DNA of 41,252 nucleotides from a virus. Its lineage: Duplodnaviria; Heunggongvirae; Uroviricota; Caudoviricetes. The notes under the pieces are model-generated. The model saw only the letters and a list, made by a program, of their open reading frames with translations. It searched no databases and was not told the DNA's origin. Shown in pieces: positions 1 through 41,252 of the stretch. The translations under genes and the position numbers were made by a program. How positions within the stretch are numbered: the stretch's first letter is position 1; each line of letters begins with the position of its first letter. Location of the stretch: IMG/VR virus record IMGVR_UViG_2623620416_000002, positions 1-41,252 of that record. One strand, given 5' to 3'.

Positions 1-78
1 GAGCACGACGCCGGCATCGTGTACTGCCAGTCGCGCCGCCGCGTGGAAGAGGTGGACACGATGTTGTGCGAGGCGGGA
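1..78 (+). other. recQ: Fragment of a bacterial RecQ-like helicase gene, foreign to the rest of the window
   Basis: Frame 1 reads EHDAGIVYCQSRRRVEEVDTMLCEAG, matching RecQ motif IV (GIVYCxSRxxVEE). 53/78 nt are G+C, against an AT-rich remainder. The frame stops at 91-93. Confidence 0.7.
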
Positions 79-79
79 T

Positions 80-874
80 GCTTCAGTCTCTAAATATATT
101 GAAGAGTTCAGAGGAGCAGATTTGGGAATGGTTGTTTTTGACGAGACACATCACACCCCAGCCTCCACCTTTTTTGACATCGCTGAAGGACTTGCAAACG
201 TTGGTAAAATTTTTGGTCTTACTGCAACGGACTACAGATCTGACGGAAAAGACATCCTCATTACTGCAGGATGTGGACCAGTCCTTATCCGACGCGACAT
301 TAAGTGGGGAGTCGAAAACGGATTCTTAGCAGAGCCTTATTTCATTATTCGTGAAGTTGCTACTGGCGGCAAAGACTTTAAAGATGATAAATTGAAAGCT
401 TATAAAGAACATATTCTTAATAATCAGCCAATGAAAACTCGCATTGAATCAGATGCTCGTTCTATGATGGCTGCCGGTAAGGCGGTTTTGATTCTTGTAG
501 ATGAAGTTGCACATGGAGAAGAACTAGCTAAAAATCTAGGTATTCCTTTTGCTACAGGTCTAGATAAGAAATCACAAGATTATGTTGACCAATTGAATGC
601 TGGCAAGATCCCTGGATTGGTTGGGACAGATGGTAAAGTGGGTGAAGGAACAGATACAAAGAATGTTGATGTTCTTATTCTTGCCAACTTTGTAGCCTCA
701 AAAGGCCCTGTTACACAGGCCATTGGTCGTGGACTTCGTAAACAGGGTACAAAGACTAAATGCTTAATCCTAGACTATATTCCTAATGGATCCACTATGT
801 TGACTAGACATGCTAATAATCGTATTGGCTTTTATGAAGAGATCAGCGACAAGGTAAAGGTGATTAAACTGTGA
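80..874 (+). CDS. Superfamily 2 DNA helicase (UvsW-like), 5'-truncated
   Basis: The frame is open from ~80 (ASVSKYIEEF...). It contains Walker B/motif II VVFDETHH, motif III LTATDYRSDG, motif V GEGTD and motif VI QAIGRGLR. Walker A is missing, so the TTG at 122 is not the true start. Confidence 0.85.
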   Translation, partial: ASVSKYIEEFRGADLGMVVFDETHHTPASTFFDIAEGLANVGKIFGLTATDYRSDGKDILITAGCGPVLIRRDIKWGVENGFLAEPYFIIREVATGGKDFKDDKLKAYKEHILNNQPMKTRIESDARSMMAAGKAVLILVDEVAHGEELAKNLGIPFATGLDKKSQDYVDQLNAGKIPGLVGTDGKVGEGTDTKNVDVLILANFVASKGPVTQAIGRGLRKQGTKTKCLILDYIPNGSTMLTRHANNRIGFYEEISDKVKVIKL

Positions 875-1110
875 GAATAAAAGGCGATCTAAATGAGTTT
901 TTAGGTAATGTTGAAGCTGATGTCAAACACGCTGTTCAGCAATCTTTTATAGTTAACGCTCCAAGCTATTATGGCGAACAGGTATCTTTTAACTTTAATG
1001 AAATGATATCAAAGGCTGTAGCAGTTGGTGTTTCTGCAGCTATGGAACGACTTATCGCTAGTCAGTACACAGATGAAGATTTTGAGCACGATATTGGACT
1101 TAAACCCTAG
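871..1110 (+). CDS. Hypothetical protein, 79 aa
   Basis: GTGA overlap with the helicase stop; fills the gap exactly; TAG stop. Confidence 0.7.
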   Translation: MRIKGDLNEFLGNVEADVKHAVQQSFIVNAPSYYGEQVSFNFNEMISKAVAVGVSAAMERLIASQYTDEDFEHDIGLKP

Positions 1111-1116
1111 TATAAT
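1110..1116 (+). promoter_or_regulatory. -10 box GTATAAT, leaderless geometry
   Basis: TATAAT at 1111-1116, 6 nt before ATG 1123; no SD or -35. Confidence 0.7.
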
Positions 1117-1122
1117 AACTAA

Positions 1123-2550
1123 ATGCCACTTAGTAAAAAAGATCTATCTGATATAGCAAACGAATTCGCCACATCTAAGGGTGAACAGGTAGATGATAAA
1201 GCTGCTATTCCTAATGTTCAAGAGCAGGTAGATAAGAAGAATGAGCAAGCTGCTCGTTTATATATTCTTTATAATGATGCCCATATTGAGCGCGTAACTC
1301 CATATGAAACTGAGCGTCGATGGCTTGATGGCACTACATATACAACTATAACTAAACCTCAGATTGAGACATTTGCACCAGATACAGGAAAGGCTACGTA
1401 CTTTTATCCTGTAAGTTGGACTAAGTCAAGCGCACAGCTTCAACCAAACGGCAATGGAAACCCTCAGACATCTAGCTCTAATTCTGAACAAGCAGTTTTA
1501 CAAGCGACATTAGATAATAATGGCTTAATTGCCTCAGTATTACTTCTCCTTAATGGTCAAAGTACTGGAGCGCCATCGAGAACTTTAGATTTAGCATACA
1601 GTCCTGGTTCGCCAACATTAACATTTACAACTAGTCATAGTTTTGCTATTGGTAATTTGCTTTGGGTATCAGGTTCAGGAACATCAGCTTTGGTTCGAGT
1701 TACGGCAACAACATCTTTAACAGTTGATATTACGGAGATTATTGCTCCTGCTTCTACTATTTCAATAGGTGGAACAGCGGCATCGAATGTTGCAGGATTT
1801 ACTAATACAGAACGTCAAAATTTGACATCTGCTTTATATCAGAGAATTCTAACAGAACTAACTAACAGAATTTCTACAGCAGCAGGTCTATACAATACGG
1901 CTTTAACAAATCAATTAGCTCAACTCAATATCAATATTGATGCGCCTACACAAATTACAGCTGCAAAGACTTCTATCAGTACAGCTAAAACTGCCTATAC
2001 TACTTGGAGTACTGCACCTGCAACAGGCGTTGGCGGTCGATGGACAGATACAGTTCTTGGAAACTTCACAACTAGCTATAATTCCAGAAACTCTGGGATT
2101 GCTGCGCGAGTGGGTCAGATTACGACCGCTCTTGGATCAGTATCTCAAGATGCTGAGGGTAATTATTCTGGGAACGGTAATTATCTTCAAAGATTCAAGT
2201 GTTTAAATTTTCTTATCAATACCGCAAATGGGCCTCTTCAACAGGCTTTTAGTTTAACGGCGGCTAAAGGTAATTTTGAACAAAAGGTTATTAATAATGC
2301 CGATAAGTTAGCAACTTTCTCTAACTTAGTCCGCTATGCTGGGTTAACTAAGGATCCAGTTGGAAATACTATTACTGTAGATGGGGCCTCTCAATTTGCT
2401 CCAGGCGATGCTGTATTACTTTGCGGAAAAGACTTGCCCTCTACAGAATGCACCATTTCTAGTATTTCTGGCACTTCTGTAGTTTTAAGCATTACAGTGC
2501 CAAAAGAATTCACTAAGGCAGCTAAGTCTGGCATTATAAAGCGAGTTTAG
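1123..2550 (+). CDS. Hypothetical protein, probably virion structural, 475 aa
   Basis: Long ORF rich in T/S/A/G/N with predicted beta-rich and helical segments; lies next to the endolysin; no recognisable motif. Confidence 0.6.
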   Translation: MPLSKKDLSDIANEFATSKGEQVDDKAAIPNVQEQVDKKNEQAARLYILYNDAHIERVTPYETERRWLDGTTYTTITKPQIETFAPDTGKATYFYPVSWTKSSAQLQPNGNGNPQTSSSNSEQAVLQATLDNNGLIASVLLLLNGQSTGAPSRTLDLAYSPGSPTLTFTTSHSFAIGNLLWVSGSGTSALVRVTATTSLTVDITEIIAPASTISIGGTAASNVAGFTNTERQNLTSALYQRILTELTNRISTAAGLYNTALTNQLAQLNINIDAPTQITAAKTSISTAKTAYTTWSTAPATGVGGRWTDTVLGNFTTSYNSRNSGIAARVGQITTALGSVSQDAEGNYSGNGNYLQRFKCLNFLINTANGPLQQAFSLTAAKGNFEQKVINNADKLATFSNLVRYAGLTKDPVGNTITVDGASQFAPGDAVLLCGKDLPSTECTISSISGTSVVLSITVPKEFTKAAKSGIIKRV

Positions 2551-2551
2551 T

Positions 2552-2558
2552 GTATAAT
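2552..2558 (+). promoter_or_regulatory. -10 box GTATAAT, leaderless geometry
   Basis: TATAAT at 2553-2558, 7 nt before ATG 2566. Confidence 0.7.
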
Positions 2559-2565
2559 ATAAGTC

Positions 2566-3114
2566 ATGAGACCAGTAAATAAAGCTGGAATTGACTTAAT
2601 CAAATCATTTGAAGGTCTATTCCTAAAACCATATTTAGATCCTATTAAGATCCCAACTATTGGTTATGGAACCATTGTTTATCCTAATGGTAAAAAAGTT
2701 ACGATGCAAGATCGTGCTATTACTGAAGCTGAAGCTACTGAATACTTAATGCACGAAGTTGAAGAGAAAGCTCATAATGTTGAGCGCATGACAAAAGTAA
2801 AACTTAATGACAATGAGTATGCAGCTCTTGTAAGCTTCGCTTATAATGTTGGTTGGCCTGCACTTGAGAAGTCAACTTTAATGAAGCTCCTGAATGCAGG
2901 GAGTGACCGTGGTGCAGTTGCTGATCAGTTCTTGAGATGGAATAAGGCTGGCGGCAAAGAACTTGCAGGATTGACACGCAGACGTCAAGCTGAGCGCTCA
3001 CTTTTCTTGCAACCTGTTGTAGAATCTAAAGCAGAACACTTGCCATCCGGCCCCTCGGATGACGACATTAACGCAAAGCTTAAAAAGCTGGAGGACGAGA
3101 TTATGAAGAAATAG
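2566..3114 (+). CDS. Endolysin, GH24 phage lysozyme
   Basis: Catalytic E-x8-D-x5-T triad in SFEGLFLKPYLDPIKIPTIGYG, plus ALVSFAYNVG and GLTRRRQAER motifs. Confidence 0.93.
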   Translation: MRPVNKAGIDLIKSFEGLFLKPYLDPIKIPTIGYGTIVYPNGKKVTMQDRAITEAEATEYLMHEVEEKAHNVERMTKVKLNDNEYAALVSFAYNVGWPALEKSTLMKLLNAGSDRGAVADQFLRWNKAGGKELAGLTRRRQAERSLFLQPVVESKAEHLPSGPSDDDINAKLKKLEDEIMKK

Positions 3115-3193
3115 ATCGCTAAAAAGCCACCTTAAATTCTCCATTAAGTCCACCTGATGTTTCCCAACACTAACTTAATTACGGAGAATAAAA

Positions 3194-3484
3194 ATGAAAA
3201 TTCATTTAGCTACACTTAAAGCAGAACTAAAAGTTCTTGCAATCGAAATCAGAACATTAAAATCAAAACGCAAAGAGATGCGTGGATACGTACCTGGATT
3301 GAGCTCTGCTCAAGAACAGTTTCGCATTAAACATATTGCTCGTTGCCTTCTTCGCGGAAGAACACTAGAGCAGATAGAGCCAAAGCTTCGCGATCCAAAC
3401 AGCTATCATCATGCATACATTCGCAAACAAGCTGCAAAGATTGTTGCTGCTGCACTGGAGGTAGAGAATGCAGCCCAGCCATAA
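3194..3484 (+). CDS. Hypothetical basic protein, 96 aa
   Basis: GGAG SD upstream; contains RIKHIARCLLRGRTLEQIE; overlaps the Pth2-like gene. Confidence 0.7.
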   Translation: MKIHLATLKAELKVLAIEIRTLKSKRKEMRGYVPGLSSAQEQFRIKHIARCLLRGRTLEQIEPKLRDPNSYHHAYIRKQAAKIVAAALEVENAAQP

Positions 3485-3764
3485 ACTCTACATCCTCGTT
3501 GATAAAAGACTCAACCCATCGCAGCGAGCTGTTCAAGCATGCCATGTTGGAATTGAGTTCGCAAAGAAGTATCCAGAGTGGAAACACCAGTCGGTTGTCA
3601 TACTCGGGTGCGACGGAGAGATGGAGCTCATCGATAAGGCCGCTGAATTCCTTTTTGCGGGCTTATCGTTTACAACGTTTTCTGAAACGTATTGGAATAA
3701 CCGCATCACTGCGGTCGCCGTACACGGAGCAGACGAAATGTTAAAGGAGTTATCCTTGATTTAA
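3468..3764 (+). CDS. Peptidyl-tRNA hydrolase II (Pth2)-like protein
   Basis: KLYILVDKRLNPSQRAVQACH resembles the Pth2 N-terminal motif; SVVIL and the C-terminal F.E...TAVAV fit the fold; adjacent to tRNAs. Confidence 0.65.
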   Translation: MQPSHKLYILVDKRLNPSQRAVQACHVGIEFAKKYPEWKHQSVVILGCDGEMELIDKAAEFLFAGLSFTTFSETYWNNRITAVAVHGADEMLKELSLI

Positions 3765-3766
3765 TA

Positions 3767-3773
3767 GTATAAT
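3767..3773 (+). promoter_or_regulatory. -10 box GTATAAT driving the RNA island
   Basis: TATAAT at 3768-3773, immediately before the structured RNA at 3778. Confidence 0.7.
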
Positions 3774-3777
3774 GTAA

Positions 3778-3955
3778 GTGCACGGCCGCGTAAACGGAGG
3801 GTGATTCCGGATAGAGGGTTGTAAAGAGTTTTACGACGTTCTTCCCTTGATTTGTTGCCCACCTGCTAGTACCTATGCCGGAGTCGTTGGTGTCACAGCC
3901 TCATCTCGCAAGAGACGGTGGTTACAAAGTGTGACAATAATCTAGCCCGTGCACC
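3778..3955 (+). ncRNA. Uncharacterised ~180-nt structured RNA
   Basis: Closing stem GTGCACGG (3778-85)/CCGTGCAC (3947-54). Internal stems GATTCCGG-ATAG/CTAT-G-CCGGAGTC, GTTGTAAA/TTTACGAC, TGTCAC/GTGACA and TCTC-GCAA-GAGA (GNRA loop). Several G-U pairs; own promoter; no ORF. Confidence 0.65.
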
Positions 3956-3966
3956 TTTTCTTCTAT

Positions 3967-4134
3967 GCCCGAGTATGCTCAGTGGTAGAGTGCTCAACTT
4001 GGAATAAATTATAGTCGTCAGAAGTGATCAACTGCAATATAATTTGTTCAGCTTAAAAAGCTCACATGACGGTGGGAGTTAGTATAAGTACTAAATAGCT
4101 TGAGAGGACGGTGGTTCGAATCCATCCTCGGGCT
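3967..4134 (+). tRNA. tRNA (probably Pro, TGG) interrupted by a ~95-nt insertion in the anticodon loop
   Basis: Acceptor GCCCGAG/CTCGGGC, D arm GCTC-AGTGGTA-GAGT, anticodon stem CTCAA (3993-97)/TTGAG (4100-04), T arm GGTGG-TTCGAAT-CCATC. Loop CTTGGAA is followed by extra sequence 4005-4099. No encoded CCA; one extra nt between the acceptor and D stems. Confidence 0.75.
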
Positions 4135-4152
4135 CTAACTTAAGGAGAAAAT

Positions 4153-4452
4153 ATGAAGAAGTTGCTAGTTTTAACAGCTCTAATTGGGACTGTTATCTTA
4201 TCTGGATGCACTGATAAGAAAGAAGTCAAACAAGAAGTACTGTTTGAACCTAAATTTACGTTAAATCAAGAAGTGACTGTTCACAAAGGTTTTCTAAAAG
4301 GTCAAACCGGCAAGATAATTAATTGCAATCGATGTAAAGCGGATGGCCAAGGAACATACGAATCAGATGTTGTTTGCTACGACATTCTCTTTAAGATCGA
4401 TGGCGAAGATAAAATTTGGTCTAATATCTCTGAACGAGAATTGGAATTCTAA
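4153..4452 (+). CDS. Putative lipoprotein with a KOW/SH3-like domain, 99 aa
   Basis: AAGGAG SD; signal peptide MKKLLVLTALIGTVILSGC with lipobox; VTVHKGFLKGQTGKII is KOW-like. Confidence 0.7.
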   Translation: MKKLLVLTALIGTVILSGCTDKKEVKQEVLFEPKFTLNQEVTVHKGFLKGQTGKIINCNRCKADGQGTYESDVVCYDILFKIDGEDKIWSNISERELEF

Positions 4453-4458
4453 TCATAA

Positions 4459-4534
4459 GCTCCGTTAGCTCAGTGGTCAGAGCAGTCGTCTCTAAAACGT
4501 ACGGTCAGGGGTTCGAATCCCTTACGGAGCTCCA
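4459..4534 (+). tRNA. Amber suppressor tRNA (anticodon CTA)
   Basis: GCTCCGT/ACGGAGC acceptor, GCTC/GAGC D stem, loop CT-CTA-AA (anticodon 4492-94), T arm AGGGG-TTCGAAT-CCCTT, discriminator T and encoded CCA. The anticodon stem has only 3 Watson-Crick pairs. Confidence 0.88.
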
Positions 4535-4539
4535 ATCTT

Positions 4540-4872
4540 ATGGTTAATAAACTCGGCGAAAACTTTACAAAACAATTAAAATTAAACCTACTTCCAGGTA
4601 TTTCTCTTCCTCGTGGTATTTACCAGATGGAAATTCAATACGTCACCGATACTGGCGGCAATGTCACTATACATCACATGTTTCAAAGTATGATGCGCGA
4701 ACTTAAAAATGAATACGATGTTATAGTTGGGCAAGATGTGCGATCGGTAGATGTTCGTATATTTTGTCACAATTCATTTCCAACCAACCCATTAATTTCT
4801 TATCGATACCAAATGCGTATTGATCGATTAATTCTGCTTAATCTTGCTGTTCGCCTACTAGATATCAAATAA
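4540..4872 (+). CDS. Hypothetical protein, 110 aa
   Basis: ORF fills the space between the tRNA and the hairpin cluster; no motif. Confidence 0.55.
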   Translation: MVNKLGENFTKQLKLNLLPGISLPRGIYQMEIQYVTDTGGNVTIHHMFQSMMRELKNEYDVIVGQDVRSVDVRIFCHNSFPTNPLISYRYQMRIDRLILLNLAVRLLDIK

Positions 4873-5098
4873 AACCCTTTAGAAAACCGGGAAGGGCCCA
4901 GGTCTACTCTTCCTTAAAGGGTTTTTCTTACTTGCCGCGCGCGGCTCTCGCTCGCGAGTGCGTGCTCTGCACGCACGTAGAGTAAGTAAGAGTTCGAAAC
5001 GAAGACCTTTGGTCTTCGTTGCGGGGCTGGTGTAAAATCTGATTTGTTCTGGTTAGCTAGGTTAGCCAGGGGGAATCTAGAGAAATTTATACCCGCGA
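4871..5098. repeat. Cluster of inverted repeats/hairpins in a GC-rich non-coding island (candidate origin or structured RNA)
   Basis: AAAACCCTTTA/TAAAGGGTTTT (4871-4925), TCTTACTT/AAGTAAGA, palindrome GCCGCGCGCGGC (4934-45), TGCGTGC-TCT-GCACGCA (4959-75), AACGAAGACC-TTT-GGTCTTCGTT (4998-5020) and CTGGTTAGC-TAG-GTTAGCCAG (5049-69) within a longer imperfect stem to 5098. Confidence 0.75.
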
Positions 5099-5158
5099 CA
5101 ATGGCATTTTTAACTCAGTTCAGAAAATAAATTTTCACCACCAAGAAACCCCAAAACA

Positions 5159-5165
5159 GTATAAT
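5159..5165 (+). promoter_or_regulatory. -10 box GTATAAT, leaderless geometry
   Basis: TATAAT at 5160-5165, 6 nt before ATG 5172. Confidence 0.7.
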
Positions 5166-5171
5166 CACGCC

Positions 5172-5678
5172 ATGAATAATAAAGAAAACATGAAAAAGAT
5201 TTTTGACGACGCATTTAAAATTGAAGTTAAAGTTGAAGAGGGTGGAAAATTACCTCACAAAGTTCGTTACACCGACGCTGGCTTCGATTTATTTGCAACT
5301 GAAGATATTACGCTTTACCCAGGGCAATCTGGCAAAACTCCACTTAATATTCGACTTAAACTTCCACAAAACACTTACGCAGAAATCACTACAAAGTCTG
5401 GATTAGGCAGCAAGGGTCATTCGGTTCGTGCTGGTATTATCGACGAAGAGTATCGTGGCATTATTAATGTAATTCATTCAAATGTAGCGCTTATTGAAGG
5501 ATTAGATCAAGATGGTCTACCATTAATGTTTACAGCTCCATTAGTTATTAAGAAAGGCGAAAAGCTCGCCCAACTTATTATGCATCCTTACAACAACGCT
5601 TACTTCATTGAAGAGGTTCAAGAGCTTGATATGAATACATCTCGTGGTGAGGGTGGCTTTGGATCAACTGGAAAATAA
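5172..5678 (+). CDS. dut: Trimeric dUTPase
   Basis: Motifs DAGFDL, KSG, AGIIDEEYRG, LAQLI and RGEGGFGSTG. Confidence 0.95.
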   Translation: MNNKENMKKIFDDAFKIEVKVEEGGKLPHKVRYTDAGFDLFATEDITLYPGQSGKTPLNIRLKLPQNTYAEITTKSGLGSKGHSVRAGIIDEEYRGIINVIHSNVALIEGLDQDGLPLMFTAPLVIKKGEKLAQLIMHPYNNAYFIEEVQELDMNTSRGEGGFGSTGK

Positions 5679-6060
5679 TATTAAAACAGATTTATATTAC
5701 GCTCTTGAGTTGCCATTTGCAAAGATTAAGTCTTTTAACATAGATCAAGAAAATCACTTCTACATAGAAAGACCTAAAACTGAACTCACTTTAGTGTATC
5801 TGATTGATCAGATGGACCAAAGACCTAATGCAATTATGCTAGGTGAGTTAGAAAAGCACATGTCTATAGTTTGCCATCAAATAAGTACAGTGTTTCTTTC
5901 TCGTCAATTTGAGCAAAGTGAAATTGGACTAAAATCAGTTACTTATAAACTTCAAGTTAAAGACTATGATGTCTTTCTTTCTGGACTAGAAGAAATAGGT
6001 CGACGAAGATATAACGAACAATTCACTAAAGCTTTAGAAGCGAAGCTCTCAGAATCCTGA
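5644..6060 (+). CDS. Hypothetical protein, ~138 aa (start uncertain)
   Basis: ORF fills the gap between dut and the MTase-like gene. Confidence 0.65.
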   Translation: MVRVALDQLENNIKTDLYYALELPFAKIKSFNIDQENHFYIERPKTELTLVYLIDQMDQRPNAIMLGELEKHMSIVCHQISTVFLSRQFEQSEIGLKSVTYKLQVKDYDVFLSGLEEIGRRRYNEQFTKALEAKLSES

Positions 6061-6067
6061 GTATAAT
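6061..6067 (+). promoter_or_regulatory. -10 box GTATAAT, leaderless geometry
   Basis: TATAAT at 6062-6067 overlaps the ATG at 6066; the next in-frame ATG (6075) is 7 nt downstream. Confidence 0.65.
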
Positions 6068-6074
6068 GTCTGGC

Positions 6075-6836
6075 ATGAAGCTAGACAACTTTTCAAGCCT
6101 ATTTAAAACATCTGTGCGCATACAGGAAACTGATGCGATGTCAGCTGATGCTGTTTGGCCAGCTAATACAGAAATATGTATCACTCGTATCCCTATTCGA
6201 AAACGCGATGGCTGGGATGTCAAAAAATTTGAAGAATTTGCAAAACGATTAAAAGCCAATATGGTTCCAAATGGAATCGTATTTCTAATCTGTTATGCTC
6301 CTATTGAGGCTAAGTCAAGACCTTTTGAGGTTGCCAAGTTAATGACTGACGCTGGATTTAATCATGTAGATAATATTGTTATTAAGAAGACCTGGTTCCC
6401 AGGCAAACGCTCAGAAACTAACTTAGTTAACTCACATGAATACGTATTACATTTCTGCAATGGAGATGTATGGAAATTAGATCGCCTTCCTCTTAGACAA
6501 TACATGAAAGTTCACGATGATTTAAGTTGCCCAGGAAATACTTGGGAAATTGAGACCGGCTCCCTAGATGAGAGTTATCCGGTAGATTTAGCAGAGCTGC
6601 TAATCAGAATGACTAATTGCCTTCCAGGTTCTGTTGTGTTTGATCCACATTGTGGTGGAACAGGTTCACTAAAAGCTGCACTAAAACTGGGACATAGTTT
6701 CTTTGGTTTTGAAACTGATAAGAAACAGTTAAAGAAGTACGAGAAGGTAGTATCTGACTATAATGATGGCAAGCTTGATCAGCCAGAATCTAAGAAGCCT
6801 GCAAAGAAGATAGTTGAAGAAGGGGATGATTTTTAA
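6075..6836 (+). CDS. N4/N6 DNA methyltransferase-like protein (beta class) with a degenerate catalytic motif
   Basis: SAM-binding motif I VVFDPHCGGTGSLKAALKLGHSFFGFE near the C-terminus and HEYVLHF. The expected (D/N/S)PPY position reads ICITRIP. Confidence 0.75.
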   Translation: MKLDNFSSLFKTSVRIQETDAMSADAVWPANTEICITRIPIRKRDGWDVKKFEEFAKRLKANMVPNGIVFLICYAPIEAKSRPFEVAKLMTDAGFNHVDNIVIKKTWFPGKRSETNLVNSHEYVLHFCNGDVWKLDRLPLRQYMKVHDDLSCPGNTWEIETGSLDESYPVDLAELLIRMTNCLPGSVVFDPHCGGTGSLKAALKLGHSFFGFETDKKQLKKYEKVVSDYNDGKLDQPESKKPAKKIVEEGDDF

Positions 6837-8572
6837 TGTCACTATACGAAAAATCTAAAGCAAAGAATATAACCGCTGATAAGCAAACTATTAAACAAGT
6901 AGTTCACGGAACAATTGACAAAATGGCTACAATCGTGGGAGCTACACTTGGTCCTGGTGGACGACCAGTTCTTATTGAGCGCGATTCTCTTTCTCCACTG
7001 ATTACTAAAGACGGAGTTACTGTTGCTAAATCACTTGGTGTTGAAAACGCTGAGGCAAATGTTATTATTGATGCTGCAAAAGAAATCTGTTTGAAAACTG
7101 CTAAGGAGGCTGGTGACGGTACTACTACTGCCATCGTGTTAGCAAATGCAATCACTAAAAATGGTCTTAACTTTCTTGATGCGAATCCTAAATACAATCC
7201 TCAACGCATGGTTAACGAACTACAAGACGTATACAGTTCCATCATTATCCCGTTCCTTAAGAACAATGCTATTGCAATTAAAGACAGGGATTCACTTGTC
7301 CACGTTGCAACAATTTCAGCTAATGGTGATAAAGCTATCGCTGAAGCAGCTGTCACTGCTGTTATGGCTGCGGGAGAAGACGGCCACGTTCTAATTGAAG
7401 AAGCACAAGGAAATCAACTTAAAGTTGAAACAATGGATGGATTCATCGTTACTTCTGGTCTTAAAGACATTGGAGCTGCAGGTCGATTATTCTTCAATGA
7501 CCGCGGATTACAACAAACTAAAATGGATCGTGGACTAGTTTTCCTATTTGACGGAACTCTTAATGATTTAAAAGTACCGGCAGCAATTCAACAAGCGATT
7601 GAAGGTACTGAGCTATTTGGTTTACCCGTAGCAGTGTTTGCTCATAATTTTGCGGATACAGTAATTGATGCTTTTGCTAAAACTACTAAAGGCGGATATA
7701 CTGTTGTTCCAGTAAAGACACCTATGTCTGGTGTAGCCAACTCTCGTTCTAGCTTTCTACATGACATGGCAGCTTATACCGGTGCAACTGTTTATGATCC
7801 TGGAACATTAGATACTTTTATTACAACAGACGGTACTGCAGGTTTTGGTGCTTTTGATAGCGCTAAAGTCGGCATGTATGAATCTGTTGTTCAAGCAATC
7901 CCTGACTCTGAAAAAATTGATGCACGCTTAGCTGAGTTGAAACACTTAATGGATGTTAGTCCATCTGATTTTGATAAGATGCATATTAAAGCTGCCATTG
8001 GTAAATTAACTGGCGGTATCTCAACTATCTGGGTTGGCGGTGGATCTGAATTAGAAGCTCGTGAAAAACGAGATCGTGTTGAAGATGCTGTTGAAGCAGT
8101 AAAGAGCGCTATCGCCGAAGGAATCGTTCCAGGCGGTTGTGCTGTTCAGCTTGTTCTTTCTCATATTATTTCAAGTCATCCCAATAAGAAACCTTCTTGG
8201 GATATTATGGCTCAATCTTTAAGTGAACCATTCAATCTTCTCCTTACAAACTGTGGAGAGAATGTTGAAGAAGTATGGCCTGTTATTGGTCAACACGTTA
8301 TTGATAGTGCAACAGGCAACAAATTACCAACCAATGTATTTGACGCTAACCAGCACGTTATCGTTAATGCGCTCGATGTTGGAATCATTGAGCCTGCTAA
8401 AGTTTGTCGGGTAACTATAGGTAATGCTTTATCTGTAGCTTCTTTATTAACCACTCTTGGCGGTATCGTGGTTTCTCCACGCAATGCAGGCTTAGAGCAA
8501 CAACTTGAATTGTCCAAAGGGGCATTCAAAGAAATGATGTCCGCTAGTACCGGACACGTAGGTCAGGAGTAA
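6836..8572 (+). CDS. groEL: GroEL-like phage chaperonin
   Basis: GATLGPGGR, ITKDGVTVAKS, EAGDGTTTA, VEDAVEAVKSAIAEGIVPGG and GIIEP motifs. Confidence 0.95.
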   Translation: MSLYEKSKAKNITADKQTIKQVVHGTIDKMATIVGATLGPGGRPVLIERDSLSPLITKDGVTVAKSLGVENAEANVIIDAAKEICLKTAKEAGDGTTTAIVLANAITKNGLNFLDANPKYNPQRMVNELQDVYSSIIIPFLKNNAIAIKDRDSLVHVATISANGDKAIAEAAVTAVMAAGEDGHVLIEEAQGNQLKVETMDGFIVTSGLKDIGAAGRLFFNDRGLQQTKMDRGLVFLFDGTLNDLKVPAAIQQAIEGTELFGLPVAVFAHNFADTVIDAFAKTTKGGYTVVPVKTPMSGVANSRSSFLHDMAAYTGATVYDPGTLDTFITTDGTAGFGAFDSAKVGMYESVVQAIPDSEKIDARLAELKHLMDVSPSDFDKMHIKAAIGKLTGGISTIWVGGGSELEAREKRDRVEDAVEAVKSAIAEGIVPGGCAVQLVLSHIISSHPNKKPSWDIMAQSLSEPFNLLLTNCGENVEEVWPVIGQHVIDSATGNKLPTNVFDANQHVIVNALDVGIIEPAKVCRVTIGNALSVASLLTTLGGIVVSPRNAGLEQQLELSKGAFKEMMSASTGHVGQE

Positions 8573-8574
8573 AT

Positions 8575-8898
8575 ATGGATTTTGTTAAAAATAAATATGG
8601 AATTGCGTTTTTGTTGATTGCTGCAGTAGCTGCAATACATTACTTTTTCTTTTATGAGCCATGCCAGCAACCAGATGACGTTACAATTGCTATGACTCAA
8701 TTATTTTGTGCTCAAAGTTTAGATGTAGTCACTGTTAGAGCAGAAATATGCAATAAGCTTTATAAAGTAGAAGAATGTGAATTTCAAGAATCTGATAGAA
8801 GTGCAGTTGAAAAATACTTTTTAGATAAAGTTAATGAGTGCGCAAGAGCTCAACTAAAAAACAGCAATCAATGCCTAGATAAATATGAGGATCTATGA
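8575..8898 (+). CDS. Small membrane-anchored Cys-rich protein
   Basis: N-terminal hydrophobic helix; six Cys in the soluble part. Confidence 0.65.
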   Translation: MDFVKNKYGIAFLLIAAVAAIHYFFFYEPCQQPDDVTIAMTQLFCAQSLDVVTVRAEICNKLYKVEECEFQESDRSAVEKYFLDKVNECARAQLKNSNQCLDKYEDL

Positions 8899-9608
8899 TA
8901 GATTTTAAAGGTTTATTTTCAAAAGAATGGGTTCGTCTTGTTGGCGTGCTGTTGATTGGTATCACAATCGGCGTCATCTTTTATCCTTCAAAGCGTATTG
9001 AAGAAAAGCTTACACAGAAGCATCAAGAAGAAATTATCTCTCTTAAAGAAGTTCATTCCAAGGAGCAGAGTCAACTAACCGAGCAATACAATTCTTCTTT
9101 AAAAGAATCTAAACAAATTAAAGAAGAATCTGAGCGCAAGATTTCTAAACTCAGTGATGAGGTTAAAAGCCTTAAGTCTAAGACTAAAGTTAGCACTTAT
9201 AAGCTAGTTAAGCCTGATGGCACAATTGAAGAAAAGACATACTCTGAATCTGAGATAGATGAATCTAGTAGAGTCGTTACTTCTATTCAAGAAGAGTTTA
9301 AACAGAAAGTTGAATCTATTGAAAATCGATATGCTCAAATCCACAGTGAGCGTGTAGTTGCAATTAAAAAAGAATTTGACTCTAAAGAATCTCAATACAA
9401 GAAAACTATTGATGAGCTACAAAAGTCTAAGACGGTTTCAGTTAATGAGAAAAAATTCGGCATAGAGGCTGGAATTACTAATGAGAAAAATTATTATGGA
9501 CATGCTACAATGGATGTATGGGGTCCAACATTCATTGGTGTTCATGGTGAAATTAGCCCTAACAATAACTCTAATAACCTGGGAATTGGTCTTGGTTTGA
9601 GGTTCTAA
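8895..9608 (+). CDS. Membrane-anchored coiled-coil protein with a beta-stranded C-terminus ending in Phe (spanin-like candidate)
   Basis: TM segment VRLVGVLLIGITIGVIFYP, then an E/K coiled coil, then four alternating beta-like segments ending LGIGLGLRF. Confidence 0.6.
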   Translation: MIDFKGLFSKEWVRLVGVLLIGITIGVIFYPSKRIEEKLTQKHQEEIISLKEVHSKEQSQLTEQYNSSLKESKQIKEESERKISKLSDEVKSLKSKTKVSTYKLVKPDGTIEEKTYSESEIDESSRVVTSIQEEFKQKVESIENRYAQIHSERVVAIKKEFDSKESQYKKTIDELQKSKTVSVNEKKFGIEAGITNEKNYYGHATMDVWGPTFIGVHGEISPNNNSNNLGIGLGLRF

Positions 9609-10588
9609 TGATTTTAAATTGGTTAATATTCCTTACTTTTGGACTATTCTTTCAAGGAATAGTCTTCTTCTTTTATCCGGTTGTTTATCTAGCTTGGATG
9701 CTTTTTGTTTATAAACCTGTTGATAAGAAACAGCAACCGCAACACCAATTCAATATAACCCCTGGAATTGGCAAAGCAACTATATATAATGGTGCGCTAT
9801 TAGATAATACAGATGATCACGGTGCATTTTCAATGTATGGTTTTATTCAAAAAGAAGGTTTAGAGCTATTAGTTGAAGATGGATCTTTAATTAGAAAGCG
9901 CAATGCAGATGGTACTCTTAATCGCAGAAGAGTATCAGGTGATGTTGTGGTAGCTTGGTTTTTTGCTAACGAACTAGCTGTTAGCAAAGCTTCCGATGAA
10001 ACTGTAAAAAAGGTTACAGATACTTATATTAAAAACTTAGGAACTTTATCTTATGATGACGTCGCGCAAGGCTATGTATCCGCTCGCTGCTCTAACTTTG
10101 GTGTTAATATTGCTCTTGATTCTGACTTTTTAAAGCTATCTCAACCAGCAGCCGGTCCACAGTATTACACTACTGCAGCAGTTCTTGCTGGGGCTTATAA
10201 CAAAGGTTTTAAATATAAAGCTTTATTTTGGGCTCATTGGATTGTTATGGGAGGTTGGTATTGGGCATTTGCACCTGTTATTTATCCTGACCAAGAATCT
10301 CTATGGTATGTAAGAGATATCACGATGAAAGCTTTATATATTCAACTGCAAACATTTGGTCCTCGTTGGTGGATTACTAAGCCAATGAAGTTTATCAATG
10401 ATAAGATTACAACTCATGAAAATGATTTATTTAATGCGATGATGGGTAAAGAAATTGGCCCTCTTCCAGAAGCAATGAATTCTTTCTTTAGTCAAGAGAG
10501 CCATGCTTCTTCATACGAAAATGATAGAATGAGTGCGTATATTCCAGATGCTATCCGAAAAATTAAACAAGAGACTAAGTACAAGTAA
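9608..10588 (+). CDS. Hypothetical membrane-associated protein, 326 aa
   Basis: Hydrophobic N-terminus and an aromatic-rich segment; TAATG coupling on both sides. Confidence 0.65.
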   Translation: MILNWLIFLTFGLFFQGIVFFFYPVVYLAWMLFVYKPVDKKQQPQHQFNITPGIGKATIYNGALLDNTDDHGAFSMYGFIQKEGLELLVEDGSLIRKRNADGTLNRRRVSGDVVVAWFFANELAVSKASDETVKKVTDTYIKNLGTLSYDDVAQGYVSARCSNFGVNIALDSDFLKLSQPAAGPQYYTTAAVLAGAYNKGFKYKALFWAHWIVMGGWYWAFAPVIYPDQESLWYVRDITMKALYIQLQTFGPRWWITKPMKFINDKITTHENDLFNAMMGKEIGPLPEAMNSFFSQESHASSYENDRMSAYIPDAIRKIKQETKYK

Positions 10589-10935
10589 TGCCAAAATATA
10601 ACTTCTTATGCCCTAAATGTCAAACAAAGACACACAAGTATGTGCCAACAACTGTTGAGCATGTTCCATGTGTTTGCGGTGAACAGATGGATCGTGAGTT
10701 GCCAAATACTAATAGTCCAACTGAAGTTCGTGAAGTAGTTGATCCTTACACTAATCGCAAATGGGGTAAAGATCATGAAGCCGTTTTAAAGAAAAGAAAA
10801 GAAGATCATTATTGGGAAGTAGAAGTTCCTAGACTTGTACAAACATATTCCACTGAGACTTGCATAGAACAAGGTTGGCTTGTTTATAACGACAAAGGTG
10901 AGCTGGTAATCAATAAGCCACCATCCAAGCGTTAA
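10588..10935 (+). CDS. FmdB-like zinc-ribbon protein
   Basis: MPKYNFLCPKC...CVCGEQMDR. Confidence 0.75.
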   Translation: MPKYNFLCPKCQTKTHKYVPTTVEHVPCVCGEQMDRELPNTNSPTEVREVVDPYTNRKWGKDHEAVLKKRKEDHYWEVEVPRLVQTYSTETCIEQGWLVYNDKGELVINKPPSKR

Positions 10936-10942
10936 GTATAAT
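10936..10942 (+). promoter_or_regulatory. -10 box GTATAAT, leaderless geometry
   Basis: TATAAT at 10937-10942, 6 nt before ATG 10949. Confidence 0.7.
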
Positions 10943-10948
10943 TCATGA

Positions 10949-12688
10949 ATGCGCGTATTAGATATAGAAATTCAAGACATTTTATCAGTTCAAAATGCAA
11001 AGATGTCGTTCGAAGACAATGGCCTTGTATTAGTAGAAGGCTGGAACTATGATACTCAAAGAGCGAACGGCGCAGGAAAAACAGCTATTTTCAACTGCCT
11101 TGCATTCGGTCTTTATGATAAGCTTCCTAGAAAAATTACTGCATCAGAAATTCTTAGACGAGGATGTAAAACAGGCTTCGTTAAAACTCGCGTCTTATGT
11201 GGTGAGGATGTCTGGACAGTTCAAAGATCTAGACCAAAAGGCGTTAAATTCTTCAAAAATGATGTTGAACAGAACATTACCCAAGATGAATTTGAATCAT
11301 TTATCCGGCTCAACTACCAACAATTCCTTCTTACAATCTACACGCCACAAGCAAACAGTGGATGGCTTGTCCGATTTCTTAGTTCACCTGATACCTCAAA
11401 GAAAGAATTCCTCCTTCAACTTCTTAATCTCGACCAGTTCAGCGGGGCTAAAAAAGCTGCCGATGAGCTTATCAAGCAAAAGCAAGCCGCGATAGATCTT
11501 GAATCTAATAAGATTACAAATGCTCGTGCCCGTATTGAAACTTATGAAGAGTCGCTGATAGATGAAACAGCCTTAACTAAATCCATCAATGATATGCAAG
11601 ATTCGCTTTTATCTATTGCAGATGAAGAAATCACCCTTGCTCAAGTTCCTAAACCAGATCTATCTAAGTATGTGAAAATTGAAGAGGATATTAGAAATAA
11701 ACAATCTGAAATTGCACAAGCTAAAGCTAAACAGACACTGCTACACGATCGTTATCGTGAACTAAATTCCACTATTACTGAGTATGATGCGGACAATGCT
11801 TGCAATGAGTGTGGAGCTTCTCTTGATACTCCAGAGGCTAGAACTGCTCATGTAGATCATCAAATTAAAGCAAAGCAAAAAGCATTAGATATCAAGAAGC
11901 AGATCGATGACACAGATTTAATCCTTGCTAAAGAGCAAACTGTAACAGATTTAGCTAAAAAGCTCAGAGATAAAAAACAGCAAGAGTCTGCGGATTATCA
12001 GGCTGCTCAATTGCGATTGAGTGAATTGCGTTCTTTTACAAGAACCAAACAGATTCAAATAGATGCTGCGCTTTTAAAACTAAAAAATTCTTCAGAATTA
12101 TCTAATAAGATTAAAGTGTTACAGGATAGCGTTGATATATCATTACAAACTATATCTAGCAATAAACGGGATTTAGAACTTTATAAAACCCTATCTGCTG
12201 TCTATTCACCTACTGGGGCCCAAGCTTATGTGCTTGATTCTGTTGTAGATTCATTTAATGAAGTAATTCAAAAATATATCGATATTATGAGTCCAAATAT
12301 GAGCTACGTCCTTAATTCATTCAAAGAGAATGCTAAAGGGGATGTAGTGGCAAAGTTCTCAGAAACCCTTACTAAGGCTGGCACAGAAGTATCGGTTGGA
12401 TCTTTATCTGGTGGTGAAGAAAAAGGCCTATCATTATGTGTCGACTTTGCACTCCTAGAAGTGCTTGAGACGCAGTTTGGAATGAGCCTTAACCCTATCA
12501 TCCTTGATGAACCATTTGATGGCCTAGATGCCGCAGGACGTGAAATAGTAATCGATTTATTAGAGAATCTAGCTCGCAATCGTCAAATCTTTGTTGTAGA
12601 TCATGCTTCTGAAGCAAAAGCCCTATTCACTAAGGCTGTTAGGGTAGAACTAAGAAACGAGATATCAACGATTAGCACCCAAGCCTGA
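10949..12688 (+). CDS. SbcC/Rad50/gp46-like recombination ATPase
   Basis: Walker A NGAGKT, coiled coils with zinc hook CNECG, signature LSGGE, Walker B IILDEPFD and H-loop VVDH. Confidence 0.93.
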   Translation: MRVLDIEIQDILSVQNAKMSFEDNGLVLVEGWNYDTQRANGAGKTAIFNCLAFGLYDKLPRKITASEILRRGCKTGFVKTRVLCGEDVWTVQRSRPKGVKFFKNDVEQNITQDEFESFIRLNYQQFLLTIYTPQANSGWLVRFLSSPDTSKKEFLLQLLNLDQFSGAKKAADELIKQKQAAIDLESNKITNARARIETYEESLIDETALTKSINDMQDSLLSIADEEITLAQVPKPDLSKYVKIEEDIRNKQSEIAQAKAKQTLLHDRYRELNSTITEYDADNACNECGASLDTPEARTAHVDHQIKAKQKALDIKKQIDDTDLILAKEQTVTDLAKKLRDKKQQESADYQAAQLRLSELRSFTRTKQIQIDAALLKLKNSSELSNKIKVLQDSVDISLQTISSNKRDLELYKTLSAVYSPTGAQAYVLDSVVDSFNEVIQKYIDIMSPNMSYVLNSFKENAKGDVVAKFSETLTKAGTEVSVGSLSGGEEKGLSLCVDFALLEVLETQFGMSLNPIILDEPFDGLDAAGREIVIDLLENLARNRQIFVVDHASEAKALFTKAVRVELRNEISTISTQA

Positions 12689-12694
12689 TAGAAT
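12686..12694 (+). promoter_or_regulatory. Extended -10 TGaTAGAAT, leaderless geometry
   Basis: TAGAAT at 12689-12694, 7 nt before ATG 12702. Confidence 0.65.
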
Positions 12695-12701
12695 CTAAGC
12701 T

Positions 12702-13022
12702 ATGGAAGAACTTGTTAAAAAACTTGAAACTATCAAAGAGCTTATTAAGGCCATTCGCCAAACTAAGCAGCAAACTTCTCTTCCATCAATTCCTCAGATT
12801 CCGGCCCACCAAACCCCTTCAGCCCCTTCGATGACTCCAAAGTCTGCTGGTGCCCCAAAGATAAGCTCAGGCCAAGGTCCAAATTCTAAAAAAGACCCTC
12901 GTAAAGTTGCTCAACAGATCAAAGATGGATCTATGTCTACAAAGACACAAAAGGTTATGTTGAAAGCGGATTCTGTTACTGGTCAATGGTATTTAGAGCC
13001 AACTGACCCTTCTAGTATTTAA
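12702..13022 (+). CDS. Hypothetical P/S/Q-rich protein, possible internal head protein
   Basis: Low-complexity sequence with LIKA and MLKA motifs like those in the head proteins. Confidence 0.65.
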   Translation: MEELVKKLETIKELIKAIRQTKQQTSLPSIPQIPAHQTPSAPSMTPKSAGAPKISSGQGPNSKKDPRKVAQQIKDGSMSTKTQKVMLKADSVTGQWYLEPTDPSSI

Positions 13023-13029
13023 GTATAAT
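13023..13029 (+). promoter_or_regulatory. -10 box GTATAAT, leaderless/short-leader geometry
   Basis: TATAAT at 13024-13029, 8 nt before ATG 13038. Confidence 0.65.
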
Positions 13030-13037
13030 CTCTTTGC

Positions 13038-13646
13038 ATGGCAAAGAAGAAACCACCATTTAATCAAGAAATGGCTATTCGTGGCGCTAACCGAAGGTTA
13101 TTTGCTCGCTCGCCATTTGTGGTGGAAAAATTAGAAGAGTCTCGTCAAGAATTTCCTCGATATAAAAAAGATGGAACATTGGCTAAAAAACCATGGGTAA
13201 AACGTCAATGTGAAGTCTGTAGCGCTTGGGTCGGTAGCACTAAGATAGCTATTGATCACATAGATCCTGTAGTTCCACCAAACGGCTTTCCTGCTAGCTT
13301 TGATATGTGGGATCGAATCACAATGTTCTTAAAAAGATTGTGGTGCGATAAATCTAATTTGCAGCGGATATGTGATGACTGTCATGATAAGAAAACCAAT
13401 GCTGAGCGAATTGAACGCTTAAAGATTAAATACACTCAAGAACTAGATACATTAGAGCAGCAAATACAATTTGCTAAAAAAGATATTAAGCGTCATGGCG
13501 CAGCCTCAGATGGTTATAAAAATTGGATTAAATATATTAATAAGTATCTTGCCAAGAAAAAGACTTCAGGTTTAGAAGAAATTGTAGAAAGAGCCTTGAG
13601 ATTAAAACAAGAAATCTTGGAATTAAAATCCAGTTTCGACAAATAA
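13038..13646 (+). CDS. HNH endonuclease
   Basis: CEVC...IDHIDPV...NLQRICDDCHDKKT (CxxC plus HNH/zinc core). Confidence 0.85.
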   Translation: MAKKKPPFNQEMAIRGANRRLFARSPFVVEKLEESRQEFPRYKKDGTLAKKPWVKRQCEVCSAWVGSTKIAIDHIDPVVPPNGFPASFDMWDRITMFLKRLWCDKSNLQRICDDCHDKKTNAERIERLKIKYTQELDTLEQQIQFAKKDIKRHGAASDGYKNWIKYINKYLAKKKTSGLEEIVERALRLKQEILELKSSFDK

Positions 13647-13656
13647 GGAGAATACA

Positions 13657-13944
13657 ATGGCCGGAAGTAAAGTTTTGAATGAATCGTTTGTAGATAACGC
13701 TGAGAACATTAGTGAAGATGTCGCTGGTGAACTTATCGTGGCTTCTACCCAGAAGATCAAAGAGATTGAAGCTGAGCGTGATGCTGATGAAAAATTAACA
13801 GCAGCCAGACAGATCGTAAAAGACATCTCTAGTGCCTATAGCTCATCTATTAAATATGAAAGAGCTAAAATTAACTTTCTATTAGAAAAGATTGAAGAAA
13901 TCCAAAACGGAGAAGTCAATCCTAGCTCAGGTGCCAACTCCTGA
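13657..13944 (+). CDS. Hypothetical protein, 95 aa
   Basis: AAGGAG SD; helical, acidic. Confidence 0.75.
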   Translation: MAGSKVLNESFVDNAENISEDVAGELIVASTQKIKEIEAERDADEKLTAARQIVKDISSAYSSSIKYERAKINFLLEKIEEIQNGEVNPSSGANS

Positions 13945-13950
13945 TAGAAT
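13942..13950 (+). promoter_or_regulatory. Extended -10 TGaTAGAAT (leadered, GGAGG SD downstream)
   Basis: TAGAAT at 13945-13950; a second TATAAT at 13956-13961. Confidence 0.55.
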
Positions 13951-13972
13951 ATCTCTATAATTTGGAGGTTTT

Positions 13973-14332
13973 ATGAGTTTAAAAACAGATTATTTTGATG
14001 GGGCCACGGGCCTACAGGCTAAATGTAATGACGCTTTTGATGCTGGTGTTACTTTTGTAACTGTAACCAATTTATCGGCTATTAGTTCGGCTTTAATCAG
14101 TTCTGCTGCAGCTGGTAATACAAAATTCACTACTACTCTGATGACAACTTATAATCCTTCAATTCTGCGTGGAAATAAAGGTAATAACTTGATCTTGAAA
14201 GCTTACTTGGCTGGAATTCAGCAAGGCTTGGCCGATCAGGAGATCTATAACTACGAATGTACGCCATCATTAAATGTCTCTGATTCTGTTGACACAAAAA
14301 TTGATTTGAACTTTAATTTCCAAACGACTTAA
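13973..14332 (+). CDS. Hypothetical protein, 119 aa
   Basis: GGAGG SD; followed by a terminator. Confidence 0.75.
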   Translation: MSLKTDYFDGATGLQAKCNDAFDAGVTFVTVTNLSAISSALISSAAAGNTKFTTTLMTTYNPSILRGNKGNNLILKAYLAGIQQGLADQEIYNYECTPSLNVSDSVDTKIDLNFNFQTT

Positions 14333-14354
14333 TAACATCTAGACAAACATATTG

Positions 14355-14389
14355 AAAAACCAGGCCAAAAGCCTGGTTTTTTCTTTTTG
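14355..14389 (+). terminator. Intrinsic terminator
   Basis: AAAAACCAGGC-CAAAA-GCCTGGTTTTTTCTTTTT. Confidence 0.85.
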
Positions 14390-14395
14390 TATAAT
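14389..14395 (+). promoter_or_regulatory. -10 box GTATAAT, leaderless geometry
   Basis: TATAAT at 14390-14395, 6 nt before in-frame ATG 14402. Confidence 0.7.
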
Positions 14396-14401
14396 GCGTC
14401 T

Positions 14402-17400
14402 ATGAAATTTGGACGCAATACCGTAAATTATTTGTGGCTTGATGGTGAGACTACTGGTCTTGATTCTCTTAGAAATGACATCGTACAACTGGCTTGTATT
14501 GCAGTTGTTGGCGGTGTTGAGCAAGCTGTTACATTCAATCAATACTGTCAACCAATCGATTGGAAAGAGATTGACCCTGGAGCTCTAGCAGTTAACGGTC
14601 TCACAATTGATTTTCTAAAAAAGCAACAAACACCTCAAGCAATGGTTAATAACCTAGTCTTGTTTGCTAAACAGTTTAATTGTAAATTCATTATTGCAGG
14701 CTATAACGTAGGTTTTGATAAAGACTTTATTGCTTCTTTATTTAAAAAAGTTGGCAGAGAAGCTGATTTCCTTGCATTGTTTACAGGCGATATTCGCGAC
14801 ACAATGAAGCGAGCAAAGACCCTAAAGTCTCAATTGCCTACGCCTAACATTAAATTAGCCACCCTTGCGGCACATTTTGGTATTCCAATTAATGCTCACG
14901 ATGCTCTTTCTGATATTCAAGCAACAATGAAGGTTGATAAAATACTTTCTGATATGCTTGGTGAAACAGAAGTGTTCGTTGCAGAAGAGCATGATCTTCT
15001 CGACGTCTCATTCCCTGAGCCTGCACAATTACATCTTCATTCTATGTTTTCGCATACAGATTCTTTAAATTCTGTCGCTGAATGGGCTAAATGGTGTGTT
15101 GATAATAAAGTTCCAGGTTTCTCGATTGTAGATCATGGTAATGCGGCTTCTTTATTTGATATGACTCATTTAAAAGAAAAAGTCATAGGAATTCCTGGTT
15201 CCGGTCTTCATGTTAAGCATGGTGATCAAATGTTTTATCTTTCCGCTTGGGCTCAATCAAATCAAGGATACAACAACTTAGTTAAATTGGCATCTATTGG
15301 CTGGGCTAATAGAATCGACATCTCAGACATCGAATTTCCTGTTGTTTCACTAGAAGATGTAATTTCTAAACAAGAAGGAATTGTATTTGGTGTTCCAGGT
15401 ATCAATGGTCCTGTAACTCAAATGATTATGTCTCGTCAATTGACTGAGGCATCTACTCTTATTCAATACTTAAATGATAATCTAGATATTCGTTTAGAAT
15501 TGGCATCTCTTGATGCTTATAAATACTATGATTCTGCTATTGGTTTCCGTTCTTACAATATTGATGGCGGAAACATTCAAAAGCATATCAATATATTTTA
15601 TAATTCAATAGCAAAGCAATTTAATATTAAAGCTATTCCTGTCTCAGATGCTCATTTTATTAGTCAGGAAGATAAGATTGTTCAAGACTGCGTATCTAGA
15701 AACTCATACAAAGATGGTCGTTATTTCTTTGAATCTCGCCACGTAACACGTGCTCAAGAGATGTATTCTGTTTTAAAAGCTCATCTAGGTGACGCTTTAT
15801 CTTATGATGACTTTGAAGTAATGATAAATAATACCTATGACATCATGAATCATGCTGCATCTATTAAGATTAAACATGAGTTCCACTTGCCTAAAATACA
15901 AATACCAGACTCTTTAAGAGTTAAGACTGATGACTATAATATGCAGACATATTATTATATGATGCAAAAGATCAAAGAACATGGTCGTTGGAATAATGAC
16001 CCAGTTTATGTAGATCGTTTTAAGCGCGAAGTTGATGTCATCATGAAGAATGAAACTCTTAACTTTCTTCCATACTTTCTAGTTTATGAAGATATTTGCT
16101 CTTATGCTAGATCGTCTGGTTTACCTCAAGGTATTGCGCGCGGATCTGCCGGTGGATCTCTTCTAAGTTATTATCTTAAAATTATCCATGTTGATCCTGT
16201 GGCACAAAATCTACCTTTTGAGCGTTTCTTAAGTCATGCTCGTATCCGTGCTGGATCATTCCCAGATATCGATCTAGATATTGCACGTCGCGCTAGACCT
16301 TTAGTTATGAAGTATCTTCAAGATAAATATGGTCTTGGATTTGCTCAAATGGCTACATTTTCTAAAATGAAAACTAAAAAAGCCATTAAAGATGCAATGT
16401 ATTCGCTCTATGGTCGTGGTGGTAAAGACCCTGAAATTGTAGCTGTATGTAATGAAATTGATGACTCTCCACAGGGCGTTGATGAATATGATTTCTTATA
16501 TGGTTACACAGATAAAGAGGGTGAAGAGCATAAAGGTGAAGTTGATAAAAAGCCTCTATTAAAAAATTTCTTTGAGCAGCGCCCAGAAGTAAAAGAAATG
16601 GTTGATAAGCTTATTGGCGCTATTGCAGGATGGTCTCGTCATGCTTCAGCGTTTGTTATTTCAACTTTAGATCTTTCTGATGGTCGTGTTCCTACTATGA
16701 TAATGTCTGATAAAGAATTAGGCGAAATCATGGTGACTCAATTTGATGCCCCAATGGTTGAAAAATGCGGAATGGTTAAAGCCGATATCTTAGGAATTAA
16801 CACTCTTAATATGGTTTCTGATGCTCTTGATCTTATTAAAGAAAGACATGGCATTGATTTCCGTGAAGAAGAGAAAGGTGTTCCAGCAATATATCGTCTT
16901 CCTGATCGTGATAAAGGCGTATTTAGCGATTTCTATAAAAGAGATACTGACTCTACATTTCAATTCAACTCTGATGTTATTAAAGGTGCAGCTCAAGAGT
17001 TTGCACCTTTATGTCGAGAAGATCTATCTTTAATGACAGCACTTTATCGTCCAGGTGCAATGGATGCTCAAACAGAATTTGTTCTTGCTGGAAGTAATTC
17101 TAAAAAGCTTGGAAAAGAAGGTCGTCCAGAAACAATGGCAGCTACTAATAAATATGTAGGTATTAGAAATGGAAACATCCATGAGGATTACATCCATGAA
17201 GATCTAAAACCTTATGTTAGCGATACTCTTGGAATTATCGTTTATCAAGAGCAAGTAATGGCAATTCTAGTAGGTCTTTGTGGATATACTTTAGAAGAAA
17301 CAGATATTATTCGTTCTGCGATTGCAAAGAAAAAACATGAAGTAATTATGGCTACGTTTGGTCGTATCCGTGAGGTTACAGCATCTCGTGGCTGGACTCC

Positions 17401-18427
17401 TGAGCAAGCAGATGCGCTTTGCAACACTATTATGGCTTTCTCTCGATATTCATTTAATAGATCTCATTCTTGGGCTTATGCTGAATTAGGATATATCACT
17501 CTATATCTAAAACATCATTATAAGTTAGAGTGGTGGACTGCAGTTTTAAATAATGAGGACAATGGTGATAAAATCAAAAAGTATATCGCGTATCTCGGAG
17601 ATACGGTGGTTGCACCCTCTCTCTCACAGCCAACGCAAATCTTTGCTATCAAAAATGGAAAAATCGTTGCCCCTATTAGTGCTATTAAGTCGGTTGGGCC
17701 TGCTGTCGTCAACGAGTTGGTCTCAAAAGGACCATTTACTTCATTGGAAGACTACGTATTGCGGGTCAACCATTCTCGTGTCAATATTGGCTCATTCTCA
17801 GCCTTAATTAAAGCAAGAGCTGCAGACGACTTAATGGATCAATCTATTCCTGATTATGTTGAGCGTCGCTTAGATTTAATGAAGAAATATCTTGGTCTTC
17901 GTAAATCTAAAACTGAATTTAAAGAAGATATGTATGACTTGGACGCAATCAAAATCTTCTTACAAGAGAAAGAATACAATAGCTCATTTAATCGTCATCT
18001 CATGGCTGATCCTGCTATTGGTAAGATTTTAGAGTCAAAATGGTCTGCACTTACGCCCACTGGTCGTCAAGGTATTCCATACTATATGAAATCTGCACAA
18101 GGTAGTGAACACGATACCTATGTTCTTGGTTCAGTTAAAGTTGGCGAAGGTCTTCTTAAAAAGAACTACGAAAAAGATGTTGCTATGATTCTTTTATTTG
18201 ATAGTTCTTCCTATCGCACAGGTGTTTCAAAGAAAACAGGTAAACAATGGCATTTGTGTTCTGTAATGTTATCTGATGGATATAATTTCATTGAAGCATC
18301 ATTATGGGATACTAAGAAAGCTTTAGGTTGGTCAAAGGACACAATTGTTTATGTTCGCGGTCAATTAAAAGCTGGCTTCAGAACAGCTCTAAGCTTAAAC
18401 ATCACAGAGATTGAAAAAGTAGAATAA
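14402..18427 (+). CDS. dnaE: DNA polymerase III alpha (DnaE, family C) with an N-terminal DEDDh 3'-5' exonuclease domain
   Basis: Exo motifs WLDGETTG, AGYNVGFD and HDALSD; PHP motifs LHLHS, DHG and SDAHF; polymerase motifs GIARGSAGGS, FPDIDLD, KADILG and YQEQVM; FNRSHS; C-terminal OB-like region. Confidence 0.95.
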   Translation: MKFGRNTVNYLWLDGETTGLDSLRNDIVQLACIAVVGGVEQAVTFNQYCQPIDWKEIDPGALAVNGLTIDFLKKQQTPQAMVNNLVLFAKQFNCKFIIAGYNVGFDKDFIASLFKKVGREADFLALFTGDIRDTMKRAKTLKSQLPTPNIKLATLAAHFGIPINAHDALSDIQATMKVDKILSDMLGETEVFVAEEHDLLDVSFPEPAQLHLHSMFSHTDSLNSVAEWAKWCVDNKVPGFSIVDHGNAASLFDMTHLKEKVIGIPGSGLHVKHGDQMFYLSAWAQSNQGYNNLVKLASIGWANRIDISDIEFPVVSLEDVISKQEGIVFGVPGINGPVTQMIMSRQLTEASTLIQYLNDNLDIRLELASLDAYKYYDSAIGFRSYNIDGGNIQKHINIFYNSIAKQFNIKAIPVSDAHFISQEDKIVQDCVSRNSYKDGRYFFESRHVTRAQEMYSVLKAHLGDALSYDDFEVMINNTYDIMNHAASIKIKHEFHLPKIQIPDSLRVKTDDYNMQTYYYMMQKIKEHGRWNNDPVYVDRFKREVDVIMKNETLNFLPYFLVYEDICSYARSSGLPQGIARGSAGGSLLSYYLKIIHVDPVAQNLPFERFLSHARIRAGSFPDIDLDIARRARPLVMKYLQDKYGLGFAQMATFSKMKTKKAIKDAMYSLYGRGGKDPEIVAVCNEIDDSPQGVDEYDFLYGYTDKEGEEHKGEVDKKPLLKNFFEQRPEVKEMVDKLIGAIAGWSRHASAFVISTLDLSDGRVPTMIMSDKELGEIMVTQFDAPMVEKCGMVKADILGINTLNMVSDALDLIKERHGIDFREEEKGVPAIYRLPDRDKGVFSDFYKRDTDSTFQFNSDVIKGAAQEFAPLCREDLSLMTALYRPGAMDAQTEFVLAGSNSKKLGKEGRPETMAATNKYVGIRNGNIHEDYIHEDLKPYVSDTLGIIVYQEQVMAILVGLCGYTLEETDIIRSAIAKKKHEVIMATFGRIREVTASRGWTPEQADALCNTIMAFSRYSFNRSHSWAYAELGYITLYLKHHYKLEWWTAVLNNEDNGDKIKKYIAYLGDTVVAPSLSQPTQIFAIKNGKIVAPISAIKSVGPAVVNELVSKGPFTSLEDYVLRVNHSRVNIGSFSALIKARAADDLMDQSIPDYVERRLDLMKKYLGLRKSKTEFKEDMYDLDAIKIFLQEKEYNSSFNRHLMADPAIGKILESKWSALTPTGRQGIPYYMKSAQGSEHDTYVLGSVKVGEGLLKKNYEKDVAMILLFDSSSYRTGVSKKTGKQWHLCSVMLSDGYNFIEASLWDTKKALGWSKDTIVYVRGQLKAGFRTALSLNITEIEKVE

Positions 18428-18445
18428 GACTCTAAAGGAGAATAT

Positions 18446-18973
18446 ATGGCTAAATTTGTAGTAGTAAAAGAAGCACCAAAAGAATTAAAAAAAGGTGAAT
18501 ATCTTATCGACAAACCTTCATTTGTGGAGCAAATTGCTTTACATAAAGCGAAGAAGCCTCGCAATGGCTTAACTGGCTCTCACTATATTCGTATGGTTGT
18601 AGACTCAATTTCTCAAGCTTATGATCCTGAGAATATGACTGCTTATTCAATTAAAGCTCACAAATACGAAGGACGTAAATTCGATACTGATGAACAGTTT
18701 AATGATATCATTGTTGAAGCATTAACTCAAGATTATCCAGCCATTTTTCCTAAATATCTTGAAGTTAAAGTTCGCAATCGTCCAGCTGGAACAACTACTG
18801 TGTATTATGTTGACAGTAATATTTCTGGTCAATATGAAATATTTTATCGCAATGGTTTGGGAGAAGAAAAAGTTGAAGCTCCACAAAAACCTAAATCTGA
18901 TAAAGTAGTTGGCAAACCTGCAATCACTAAAGAAGAAGCAGAAGCCAAGAAAAATCAAGCAGATAGCCAATAA
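18446..18973 (+). CDS. Hypothetical protein, 175 aa
   Basis: AAGGAG SD; no clear motif. Confidence 0.8.
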   Translation: MAKFVVVKEAPKELKKGEYLIDKPSFVEQIALHKAKKPRNGLTGSHYIRMVVDSISQAYDPENMTAYSIKAHKYEGRKFDTDEQFNDIIVEALTQDYPAIFPKYLEVKVRNRPAGTTTVYYVDSNISGQYEIFYRNGLGEEKVEAPQKPKSDKVVGKPAITKEEAEAKKNQADSQ

Positions 18974-18991
18974 TTGTGCAATTAGTATAAA

Positions 18992-19015
18992 GCCGTGGTA
19001 TAATATATTCACGGC
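18992..19015 (+). promoter_or_regulatory. -10 box enclosed by an inverted repeat (GCCGTG-N12-CACGGC)
   Basis: TATAAT at 18999-19004 lies within the 12-nt spacer, upstream of the SSB-like gene. Confidence 0.6.
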
Positions 19016-19060
19016 AATTACGCCCATGAATAAACAGTAAGTATACACTAAGGAGTATCT

Positions 19061-20068
19061 ATGTCTCAATCGAAGATCAAGATTAATCTTGACAGTCTCA
19101 AAACACGTCGTGAATGGAAACGTCATAAAGTAAAAGACGGTTCAAACGTGTACCGAATCCTCCCGCCTTTTGGCGAATCTTCTAACGGCTATCCATACAG
19201 AAAATGGCAGATCATCTGGGGTTTACAAGATCCAGAATCTGGACGTGCACGTCCTTTCGCTTCTTCAATGACAAGTGAAAAGAAATGCCCTGTTACGGAA
19301 TACGTTCAAGAATTGAAGAAAAAAGCTGAGGCTCTTAAATCACAACTAGCAGCTGCCGGTGTTGATGAAGAAACTCAAAAAGAGCGTCTTGGAGCTTTAA
19401 ACAAGCTGATTTCTGATTTAAACCCTAAAACGGTTTATATCTACAACGCAGCAGATAAATCTGGTGATGTTGGTCTTTTAGAGCTTAAGTCTACTGCTCA
19501 AAAGAAAATGAAAGCTGAAATGGCTCAATACATCCAAGATTACAACCAAGATCCAACGTCTTTAAATTCTGAAGACACAGATTCTGGATTGTGGTTCAAT
19601 ATCACTCGATCTGGCATGGGTCGCGATACTGAGTACGATGTTAAGAAAATGCAAATTAAAACTAAAAACCCTACAACTGGAAAGATCTCTTTTGAAGATG
19701 ATCGCTCTCCACTTCCTGATTCTGTCGTAGAGAACTATGACAATTTAGCTTATGATCTTGGTGCAGTTTACCAAGTTAAATCATACGATGAATTGGCAGA
19801 AATTCTTGAAGCCAATATGGCTTCGCTTATCGAGATTTGCCCTGATGCAGATCTTGGAGCATCAACGACTGTTGTCAAGTCTGCTGCACCTAAAGCTGCT
19901 CCTGCGCAAGCGCAAAAGCCTGTTGGTACAAAGACTGTGACACTAAAAATGGATGATGATGAAGAAGAAGAAACGCCAGTTGCTACCACTACTCGCTCTA
20001 CAAAAGTTCAAGCAGCTTCTGTAGAAGACGATTTCTTGGCTGAAGCTGACGCACTTCTAAACTCGTAA
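19061..20068 (+). CDS. Single-stranded DNA-binding protein, T4 gp32-like
   Basis: YRILPP motif, acidic C-terminal tail (DDDEEEE...EDDFLAEADALLNS), and position before the UvsY-like and RecA genes. Confidence 0.7.
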   Translation: MSQSKIKINLDSLKTRREWKRHKVKDGSNVYRILPPFGESSNGYPYRKWQIIWGLQDPESGRARPFASSMTSEKKCPVTEYVQELKKKAEALKSQLAAAGVDEETQKERLGALNKLISDLNPKTVYIYNAADKSGDVGLLELKSTAQKKMKAEMAQYIQDYNQDPTSLNSEDTDSGLWFNITRSGMGRDTEYDVKKMQIKTKNPTTGKISFEDDRSPLPDSVVENYDNLAYDLGAVYQVKSYDELAEILEANMASLIEICPDADLGASTTVVKSAAPKAAPAQAQKPVGTKTVTLKMDDDEEEETPVATTTRSTKVQAASVEDDFLAEADALLNS

Positions 20069-20077
20069 GGAGTAAAG

Positions 20078-20530
20078 ATGAGTGACGATAAGCAAGTGGC
20101 ATCAATAGATGTTACTCAGCTTGCAGTCTATCTTAATAAAGTTAAAGAGATTGCGTCCATCAATAAAATGATGGGCGCAACTTATTTAAGAGACTTTATT
20201 GAAGGTCAAGACGTTGCAGGCGCAATGTTAGCACGAGCAATTAGAGAAGATGCAAAAGCAAAAGCACGTTTAGAACATGCTGAAGCTGTTGCGTATTTAG
20301 ATAATGCTTCTGCTTATCTACAATCAAAAGGTATTAAAGACAGTTCTGAGGCTCGTAAACGATATGTTGATATCGACGAGACTGTTGTTGCTGCTAAGGA
20401 TAAGAAAGCTCAGACAGAAGCTTTAGTATCATTAATGAAGAACAAACTATCTGTCCTGCGTCAAGCACATGATGATCTAAAAAAGATCTTATATGGTGAT
20501 ACGCACTTGACTCCATACGAGGGGATGTAA
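20078..20530 (+). CDS. UvsY-like recombination mediator (putative)
   Basis: All-helical 150-aa protein with ...RKRYVDID... located between SSB and RecA. Confidence 0.45.
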   Translation: MSDDKQVASIDVTQLAVYLNKVKEIASINKMMGATYLRDFIEGQDVAGAMLARAIREDAKAKARLEHAEAVAYLDNASAYLQSKGIKDSSEARKRYVDIDETVVAAKDKKAQTEALVSLMKNKLSVLRQAHDDLKKILYGDTHLTPYEGM

Positions 20531-20531
20531 T

Positions 20532-21647
20532 ATGTCTAAATGGATGAGTAAATTGACCGCAGATTTTGGTGTGGTCGCAAAGAATCTAAACAGTAAACTT
20601 CCAGCGGTTGTTCCTACACGATCGCCTTCACTTAACTGGGCAACTGGTATTGGTGGATTTCAACCAGGTAAAGTTGCCGTTCTATACGGTCCTGAAAGTT
20701 CTGGTAAATCACTTTTAGCAATGATGGCGGTAGCTGATGAACAAAAGAAAGATAAAGAAGCCATCTTTGTGTGGTTCGATGCAGAATTCTCATTCAATCT
20801 ACCTCTCTTCACGAAGATTGGCGGAGATGCTGAACGACTTATTGTACGTAAAACCAACGACCCCCTTAAGATATTCGACTATATTGGAGGTGAGATGTTG
20901 GAAGCACTACAGGAAGGAGCTCCAATCCGTGGTATCGTTATTGATTCTATTAAAGCGATTAGATATCCTAAAGAAGCAAACATGAAGCAAACTACCGACC
21001 AGAAAATGGGCGGAACTGGTGCATCATATTTACCTTCAGCACTCAAGCTAATTATTCCTGTTATTGCTGAATATAATCTATTAACTTTCTTTATCCAACA
21101 AGTAACTATGGAAATCGATCCAATGAAAGCTTTACGTAATCCATACGTAATCACAGAAGGTCGTGCTCTTAAGCATGCTGCAGATCTTATGTTGGAAATT
21201 GTTAAATTAGATACTAAAAACGGTATTGTTGAATCTGGAGAAACAATCTCTGGAGCAGCTCAACAGACAGGTCATAAAGTTCGTATTAAAGTTAAGAAGA
21301 ATCGTCTTGGCGCCCCTGCTCGTATGGCACAATTCACTTATCATTATGATAACGGTATTGTTGACACCGCTACAGAGATCTTTGAACTTGGAAAATCTTT
21401 AGGAGTTGTATTTCATCCAATTAATCCAGAAACTGGAAAAGTTAATGCTCAAATGTGGGCAGTTGGAAATCATCAGCCTATCCGTGGTGAAGCTAATATG
21501 CTGGCTTTTGTTCAAGGATCTAAAGCAATTCAGGAAGAAATCATGCAATCATGCTTTGCTCATAAAGATGCAGCTGTTCAAACAGATGCAGATGGCATGG
21601 TCGTTGGCGATGATGCTCTTGATGACATCAATATAGATTTGGAATAA
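20532..21647 (+). CDS. recA: RecA/UvsX-like recombinase
   Basis: Walker A YGPESSGKS, FDAE, Walker B IVIDSI, GRALKH and KVKKNR. Confidence 0.93.
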   Translation: MSKWMSKLTADFGVVAKNLNSKLPAVVPTRSPSLNWATGIGGFQPGKVAVLYGPESSGKSLLAMMAVADEQKKDKEAIFVWFDAEFSFNLPLFTKIGGDAERLIVRKTNDPLKIFDYIGGEMLEALQEGAPIRGIVIDSIKAIRYPKEANMKQTTDQKMGGTGASYLPSALKLIIPVIAEYNLLTFFIQQVTMEIDPMKALRNPYVITEGRALKHAADLMLEIVKLDTKNGIVESGETISGAAQQTGHKVRIKVKKNRLGAPARMAQFTYHYDNGIVDTATEIFELGKSLGVVFHPINPETGKVNAQMWAVGNHQPIRGEANMLAFVQGSKAIQEEIMQSCFAHKDAAVQTDADGMVVGDDALDDINIDLE

Positions 21648-21649
21648 TC

Positions 21650-22255
21650 ATGATTACAGCTATTGGCGATGTAATGAGAAGATGCTACGATAAAGGCTGG
21701 ATTACCACAAGAGACGGTAATGCCAGCGTTCGTCTTCGTGGTGCAAATTGTGTTTATATTACGCCTAGTGGTATTCGCAAAAATACCATTAGAGTTGAAG
21801 ATATTATTAAAATGAAGATTGTTTCTGGTGGACAAGAACTTCAGATTCCTGAAGGAACTAAACCATCTGGTGAGTTACACATGCATTGGCTTCTTCAAAG
21901 ATCTGCCACTAAGACTCGCGCAGTTCTCCATGTTCATCCTACTCATGTTATTGCAGCAATGCATGCTGGTTGGGATTTAAAAGAATTATGTAAACCTTTT
22001 GCTGAAATCTATCGATATACAAGAGTTGGACCCAATGTCCCAGAAATTCCTGCTGTTACAGAGCAATTAGGTAATGCTACATATCTTGCAATGTGTCCAA
22101 CTGATAATTTAGAGTTTGATATAGTTGGTCAAGTTGGTCATGGTGTATGTGCTGTTGCAGGTGATCCATGGACTGCATACGAGCATGTAGAAAGATTAGA
22201 TCATATATGCGAAATAGTCTTAAAGAGTGGTGTGAAACCACCGACATCTCTATAA
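21650..22255 (+). CDS. Class II aldolase/adducin-family protein
   Basis: GNASVR, ITPSG, PSGELHMH, AVLHVHPTH and GHGV (three-His zinc site). Confidence 0.9.
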   Translation: MITAIGDVMRRCYDKGWITTRDGNASVRLRGANCVYITPSGIRKNTIRVEDIIKMKIVSGGQELQIPEGTKPSGELHMHWLLQRSATKTRAVLHVHPTHVIAAMHAGWDLKELCKPFAEIYRYTRVGPNVPEIPAVTEQLGNATYLAMCPTDNLEFDIVGQVGHGVCAVAGDPWTAYEHVERLDHICEIVLKSGVKPPTSL

Positions 22256-22614
22256 ATGAAATAGAGCGCCGAGCAAACGAATGCGTTGAAAACGGTGGCT
22301 TTCCTACTTTAGTATTCATAAGTTCTGATCTATATGCAGAACTACAAAAACAAATGTCATCGCACGTAAGATTCTCTGGTCCTGGAGTGCCTGCTTTTGG
22401 TCAAGCAATCATGAGTATAAATGTATCTGCAGGATCTTTAAATGTTCAAGCAGTAGTAAAATTGCGTAATTTTTTATTAATTGGGCGTAAAGAAGATTTT
22501 GAAGCTTTTACTGCAAACGGTGTTGATCCAGTATTTTGGAATGATCAAGAGCGAGCACGAATAGATAAAGCATTTGAAGATTTAGTTATTTTGGAAGGCA
22601 AATATGAGACTTAA
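22207..22614 (+). CDS. Hypothetical protein (start 22207 or 22168), probable paralog of the next gene
   Basis: Shares GxxPxxVxxS...EL and a C-terminal DxxFE with 22604-22960. Confidence 0.65.
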   Translation: MRNSLKEWCETTDISINEIERRANECVENGGFPTLVFISSDLYAELQKQMSSHVRFSGPGVPAFGQAIMSINVSAGSLNVQAVVKLRNFLLIGRKEDFEAFTANGVDPVFWNDQERARIDKAFEDLVILEGKYET

Positions 22615-22960
22615 TTGGATGAAACCAACATCACATCACATGCTTATGTATAGTGATGTATTACAGGCTTGCAATGAATTCTATAATAGGTATGGAGTAA
22701 TACCAGATACAGTTAAGTTTTCTTATAAAGATTTATCTGAATTAATGTCCAACTTACCTTTTAGTGTAAACACACTAGAAAAAGGTAAACAGTATTCAAA
22801 TTACCTAGCGATTCCTGGTGGCCTTGTTGAACTTGCTGTTATGGAACACAATGATGAATCTATTGGTGGCAACTTAGGAGCACCTTCATTTTTTGTAGTT
22901 GAATCAAATCATGTCGATCGCGAGTTTGAAAAGATTATCCTAAATAAGGATCAGTCGTGA
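22604..22960 (+). CDS. Hypothetical protein, 118 aa
   Basis: Coupled to neighbouring genes; paralog-like to the previous gene. Confidence 0.7.
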   Translation: MRLNWMKPTSHHMLMYSDVLQACNEFYNRYGVIPDTVKFSYKDLSELMSNLPFSVNTLEKGKQYSNYLAIPGGLVELAVMEHNDESIGGNLGAPSFFVVESNHVDREFEKIILNKDQS

Positions 22961-23985
22961 AAGTTCTATTCATCGGGGATCCTCATCTTAAAATAACCCG
23001 CTTCGATTTGGCTAAGCAATTCTTGACTTGGGTCAACGATATTATTGCACAACACAAACCAGATCTAGTTGTTAATTTAGGAGATACATTTGACACCCAT
23101 GCGGTAGTTCGTTCTGAAGTTCTTACTGAGTTTATGAAGCATGTGGAATCTACAAATAAAACTTGTCCTTATATTTATTTACTAGGCAATCATGATATGT
23201 ACAAGCCTAATGATAATAAATATCACGCGCTTAAGCATCTTAAAGGTAAGATTAAAGGGTTCACCATAGTGGATGAATTAATTAACTTACATGGGATGAC
23301 ATTCGTACCTTATGTCCATAAACCAGAAGACTTCCCCAAACAAACGCTTCCGATCTGTGTCGCGCACCAAACCTTCAAAGGAGCAGATTTCGGAGACATT
23401 ACCACGAAAGATGGCGTTGATGCGACTAGCGTTACAGGCGCAGAGATCATCATCTCAGGACACATACATAAGAAGCAGCGCTTGGCCACCGGAGGACCAG
23501 AGGTCATATATTGTGGTAGCCCGTTTTCTCAGAGTTCTTCAGACATTAATCAAGTTAAGGGTGTAAGTATTTTTGATACGGAAACGTATGCGGAAGAATT
23601 TATTGTCTGTCCACTTCCTACGTGGCGCGGAGTCAAATTTCAATTAGATCAAAGTTTTTCTGCATTAGATATGCATGAGGAATTAATGCAAACACTTAAT
23701 GATAAAGATCATTGGGTGATTGAAATTACAGGACCAAAAGCAGAAGTAATTGGATATCTTGGATCTAAAAAAGGCAAAAGTCTGACCATAGGTCGAGATG
23801 TAAAAATCAAGACCGTATTTACTGATAAAGAAAAGCGACAAGTTCGAATAGAAGCATTATCACTATCTCACATTGTATCAGAGTATATAGATAAGGTATA
23901 TAACGGTTCTATCGATAAAGATTTACTTAAGTTGACTGCGAAGGATATTTTCGAGTCACTTAACAACGGTTCCCACCTGGTATAA
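22957..23985 (+). CDS. SbcD/Mre11/gp47-like metallophosphoesterase nuclease
   Basis: GDPH, GDTFD, GNHD, AHQT and SGHIH motifs. Confidence 0.9.
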   Translation: MKVLFIGDPHLKITRFDLAKQFLTWVNDIIAQHKPDLVVNLGDTFDTHAVVRSEVLTEFMKHVESTNKTCPYIYLLGNHDMYKPNDNKYHALKHLKGKIKGFTIVDELINLHGMTFVPYVHKPEDFPKQTLPICVAHQTFKGADFGDITTKDGVDATSVTGAEIIISGHIHKKQRLATGGPEVIYCGSPFSQSSSDINQVKGVSIFDTETYAEEFIVCPLPTWRGVKFQLDQSFSALDMHEELMQTLNDKDHWVIEITGPKAEVIGYLGSKKGKSLTIGRDVKIKTVFTDKEKRQVRIEALSLSHIVSEYIDKVYNGSIDKDLLKLTAKDIFESLNNGSHLV

Positions 23986-23997
23986 TTAACTCAGGTG
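23974..23997 (+). promoter_or_regulatory. -10 box enclosed by an inverted repeat (CACCTG-N12-CAGGTG)
   Basis: TATAAT at 23981-23986 lies in the spacer; its TAA is the SbcD-like stop codon. Confidence 0.6.
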
Positions 23998-24016
23998 AGA
24001 ACACCTAGGAGACAAC

Positions 24017-24475
24017 ATGGACTCTAAAAAAGAAGTAAACCTGGAGGAGTACGTCGATCAAAGACGATGGCTGTTAAATAACGGCTTCATCACTGACGAT
24101 GTAAAAAACCAGCTATTCTTTTGTGGTTCTATTGTCCATAAGGAAGTACAAGCTGTTGAGTTAGATTTAGAACCAGAAAATAAAAAGGTTCATTACAAGA
24201 TCTACGTAAACTCAGATCTCATTAAGAAGATTAGCAAGTATCACGTTCTCTCTAAGTCCACATCATTGTTTGATATGTGGCGATTCAAGCGCTTCCTTAA
24301 AAAAGAAGGAGCATTGGACTTCCAACAAATCCTGACTAAATTAGTCAAGGATTATTGCGGACCCACTTGGAGCGTCACACTTACAGTATTGGACTTCAAC
24401 ACCTACGTAGATGGGCTTGGAGAACAAAGTGAGATCGCTGGACGAAGTCAGCAACTTGATCAATTGCCTGAGTAA
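24017..24475 (+). CDS. Hypothetical protein, 152 aa
   Basis: AGGAG SD. Confidence 0.75.
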   Translation: MDSKKEVNLEEYVDQRRWLLNNGFITDDVKNQLFFCGSIVHKEVQAVELDLEPENKKVHYKIYVNSDLIKKISKYHVLSKSTSLFDMWRFKRFLKKEGALDFQQILTKLVKDYCGPTWSVTLTVLDFNTYVDGLGEQSEIAGRSQQLDQLPE

Positions 24476-24851
24476 CGACGAAGACGTAAGGCAAGACCTT
24501 TGGGTTCATTATTTGAGCGGTGCATCCGTTGAATCATTTGAAGCGCGCCTAGTGCGAATTAAAGTTGAGCACCAAGAAGATTCAGAGTTACAAAAAGCAA
24601 TATGGACATTAATCAATAATCCTATTTCGCAAGATCTTGCGAAACTTATCGAAACTAACTTTACTGACTATGAAAGATCAATTATTTGCTGTCTTATACT
24701 TGGACTTGATTCAGGTCGCATTTCTGAGATAAAAGGTATTAGTCAGGTACGTATTAAGCAGACTCTAGCAACTATCAGGTATAATAAATGTTGGGAAGAG
24801 GCTTATGGCACTAAAGAAAAACCTAACAGAAGAAGAGCGATACGGTCTTAG
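24429..24851 (+). CDS. Small sigma-factor-like protein (ECF-like, region-4 HTH)
   Basis: FTDYERSIICCLILGLDSGRISEIKGISQVRIKQTL fits the sigma70 region 4.2 pattern; N-terminal QDLWVHYL. GTG at 24429 has a GGAG SD (track start 24411). Confidence 0.55.
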   Translation: MRSLDEVSNLINCLSNDEDVRQDLWVHYLSGASVESFEARLVRIKVEHQEDSELQKAIWTLINNPISQDLAKLIETNFTDYERSIICCLILGLDSGRISEIKGISQVRIKQTLATIRYNKCWEEAYGTKEKPNRRRAIRS

Positions 24852-25440
24852 CGAAGAAGAGATCAAACTCGCTACTAAACACTTACGTAAAAATAAGACG
24901 GCTGGGGCTCTACAAGATTTAGAGGCTGCCAAGCTTTATGAAATGTACCTTCTTGGTGACTCAATTGCTAAGATTGCACAGAATTTTCCAAACTATACAA
25001 TTGGTCAAATTGCTTTAACGGCTGCTCTTAGAGGCTGGGCCAAAGACAGAGACAAAATGCAACACACCCTACAAGATAGGGTTCGTGCAAAAGTTGTTAA
25101 ATCTGTACTAGATCAAGTTGACTTCCTTACTTCTATGATGGCTGTAGCAAATGCAGAGCACTTAGAAGCCATGATCAAATACGTTCAAGATCCTATTAAT
25201 AATCCAAAACCTGCAATGCGGGTAACTAATATCAAAGAATATAAAGATGTTGCAGAAACTCTTTATAAGATTGTTGCTGGTTCTACTGGTGGCGGCACTG
25301 GAAAAGGCAAAGATAAATCTCCAATGTTTGATGCTCTTACAGCTTCACCTAATAAGCAAAATCAAGAGCCAGAAGAAGATGAAGACTTTGATATTACTAA
25401 ATTAGCTGACGCTATGCCTACGCCAACTGGTAAGGAATAA
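24805..25440 (+). CDS. Putative terminase small subunit
   Basis: HTH-like segment LYEMYLLGDSIAKIA...RGW; immediately precedes and is coupled (TAATG) to the large subunit. Confidence 0.55.
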   Translation: MALKKNLTEEERYGLSEEEIKLATKHLRKNKTAGALQDLEAAKLYEMYLLGDSIAKIAQNFPNYTIGQIALTAALRGWAKDRDKMQHTLQDRVRAKVVKSVLDQVDFLTSMMAVANAEHLEAMIKYVQDPINNPKPAMRVTNIKEYKDVAETLYKIVAGSTGGGTGKGKDKSPMFDALTASPNKQNQEPEEDEDFDITKLADAMPTPTGKE

Positions 25441-27365
25441 TGGCTAAGAAGAAGGCACCGAAATTAACATTAGAGCAAGAGCGCAAACTTTTGCTAAAAC
25501 CATGTCGCACTAAGCAAGAGCTTAAGGGCTGGATCAAATATTTCCTAAATCTAGAACTACCAGATGTAACTGTATCTCGTTACTCAGATACAAATCCCTT
25601 ACAGGTTATTTGGGAAGTTTATGATATTTGTGTTAATAAAAATAACCCTGAGAATATTAAAGAATTACTATTTGTTGCCGGTCGAGGTTCAGGAAAGACC
25701 TTAGGTATGGCTATTGCTGAACTTATGGTTATGTTTCATGATTCTCGTGAAGTTGTGCATGTTGGGGCTATTCAAAACCAAGCTGAACGTTGCTATGCTT
25801 ATCAAAAGAACTTTCTATATAATCGTAAATTAAAGCCACTCGTTACACCTCCTGATATTCCAGAAGAGCAAAGAATTTTAGAAAAAGCTAATATGTCTAA
25901 ATCTCTTTTTAATATTGGCGGTGAAAAGATTACACTAGAAGTTATCCCTTGTACGTTAAAAGCCTGTAACGGTCCTCACGTTCCCCTCGTGGTCGTGGAT
26001 GAGATCGATACGGTTTCTGGTGAAGGTGTGAAGGCCTTCAAAGAAATCTCAGGGATGCTTGACTCCCGTAACGGAAAGAAAGCCCTTCGTGTAGGTATCT
26101 CTACGCGTAAGTCACGTTATGGGCTAATGAATAAGCAAATTGAAAATGCTAAAGAAGAAGGTCGTACTGTTCGCCGCTGGACTGCATTTGAGTTCATGGA
26201 GCGTTGCGATGATACTAGATCAGGTACTAAAAAGATTCCACTTTATGTCAACCAAGACAAAATGGAGACTTTAACTCAGTATGAATTTGATAAAAAGGAA
26301 CCTGTTAAGCAAAAAGAATACACAATGTATGAAGGTTTTGAAGGTTGTGCTAAATGCCCTATCTTCTCAATTTGTTTAACAGATGCTAAAAATCAAACAT
26401 CTACTTCTCCTATGTTAAAAAATTTAGATGTGGATTTGATTCAAAAAGTTAAAGCAGAAGGCGCCGATTGGGCCCTTGCTCAGTTAATGAACTTGAAACC
26501 TTCAGTTGAAGGGATCATTTATCGTGAGTTTGAAGAAAAGATTCACGTTAAAGATTGGGATCAAATGTGGAAGATACTTACTGGTAAAGATTATCCAGGT
26601 GAGTGCTCTCATGATAGATTTGTTGCAAAGTGCCATGAAATGCAACTTCCATGCTATGCAGGGATTGACTGGGGATATTCATCGCCTAATACTGTTGTTT
26701 TCTTCTTTATTGATAAAAGAGATAATGTCTTTATAGTTTGCACTGATGGTATGACTCAGATTTCATCTCCTGCCTGGATTCATCACCTTAAGACTAAATA
26801 TCATCTTAAGTATAGAGTTCAACTATATGTACCAGATCAAGCAGATCAAGGTGCGATTCAAGAAATGAAAAAAGCAGGCTTACCTACTGCAAATGATGCA
26901 AAGAAGCCTGAGATCATGGCTGGTATTCAAACAATTAAGAAACTACTTAAAGTTCCTGGTGGATCTGAAGCTAAACTATTTATTAATGAGGAATGTCAGC
27001 ATATTATTAGTGAATTTGGTTTATATCACTATAAACTTGATGCTGCTGGTATGGTTACAGATATTCCAAACACAGATCACGATCACTGGTTGGATGCTTT
27101 ACGTTATCCACTTTCTTTGTTATTAGGTAAAAATAACATAGTTTTAGGTGGTGGACTAGATTTCGATAATACAGAAGGTTTGCGAGATACTAATGGTTCT
27201 TATAGCAGAACACCTACCGCTGCTGAATTTGCGCAAACACAAGGAATTCCGTTTCAACAAAATGAACCGGATGCTTCAAAGCTGGGAAAAATTGGTAAGA
27301 AATCTGATTTAGATGACCCAGATGATAGCTCTGGAAGCCAGGGCGGCTTCTTATGGTCCTTTTAA
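25440..27365 (+). CDS. Terminase large subunit
   Basis: Walker A AGRGSGKT, Walker B VVVDEID, motif III ISTRK, nuclease AGIDWG and DHWLDALRY. Confidence 0.93.
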   Translation: MAKKKAPKLTLEQERKLLLKPCRTKQELKGWIKYFLNLELPDVTVSRYSDTNPLQVIWEVYDICVNKNNPENIKELLFVAGRGSGKTLGMAIAELMVMFHDSREVVHVGAIQNQAERCYAYQKNFLYNRKLKPLVTPPDIPEEQRILEKANMSKSLFNIGGEKITLEVIPCTLKACNGPHVPLVVVDEIDTVSGEGVKAFKEISGMLDSRNGKKALRVGISTRKSRYGLMNKQIENAKEEGRTVRRWTAFEFMERCDDTRSGTKKIPLYVNQDKMETLTQYEFDKKEPVKQKEYTMYEGFEGCAKCPIFSICLTDAKNQTSTSPMLKNLDVDLIQKVKAEGADWALAQLMNLKPSVEGIIYREFEEKIHVKDWDQMWKILTGKDYPGECSHDRFVAKCHEMQLPCYAGIDWGYSSPNTVVFFFIDKRDNVFIVCTDGMTQISSPAWIHHLKTKYHLKYRVQLYVPDQADQGAIQEMKKAGLPTANDAKKPEIMAGIQTIKKLLKVPGGSEAKLFINEECQHIISEFGLYHYKLDAAGMVTDIPNTDHDHWLDALRYPLSLLLGKNNIVLGGGLDFDNTEGLRDTNGSYSRTPTAAEFAQTQGIPFQQNEPDASKLGKIGKKSDLDDPDDSSGSQGGFLWSF

Positions 27366-27366
27366 G

Positions 27367-27373
27367 GTAGAAT
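27367..27373 (+). promoter_or_regulatory. -10 box GTAGAAT (leadered)
   Basis: TAGAAT at 27368-27373; GAGGTG SD before GTG 27393. Confidence 0.55.
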
Positions 27374-27392
27374 AGCTAAATAGAGGTGCATT

Positions 27393-29396
27393 GTGGCAAT
27401 CTGGGATGACTGGTTAAAAAATAGAATTAAAGGTGAGATTGGTGAGCTGTTAAAAGCTGACGGCGTCACTGTTGATAATGATGCTCAAGCTGCAGCTCCA
27501 ACTGGTATGGTTACTGGAGCTTATACCGCTGATGTGCTTCCGGATCAACCCGAAAACAACGATGTTTCTAAGCAAATTGGCCGTAAAGCCATTATTGATG
27601 ATCCGTATTTTGAGCAAATGTCAAATACGGTCAATGTTAAGCAAAAACTTTCTAGACTTAGTAATAAATCACTTAAAGAAGTTTCTGTACGCGATTGGCT
27701 AGTTTCTTCTATTATTCAAGCCCGTGTTGACACATTGTTGCGTTTTTCTCGTCCAGAGCATAGAAGACATGAAATGGGTTTCCGCTTTGTTAAGAAAGAC
27801 CACAATGCAGAATACAGCACTGAAGAATTACAAGAGATAGCTTCTCTTGAAGATTTTATCTATAATTGTGGTCGTAAAGAAGGAACACCTGTTGAAGATC
27901 GAATGTTGTTTGGTGAGTTTTTAAAACTTACTGTTCGCGATGCTTTAACTTTTGGTCACGTAGCTATTGAAAAAGTTAAAACACGTAAAGGTGGATTACA
28001 CCGAATTCGTCCACTTCCTGCTGAAAACACATACCTACTTCCTCAGCGTATGTCAAAAGAGCAAATTATCCAACAAGATCAAGCGGCTCAACAACAGTTT
28101 AAACAGCCACTATCAAACAATGATCCTAAAGCTAAACAAGAATTAAATTTAGCTGATAATGAATACTGGAAATTCGTTCAAGTATCTTATAATATGCAAC
28201 CAATGAATTACTTTGGCGATGAGGATATGATTTGGAAGAATTTCAATCCACAGAACTTTGCTGATTCTCAGGGCTATTGTTATTCTCCACTTGAACTTGC
28301 TATTATCAATGTTACTAATCACTTGAATGTAGAAAACTATAATAGTAACTTCTTTACTCATGGTTATGCTGCACGAGGAGTTCTTCATTTAAAAGGGACT
28401 GTTACACAATCCCAATTAATGAATTTCCGTCGTCAGTTTTATAACACTATCTCAGGAACTCAACATGCTTGGAGAACTCCAATTGTTGCTGGTCTTGATG
28501 AAGTTCAATGGGTACCAATGTCTGGTTCTGCGAAGGAAATGGAATACATTAACTTCAATAACCACTTAATGCGTATCCTTTGTGCACAATTCCAAATTGA
28601 TCCAGTTGAATTAGGTCTTGATTACTTAGTTTCTGCTAATGGTAAATCTCCAGCTCAACAATCAAATAATGAATACAAGATTGAATATTCACGTGAGCGT
28701 GGTTTATATCCAATCTTAATGTTCATGGAAGACTTAATTAATTCTGACGTTTTGCCATCTATTGATAAAGATATGGCAAATAAGTATCGTTTTGTGTTTA
28801 CTGGCTATACAGATGAGACTCCTCAAACTGAAATTGCCCAAATGCAAGCTGAGATGACTGTATTTAAGTCAATGAATGATCTTTTAATTCAATCTCAAAA
28901 AGAACGAATTAAAACTCCTGCTGCAGATCTTCCATTAAATCAAGCTTTCTGGGCTTTGGTTGAAAAGAATATGACTAAAGGTGAGATTCGTGAAACATTC
29001 TTTGGTGACAAAGGTGCTTCTCAACGTCGAGAACTGCAATACATTCCTGGTGATCCAGCATTTATGAGTTGGCAACAGACACTGCTTGCTATTGATAATG
29101 CTAAGAAGCAAGAAGCTCAAATGGCTGCTCAAGGTCAATCTGAAGCTCAACAACAAGCTATGGAAATGAAACTTAAAGAGCAAGAGCATGGTCATAAAGA
29201 AGCTGCTCACGCTAGAGATCAAGAAAAGCATCAAATGGAAATAGAGCAACTAAAAGCTCAAGCTGCTGCTGATGCTGTTGGTCATGGTGGAAACGCTCTT
29301 CGCGATGCTGCTAAAAAGTTTGGTGCCTCTGGTGCATCTAACGTTGGTGGAAAAGTTATGGCTAATCCAATCAATAAATTAGACGATGAGAGTTAA
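27393..29396 (+). CDS. Portal protein
   Basis: Follows TerL; YSPLELA...NFFTHG...GVLHLKG...FRRQF...GLDEVQW...QFQIDPVELG fits the HK97/SPO1-type portal pattern. Confidence 0.88.
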   Translation: MAIWDDWLKNRIKGEIGELLKADGVTVDNDAQAAAPTGMVTGAYTADVLPDQPENNDVSKQIGRKAIIDDPYFEQMSNTVNVKQKLSRLSNKSLKEVSVRDWLVSSIIQARVDTLLRFSRPEHRRHEMGFRFVKKDHNAEYSTEELQEIASLEDFIYNCGRKEGTPVEDRMLFGEFLKLTVRDALTFGHVAIEKVKTRKGGLHRIRPLPAENTYLLPQRMSKEQIIQQDQAAQQQFKQPLSNNDPKAKQELNLADNEYWKFVQVSYNMQPMNYFGDEDMIWKNFNPQNFADSQGYCYSPLELAIINVTNHLNVENYNSNFFTHGYAARGVLHLKGTVTQSQLMNFRRQFYNTISGTQHAWRTPIVAGLDEVQWVPMSGSAKEMEYINFNNHLMRILCAQFQIDPVELGLDYLVSANGKSPAQQSNNEYKIEYSRERGLYPILMFMEDLINSDVLPSIDKDMANKYRFVFTGYTDETPQTEIAQMQAEMTVFKSMNDLLIQSQKERIKTPAADLPLNQAFWALVEKNMTKGEIRETFFGDKGASQRRELQYIPGDPAFMSWQQTLLAIDNAKKQEAQMAAQGQSEAQQQAMEMKLKEQEHGHKEAAHARDQEKHQMEIEQLKAQAAADAVGHGGNALRDAAKKFGASGASNVGGKVMANPINKLDDES

Positions 29397-29544
29397 AGAG
29401 TTATATATTGTAAACGATATGGTAGTCGACGAGGACTACCGTCTTGCTTATATAAAATTGCTTAAGGTACTATTTCGTCTAGAGATTATAGATAAAAGCC
29501 TAGCAATGGAACTCATTATGAAGTTTACACCGCTCTTTGTATAA
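29386..29544 (+). CDS. Small hypothetical protein, 52 aa (not in the ORF track)
   Basis: MRVKELYIVNDMVVDEDYRLAYIKLLKVLFRLEIIDKSLAMELIMKFTPLFV fills the portal-kinase gap; its stop lies within the next -10 box. Confidence 0.5.
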   Translation: MRVKELYIVNDMVVDEDYRLAYIKLLKVLFRLEIIDKSLAMELIMKFTPLFV

Positions 29545-29545
29545 T
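29539..29545 (+). promoter_or_regulatory. -10 box GTATAAT (leadered, AGGAG SD)
   Basis: TATAAT at 29540-29545. Confidence 0.6.
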
Positions 29546-29566
29546 CTCTTCTGATGAGGAGATTTC

Positions 29567-30427
29567 ATGGCATTAGTATTACTTGAAGGTTTAGATCGCA
29601 CAGGTAAATCTACCGTTGCCGCTTATTTTGAAACACTTGGTTTCGAAAAGATTCATCTTTCTGCTCCTGCTAAAGGAACCACTCCAGATCAATATCTACA
29701 AGATATGATTGATCTTGTTTCGTCTGCTGCAAATAAAGATATTGTAATGGATCGAACTCACTATGGTGAATTAGTGTGGCCACAAATCTATGGGCGTAAA
29801 GCTCTTCTTGATGAAGAGGCAATTGAGGCTCTTAGAGAAGTAGAAAATTCTGTAGGTGTTCAACGCCTATGGATGACAGATGATGACCTTAAGGCTCATT
29901 GGCAGCGTTGTGTAGATAATAAAGAACCTCTTGATAAGGCACAGTTTACTCGTGCACGAGGATTGTTTTCTTCAATTGCCAACCAATATGGTTTTGAAAA
30001 AGTCACACTACAGACGTTCCTTAAGCAATTTCCGGATGCTCAAGCGATTGTAGATGCACAAAAAGGTGCTGCACTAGAAAGTAAAACATTACAAGTAACT
30101 TCTTCTGGTGGTCAAACTACGACTACTGAAGTTGAAACGCCAGTTGCGCCAGTTAGTTCTACATCGGCTAAGTATCCACAAAAGTCACGTGAGCAGCATA
30201 CTTTAGAGGTTGCAAACGCTATTAATGAAATTTTATCAAAACGTATCCTCAAATCAAAAGGAAACGTGTATGATGATATTGAAAACGAAATGCGCCACTT
30301 CCTTCATACTAAATTAGGCAAGCTTTTAGGTGGCGGTTCAAATTCAAATGAACTTTCTTTAACTCAAGATGAAATTAAGTTTTACAAAACTATGTATAAA
30401 AGAGCTAACGATAAAGGAGCTAACTAA
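29567..30427 (+). CDS. Thymidylate-kinase-family P-loop nucleotide kinase with a C-terminal extension
   Basis: LLEGLDRTGKST P-loop and MDRTHYGELVW motif. Confidence 0.8.
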   Translation: MALVLLEGLDRTGKSTVAAYFETLGFEKIHLSAPAKGTTPDQYLQDMIDLVSSAANKDIVMDRTHYGELVWPQIYGRKALLDEEAIEALREVENSVGVQRLWMTDDDLKAHWQRCVDNKEPLDKAQFTRARGLFSSIANQYGFEKVTLQTFLKQFPDAQAIVDAQKGAALESKTLQVTSSGGQTTTTEVETPVAPVSSTSAKYPQKSREQHTLEVANAINEILSKRILKSKGNVYDDIENEMRHFLHTKLGKLLGGGSNSNELSLTQDEIKFYKTMYKRANDKGAN

Positions 30428-30999
30428 TGAAGGGTTTTCGCGTACCACCTCAGAAATCTAAAAATGAAGAAATCAACTCACTTAAAACTGAGTTGGCAAA
30501 CTTGCAAATGGCAGGTCGCATCTCTCAGATGATGACTCAACAGCTTATGCAGTCTGTTAAAACAATGTCAGAAGATTTAGGTTCTGCTCTTAATCAACTT
30601 TATGAAGCGCAGTATAAACTGAATGCAGTTCAAAAACTTCTTAAACTAGATGCAGTTGAACTTAATAAGATTGGTAATGAAATGCGTCTTGCAGACTTTG
30701 AAGAAGCTTCTGCGAAAGCCGATCTTAAAGATGGTCTTATTGCTGGAGAAGCTGTAGAAGCTGATAGCACTATCACTATTACTTCTGTTGCAAAAGATGA
30801 ACAAGGAAATGATCGCGGTATTTTCCGTTCTCGCCTTAAGCTGTCTGAATCTGGTGTTCCAGATTTGATTAATGGATTAGCTGGCAAAAAAGCTGGAGAT
30901 AAGCTTTCTGTTAAGCTTAATGGAATTGATCATGAAGTTGAATTACTAAGCGTACGTAATCCTACTGCAGTCCAAGCCGCGGCGGAAGTATCTCACTAA
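30427..30999 (+). CDS. Coiled-coil protein with a C-terminal FKBP/GreA-C-like fold
   Basis: PDLINGLAGKKAGDKLSVKL...VELLSVR resembles the FKBP/trigger-factor and GreA C-domain pattern. Confidence 0.5.
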   Translation: MKGFRVPPQKSKNEEINSLKTELANLQMAGRISQMMTQQLMQSVKTMSEDLGSALNQLYEAQYKLNAVQKLLKLDAVELNKIGNEMRLADFEEASAKADLKDGLIAGEAVEADSTITITSVAKDEQGNDRGIFRSRLKLSESGVPDLINGLAGKKAGDKLSVKLNGIDHEVELLSVRNPTAVQAAAEVSH

Positions 31000-31000
31000 A

Positions 31001-31405
31001 ATGGCTAATGAACCAGTCTCCAAAATGGACAAAAGGTGTCCTAGACGCCTTGAACAAATGCCGGATGACTGGTGCCCGCTTGCAGTGATGCGTCTAAAAG
31101 CTATTCGTAATGCTGGTCGTGAGTTAACTGAAGAGGAAGAAGCACTACTCCCAGGTTGTCCTTGGGCAGTTGATCATCAGTTGGCTCATTACTGTTTCTT
31201 TGAGTATTTATCAAAATTCACTTCAGAGAAATCTATATCTGATATAGAGTTAGCTGCACTTCTCAATGTATCTGTGGATACAATTAAAAAAATAGAAAAA
31301 CAGGCCCTAGTTAAAATGAGAGAACATAAATCCTTTGCCAACCTTAAAGGTGATGGCCCAGTTGTCTCAGACTCAGATTCCCCCGACTATAAGATATATC
31401 GCTAA
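31001..31405 (+). CDS. Cys-rich protein with a C-terminal sigma70 region-4-like HTH
   Basis: SDIELAALLNVSVDTIKKIEKQALVKMR matches the region-4 consensus ending in xxIExxALxKLR; four N-terminal Cys. Confidence 0.65.
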   Translation: MANEPVSKMDKRCPRRLEQMPDDWCPLAVMRLKAIRNAGRELTEEEEALLPGCPWAVDHQLAHYCFFEYLSKFTSEKSISDIELAALLNVSVDTIKKIEKQALVKMREHKSFANLKGDGPVVSDSDSPDYKIYR

Positions 31406-31417
31406 CTTAGAACCGTA

Positions 31418-31424
31418 GTATAAT
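31418..31424 (+). promoter_or_regulatory. -10 box GTATAAT, leaderless geometry
   Basis: TATAAT at 31419-31424, 7 nt before GTG 31432; flanked by a near-palindrome CCGTAG/CTATGG. Confidence 0.65.
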
Positions 31425-31431
31425 CTATGGT

Positions 31432-33087
31432 GTGGCTAAGAAACCTCTAGAAATTGACATGATTGCCGGCTCCCAGCTTAGGGACACACAGGGAGAAATG
31501 CTCTCCGTGGAAGGCGCTGATATATCTGAATTACAAGCTGGCCGTGGTCGTCTTAATGATAATCATGGAAAAGGCTTCTTTAATGCTATTGGTCGCGTAA
31601 CCGATGCTAAAAAAATCTTTAAAAAAGAAGATTGTGAAAATGAAAGACAAGAGTATTACTGGAATAAAGTAAAAGCTCCTTTTATTTTTGTTAAAGGCTA
31701 TCTATATGACGATGAAGATCATCCTAATGCTAGAGCAGCTGCCGCTATTTTAAGAAACATACATAAAACTGATACACCGCTACAGCTGAAAGCTTCAGTT
31801 GAAGGTGGAGTTCTTGCTCGTGGTGTTTCTGATAGTACGTTGCTTGCTAGAACTAAAATTCATTCGGTGGCGTTAACATTTACTCCTGCTAATAACAATA
31901 CCCTTGTTGAGCCTACCAGTCTTAAGAAATCAGAATACGATGAGGCTGCAGATATGCTTCTCATTAAATCTGTAGTTCATTTGGCTCAAACAAATGTACC
32001 TTCTTTCCGTCATATCGCTCGCGATGCTTCAGCTACAAAGGTTCAAAATAACCTTACAAAGCTTGTAGATCTTATGAGAGAGTTAGGAATTGAAGGAGAG
32101 ATTACAATCCCCTCTAAACAGCAAATTCTAAATAAAGCTTTAGAGCAAAAAATTCAAACTAATATAGAATTAATAAAACAAAAGATGGCCGAATTAAAAG
32201 CAGAAGAGCTTGAAAAAGCTGGTATTAAAAATGCTTTAGCGGCTGCTGGCATGGGCGCTGCATTAGCAATGAGCCCATCAATGACTTCACAGAATGATTC
32301 ATCTCCAGTAGCACCTTCTGTACCTGCTGAAGCTCAAAAGCAAAAAGCTTCTATGCAGGAAGTATATAGCCGAGTATCAAAAGAGCACCCAATGCTTGGT
32401 GCAATTGGTATGAAAGAATCTTCTGGTGGAAAAAACCTTAATCATAAAACGATGAAAGGTGGAATTCACGATGGAATGACAGCTGGCGGACCATGGGGAA
32501 TGATGCCACACTCAGCGGCATTTGCTATTAAAAAAGATAAAGATTTAGCAGAAAAGTACCCTAAGTTAGCAGAAATTGCAAATGATGTAGATAAACATCA
32601 TAAGACATTTACAGATACATTCAATAATGATCCTGAAGCTGCAGCTGACTTTGCAATTTCAGCATATAAGAGAAATAAGAGCAAAACTAAGAGTGACCAT
32701 CAAATGGCTTATAGTTGGCTTAATGGTTTAAAAGGTTCTTGGAATAAGTATAAAGAAGGTGGCCAAGCTGCCCTAGAGCAACACCCTTATGTACAAGGCG
32801 TAATGTCTGAATATAAGAAGTTAAAAAGTGAAAAAGTTGAGCAAAAGAAACCACTTAAGAAAGCTATGACAGCTGGATATGGTGGAGCGGCGTCCCCTAC
32901 GTCACGAGTTTCTGGCGCAGTAATCCAGAGTGAGTCCTTAGAACAAGGTCGACCTGGGTTTAAGTATATTTCGTGTGATAATTGTGGAAAAGAGCAAGTC
33001 CACTCTAAACACCAGGTAAAATGTAGGGAGTGTGGTCATGGTATGAGTTTTGAAAAGTTATACCAGGCTATGCGCGGTAATAAGTAA
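31432..33087 (+). CDS. Prohead protease fused to a lytic-transglycosylase-like domain, a capsid N-arm copy and a zinc ribbon
   Basis: N-domain NDNHG...IGRV...ASVEG...VALTFTPAN (HK97/SPO1-type protease). Middle KESSGG...GPWGMMP (SLT-like). C-terminal KAMTAGYGG... and CDNC/CREC. Confidence 0.75.
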   Translation: MAKKPLEIDMIAGSQLRDTQGEMLSVEGADISELQAGRGRLNDNHGKGFFNAIGRVTDAKKIFKKEDCENERQEYYWNKVKAPFIFVKGYLYDDEDHPNARAAAAILRNIHKTDTPLQLKASVEGGVLARGVSDSTLLARTKIHSVALTFTPANNNTLVEPTSLKKSEYDEAADMLLIKSVVHLAQTNVPSFRHIARDASATKVQNNLTKLVDLMRELGIEGEITIPSKQQILNKALEQKIQTNIELIKQKMAELKAEELEKAGIKNALAAAGMGAALAMSPSMTSQNDSSPVAPSVPAEAQKQKASMQEVYSRVSKEHPMLGAIGMKESSGGKNLNHKTMKGGIHDGMTAGGPWGMMPHSAAFAIKKDKDLAEKYPKLAEIANDVDKHHKTFTDTFNNDPEAAADFAISAYKRNKSKTKSDHQMAYSWLNGLKGSWNKYKEGGQAALEQHPYVQGVMSEYKKLKSEKVEQKKPLKKAMTAGYGGAASPTSRVSGAVIQSESLEQGRPGFKYISCDNCGKEQVHSKHQVKCRECGHGMSFEKLYQAMRGNK

Positions 33088-33097
33088 GTAACAACAT

Positions 33098-33121
33098 CAC
33101 GTGTTTAAGTATAGGCACGTG
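33098..33121. promoter_or_regulatory. CACGTG-N12-CACGTG operator-like site upstream of the capsid operon
   Basis: Same 6-12-6 geometry as 18992 and 23974; TATATT follows at 33123. Confidence 0.45.
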
Positions 33122-33174
33122 GTATATTTAATAAATATTGAGTTCAACTCATATTGTAAAAGGAGATCATACTC

Positions 33175-33546
33175 ATGGCAAATTCTGCTGCAATTCTTCA
33201 AAAGCTAGCTCGCAATGCGAAGATGCTCGGATTGACTGTTAATTCACAAAGTCAAACGGCTGTCGTAATCGAAAATGGCACTAACGATATCACTATCAGT
33301 TATGTTGACGCATCTTTCAGCCCTGCGGTTGTTGGTGGCGTTGATTCATCTGTTAGCCCATACCTTGGTATTGGCGTAGGTAACCCTGGTAAAGTTGCAA
33401 TCACTTGCACAGATGCAGCACTTTCTGCAACTGGCATGAAAGTATTAGCAATGTGCGCAGCTCTTGCTAACGATCTTCAAGTATCGTTAAATGGAACTGT
33501 AACTGTAATTCGTGGACATAGCGATATTATCGGCCTTGGTCAGTAA
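33175..33546 (+). CDS. Hypothetical protein, probably head structural, 123 aa
   Basis: AAGGAG SD; lies between protease and scaffold. Confidence 0.7.
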   Translation: MANSAAILQKLARNAKMLGLTVNSQSQTAVVIENGTNDITISYVDASFSPAVVGGVDSSVSPYLGIGVGNPGKVAITCTDAALSATGMKVLAMCAALANDLQVSLNGTVTVIRGHSDIIGLGQ

Positions 33547-33577
33547 TCTTTAACGGAAACTGACGAAAGGAGATCAC

Positions 33578-34297
33578 ATGGATAACAAATTACAAAAGAG
33601 TCTTACAGATCTAATCGATGAAACTCTTATGGAGCTAGACGAACTTCGTAAATCGAAATTCGCTGCTGCTGAGATCAAAATCGAAGGTCCAGGCGATGGT
33701 ATCGCTGGTAAGCCGTCTGATGGAAAGTTAGATGCTGCTAAAGCTGACGACGACAAAAAAGACGAAAAAGACGAAGACAAAAAAGACATGGATAAAGCTG
33801 AAGACAAGAAAGACGATAAAAAGTCTGACGAAGAAGAAGCTGAAGACATGGATAAAAAAGAAGACAAAGAAGATAAAGATGAGGACAAAGAACCTCACAA
33901 AGACGACCCTAAGCATGAAGAAAAAGAAAAGAAGATTGCAAAAGACCTTCTTGACATGCACAAAGGTGAAATGAAAAAGTCTTTAGAATCTACTGAGTCT
34001 TTAATGAAGAGCTACGTTGAAGAGCGAGTAAAGCCGCTTGAAGACAAACTTTCTACAATCCTTGACTTAGTCAATAAGATTGCAGATGCTCCTGTTGCTC
34101 CTAAAGGTGCTACAGCAAGAACAACTCCTCTGTTGAAATCAGCGGATCAAGGTTCTGAACCATTGTCAAAAGCTCAAGTAGCTTCAAAACTATTTGAATT
34201 GAAAAAATCAGGTACTCGCGTTGATTCTTTAGATATTACTAAAGCTGAAATGGGACAAGACCTACAACAAATTGCTAAAAAATACGAGATTTCGTAA
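33578..34297 (+). CDS. Putative capsid scaffolding protein
   Basis: Very K/D/E-rich with a coiled-coil C-terminus, many xxK(A/S) motifs, and position directly before the MCP. Confidence 0.7.
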   Translation: MDNKLQKSLTDLIDETLMELDELRKSKFAAAEIKIEGPGDGIAGKPSDGKLDAAKADDDKKDEKDEDKKDMDKAEDKKDDKKSDEEEAEDMDKKEDKEDKDEDKEPHKDDPKHEEKEKKIAKDLLDMHKGEMKKSLESTESLMKSYVEERVKPLEDKLSTILDLVNKIADAPVAPKGATARTTPLLKSADQGSEPLSKAQVASKLFELKKSGTRVDSLDITKAEMGQDLQQIAKKYEIS

Positions 34298-34315
34298 TCA
34301 AAGGAGAAAACGAAA

Positions 34316-35767
34316 ATGATGACAGACGCTGTTAATCAAATTCTATCAGGGCTAGATCAAGGTATCGTGTCTCAAGCAGACATCGAAAACCTTAACAAAG
34401 CCATCACAGCCGGTTACGGCGGAGCTGGTAAACCAACAGACCTCACTTATGGTGGTGTCCTTCAAGCGGAATCATTAGAAGCTACATTGAAAAGTGTTAC
34501 CTTCGACATGAAAAACTTGAAAATGTGGCCTGCAATCTCCGTTGATAAGGCATACAACTTGTTCGAGCAATATAACCGCTTGATCAGCTACGGGTCAGAC
34601 TCTGCACCATATATTGGTGAGGGTGGAGCGCCGATCGAAGAAGATTCGACGTACGTTCGTGACGGACAAAAGATCGTGTTCTTCGGTACACGACGTAAAG
34701 TCTCTCACCAAATGACTTTAGTTCGCACAACTGTTGGTGACATCGTTGCGCAACAAGCTAAAGAAGGAACTATGCACCTTCTTAAGAACGTTGAACGTGA
34801 AATGTATTGGGGTCATGCTCACTTCATTAACCGTCTTGACGGTTCAAACTCAGGATCTCCTGCTGATCTTCCACAGAACAGCATCGCGATGTCTGGTTTG
34901 TTACAACAACTTAAAAAAGGTGATTCAGACGTATTAATGCGTTCTGGTGACTTCGAAGGTTATGGCGATGCTCAATCTATCGCTCAAGACCTTGGTGGTA
35001 ACGTAATTGCTCAAGACGACATCGAGCGTTTAGCAGTTATCGCATTGGAAAACTTCGGTTCTCCATCTGAGCTACACATCGAACCAGCTGCTTTGTCAGC
35101 GTTCGTAAAACAGTTCTATCCTCAGTTCCGTTCTGCTCCAGGTCTTGCTAACCAAACGGTTGGTTATGACGTGAACAAAATGACTACAACTGCTGGAACT
35201 GTAGACTTCAAGCCTAACTTGTTCTTGCGCCCTCGCGCTGGTGCTCGTGCTCTTGCGGTTTCCGCTCTTGCTCCTGCTCCTGGTTCATTCGCTGTTGCTT
35301 CAGCTGGTGCTGGTGCTGGTTCTGCTTACGCAGCCGGTGTTTACCAAATCAAGGCAACTTTAGTTAATGACGCTGGTGAATCAATCCCAGTTCAAGGTGC
35401 TGCTGCTACTATCACTGCTGGACAAAACATCCAGTTGACAGTAACAAACATGCCTGCTAACGTTAAGTACATCAAGGTGTTCTTATCTGCAGCTGGTGGC
35501 GCTGTTGGAACTGAAAAGTTCGCAGGTAACTTTGCAAACGCTGGAAACACTACTTATGTGTTAGCTGGACGTAAGCAAGCTGGTCTTGGTGAGGCATTCT
35601 TGTTAGATATGTCTGCTGAGTGCATGAAGTTCAAGCAATTGGCTCCATTAAGCAAAATCAACTTTGCTATCGTTACGACTGCTCTTGAGTTCGCGATTGT
35701 TATGTACGGAGCTTTATTCGTATATACTCCACGATTCAACTGCTTGTTCGAAAACGTAGGTAAGTAA
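34316..35767 (+). CDS. Major capsid protein (SPO1/Twort-type HK97 fold)
   Basis: N-terminal KA|ITAGYG and LQAESL; C-terminal QLAPLSKINFA...FAIVMYGAL..YTP...FENV closely parallels Twort-like capsid C-termini; highly biased codon use; terminator follows. Confidence 0.92.
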   Translation: MMTDAVNQILSGLDQGIVSQADIENLNKAITAGYGGAGKPTDLTYGGVLQAESLEATLKSVTFDMKNLKMWPAISVDKAYNLFEQYNRLISYGSDSAPYIGEGGAPIEEDSTYVRDGQKIVFFGTRRKVSHQMTLVRTTVGDIVAQQAKEGTMHLLKNVEREMYWGHAHFINRLDGSNSGSPADLPQNSIAMSGLLQQLKKGDSDVLMRSGDFEGYGDAQSIAQDLGGNVIAQDDIERLAVIALENFGSPSELHIEPAALSAFVKQFYPQFRSAPGLANQTVGYDVNKMTTTAGTVDFKPNLFLRPRAGARALAVSALAPAPGSFAVASAGAGAGSAYAAGVYQIKATLVNDAGESIPVQGAAATITAGQNIQLTVTNMPANVKYIKVFLSAAGGAVGTEKFAGNFANAGNTTYVLAGRKQAGLGEAFLLDMSAECMKFKQLAPLSKINFAIVTTALEFAIVMYGALFVYTPRFNCLFENVGK

Positions 35768-35800
35768 TAATCAAATATTAGTCTTAAATGATTAAGTAAT

Positions 35801-35832
35801 AAAGGTCAAACGCAAGTTTGGCCTTTTTTATT
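35801..35832 (+). terminator. Intrinsic terminator after the MCP
   Basis: AAAGGTCAAAC-GCAA-GTTTGGCCTTTTTTATT. Confidence 0.88.
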
Positions 35833-35848
35833 TCTATTTGTCGACATG

Positions 35849-35855
35849 GTAGAAT
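35849..35855 (+). promoter_or_regulatory. -10 box GTAGAAT, leaderless geometry
   Basis: TAGAAT at 35850-35855, 6 nt before ATG 35862. Confidence 0.65.
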
Positions 35856-35861
35856 AGAGTT

Positions 35862-36371
35862 ATGATGGAAATGCACGAGATAGAAGAACTTTGTAAGACA
35901 GTTAATCGTAATGCGATTAAGGCACTTCTTCGTAATGCAGCTATCATGAAAGATCCTGCAGCAACCCCAGAGATGAAGGCACAGGCCGAAGCTAACGTAA
36001 AAGCAATCTCATACAATAAACCACTTCCTAAAGTTGGTGCTGCTCCAAGACAGAAAAAACAGAAAGCCGCTGCTGCAGAGCAAGCGACTCAACTTGTTCA
36101 AACACCACAACCGACGCAAACGCCGGTAGCAGCGGCATCTCCCGTTTCATCACAAGTACCATCTCCTAAGATGGAATTTCATCAAGAATTTGCACAACAC
36201 CATGGAGTTAATCCAGAAGCTTTTAAATCAACATGGAGCGCAATGACCCCTGAGCAACAAAAAGTTACCATGGATTGGCACACAGAACAACTTGCAAAGC
36301 CTAAATTAAAAGTTGCAAAAAGTCTTGATTCACTTTACGATCTCTTTTCTCAGCTTAAAAAACACCTGTAA
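35862..36371 (+). CDS. Hypothetical P/A/Q-rich protein, possible internal head protein
   Basis: Low-complexity linker; VAKS|LD motif near the C-terminus. Confidence 0.7.
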   Translation: MMEMHEIEELCKTVNRNAIKALLRNAAIMKDPAATPEMKAQAEANVKAISYNKPLPKVGAAPRQKKQKAAAAEQATQLVQTPQPTQTPVAAASPVSSQVPSPKMEFHQEFAQHHGVNPEAFKSTWSAMTPEQQKVTMDWHTEQLAKPKLKVAKSLDSLYDLFSQLKKHL

Positions 36372-36386
36372 TTTCAAATAGCATCT

Positions 36387-36393
36387 GTATAAT
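36387..36393 (+). promoter_or_regulatory. -10 box GTATAAT, leaderless geometry
   Basis: TATAAT at 36388-36393, 6 nt before ATG 36400. Confidence 0.7.
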
Positions 36394-36399
36394 GCCTTT

Positions 36400-37074
36400 A
36401 TGAAAAAGGCAAAATATATTTGTTTAGAAGGAACTGAAGGTGTTGGTAAGACAACACAAACACAATTACTGGTTGATACGCTGAAAGCGCGAGGATACAC
36501 CGTATTGCAAACAAAAGAACCGGGCACATCTCTTGTCCCTCTAACAATGATCTTGAGAGGGATCATGCTAGACAATCAATACGACGCGCAAATGACGCGT
36601 CCAGCAAGAGAATTTATCTCTCAGGCAATTCGCTCAATTCACTTAGAGCAATTAGTTGTTCCAAATCTCGATAAGTACGATTTTATTATTCAAGATAGAG
36701 GTATCTTGAGTGGATATGCTTACGGTACTGGCTGCGGCAACCAATTAGGTTTCCTAAAACAGCTTTCTGATGAAGTAGTTGGTTCAGCATCAACTGACGA
36801 CAATGGTTTCTCTCCATACGCTACAAAAATATATGATTCAGTAATATATCTTCGAGGAGACTCTAAGAAGGGTCTTGCAAAAGCTAAAGCAGCAAAACAA
36901 GAATATGCTGCTGGTGATGCAATGGAATCAAAGGGCGATTCATTTATGGAACAAGTATCTTTTAATATGGATTTTATGTCTGAAAGCTTTAATACTGTTA
37001 GAATAGATGTTGACGGCAAGTCTATTGAAGAAGTACACAACGAGATTCTTGCCGGTCTTGGATTGGAGAAATAA
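36400..37074 (+). CDS. tmk: Thymidylate kinase
   Basis: CLEGTEGVGKTTQ, TKEPG and IIQDRGILSGYAYG. Confidence 0.9.
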   Translation: MKKAKYICLEGTEGVGKTTQTQLLVDTLKARGYTVLQTKEPGTSLVPLTMILRGIMLDNQYDAQMTRPAREFISQAIRSIHLEQLVVPNLDKYDFIIQDRGILSGYAYGTGCGNQLGFLKQLSDEVVGSASTDDNGFSPYATKIYDSVIYLRGDSKKGLAKAKAAKQEYAAGDAMESKGDSFMEQVSFNMDFMSESFNTVRIDVDGKSIEEVHNEILAGLGLEK

Positions 37075-37901
37075 TGGCTAAGCAAAAGAAGAAGAATCAA
37101 TCAAAATTAGCAGGTCCTAGGGTTCTTCTATTTGATATTGAAACTGCACCAATTATTGCTCACGTTTGGTCTCTATGGGAGAACAACGTGGCTTTAAATC
37201 AAATCGTGTCTGATTGGCATGTCTTGAGTTGGAGTGCTAAATGGCTTGGTGATCCACCAGATAAAGTTATGTATATGGATCAACGTAATGCAAAAAATAT
37301 CGAAGACGATAAAAAGCTGTTACAAGGGATATGGGATTTACTCAATGAAGCTGATGTCGTTATTACTCAGAACGGCAAATCATTTGATACCAAGAAATTA
37401 AACGCACGCTTTGTCCTTCAAGGCTTTCAGCCTCCAGGCAGTGTCAAGCACATTGATACTAAGATTATTGCAGGTAAAGTTTTTGGATTTACAAGTAATA
37501 AGCTTGAATATATGACTGATAAACTCTGCACAAAATATAAAAAACTAAAACATAAAAAATTCCCTGGCCACGAAATGTGGACACAATGTCTAGCTGGAAA
37601 TCTAGAAGCATGGAAAGAGATGGAAATCTATAATAAATACGATGTTCTTTCTCTTGAGGAACTTTATCACATCCTAATTCCTTGGGACAATAGCATAAAT
37701 TTCAATCTTTATCATGATGAGGAAGATCACGTGTGTAAATGTGGAAGTACTGAATTTCATAAAAATGGTTTCTATTACACTAGTTCCGGTAAATTCCAAA
37801 AACACAAATGTAAACAATGTGGTGCTGAGCATCGCGATAAACAAAACTTATTCTCGAAAGAGAAGCGCGCATCCCTTAAAATGGGTACGCCGAAATCATA
37901 A
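37074..37901 (+). CDS. RNase H-like (YprB/DnaQ-type) exonuclease with a C-terminal zinc ribbon
   Basis: LFDIETAP, QNGKSFD, HIDT, YNKYDVLSLEELY and CKCGS...KCKQCG. Confidence 0.85.
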   Translation: MAKQKKKNQSKLAGPRVLLFDIETAPIIAHVWSLWENNVALNQIVSDWHVLSWSAKWLGDPPDKVMYMDQRNAKNIEDDKKLLQGIWDLLNEADVVITQNGKSFDTKKLNARFVLQGFQPPGSVKHIDTKIIAGKVFGFTSNKLEYMTDKLCTKYKKLKHKKFPGHEMWTQCLAGNLEAWKEMEIYNKYDVLSLEELYHILIPWDNSINFNLYHDEEDHVCKCGSTEFHKNGFYYTSSGKFQKHKCKQCGAEHRDKQNLFSKEKRASLKMGTPKS

Positions 37902-37910
37902 GGATAAAAT

Positions 37911-38462
37911 ATGCACTTTAAAGAGCTTGAAACAAAATATTATGCCGATAACATCGATATGAATGATTTTATCAAGCTCGTCCAACCACTCAACCCTGAG
38001 TGGATTATGGTTAGCAGTTACGACGACTATTTCACAAATGAAAAAGACGAGTTTATTCGGTATAGATATCACGACCACATGGGTGAACTCACTATTAAGC
38101 GCAAAACAACAGATGCAAATAATAATAATCGTGTAGAGGTAAACGTACCTACAGATGGTAAATCTGCTGCCTCTATTGATGCTTTTTGCCAACTATTGGG
38201 ATATAAAAAGAACTTCTCCATCTTCAAAACCTGCAAGATTGCATTCCTTGAAAAAGCCGTACTTGTGTATTATGTAGTCTATGATGAGAACCTTAATGAG
38301 AAGAAACGATTCATTGAGGTAGAAGCAAAAGAGACTTATAATTGGGCTTCAGAAGAAGAGGCCTGGGCTACAGTAGTAGAGTATGAAAACATGCTAGCCC
38401 CATTAGGTATCTCAGCTAAGAATCGACTTAAAAAATCATTGTTTGAACTATTCAAAAAGTAA
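37911..38462 (+). CDS. CYTH (triphosphate tunnel metalloenzyme) domain protein
   Basis: N-terminal ExExK (KELETKY), FIRYR, LTIKRK, RVEVNV and FIEVE. Confidence 0.85.
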   Translation: MHFKELETKYYADNIDMNDFIKLVQPLNPEWIMVSSYDDYFTNEKDEFIRYRYHDHMGELTIKRKTTDANNNNRVEVNVPTDGKSAASIDAFCQLLGYKKNFSIFKTCKIAFLEKAVLVYYVVYDENLNEKKRFIEVEAKETYNWASEEEAWATVVEYENMLAPLGISAKNRLKKSLFELFKK

Positions 38463-38466
38463 CCTT

Positions 38467-38486
38467 CCCGAAGTTTCAACTTCGGG
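38467..38486. repeat. Perfect inverted repeat just upstream of a -10 box
   Basis: CCCGAAGTT-TC-AACTTCGGG with no T-tract; terminator-like or a protein-binding site. Confidence 0.6.
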
Positions 38487-38491
38487 TTGAG

Positions 38492-38498
38492 GTATAAT
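38492..38498 (+). promoter_or_regulatory. -10 box GTATAAT (leadered, AGGAG SD)
   Basis: TATAAT at 38493-38498. Confidence 0.6.
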
Positions 38499-38529
38499 GT
38501 CTTCTATAGCCTAGCTTAGGAGACTTTTA

Positions 38530-38868
38530 ATGAAAACAAGTAATTTAGCAAACGAAGCAATTAGACAATCAGATGTCGGCATGGTATGGGAAGAAAAACT
38601 CTCAGGAGCTGCTGGTACATTGGTTTTATTGCCATACCAGGCTTTCAGAGTCCGAGCAGCTGCTGGTGGAACAGTCACTATTGACGGTGTTCTTGCAGCA
38701 ACTATGGTTTCTGGCGAAATCCTTATTTTTAATGCTGGTGGCGGTCTTCCAACACAAACTGATGCTGGTACAACAGGCGTGGTTACTAAACAAGCTCCAC
38801 AAGTAACTGTTGTAATTACTGGTAATCAATTCGTTCAAGTCGCAAGAGACGCAAACCGTAGAATCTAA
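38530..38868 (+). CDS. Hypothetical beta-rich protein, probably structural, 112 aa
   Basis: AGGAG SD; rich in G/T/V. Confidence 0.7.
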   Translation: MKTSNLANEAIRQSDVGMVWEEKLSGAAGTLVLLPYQAFRVRAAAGGTVTIDGVLAATMVSGEILIFNAGGGLPTQTDAGTTGVVTKQAPQVTVVITGNQFVQVARDANRRI

Positions 38869-38877
38869 GGAGTTAAC

Positions 38878-40011
38878 ATGGAACTGAAAGGTTTCAGGGA
38901 GTTACTTCTTAAAAAAGCGGCTAACGACCCTACATTACAGACATTGATTGACGTCATGAAAGACGAGATCATTGCTGAGAAGGTTTTAGAATCTCTCGAA
39001 AAAATGGCTCGCCCACAGGCTTCTATGGGTCGAAGTGCAAACGCAGGTGTTACTGCGTTTGGAAATCAAATGAAAAACAAAGACGTAGAGATGATGCGTG
39101 ATGCTTTAGCTCACCACGTTAATCACTATCGTGCTGCATTAAAAAGCGGTAAACGCGATGTTGCAGATCAACATCTAAATAAAATCATTCCTATGATGCA
39201 CTTAGCTGCAAGAGCTGGTGCACATTCAAATGGTCAATTAGGGCTAGACTATGTTCCTCTTGAGCCATGGGAAACAAATTACACATCAACTGAGCGTCGC
39301 CCAGAAACAGGTAAACTTAAAGAAGGAACTAAGGGTCTTCGTCGTCGCTTAAATAGCGCAAGTCGAGATAAAAATCCTCGTTCCGTTCCAGATTACCGTT
39401 ATCTAGAAATGGCGCCTCACGAAGAGCATGCTGATAGTAAAAAGTCATCTCATAAAGGTGGATATCCATTTGAAGAAATTCAATTAGGTAATCCAGCAAA
39501 AATTGATGCTAAAGAAGCATATTTGCATCTTCATGATGTTGAACCACAAGATAAATTTACACCTCATCCATTTGATGAACATCCAATTCATGAAGTGGGA
39601 GAGCATAAACAGGACTCTATGACTCCTGAGCAAATGGAAGATTTTGCGACTAAAATGCAAGGATGGCATGGATCAGAACATAATGCAAAATGGATGCAAA
39701 GCGTGAAAGAACTTCATGCTAAAGATCCTGAAGCATTTAAAGTTCGTGGTAAGACAAAAGCCCCACATCATTTTGAAGGTATTGATTTATTACAACAACC
39801 TCATGCTCAAAAAGCTGGAGTTGATGTGTCTGCTTTACCTCCAGAGCTTGCTGCTAAATTTGGAAATAAGCCTGCGGCTGCACCAGCACAAACTGCTGCA
39901 CCTGCGCCTGCTCAACCAGAAGTTGCTCCTGCAAAACCTGCAGCAGCACTTCCACAAGAACATCTTGCTAACCTTCCTCCAGCACTACGTGCTAAGTTTG
40001 GCGGTAAGTAA
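38878..40011 (+). CDS. Hypothetical His-rich protein, probable internal head protein, 377 aa
   Basis: AAGGAG SD; LLKKA near the N-terminus; P/A-rich tail with repeated LPPELAAKFG/LPPALRAKFG. Confidence 0.75.
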   Translation: MELKGFRELLLKKAANDPTLQTLIDVMKDEIIAEKVLESLEKMARPQASMGRSANAGVTAFGNQMKNKDVEMMRDALAHHVNHYRAALKSGKRDVADQHLNKIIPMMHLAARAGAHSNGQLGLDYVPLEPWETNYTSTERRPETGKLKEGTKGLRRRLNSASRDKNPRSVPDYRYLEMAPHEEHADSKKSSHKGGYPFEEIQLGNPAKIDAKEAYLHLHDVEPQDKFTPHPFDEHPIHEVGEHKQDSMTPEQMEDFATKMQGWHGSEHNAKWMQSVKELHAKDPEAFKVRGKTKAPHHFEGIDLLQQPHAQKAGVDVSALPPELAAKFGNKPAAAPAQTAAPAPAQPEVAPAKPAAALPQEHLANLPPALRAKFGGK

Positions 40012-41252
40012 TGTCTAAAATTGATTTATTAATGCAAAAATTAAAAGTTGCAAAAGAAGAGCTTGAAAAAGCTCGTCCAAAAATGTCTGATGAATATGAT
40101 CCAAATGATATGGATGATAATGATTCTGTTGACCCTGATTTAGAAGGTCTTCGTGAATTTGATCCAGACGATGAAGAGTCGGCAGGAGCTGACTGGTTAA
40201 AAGAAAATGACCCAGAAGCGAAAGCTCAAGGAGGAGACGAATATGAAGAGTACGATGATGACGAAGATCCAGATGCACATCAAAGATCTATTGAAGAAGA
40301 TCTCGGAGATGATAACTCAGAGTCTGAATTGGTTGAACCAGAAGCCGGAAGCACCCAAGCTGCCAGAGAAGGTAACGCCAATATCAGAGGGCAAAAAGAT
40401 CCGCAAGAAAAAGCATTATTACAAAAACCACAAGCCTCGCAAGAAGTAAGTGGCAAGAAGAGTCGTTGGAATCAGCCAAGCCGTGATGAACTCATGTCTT
40501 TGCGCCAATACACTCGTCCTTGGGAGCAACGTGCTCGTGAAGCACAAGCTTTAAAAGCCGATCCAACTAAGAACCCAGAACTAGCTAGACACGGAAATAT
40601 TATCGAAGCTAGAAATCAGGCTCATGGTGATAGGAATTCTGCATATCGTCAATTTGCAAACTCAGACGAATATAAAAATGCAGATCCAATCACACAGATG
40701 GAAATGGATGATAATTTTGAAAAAGAATGGCATGCTAAGAATCCAGAGCATTTAAAGAATGCTCTAGGTGCTCATAGCGAAGCTCATACTAAAGGTAAAA
40801 GCGCAAAAGACTTGCATGCAGCAGCTAAAGATGCACAGATTAAGAATATTATTTCTGGTGGCGGACATGGCGGCGAAGGATATTCTCTTGAAGAGGGTAT
40901 GCAACATGCTGGCGGTACCAAAGGTGAAGAAGGAACTCAAGCAACTGTGAAGCAGGATCCTGCTTCTAGTTTTGCTATGGGCAATCAAGACTTCATTAAT
41001 CAGTATGCAAAAGATTATGCCAACAAGGGTAAAAAAGTTGGCAACATCGATGAGATGCACCACTATGACGAAGGTTCTAAACGAGACATAGCTCGCATCC
41101 TTGGTGAAGGTCCAAATAAAGATCCAAAATTTGAAAAGTTTTTCGAACACTATCATCCATTAATTGGTATGAATGCTCATAAAACTTTAAACCGTTTAGG
41201 ACTTGATCCTAAGAGTCCCGATATTGATATGAGCATGTTGCATGAAGCTGGA
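40011..41252 (+). CDS. Large acidic protein, 3'-truncated (>414 aa); possible sigma region-2-like domain begins at the window end
   Basis: TAATG-coupled ATG at 40011 and open to the end of the window (absent from the ORF track). MSKIDLLMQKLKVAKEELEKARPK is followed by a D/E-rich region and ends FFEHYHPLIGMNAHKTLNRLGLDPKSPDIDMSMLHEAG. Confidence 0.8.
   Translation, partial: MSKIDLLMQKLKVAKEELEKARPKMSDEYDPNDMDDNDSVDPDLEGLREFDPDDEESAGADWLKENDPEAKAQGGDEYEEYDDDEDPDAHQRSIEEDLGDDNSESELVEPEAGSTQAAREGNANIRGQKDPQEKALLQKPQASQEVSGKKSRWNQPSRDELMSLRQYTRPWEQRAREAQALKADPTKNPELARHGNIIEARNQAHGDRNSAYRQFANSDEYKNADPITQMEMDDNFEKEWHAKNPEHLKNALGAHSEAHTKGKSAKDLHAAAKDAQIKNIISGGGHGGEGYSLEEGMQHAGGTKGEEGTQATVKQDPASSFAMGNQDFINQYAKDYANKGKKVGNIDEMHHYDEGSKRDIARILGEGPNKDPKFEKFFEHYHPLIGMNAHKTLNRLGLDPKSPDIDMSMLHEAG

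What the first reader, a model, noticed from the sequence alone, without database searches (positions are those of the whole stretch)
3778..3955. Unassigned ~180-nt multibranch RNA with its own promoter, ahead of the tRNAs
Seen: starts right after GTATAAT, closes with an 8-bp stem, and has at least four further helices, two GNRA-type loops (GTAA, GCAA) and G-U pairs that work only on the + strand. An alternative pairing, GGGT-GATT (3799-3806) with AATC-TA-GCCC (3938-3948), competes with the GATTCCGG/CCGGAGTC helix. I cannot assign it to tmRNA, 6S, SRP, RNase P or a known ribozyme. Inference: a new phage ncRNA, possibly co-transcribed with and processing the downstream tRNAs, or a two-state switch.
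Basis: partly seen in the sequence, partly recalled or inferred. Interest (0 to 1): 0.7.

Follow-up and report, generated by a model that had tools for sequence, protein, structure and literature searches.

The report
New knotted phage RNA near tRNAs
A group of large uncultured phages carries a roughly 175-base non-coding RNA gene with its own promoter and an intricate knotted fold, kept intact by compensating mutations; it matches no catalogued RNA family, and it most likely works on its own by binding a partner rather than by cutting the neighbouring tRNAs.

Summary
The element is a real, conserved ncRNA gene (about 3779-3953, + strand) in a 146.7-kb phage contig. I found 11 distinct copies in one phage clade, 58-96% identical over the core, each just behind GTATAAT, a phage-wide -10-only promoter motif. 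All 37 core pairs counted are canonical in 11/11 copies, with 26 two-sided changes on the tree and 46 G-U versus 0 A-C cells. There is no Rfam, RNase P, group I, T4 RNA C/D or host match. tRNA processing is unlikely: three copies have no tRNA in the slot, and both near-complete carriers encode a true RNase P RNA. Relatives lack the RNA or hold other closed-stem RNAs there, so it is accessory cargo. Best guess (0.5, inferred): a trans-acting, shape-recognised decoy or aptamer, plausibly for counter-defence. Transcription and function are untested. The scan had not noted this RNA on other DNA.

The parts
3767..3773 (+). Promoter motif GTATAAT (-10-like, no -35). Predicted start about 3780, give or take 1.
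   Evidence: Present ahead of all 11 homologs. On C305, 29 of 39 copies lie in non-coding DNA (15% of the contig) and 29 within 100 nt of a gene start. An ATG follows at offset 13-15 in 17 of 39. The count alone (39 against 28 expected) is unremarkable. Start site inferred, not mapped.
3779..3785 (+). P1 5' strand, pairing with 3947-3953 to close the RNA
   Evidence: 7 pairs canonical in 11/11; 4 joint changes on the tree
3786..3797 (+). P2 hairpin: 3 bp with invariant loop CGUAAA
   Evidence: 2 of 3 pairs change on both sides, 4 joint changes; loop invariant in 11/11
3798..3802 (+). P3 5' strand, pairing with 3857-3864 around a 3-nt YAC bulge (3860-3862)
   Evidence: The two junction pairs occur as AG/CU, GU/AC and AU/AU; the GGU/GCC part is invariant. 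Not predicted by the MFE fold.
3803..3810 (+). Pseudoknot helix PK, 5' strand (pairs with 3878-3885); crosses P3 and P6
   Evidence: 7-10 bp in every homolog; 8 joint changes over the 6 aligned pairs
3812..3850 (+). P4/P5 arm: covarying P4 (3812-3818/3844-3850), asymmetric loop with invariant GUUC (3838-3841), invariant P5 hairpin 3820-3835 with GAGN loop
   Evidence: P4: 5 joint changes over 3 aligned pairs. P5: 6/6 pairs invariant, so its pairing is not shown by covariation.
3865..3869 (+). P6 5' strand (pairs with 3942-3946), followed by an invariant UAC linker at 3870-3872
   Evidence: Double compensatory change AG/CU to GA/UC in L004 and L068, one event on the tree; 11/11 canonical
3878..3888 (+). 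PK 3' strand plus invariant GUU (3886-3888), a possible P7 with invariant AAU (3939-3941)
   Evidence: PK by covariation; P7 invariant and therefore only inferred
3889..3938 (+). Variable arm P8, 25-68 nt in homologs, folding as a hairpin or small junction with no conserved sequence
   Evidence: Per-sequence folds
3939..3954 (+). AAU, then P6 3' strand and P1 3' strand, contiguous
3955..3965 (+). U/pyrimidine tract: possible termination or 3'-processing site
   Evidence: Present after P1 in all 11 copies, shortest in L082; role inferred
3967..4135 (+). Neighbour, not part of the RNA: tRNA-Pro-like gene with a ~95-nt insert in the anticodon loop
   Evidence: Rfam tRNA 45.3 bits; directly follows only 4 of 11 copies
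4459..4534 (+). Neighbour: tRNA with CUA anticodon (amber-suppressor type)
   Evidence: found across the clade with or without this RNA

Best explanation
A stand-alone, accessory phage ncRNA gene. SHOWN by comparison: one fold is conserved. P1, P2, P3 and P6 meet in a perfect four-way junction with no unpaired linker, an 8-bp pseudoknot ties the P3 and P6 arms, about half of the core positions are invariant (many in loops, bulges and linkers), and one arm varies freely. Promoter + RNA + U-tract is the smallest unit gained or lost between endolysin and a 110-aa gene. INFERRED: it is transcribed from the phage-wide GTATAAT promoter from about 3780, freed at the U-tract or by RNase P cutting the next tRNA, and is stable because its ends are paired. 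INFERRED, weakest step: it acts in trans as a shape-recognised decoy or aptamer that binds a host protein or small molecule, most likely one of the translation- or tRNA-directed anti-phage functions that the neighbouring cargo (CUA tRNA, tRNA-like RNAs, PTH2-like protein) also points to.
For: 11 distinct homologs, 139-176 bits with the family's own model and nothing else at E<=1 in 1.0 Mb of related loci. 93.9% of cells paired including the misaligned variable arm, 23 pairs with two-sided change, against 32-46% when partners are slid. 26 joint changes on the RNA tree. 62 of 127 core positions invariant. Downstream neighbour varies: insert-tRNA in 4, CUA tRNA in 4, protein gene only in 3. Close relatives L007, L008, L009, L018, L056 lack it in the slot, and five 91-100% complete relatives lack it genome-wide. 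More distant relatives carry other promoter-driven, closed-stem RNAs in the same slot, a turnover pattern typical of accessory genes (own knowledge). RNA subtypes do not follow the phage protein tree, which suggests exchange between phages.
Against: No transcript, ligand, partner or phenotype data. No partner gene is tied to it: the 110-aa gene also occurs without it and has no clear fold match; no Ro60 or reverse transcriptase in G000. No host RNA it could mimic was found in G000 or 150 genomes of the MAG's phylum, and the true host is unknown. Only 11 sequences in two main subtypes: 139 of 2105 variable column pairs (6.6%) look compensatory by chance, so single pairs are not individually significant; the support comes from whole helices. 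The counter-defence step rests on context only.
Confidence: 0.5

Rival explanations
1. RNA-only assembly or a different two-state switch: the invariant loop 3789-3794 and the 5' strand of P5 (3820-3825) both complement 3830-3835, so the loop could pair in cis (switch) or with a second molecule (ring or cage, as in phi29 pRNA, ROOL or GOLLD). Not exclusive with the best explanation.
For: All 18 nt are invariant in 11/11 although most other helices vary. The loop pairing is about 0.9 kcal/mol stronger as an isolated duplex. ROOL and GOLLD, also near phage tRNA islands, form RNA-only cages (PMC12286853).
Against: No covariation is possible on invariant columns, and a repeated protein-binding YGUAAA motif explains them equally well. 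An essential packaging RNA is excluded by its absence from complete relatives.
Confidence: 0.17
2. A cis-acting leader (riboswitch-like, or a put-like antiterminator) that controls transcription of whatever follows.
For: Always first in the transcript, directly behind the promoter and followed by a U-tract. The complexity and invariant linkers are aptamer-like. In L081 and L089 an ATG follows about 12 nt after P1.
Against: By inspection, no conserved terminator, anti-terminator or RBS-sequestering helix. The downstream element differs among copies. The same genes are served by the same promoter, or by none, without the RNA (L007, L008, L018). The unit is short and the next gene has its own promoter at 5159.
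Confidence: 0.13
3. A ribozyme of a new class that cleaves itself, or matures or splices the downstream tRNA, perhaps supplying the catalytic part for the ~95-nt tRNA-Pro insert in trans.
For: The order PK 5' - hairpin - P6 5' - PK 3' - hairpin - P6 3' resembles the P3/P7 core of group I introns and the P2/P4 core of RNase P (topology from own knowledge). All 4 insert-tRNA-Pro genes found lie directly behind this RNA.
Against: Catalytic motifs of RNase P, group I, hammerhead, hairpin and glmS are not conserved. 7 of 11 copies lack that tRNA downstream and 3 have no tRNA in the slot. A canonical RNase P RNA is present in both near-complete carriers. No conserved pairing with the tRNA-like RNA. 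Other insert-tRNAs elsewhere in the fragmentary carriers cannot be excluded.
Confidence: 0.12
4. A DNA-level element (cruciform, operator array) or non-functional spacer.
For: Three YGTAAA boxes, two as an inverted repeat; folding z-score only -2.2.
Against: 46 G-U against 0 A-C cells on the + strand, crossing helices that covary, and a promoter fixed at the 5' end.
Confidence: 0.03

Closest known systems
T4 small stable RNAs C and D (rnaC, rnaD; species 1 and 2 RNA)
   Same: Structured RNAs of 119-139 nt in a large phage's tRNA cluster, transcribed late, function unknown (PMC9697503). As here, a non-tRNA-like RNA lies a few bases ahead of an RNA with a tRNA-type T arm.
   Different: No homology: model R1 gives nothing over either gene with filters off, and the predicted folds differ. 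This RNA heads its own promoter and persists without tRNAs.
ROOL and GOLLD RNAs
   Same: Orphan, pseudoknotted RNAs of phages and prophages, often near tRNA islands, with no known protein partner (PMC12286853).
   Different: No Rfam match. Much smaller than GOLLD (many members exceed 800 nt). Oligomer formation is untested here.
RNase P RNA catalytic domain (RF00010)
   Same: Closing P1, a pseudoknot helix whose 3' strand abuts P1, a variable hairpin before it, and a location next to tRNAs.
   Different: No CR-I or CR-V motif, no bulged U in the P4-equivalent, no P5/P15 (motifs from own knowledge). The phage has a canonical copy at C305:74981-75388.
Group I intron core and the GIR1 lariat-capping ribozyme
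   Same: Similar order of crossing helices (PK as P3, P6 as P7, variable arm as P8); GIR1 is of similar size (own knowledge).
   Different: No conserved P7/S sequences or G-binding bulge, no P6 or P9 equivalent, and no exon context.
HK022 put RNA and riboswitch aptamers such as SAM-I
   Same: Promoter-proximal structured RNA; SAM-I is also a four-way junction with a pseudoknot (own knowledge).
   Different: No Rfam match, no expression platform seen, and the downstream genes vary.

Membership tests
Any Rfam 15 family (tmRNA, 6S, SRP, RNase P, riboswitches, ribozymes, ROOL, GOLLD) | Covariance-model match at the gathering score | tested here: not met
   No match over 3778-3955 at gathering or at E<=10; none over the copies in L001, L004, L040 at gathering
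RNase P RNA | CR-I and CR-V motifs around P4 with a bulged U | tested here: not met
   0/11 for both motifs; the RF00010 search finds only the separate canonical gene on C305
RNase P RNA | Cleaves pre-tRNA 5' leaders | not testable with these tools
   Needs an in-vitro assay; context argues against it
Group I intron / GIR1 | Conserved P7 and J8/7 sequences, G-binding site, P9 | tested here: not met
   Loose patterns hit only 2/11 and 1/11 copies; no P9 in the covariation model
Group I intron / GIR1 | Crossing P3/P7-like helices with an inserted domain and a P8-like arm | tested here: inconclusive
   The order of helices is similar, but many RNAs share it
Hammerhead, hairpin, glmS ribozymes | Conserved catalytic core motifs | tested here: not met
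   0-1 of 11 for each motif; no Rfam hit
tmRNA / SRP RNA / tRNA-like | T-loop arm and CCA end, or the SRP helix-8 motif | tested here: not met
   0/11; ARAGORN finds no tmRNA in the window
T4 RNA C / RNA D | Sequence or structure homology | tested here: not met
   No R1 match over rnaC or rnaD, filters off
Y RNA | Ro60/Rsr (TROVE) partner gene nearby | tested here: not met
   No PF05731 match in G000, 93% complete, including the phage contig
Retron / DRT ncRNA | Adjacent reverse transcriptase | tested here: not met
   No PF00078 match in G000; neighbours are endolysin, PTH2-like and dUTPase genes
Riboswitch / put-type leader | Conserved expression platform and constant downstream gene | tested here: inconclusive
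   Downstream element varies three ways and no conserved platform was seen by inspection; ligand binding not testable
Orphan structured RNAs of phage tRNA islands (loose kind) | Phage-encoded, covarying structure, in or near a tRNA island, no coding role | tested here: met
   no ORF of 60 aa or more overlaps it
Orphan structured RNAs of phage tRNA islands (loose kind) | Abundant stable transcript during infection | not testable with these tools
   No RNA-seq data available

The most novel reading that the evidence does not exclude
The RNA is the first member of a new functional class: a phage-made, protein-free aptamer or ribozyme used against host immunity (for example an RNA sponge for an immune signal, or an inhibitor of a tRNA-cutting nuclease), and the slot between endolysin and dUTPase is an interchangeable cassette of several such RNAs.
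Probability: 0.15. Interest if true: 0.85.

Novelty: new variant of a known kind. Interest (0 to 1): 0.58.

Why it matters
Compact RNAs with a pseudoknot, a perfect four-way junction and many invariant unpaired bases are the profile from which riboswitches and ribozymes have been discovered (own knowledge), and this one is in no Rfam family. It is small, closed at its ends and has natural variants from 158 to 201 nt, so it can be made in vitro and probed or solved directly. The same slot in relatives holds at least two more covarying or repeated RNA families plus single cases, which offers a comparative handle on the old question of what orphan RNAs in phage tRNA islands (T4 RNA C/D, ROOL, GOLLD) do. 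Limits: 11 copies in one uncultured clade, no known host, no functional data.

Tried and rejected
Rfam at gathering and at E<=10: nothing. blastn against cultured phages hit only the tRNA T arm; against plasmids nothing. Four further pattern scans built on different parts of the core, and a scan of genome contigs, gave only known copies or chance matches; candidates were rejected with the model or by inspection. The model found nothing in 150 genomes of the MAG's phylum and no second copy in G000. The MFE fold's long pairing of 3799-3805 with 3854-3860 is not conserved. The 110-aa downstream protein as toxin or partner: it occurs without the RNA; its model (pLDDT 78, mostly beta) has no match at E<=0.001 in PDB or BFVD and no Atlas hit. 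Conserved trans pairing with the tRNA-like RNA: none. My own idea that three in-frame TAG-ending genes (871-3114) form a suppressor-dependent fusion: largely explained by the stop codon overlapping or abutting the promoter motif with ATG about 13 nt on. No sigma-70 region 2 on the phage contig. Nine literature searches found no description of this RNA; the tables of Fremin et al. 2023 (PMC10690425, about 10,000 viral candidate RNAs) are not held, so an entry there cannot be excluded. R-scape was not available.

Full report
Setting. The window is the first 41 kb of contig C305 (146,658 bp, 38% GC) in a 3.96-Mb MAG of 43% GC. C305 is phage-like: helicase, endolysin, dUTPase, methyltransferase and GroEL in the window, a capsid-like protein about 32% identical to SPO1-type capsids and a GroEL 34% identical to that of Myxococcus phage Mx1, about 20 tRNAs and a full RNase P RNA elsewhere. 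Whether the MAG organism is the host was not tested. The feature lies between a weakly PTH2-like gene (3468-3764) and a tRNA-like gene at 3967. No ORF of 60 aa or more overlaps it.

Observation. Folding energy alone is modest: z -2.17 on the + strand, -1.42 on the - strand. Rfam has no match, even at E<=10.

Homologs. Using neighbouring proteins as bait gave about 60 related phage loci; DNA patterns added more. Together they yield 11 distinct copies of 158-201 nt, 58-96% identical over the core. A covariance model scores them at 139-176 bits (they built the model) and finds nothing else in 1.0 Mb of related loci. Further scans with other parts of the core added none. On a tree of four proteins, the eight carriers included fall in one clade (FastTree support 0.93) together with two non-carriers.

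Structure. Covariation gives a fold different from the MFE. P1 (3779-3785/3947-3953), P2 (3786-3788/3795-3797), P3 (3798-3802/3857-3864, with a 3-nt bulge) and P6 (3865-3869/3942-3946) meet with no unpaired base, a perfect four-way junction. An 8-bp helix, PK (3803-3810/3878-3885), starts directly after P3 and crosses both P3 and P6. Inside the P3 arm sits P4, an asymmetric loop with invariant GUUC, and the invariant P5 hairpin. The P6 arm carries an invariant UAC linker, a possible 3-bp P7 and a variable arm of 25-68 nt. Each of the 37 core pairs counted is canonical in 11 of 11 copies. With the poorly aligned variable arm included, 93.9% of cells pair and 23 pairs change on both sides, against 32-46% and 3-9 when partners are slid. 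Parsimony on the RNA tree counts 26 joint changes, 8 of them in PK, and the model holds 46 G-U and no A-C cells, as expected for a + strand RNA. Caveats: there are two main subtypes; 6.6% of arbitrary variable column pairs also look compensatory, so the case rests on whole helices; the structure was derived from these same sequences; P5 and P7 are invariant and so unproven; P6 rests on one double change. One alternative stays open: the P2 loop and the 5' strand of P5 both complement the 3' strand of P5, and all three are invariant.

Promoter. The generic scan misses it because there is no -35. GTATAAT precedes all 11 copies. On C305 it occurs 39 times (28 expected), 29 of them in the 15% of DNA that is non-coding, and an ATG follows at offset 13-15 in 17 cases. 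This reads as a phage-wide -10-only promoter that often makes leaderless mRNA, and it places the start near 3780, which fits the lack of conservation of the 3778-3954 pair. It precedes replication, lysis and head genes alike, so no timing can be inferred.

Context. What follows the RNA varies: the tRNA-Pro-like gene with a ~95-nt insert in 4 copies, the CUA tRNA in 4, and the 110-aa gene with no tRNA in the slot in 3 (L001, L081, L089). Relatives without it run promoter to CUA tRNA (L007) or endolysin straight into the 110-aa gene (L008, L018), so promoter + RNA + U-tract is the unit gained or lost. Five relatives 91-100% complete lack it. Both near-complete carriers have their own RNase P RNA. 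More distant phages fill the same slot with other promoter-driven RNAs closed by similar stems: one family of 7 copies with 22 two-sided pairs, a second in L025 and L060, and single cases in L014, L032, L036, L049 and L061. Model R1 matches none of them.

Mechanism. Shown: a conserved, knotted RNA fold, a fixed promoter motif, independence from tRNAs, and patchy presence. Inferred: a stable stand-alone transcript whose invariant loops and linkers form a surface for a protein or small molecule, used in trans as a decoy or aptamer. The link to counter-defence or translation comes only from the company it keeps and from the turnover of the slot; an earlier unchecked note also reports an NAD-rebuilding counter-defence operon on this contig. 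I put this at 0.5, RNA-only assembly or a P5 switch at 0.17, a cis-acting leader at 0.13, a ribozyme at 0.12 and a DNA element at 0.03.

Comparison with known systems. It works like, or at least sits like, the orphan RNAs of phage tRNA islands: T4 RNA C and D, described as late RNAs of unknown function (PMC9697503), and ROOL and GOLLD (PMC12286853). It is a member of none: no model match. The helix order recalls the cores of RNase P and group I introns, but their defining sequences are absent. No Ro60 or reverse transcriptase partner was found. Literature searches found no description; the Fremin 2023 candidate tables could not be checked.

Verdict. A real and apparently undescribed RNA family with an unusually intricate fold for its size, of a loosely known kind, function unproven. 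Interest 0.58.

Noticed in passing
window 3967-4135; L010:6483-6651, L040:1793-1962, L078:71-244 (-): tRNA-Pro-like genes with a 91-96-nt structured insert after an NGG triplet. The four inserts share motifs and a covarying 3' hairpin; a G precedes position 38 in each, but the 5' junction is not group-I-like. Intron or permanent domain is undecided.
   Followed up: partly
L004:7096-7245 and L082 about 985-1134: A second kind of tRNA-like RNA, with a ~65-nt insert that appears to lie in the D loop, just upstream of the promoter.
   Followed up: no
L011:5683-5843, L021, L022, L029, L031, L033, L034: A second undescribed ~160-nt RNA family in the same slot, behind the same promoter, with 22 of 42 predicted pairs showing two-sided changes; no Rfam hit in L011 or L022.
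   Followed up: partly
L025:6075-6237, L060:1373-1527; also L032:6592-6727, 6745-6797 and a ~250-nt unit before 7426; L014:6069-6200; L061:3161-3258; L036; L049: Further promoter-driven closed-stem RNAs in the slot, some in tandem. L025 and L060 share the first hairpin motif with the second family.
   Followed up: no
window 4459-4534 and many relatives: A CUA-anticodon tRNA is kept across much of the clade although the phage uses TAG as a normal stop (30 of 208 ORFs). It travels with a 96-aa basic protein and a PTH2-like protein (window 3194-3764), and the endolysin often ends in TAG.
   Followed up: partly
G000:C305:74981-75388 (-); genomes behind L010, L014, L029: A canonical class A RNase P RNA is encoded by this phage and by 3 of 5 relatives tested.
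   Followed up: partly
C305, e.g. window 1110, 2552, 5159, 10936, 14389, 36387: GTATAAT without a -35, with ATG 13-15 nt on: many leaderless mRNAs are predicted; no sigma-70 region 2 found on the contig.
   Followed up: partly
window 871-3114: Three consecutive TAG-ending ORFs lie in one frame with 12- and 15-nt gaps; probably a by-product of stop/promoter overlap, though read-through by the CUA tRNA is not excluded.
   Followed up: partly
window 4540-4872: Clade-wide 110-aa mostly-beta protein with no family or fold match.
   Followed up: yes
window 4873-5170: GC-rich palindromic non-coding island before dUTPase; L009 and L015 have similar-looking stretches at that position.
   Followed up: no
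window 3872-3873 with 3889-3890: Candidate extra 2-bp contact (invariant C-G plus a C-G/U-A change that follows the subtype split, one event only).
   Followed up: no

What the first reader, a model, noticed from the sequence alone, without database searches (positions are those of the whole stretch)
3967..4134. tRNA split by a 95-nt structured insertion in the anticodon loop that fits neither known intron class
Seen: both halves form a canonical cloverleaf if 95 nt are removed from the loop. The insert is structured: AAATTATA/TATAATTT (4006-13/4038-45), TTAGTA-TAAG-TACTAA (4079-94), CTCAC/GTGGG, and a possible pseudoknot TCGTCA (4015-20)/TGACGG (4067-72). It is too short for a typical group I intron and lacks a bulge-helix-bulge. 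The splice register sets the anticodon: TGG (Pro) if cut after nt 36-38, TGA if after 35, and TTA (ochre suppressor) if after 34. The acceptor identity (G1-C72, U73) is not typical of Pro. Inference: a novel small intron or ribozyme, a tRNA-derived ncRNA, or a decayed tRNA.
Basis: partly seen in the sequence, partly recalled or inferred. Interest (0 to 1): 0.75.

Follow-up and report, generated by a model that had tools for sequence, protein, structure and literature searches.

The report
Phage tRNA shell carrying structured RNA
A bacteriophage keeps the whole outer body of a transfer RNA but replaces its decoding loop with a conserved, folded 95-base domain tipped by two self-pairing loops; it looks like a natural 'tRNA scaffold' carrying a new RNA that may stick to copies of itself, rather than a tRNA interrupted by an intron.

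Summary
The element is real (3967-4137, + strand): a tRNA body with 95 extra bases in the anticodon loop. Four distinct homologues in related ~170-kb phages keep the shell (82-100% identical) while the insert drifts to ~50%, yet it keeps one fold with many compensatory changes. That fold is a three-way junction. One arm ends in a 6-base palindrome; the other has a loop-E-like motif and an invariant GACG tetraloop. Both loop types are known kissing (dimer) motifs. Splicing is unlikely: no register gives one amino acid, the closest relative reads UGA instead of UGG, position 33 is C in 2 of 5 and covaries as a base pair, and no ligase or endonuclease was found in a complete relative. A sister RNA at this locus has its insert in the D-loop, again with palindromic tips. 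Best reading: an unspliced, tRNA-shelled, probably self-assembling phage RNA beside a CUA-tRNA/PTH2-like cassette; its job is untested. Closest known: T4 RNAC/RNAD and engineered tRNA scaffolds. The scan has noted this broad class on other phage DNA, but not this family.

The parts
3967..4137 (+). Type-A tRNA-shelled ncRNA, whole gene including N73 and the 3' trinucleotide (CUA here, CCA in homologues)
3967..3973 (+). Acceptor stem 5' strand (pairs with 4127-4133); identity not fixed across homologues (1-72 is G-C, C-G or G-U; N73 is U or A)
3977..3991 (+). D arm (D stem invariant, G18-G19 kept); one extra base at 3976 before it
3993..4000 (+). Anticodon stem 5' strand plus positions 32-34, which extend the helix by pairing with 4096-4098 (33:132 is U-A in three and C-G in two sequences)
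4002..4049 (+). Insert arm P1 (4002-4013 with 4038-4049; 10 of 12 pairs with compensatory change)
4025..4030 (+). Six-base palindrome UGAUCA at the tip of P1, flanked by purines (candidate kissing loop)
   Evidence: analogy with HIV DIS, PMC7357161
4051..4089 (+). Insert arm P3: helix 4051-55/4085-89, loop-E-like internal loop 4056-58/4081-84 (inferred from sequence), helix 4059-67/4072-80
4068..4071 (+). Invariant GACG tetraloop capping P3 (candidate second kissing loop)
   Evidence: MoMuLV/MoMuSV analogy, PMC7357161
4090..4095 (+). A-rich junction strand of the three-way junction (last three A invariant)
4096..4133 (+). Anticodon stem 3' strand, 5-nt variable loop, T arm (4110-4126) and acceptor 3' strand
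3766..3773 (+). Conserved -10-like element in front of the RNA cassette; no matching -35, and not called by the promoter scan
3778..3954 (+). Neighbouring type-C structured RNA (~177 nt, ends paired), conserved but not obligately linked to type A
3194..3484 (+). 96-aa all-helical cassette protein of no known family
3468..3764 (+). PTH2-like gene (weak Pfam PF01981 and PDB matches)
4459..4534 (+). tRNA with CUA (amber-reading) anticodon, part of the same cassette

Best explanation
This is an unspliced phage non-coding RNA that uses a complete tRNA body as a shell. Shown by comparison: the acceptor, D and T arms and the elbow bases are kept, and the anticodon stem continues into a three-way junction with two long arms. 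Inferred step 1: it is co-transcribed with the cassette and matured like a tRNA (RNase P at the 5' end, 3' trimming and CCA), which makes it stable, as in engineered tRNA scaffolds. Inferred step 2: it cannot decode, because positions 32-36 are tied up in helices. Inferred step 3: the palindromic P1 tip and the GACG tip pair with the same loops of other copies, giving dimers or larger rings or chains that display several tRNA-like ends and loop-E-like protein sites. Inferred step 4, the weakest: such multimers act as a multivalent decoy or scaffold for tRNA-binding proteins (host tRNA-targeting defence enzymes, or the neighbouring PTH2-like and 96-aa proteins), immune to anticodon nucleases. 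My odds: unspliced structured ncRNA about 0.8; self-assembly about 0.5; decoy role about 0.25.
For: Five distinct sequences: shell 82-100% identical, insert 45-60% between distant pairs. 89.6% of cells are paired and 26 of 50 pairs are compensatory; slid controls give 35-44% paired. RNAalifold predicts the same fold. The 33:132 pair is U-A or C-G, and no splice register gives a single amino acid. No RtcB, Rnl2-type ligase or tRNA endonuclease in a relative scored 100% complete (controls rang). The P1 tip holds a perfect 6-mer palindrome in 4 of 5 sequences (UGAUCA three times, UCUAGA once) and a G-U version in the fifth. All 8 sister type-B RNAs have one (UGUACA or CUGCAG), against a background of 1.5% per position. 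GACG is invariant. Both motifs are documented homodimer interfaces (PMC7357161). Acceptor identity is not conserved in A or B.
Against: There are only five related sequences, and the structure was derived from them, so the shuffle counts are not probabilities. No expression or dimer data exist. Four of five sequences still read NGG (Pro) at 34-36, and one (L016) would splice at 36/37 to a textbook tRNA-Pro (C1-G72, A73, U33, G37). The palindrome observation was made post hoc, and the L093 loop is 13 nt long, so a palindrome there is less surprising. Related phages lack type A altogether (L013, L017, L107), so it is dispensable.
Confidence: 0.55

Rival explanations
1. A monomeric, unspliced tRNA-shelled RNA: the arms bind a protein (for example the cassette's PTH2-like or 96-aa protein, or a ribosomal or defence factor) through the loop-E-like motif and the GACG loop, and the palindromes are incidental.
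For: Invariant unpaired bases cluster in the internal loop, the GACG loop and the A-rich junction. The RNA always lies in the cassette, and other tRNA shells with different inserts lie beside PTH2-like genes in unrelated phages (L136, L172, L155).
Against: Four different perfect palindromes are kept at arm tips in types A and B. The cassette proteins occur in most loci without any such RNA.
Confidence: 0.22
2. A new kind of small tRNA intron, removed at 36/37 to 38/39 by an unknown host or phage enzyme or by self-splicing, to give tRNA-Pro.
For: The shell is more conserved than the insert. NGG occurs in 4 of 5 sequences. With a cut at 36/37, position 37 is a purine in all five and L016 becomes a canonical tRNA-Pro(CGG). 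No other tRNA-Pro was found on contig C305.
Against: L091, whose shell is 100% identical to the window's, would give UGA (Ser) without a long variable arm. C33 occurs in 2 of 5 and covaries as a pair. There is no constant terminal G or 5' U-G site, no BHB, no Rfam intron match even at E 10, and no ligase or endonuclease.
Confidence: 0.13
3. The insert is an unrecognised self-cleaving ribozyme or processing element that cuts the tRNA shell into halves.
For: Compact, covarying junction with invariant unpaired nucleotides; tRNA-associated ribozymes occur in phages (theta ribozymes, from my own knowledge).
Against: No match to any Rfam ribozyme. No conserved pseudoknot. The hammerhead-like and hairpin-ribozyme-like words seen by eye are not conserved in the right order.
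Confidence: 0.07
4. A decayed tRNA gene with a random insertion.
For: This copy ends in CUA rather than CCA; the insert alone folds no better than shuffles.
Against: Extensive compensatory change in all insert helices over about 50% divergence.
Confidence: 0.03

Closest known systems
Phage T4 RNAC and RNAD (species 1 and 2 stable RNAs)
   Same: Non-decoding RNAs of 120-140 nt in a phage tRNA cluster. RNAC has a canonical T arm at its 3' end. Function unknown (PMC9697503).
   Different: RNAC shows no D arm or anticodon stem in its fold, while this RNA keeps the whole shell. Model R1 does not hit RNAC or RNAD, so no homology is shown.
Engineered tRNA scaffold (Ponchon and Dardel; described in PMC3753655)
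   Same: Same architecture: acceptor, D and T arms kept and a foreign RNA inserted at the anticodon stem, which gives processing and protection.
   Different: That system is artificial. Here the design is natural and under selection, and the cargo is of unknown function.
Retroviral dimerisation loops: HIV-1 DIS (6-nt palindrome) and MoMuLV/MoMuSV GACG tetraloops
   Same: Purine-flanked 6-nt palindrome in an apical loop, and a GACG tetraloop (PMC7357161).
   Different: Motif-level analogy only; no homology, and dimerisation was not tested here.
GOLLD and ROOL RNAs
   Same: Phage-associated structured RNAs near tRNA arrays that form multimers through kissing loops and palindromes (PMC12990946).
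   Different: Those are much larger (from my own knowledge, several hundred nt) and are in Rfam; no match here. This RNA is about 170 nt and built on a tRNA shell.
Group I introns in bacterial tRNA anticodon loops; archaeal and eukaryotic BHB-type tRNA introns
   Same: Position: an insertion in the anticodon loop of an otherwise intact tRNA.
   Different: No catalytic core, terminal G or BHB; anticodon not conserved; no splicing enzymes found.

Membership tests
Functional decoding tRNA (after splicing) | Cloverleaf shell with conserved D- and T-loop elbow bases | tested here: met
Functional decoding tRNA (after splicing) | One amino-acid specificity, with U33 and purine 37, in some splice register across homologues | tested here: not met
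   best registers give Pro four times and Ser once; C33 in 2 of 5
Functional decoding tRNA (after splicing) | Conserved tRNA-Pro acceptor identity (C1-G72, A73) | tested here: not met
   C1-G72 in 1 of 5, A73 in 3 of 5
Functional decoding tRNA (after splicing) | Spliced, aminoacylated product in vivo | not testable with these tools
   needs tRNA-seq and charging assays
Group I intron | P3-P9 core with P7 guanosine site (Rfam match) | tested here: not met
   no match at E up to 10 in the window or E up to 1 in homologues; the conserved fold is a three-way junction
Group I intron | Constant terminal G and a U-G pair at the 5' splice site | tested here: not met
   terminal base varies in every register that keeps NGG
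BHB or protein-spliced tRNA intron | 3-nt bulge, 4-bp helix, 3-nt bulge at the exon-intron junction | tested here: not met
   0-1-nt bulge, 3-bp helix, then a three-way junction
BHB or protein-spliced tRNA intron | Splicing endonuclease and RNA ligase available | tested here: inconclusive
   None in G000 or in a complete relative; the Rnl1 search had no positive control; the true host is unknown
T4 RNAC/RNAD-like stable RNAs | Non-decoding RNA with a tRNA-like 3' half, encoded among phage tRNA genes | tested here: met
   (non-decoding is inferred from comparison)
T4 RNAC/RNAD-like stable RNAs | Sequence or structure homology to RNAC/RNAD | tested here: not met
   model R1 hits only true tRNAs in the T4 locus
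Kissing-loop homodimeric RNAs | Self-complementary apical loop kept under sequence change | tested here: met
   four different 6-mer palindromes in types A and B; invariant GACG
Kissing-loop homodimeric RNAs | Loop-dependent dimer or multimer formation | not testable with these tools
   needs native gels, mass photometry or cryo-EM
Known self-cleaving ribozymes and riboswitches (Rfam) | Match to a family covariance model | tested here: not met

The most novel reading that the evidence does not exclude
Phages use tRNA bodies as interchangeable natural scaffolds for self-assembling RNA domains, placed in the anticodon loop (type A) or the D loop (type B). Type A has two independent self-kissing loops and so builds RNA-only multimers that display many tRNA ends and act as a multivalent decoy or organiser for tRNA-directed proteins during infection.
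Probability: 0.25. Interest if true: 0.85.

Novelty: new variant of a known kind. Interest (0 to 1): 0.62.

Why it matters
T4's tRNA-like RNAC and RNAD are still listed as of unknown function. This family gives a compact, covariation-defined model with sharp, testable features: two predicted kissing loops, a loop-E-like site, and a natural counterpart of the engineered tRNA scaffold. If it self-assembles, it would be a small natural RNA-only multimer and a candidate phage counter-defence device. It is also a practical warning: annotation tools call these genes intron-containing tRNA-Pro, -Asn, -Leu or -Thr, which inflates reports of phage tRNA introns.

Tried and rejected
BLASTN and TBLASTN against 50,697 annotated phage records found only short matches to ordinary tRNAs and nothing for the 96-aa protein; the best hit was a normal tRNA-Met. 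Pattern scans for the insert outside its shell gave only the three known contigs plus chance matches, judged by eye or from the model search, so there is no sign that the insert is mobile. The 96-aa protein was not found in 200 relatives of the binned genome. That genome's RecA looks Bacteroidota-like by my reading, while the phage uses Shine-Dalgarno sites and TATAAT elements, so the bin may not be the host. Pairing of the GACG loop with the CUA tRNA's anticodon stem was rejected (L002 lacks the complement). Pairing with type C was rejected as obligate (L093 has no type C). Hammerhead, hairpin-ribozyme, group III intron and guanidine-II resemblances were considered by eye and dropped: motifs are not conserved or are in the wrong register. 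Amber gating of the PTH2-like gene is not seen in this clade: the ATG has its own GGAGG and the upstream TAG is not conserved. The fold search for the 96-aa protein found no match. An early note of a full -35/-10 promoter was wrong: only the -10 element is there. Literature searches found no description of this family, but the library is incomplete.

Full report
Observation. The window is the first 41 kb of a 146.7-kb phage-like contig (38% GC) binned in a 43%-GC genome. Rfam's tRNA model matches 3967-4134 at 45.3 bits with a large insertion, and ARAGORN with intron search calls it tRNA-Pro with a 95-nt intron. Single-sequence folding is weak evidence (z -1.99 for the gene, -0.84 for the insert), so homologues were needed.

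Homologues. Pattern scans and neighbour-gene look-ups gave four further distinct copies in related phages: L002 (same as L003 and L004), L016, L091 and L093. The shells are 82-100% identical. The inserts are 45-60% identical between distant pairs and 87% between the window and L091. The region between positions 31 and 39 is 90-102 nt long.

Structure. RNAalifold and my hand-built model agree. The anticodon stem continues past a 0-1-nt bulge through positions 32-34, which pair with the insert's 3' end; pair 33:132 is U-A in three sequences and C-G in two. A three-way junction follows. Arm P1 (4002-4049) has compensatory changes in 10 of 12 pairs. Arm P3 (4051-4089) has a covarying basal helix, an internal loop with (G/A)AA opposite AGUA (loop-E-like, inferred from sequence), a covarying upper helix and an invariant GACG tetraloop. 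Overall 89.6% of cells pair and 26 of 50 pairs are compensatory, against 35-44% paired in slid controls. With five related sequences these counts are strong but are not probabilities.

Intron or not. No splice register gives one amino acid in all five sequences. The best registers give Pro four times and Ser once, and the exception is L091, whose shell is identical to the window's. Position 33 is C in two copies. The 1-72 pair and N73 vary. There is no BHB, no constant terminal G and no Rfam intron or ribozyme match. RtcB, Rnl2-type ligase and tRNA endonuclease are absent from the bin and from a 175-kb relative scored 100% complete; the Rnl1 search had no positive control, and the real host is unknown. 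What keeps the intron idea alive is NGG in four of five copies and a textbook tRNA-Pro(CGG) in L016 if cut at 36/37. I read this as probable tRNA-Pro ancestry and leave about 0.13 for splicing.

Self-pairing tips. The P1 tip carries a perfect 6-nt palindrome in four copies (UGAUCA three times, UCUAGA once) and a G-U version in the fifth. In the window it is purine-flanked, like the HIV-1 DIS. GACG tetraloops form kissing dimers in MoMuLV and MoMuSV (PMC7357161). At the same locus other relatives carry a sister RNA, type B (eight sequences). It is a tRNA shell with a D-loop insert and an enlarged anticodon loop, 99.7% paired with 17 compensatory pairs, and its arm tip is always a palindrome (UGUACA or CUGCAG). 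Seven of eight end in CCC rather than CCA. Four different palindromes against a 1.5% background per position suggest selection for self-complementarity, although the pattern was noticed post hoc.

Context. The RNA lies in a cassette of a 96-aa helical protein (confident model, no fold match), a PTH2-like gene (weak Pfam and PDB hits) and a CUA-anticodon tRNA. Of 60 PTH2-like loci fetched (a few redundant), 48 have a CUA tRNA within 2.5 kb. A third conserved RNA, type C (3778-3954), lies directly upstream behind a conserved -10 element. Types A, B and C come and go independently: L093 has A without C, L005 has B without C, L013 and L107 have only C, and L017 has none that I could see. Other tRNA shells with unrelated inserts lie beside PTH2-like genes in distant phages (L136, L172, L155).

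Mechanism. Shown: conserved shell and conserved insert fold. Inferred from established tRNA processing and from the engineered scaffold (PMC3753655): host enzymes mature the shell and protect the cargo. Inferred: no decoding. Inferred with about even odds: dimers or multimers through the two loops. Speculative: a multivalent decoy or scaffold for tRNA-binding proteins. The main rival is a monomeric protein-binding RNA.

Comparison and novelty. It resembles an engineered tRNA scaffold in architecture and belongs conceptually with T4 RNAC and RNAD, which are of unknown function (PMC9697503). It is not homologous to them and keeps the D arm and anticodon stem that RNAC lacks. It fails the membership tests for group I and BHB introns. 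It is absent from Rfam, and I found no paper describing it. Earlier notes of this scan report the broad class of tRNA-shaped phage RNAs with inserts on other DNA; they are unchecked and are not counted as support. A sequence look-up found no look-alike of this RNA in other genomes. Verdict: a real, conserved, new variant of a poorly understood kind; interest 0.62.

Noticed in passing
window 3778-3954; alignment A5: Type-C RNA: ~160-185 nt, ends paired, 16 of 30 predicted pairs compensatory in 12 sequences, no Rfam match; deserves its own study.
   Followed up: partly
L005:6607-6755, L010:5422-5569, L011:6577-6725, L012, L103-L106: Type-B sister RNA: tRNA shell with D-loop insert (palindromic tip, loop-E-like internal loop, a copy of the UCUAAAA word of the CUA tRNA loop) and a ~22-nt structured anticodon loop; 7 of 8 end in CCC.
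   Followed up: partly
window 4459-4534 and homologues: The CUA tRNAs of this clade mostly have one bulged base in the 3' strand of the anticodon stem; some share type A's extra base before the D stem (L010, L014). TAG is an ordinary stop on this contig (21 of 133 long ORFs).
   Followed up: partly
window 3194-3764; L114-L173: The 96-aa protein, PTH2-like gene and CUA tRNA form a widespread cassette (48 of 60 PTH2-like loci have the tRNA). The two genes are fused in L020, and L023's PTH2-like ORF ends early at a TAG. The lysine of the usual Pth2 GK-x-x-x-Q motif appears to be replaced by Q (motif recalled from memory).
   Followed up: partly
L014:6592-6680: A further small RNA at the same slot, with paired ends, a GCCA 3' end, a T-arm-like hairpin and two UGUACA palindromes.
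   Followed up: no
L136:3248-3419, L172:2847-2973, L155:2033-2178, L163:4634-4763: Other long tRNA-shelled RNAs with unrelated inserts near PTH2-like genes in distant phages.
   Followed up: partly
G000 contig C305, around 88790-88870 (minus strand) and 104310-104382 (minus strand): Outside the window: a tRNA-like gene missed by ARAGORN, with a long variable region, and a tRNA with a shortened anticodon loop called Val(AAC).
   Followed up: no
L101:6995-7325: A long insertion in what may be a split tRNA-like gene in an unrelated phage, with words that resemble a group I intron 3' end; unrelated to type A.
   Followed up: no
window 4880-5170: Conserved non-coding stretch with GC-rich inverted repeats before the dUTPase gene, kept in relatives; possibly an origin or a regulatory element.
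   Followed up: no
G000 as a whole: The bin's RecA looks Bacteroidota-like, whereas the phage uses Shine-Dalgarno sites and TATAAT elements; the contig may be mis-binned.
   Followed up: partly

Follow-up and report, generated by a model that had tools for sequence, protein, structure and literature searches.

A phage prohead protease with an embedded lytic-transglycosylase-like domain, a possible self-excised and head-packaged entry module

The window analysed here is the whole 41,252-nucleotide stretch of a Caudoviricetes record (IMGVR_UViG_2623620416_000002). Based on its translation, its homologues and an AlphaFold2 model, the ORF at positions 31432..33087 of the + strand codes for a prohead protease polyprotein of 551 residues (P0001). 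The gene is found in the head module, between those of the portal (27393-29396) and of the major capsid protein (MCP; 34316-35767, + strand; phrog_752 major head protein, 2.6e-56), and a scaffold-like gene is present at 33578-34297. Translation begins at a GTG codon, and this start is supported by the homologues, which open with MAKKPLEID. We searched for a ribosome-binding signal upstream of Met252 that might indicate a gene nested inside this one, in the manner of lambda C/Nu3, and none was seen. The protein is composed of four parts, all described below with coordinates on the + strand: a protease domain, a helical linker, a 215-residue segment, and a copy of a capsid segment combined with a Zn ribbon. 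More than 640 metagenomic homologues have kept this full architecture and, together with the invariant residues, they argue that the features of the polyprotein are not due to chance. In an alignment of 74 sequences, Glu329, His45, Ser122, Lys477 and four Cys residues are invariant.

The N-terminal domain (residues 1-166; 31432..31929) is predicted to adopt an assemblin-like beta fold. It matches the phrog_1028 'head maturation protease' family at 8.5e-11 and shares 40 % identity with the putative prohead protease of Myxococcus phage Mx1. In Foldseek analyses, the full-length model matched the herpesvirus proteases of pseudorabies virus, HCMV, EBV and KSHV with probabilities of 0.96-1.00 and E values down to 7.9e-4. 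The invariant His45 (31564-31566), in an NDNHG motif, and Ser122 (31795-31797), in KASVEGG, are the predicted catalytic pair. Sequence and model thus support the assignment of this part of the protein as a serine prohead protease of the assemblin fold. No zincin-like metallopeptidase was found in the 551-residue protein, either in the Pfam and PHROG scans or in the model. The protease domain is followed by a scaffold-like helical linker (residues 167-262; 31930..32217), with helices at 171-188, 192-217 and 229-263 in the full-length AlphaFold2 model.

At the other end of the protein, residues 479-507 (32866..32952; MTAGYGGA...G.V.Q.ESL) are a copy of the N-terminal segment of the capsid protein, with 59 % identity to MCP residues 24-56. 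This copy is conserved among orthologues, and the proteases of phages Mx1 and A9 show the same arrangement, each with the sequence of its own MCP. The C-terminal region (residues 512-548; 32965..33075) forms a putative CxxC...CxxC zinc ribbon containing the four invariant Cys residues. It has weak matches to ribbons of the S27e/Rpb12 type, and zinc ribbons were the only matches of a full-length profile search. The capsid-segment copy and the Zn ribbon are best explained as the ancestral tail of the protease, before which a cargo would have been inserted.

The segment between linker and tail (residues 264-478; 32221-32865) reads GIKNALAAAGMGAALAMSP ... LGAIGMKESSGG ... TAGGPWGMMP ... PLKKA. The initial annotation had described a protease domain followed by a segment bounded by LEKA and LKKA, which contains an Ala/Gly helix, an ES motif and TAGGPWGMMP; phrog_1028, the Mx1 protein and the assemblins (Foldseek probability 1.00) bear out the former, and the translation agrees with the latter residue for residue. 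The Ala/Gly-rich helix (residues 264-282; 32221..32277) is weakly hydrophobic, with a Kyte-Doolittle maximum over 19 residues of 1.10, under the usual transmembrane cut-off; so weak a stretch cannot be called transmembrane with confidence. Of 107 diverse relatives, 70 have the same leader ahead of the domain. Next comes a low-complexity linker rich in Pro, Ser and Ala (residues 283-307; 32278..32352), predicted to be disordered from its pLDDT values, which are <50 across residues 264-301 of the full-length model.

Based on its motifs and fold, the remainder of the segment (residues 308-465; 32353..32826) was assigned as a lytic-transglycosylase (LT)-like catalytic domain of the lysozyme type. 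Its motifs are E329-S330-S-G-G, H338, G353-P-W-G356-M-M-P359 and A426-Y-S-W-L-N-G432. Glu329 (codon 32416..32418), which the initial annotation had singled out as the catalytic Glu, is the predicted catalytic acid, is placed where the first core helix ends, and is also invariant among the 129 cluster representatives of the family. Together with Ser330 (the pair being invariant or near-invariant), it aligns with the E-S motif of 25 genuine SLT domains. The hhalign comparison with the profile of these 25 domains gave a probability of 90.5 % (E 1.3e-6), with the E-S, GLMQ-like and AYNxG-like motifs in register, whereas comparisons with single SLT sequences of the host were weak (5-8 %). The A-Y-S-W-L-N-G motif aligns, with a two-residue difference, to the A-Y-N-x-G motif of SLT domains. 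In place of GLMQ the family has G-P-W-G-M-M-P, with the near-invariant Gly356 at the position of the Gln; the replacement of L-Q by W-G had been correctly noted from the sequence. As Gly356 replaces this Gln throughout the family, the substrate or the chemistry of the enzyme may differ from those of SLT domains.

Other searches placed the domain at the margin of known families. The 551-residue protein itself has no Pfam SLT match at E up to 0.1, and 24 of the 129 relatives match Pfam SLT weakly (best 1.7e-5). No match was obtained when the 215-residue segment was scanned directly against Pfam, PHROGs and NCBIfam, or when the profile of the 129 relatives was compared with all PDB sequences (E up to 1). 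In Foldseek searches of the PDB, transglycosylases ranked first, yet with E values of about 0.3, and the fold assignment leans on VIA-align and hhalign rather than on this score. The initial annotation had made its proposal depend on a lysozyme-like fold; an alpha-helical fold of this kind is present. On profile and model comparisons, the assignment as a divergent SLT-type domain with a lysozyme-like fold, nearest to the SLT family-1 lytic transglycosylases, holds. With the members of that family (PF01464; Slt70, MltE, MltC, phiKZ gp144), it shares the fold, the E-S motif, and the way in which the three motifs follow one another, including the distances between them. It departs from PF01464 by its own signature, ESSGG-x4-H and G-x-[WFY]-G-[LM]-M-P, with Gly for the Gln of GLMQ. 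The family has no name in Pfam, PHROGs or NCBIfam and represents a new, widespread branch of the SLT superfamily, which comprises 381 clusters (50 % identity) and conserves an additional His residue. We infer that the domain is enzymatically active, as a transglycosylase or as a hydrolase.

A separate gene (2566..3114, + strand) codes for an endolysin of the T4-lysozyme type (PF00959, E 2.7e-42), and lysis therefore does not need the protease-borne domain. No matches to Amidase_2, Peptidase_M15_4 or GH19 were found in the genome, nor to the tail-sheath family PF04984.

Three candidate cleavage sites are found in the polyprotein. The first, L164-K-K166-S167 (31921..31932), would release the protease domain at its C-terminal end. 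K166 is invariant and L164 near-invariant, and the site occupies the position equivalent to ALVKS↓MTTGY (the arrow marking a cut, here a candidate one) in the protease of Brochothrix phage A9. The other two flank the 215-residue segment. Candidate site 1, L260-E-K262-A263 (32209..32220), belongs to the EELEKA sequence (residues 258-263) just before the segment, where a long helix ends and a disordered region begins in the model, and reads L-[ED]-K-G in most homologues. Candidate site 2, L475-K-K477-A478 (32854..32865), in the PLKKA sequence (residues 474-478) that ends the segment, lies within a disordered region (residues 470-507); next to the invariant K477, A478 is near-invariant, and x-K-A is present in all orthologues. 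The same motif marks the end of the MCP propeptide, L26-N-K28-A29 (34391..34402, + strand), whose four residues are invariant in 24 orthologues and are followed by ITAGYGGAG. Thus, L-x-K-[A/G/S] is common to both junctions of the module and to the capsid propeptide, and in the full-length model the junctions are at accessible boundaries between structured and disordered regions. L-x-K-A is also conserved at the N-termini of two more late proteins (ORFs 38878 and 40011).

Among relatives of the domain, [LIMV]xK[AGS] occurs upstream in 56 of 81 cases vs 35 % expected and downstream in 43 of 67 vs 20 % expected. The bare L-x-K-[AGS] motif is frequent, at about 2 per 1000 residues in the phage, and its genome-wide count at N-termini shows no enrichment (22 of 206 ORFs vs about 18 expected). 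Motif counting was thus dropped as stand-alone evidence, and the meaning of the motif rests on its position and conservation. Prohead proteases of T4 cleave at L/I-x-E↓ and those of herpesviruses at V/L/I-x-A↓S, with a hydrophobic P3 residue. By analogy, the cut is more likely to be K↓A than KA↓, one residue before the boundaries initially drawn. The specificity would then apparently be L-x-K followed by a small residue, in contrast with cleavage after Glu in T4 and phiKZ and at A↓S in herpesviruses. Our literature search found no experimentally mapped cleavage site for this protease family. Self-cleavage at the two sites that flank the module is circumstantially supported by these features.

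The LT-like module is not confined to the protease. The leader and the domain recur in stand-alone proteins and in polyvalent proteins of 800-2160 residues, including GNAT+NUDIX polyvalent proteins (P0175). In phage Mx1, the same module lies inside a 1479-residue polyvalent protein ('NUDIX hydrolase') and is flanked by ELSKS and PLEKS; Mx1 was found only with the polyvalent-protein copy as query. No match was obtained in a tblastn search of the domain against 50,697 cultured-phage records, or in a search of plasmids with a signal-peptide-bearing relative. Related proteases carry other or additional cargo, and longer variants add modules that each close in ...AELEK[AG], such that the swapping of cargo among homologous proteases, which had been suggested as a check, is seen.

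The reading that we favour, with a probability of roughly 55 %, is that the tail of the protease has turned into a cargo-carrying polyprotein, whose self-excised muralytic enzyme would be packaged in the head and ejected at infection. The cargo would consist of the helical linker, a first L-x-K-[A/G/S] junction, the weak Ala/Gly helix, the flexible linker and the SLT-type domain with Glu329. The precursor would co-assemble within the prohead, where the activated protease would cut the capsid protein after L-N-K28 and itself at like sites, near residues 166, 262 and 477. The ~23 kDa module, being folded and too large to exit the shell, would stay in the head at roughly the copy number of the protease. 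Upon the next infection, it would be expelled via the tail along with the DNA and would cut peptidoglycan locally in the periplasm, possibly held at the membrane by its weak hydrophobic helix. Retention and ejection are supported circumstantially: the basis for proposing release and delivery is the conserved motif shared by the junctions, the disorder at the junctions, the presence of the module in polyvalent proteins and the existence of a separate endolysin.

Alternatively, the LT-like domain might be real but neither released nor delivered: it could remain in the protease or core and scaffold or fill the interior, or be degraded and lost ahead of DNA packaging. The motifs would then represent helix caps or linker features. 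The chance frequency of L-x-K-[AGS] is compatible with this, and in well-studied phages the protease fragments mostly exit the head, as established for the capsids of HK97 and T4. Nevertheless, a filler would not need Glu329 and the whole motif set to be invariant over deep divergence. The junction motif is also conserved where the capsid propeptide ends, and proteins of unrelated architecture show an excess of it both before and after the module; the junctions themselves are disordered and accessible in the model. We thus consider non-release unlikely. A domain that acts on or binds another target at entry, such as a different glycan, or that remodels the wall at a membrane site of prohead assembly, possibly as a hydrolase, appears quite improbable, as peptidoglycan lytic transglycosylases are both the best and the most numerous structural and profile matches, and some relatives have classical signal peptides, which indicate a periplasmic site of action. 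Lastly, the Ala/Gly-rich weak helix directly before a lysozyme-fold domain resembles signal-anchor-release endolysins and stand-alone relatives of ~200 residues exist, but an auxiliary endolysin tethered to, then freed from, the inner membrane to aid lysis from within is very improbable, given that the helix at residues 264-282 of a cytoplasmic 551-residue protein offers no N-terminus for Sec to engage, that no internal start signal precedes Met252, that the stand-alone relatives also have a charged leader of 15-40 residues (ending in LEKG) before the helix, and that the gene is in the head module rather than in a lysis cassette, with the PF00959 endolysin encoded at 2566-3114.

The proposed self-excised entry module has partial counterparts in known systems. 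Internal proteins of T4 enter the prohead core, where gp21 trims them at a short motif; they then remain in the head and are injected together with the DNA. That cargo is encoded by separate genes and targeted by an N-terminal capsid targeting sequence of ~10 residues, whereas the present cargo is a cis fusion with the protease. To our knowledge, no enzyme domain has been reported in the C-terminal extensions of herpesvirus pUL26 assemblin, lambda C/Nu3, phiKZ gp175 and SPN3US gp245, which have an N-terminal assemblin-fold Ser protease followed by an extension, as here. In contrast with the LT-like enzyme domain of the present protein, they are peptides for scaffolding or targeting; they direct the protease to the procapsid and are removed by autoproteolysis, and self-cleavage of gp245 has been described (PMC10052503). 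Peptides of the prohead protease were present in virions of Bc431v3 (PMC3601020).

The transglycosylase gp16 of T7 is ejected (PMC8954989). Like proteins of the phiKMV gp36 type, it belongs to the internal virion or ejection proteins that contain a domain of the lytic transglycosylase or lysozyme type. It differs as a separate podovirus core protein of 1318 residues that forms part of a trans-envelope tunnel and is neither made within a protease nor proteolytically excised, while delivery in our case is inferred; no sequence relationship between gp16 and the LT-like module was detected. Polyvalent proteins (Iyer, Burroughs, Anand, de Souza, Aravind 2017, PMC5512222) are late polypeptides that combine unrelated activities, including lysozyme-type domains in injected proteins, and their packaging, processing and injection have been proposed (PMC5512222). 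The present protein likewise unites a protease, an LT-like domain and a Zn ribbon in one late-gene polypeptide of the head gene cluster. Processing of polyvalent proteins is thought to involve an embedded zincin-like metallopeptidase (PMC5512222), whereas here an assemblin-type prohead protease would have this role and is also the carrier. Our literature search found no published fusion of a protease and a transglycosylase. The comparison suggests an extension of known kinds, the ejected transglycosylases like T7 gp16 and the polyvalent proteins, with the enzyme fused within the protease as the variation.

Tailed-phage virions are known to be armed with a wall-breaching enzyme in two ways, through lysins of the tail tip or tape measure and through internal core proteins made separately. 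If correct, our reading adds a third, in which the enzyme is freed by the maturation protease that carries it. It would also provide a rule for the prediction of head-packaged, injected proteins, namely L-x-K↓small junctions accompanied by a duplicate of the N-terminal capsid segment, applicable to a large, abundant group of uncultured phages, and it might guide the design of capsids loaded with foreign proteins. Tentatively, and with more doubt than confidence, we extend this to prohead proteases of this clade, of Mx1 and of Herelleviridae-type phages as a general cargo-loading platform: the capsid-copy tail would dock the protease in the procapsid, any module between L-x-K↓small sites would be delivered to the head and then to the host, and 'LEK↓G + Ala/Gly helix' would be a portable signal that earmarks a muralytic module for excision by these proteases and for membrane-proximal action in the periplasm. 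Such a portable signal would explain why leader and domain recur together in stand-alone, polyvalent and protease proteins. Experiments could begin at once with Mx1, a cultured phage in which both the module and the motif are present.

The carriers of the protease-LT fusion form a large group of uncultured phages of ~150-180 kb. The LT-like domain is present in a single copy in the phage studied here, and a quick, weakly supported tree of the domain is compatible with a single capture by the protease.

The prohead protease gene (31432-33087, plus strand) encodes a 551-aa polyprotein, and its GTG start is consistent with the MAKKPLEID start of the homologues. A TATAAT hexamer ends ~7 nt 5' of this GTG, and no Shine-Dalgarno-like sequence is visible between the two (31419-31434). 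A match to phrog_1028, annotated 'head maturation protease', spans residues 17-160 (8.5e-11), and residues 4-158 share 40 % identity with the putative prohead protease of the Myxococcus phage Mx1; Herelleviridae-type proteases match more weakly. The full-length AlphaFold model, built from a 74-sequence alignment, showed a beta-rich domain (residues 1-161) that Foldseek matched to herpesvirus assemblins with a probability of up to 1.00. His45 and Ser122, invariant in that alignment, are very likely the catalytic pair. Three helices (171-263), a disordered stretch including an Ala/Gly segment (264-301), a predicted muralytic domain (308-464), a second disordered stretch (470-507) and a Zn ribbon with four invariant Cys (512-548) follow. 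This layout places both proposed cleavage sites at boundaries between structured and disordered segments.

The initial annotation had proposed that the protease excises a muralytic enzyme from its own C-terminal part, and all the sequence strings it quoted were found in the translation, at the coordinates it gave. The segment in question (residues 264-478) runs from GIKNALAAAGMGAALAMSP to PLKKA and is directly preceded by EELEKA; its putative catalytic Glu329 corresponds to codon 32416-32418. Pfam, PHROGs and NCBIfam scans of the 215-aa segment itself gave no match. When residues 296-478 served as the query of an exhaustive HMMER search, 381 clusters at 50 % identity were collected (E up to 1e-3). 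Aligning 129 of these showed one invariant Glu (Glu329) and one invariant Gly, with the consensus L-x-A-I-x3-E-S-S-G-G-K-N-x2-H ... G-x2-A-x-G-x2-G-L-M-P-x-T ... A-Y-A-W-x-N-G ... H-x-Y-V. The near-invariant His nine residues past the Glu (ESSGGKNxxH; His338 here) falls outside the canonical SLT motifs. The Pfam SLT family was matched weakly by 24 of the 129 aligned members (best 1.7e-5).

AlphaFold2, run on this alignment, predicted an all-helical structure with very high confidence (pLDDT 96.9, pTM 0.90). The top seven matches of a structural search against representatives were lytic transglycosylases, namely MltC (score 12.6), Slt (12.1), Cj0843 (11.7), Slt70 (11.1), MltE (10.4), phiKZ gp144 (10.0) and Pseudomonas aeruginosa Slt (9.8), with other lysozyme-superfamily folds ranking lower. 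Five of the seven superimpose with rmsd values of ~3.1-3.4 A across 131-138 aligned residues. The same transglycosylases lead the Foldseek results, with weak E-values; the structural neighbours in the ESM Atlas are SLT clusters (TM 0.63), and a language model places SLT as well as destabilase clusters among the domain's neighbours. For a profile comparison, we took 25 genuine SLT domains (PF01464) found in the host bin or in its relatives; hhalign aligned their profile to that of our domain with 90.5 % probability (E 1.3e-6). Glu329-Ser330 is paired with the E-S motif, A-G-G-P-W-G-M-M-P with A-x-G-L-W-Q-F-M-P, and A-Y-S-W-L-N-G with A-x-Y-N-x-G. Thus, the fold is lysozyme-like according to the model, the structural search and hhalign, which clears the refutation test on the fold set by the initial annotation, and W-G does stand in place of the usual L-Q, as initially noted. 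In contrast with the SLT family (PF01464), the Gln of GLMQ is replaced by Gly throughout the family of our protein, and our protein also scores under the Pfam threshold; we therefore do not class it as an ordinary SLT member. In our view, the domain represents a divergent SLT-superfamily branch that has no name yet, and it is a putative enzyme, either a transglycosylase or a hydrolase. We assign the protease and lysozyme-fold identities with high confidence.

The bare L-x-K-[AGS] motif occurs ~2 times per 1000 aa in the 206 ORFs of the phage contig with no N-terminal enrichment, and thus its occurrence alone carries no evidential weight. It is, however, conserved at the end of the capsid propeptide and at both protease junctions. 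Among the cluster representatives with sufficient upstream sequence, 70 of 107 harbour hydrophobic-x-K-[GSAN] right before the hydrophobic Ala/Gly stretch upstream of the domain. [LIMV]xK[AGS] was found in 56 of 81 upstream windows (35 % expected) and in 43 of 67 downstream windows (20 % expected). At the same place, family members of 605-738 aa contain one or two additional modules, each ending in ...LTKAELEK[AG] or LDLEKG. These modules are basic, of ~70-95 aa, and end in ...PKPxLTKAELEK[AG], and other variants harbour an extra CxxC...CxxC Zn-ribbon insert (P0045, P0101 and P0102; P0063, P0095 and P0103). These inserts follow the helical linker and precede the muralytic module.

The T4 protease cuts at L/I-x-E| and the herpesvirus protease at V/L/I-x-A|S, the cut following P1. 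The phiKZ/SPN3US prohead protease cuts after P1 at A-x-E|, with a small residue at P3 (PMC10052503). Because P3 is hydrophobic or small in these sites, we would expect cleavage directly behind Lys (L-x-K|A/G/S), a single residue ahead of the initially proposed position. Our literature search found no mapped cleavage site for this protease family. Self-excision at the junctions appears moderately probable. As a further observation in favour of a cleavage site, L-x-K-A is also conserved near the N-terminus across orthologues of two late ORFs (38878-40011 and 40011-41591, the latter lying in the window up to 41252), with the motifs LLKKA and ELEKA/LLKA/LQKA and leaders of different lengths. Neither ORF has a family match, and the second contains a long acidic region. 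We consider both to be candidates for additional head-packaged proteins that the protease trims.

Residues 474-505 of the polyprotein share 59 % identity with the capsid protein (residues 24-56). There, L26-N-K-A29 and the ITAGYGGAGKPTDL...GGVLQAESLE stretch behind it show little or no variation across 24 capsid orthologues; the protease orthologues keep x-K-A followed by [LM]-x-A-G-Y-G-G, with variable preceding residues. Distant relatives show the same arrangement, each copying its own capsid sequence: ...SFAKA-MEAGNFNAAPSTL in the protease and ...ELRKA-MEAGNFNAKPSTL in the capsid of Mx1, and ...ALVKS-MTTGYEHGG and ...IVSKS-MTTGYNHGG, respectively, in the Brochothrix phage A9 (L082:3899-4675 and 5636-7009; shared pattern KS-MTTGY.HGGTDQ..G.ALRRQSLA at the protease C-terminus). 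The A9 copy immediately follows the protease domain. The positional equivalent of that site in our protein is S-L164-K-K166-S, with an invariant K166, and the capsid-like copy sits ~310 residues further downstream than in A9. Most simply, this would mean that an insertion comprising the helical linker plus the muralytic module has separated the catalytic domain from its ancestral tail. As the Herelleviridae phage A9 has a capsid copy too, these comparisons indicate that the tail is an old trait of the protease family, not peculiar to this clade.

Among the cluster relatives and Mx1, four contexts were found for the domain preceded by its 'LEK[GS] + Ala/Gly helix' leader. Stand-alone relatives of ~200 aa have a charged leader, and large ones range from 800 to 2160 aa, one of which (P0175) also contains two GNAT domains and a NUDIX domain. 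Short relatives bear classical signal peptides, which points to the periplasm as the probable site of action. In Mx1, the module, flanked by ELSKS and PLEKS, is near the C-terminus of a 1479-aa protein annotated 'NUDIX hydrolase' (L076:5689-10128; Mx1 24404-28843), encoded in the head gene cluster 3.3 kb downstream of the capsid gene. That protein looks like a polyvalent protein and is probably packaged. Such multi-domain carriers agree with what Iyer et al. describe as 'polyvalent proteins', which are proposed to be packaged and injected and often contain lysozyme domains (PMC5512222).

Cargo also differs among homologous proteases, a possibility raised by the initial annotation. The 1239-aa putative prohead protease of Mx1 (L073:5962-9678; OR576727.2 13002-16721) is composed of the protease domain, its own capsid-segment copy (FAKA-MEAGNFNA...) and ~950 aa with no Pfam match. 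A more distant metagenomic protease (L039) of 549 aa has basic modules and lacks the muralytic domain. In a quick domain tree, all 11 protease-borne copies fall in one weakly supported subtree, and a one-time capture of the module is thus possible.

The phage encodes a canonical T4-lysozyme-type endolysin (2566-3114; PF00959, 2.7e-42), and the transglycosylase-like domain is present in single copy. With a Kyte-Doolittle 19-residue maximum of 1.10, the hydrophobic stretch is weak; it is also internal, and the protease gene shows no sign of an internal start. We therefore rejected the idea that it serves the primary translation product as an N-terminal signal-anchor. We favour a head-delivered entry enzyme over a role in lysis; in this model, the module would be cut free in the head by its own protease, ejected with the DNA and breach the peptidoglycan; we put the probability of this model as a whole at about 0.55. 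Each proposed step, excision, retention and ejection, has a precedent elsewhere. In T4, the protease trims internal proteins, which are then kept in the head and injected. The SPN3US protease gp245 removes its own C-terminal part (PMC10052503), and T7 gp16 is a transglycosylase stored in the head and required when the wall is highly cross-linked (PMC8954989). Protease peptides were detected in virions of Bacillus phage Bc431v3, whose protease family may differ (PMC3601020). We found no published protease-transglycosylase fusion; an enzyme domain borne in cis by a maturation protease seems undescribed, as does the recurrent leader accompanying this SLT-like family. A protease-borne entry enzyme would be a variation on known kinds and not a new principle.

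The polyprotein has >640 homologues, and the clade is large and wholly uncultured. The window corresponds to the first 41 kb of a 146,658-bp phage contig (C305), which was binned with a 3.96-Mb metagenome-assembled bacterial genome of 323 contigs, a membership that says little about the phage host. The contig is probably incomplete, since complete relatives measure 175-177 kb; one of these relatives has direct terminal repeats. The head module of the phage includes the large terminase (25440-27365), the portal (27393-29396), the protease polyprotein, an acidic scaffold-like protein (33578-34297) and the major capsid protein (34316-35767). Among these head genes are two thymidylate/dNMP-kinase-like genes (29567-30427 and 36400-37074) and a gene resembling a DNA-polymerase exonuclease subunit (37074-37901; phrog_403, 5.5e-99). 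In Mx1, too, genes for thymidylate synthase and dNMP kinase directly follow the capsid gene. The phage also encodes a GroEL-like chaperonin (6836-8572; phrog_5725, 2.2e-90).
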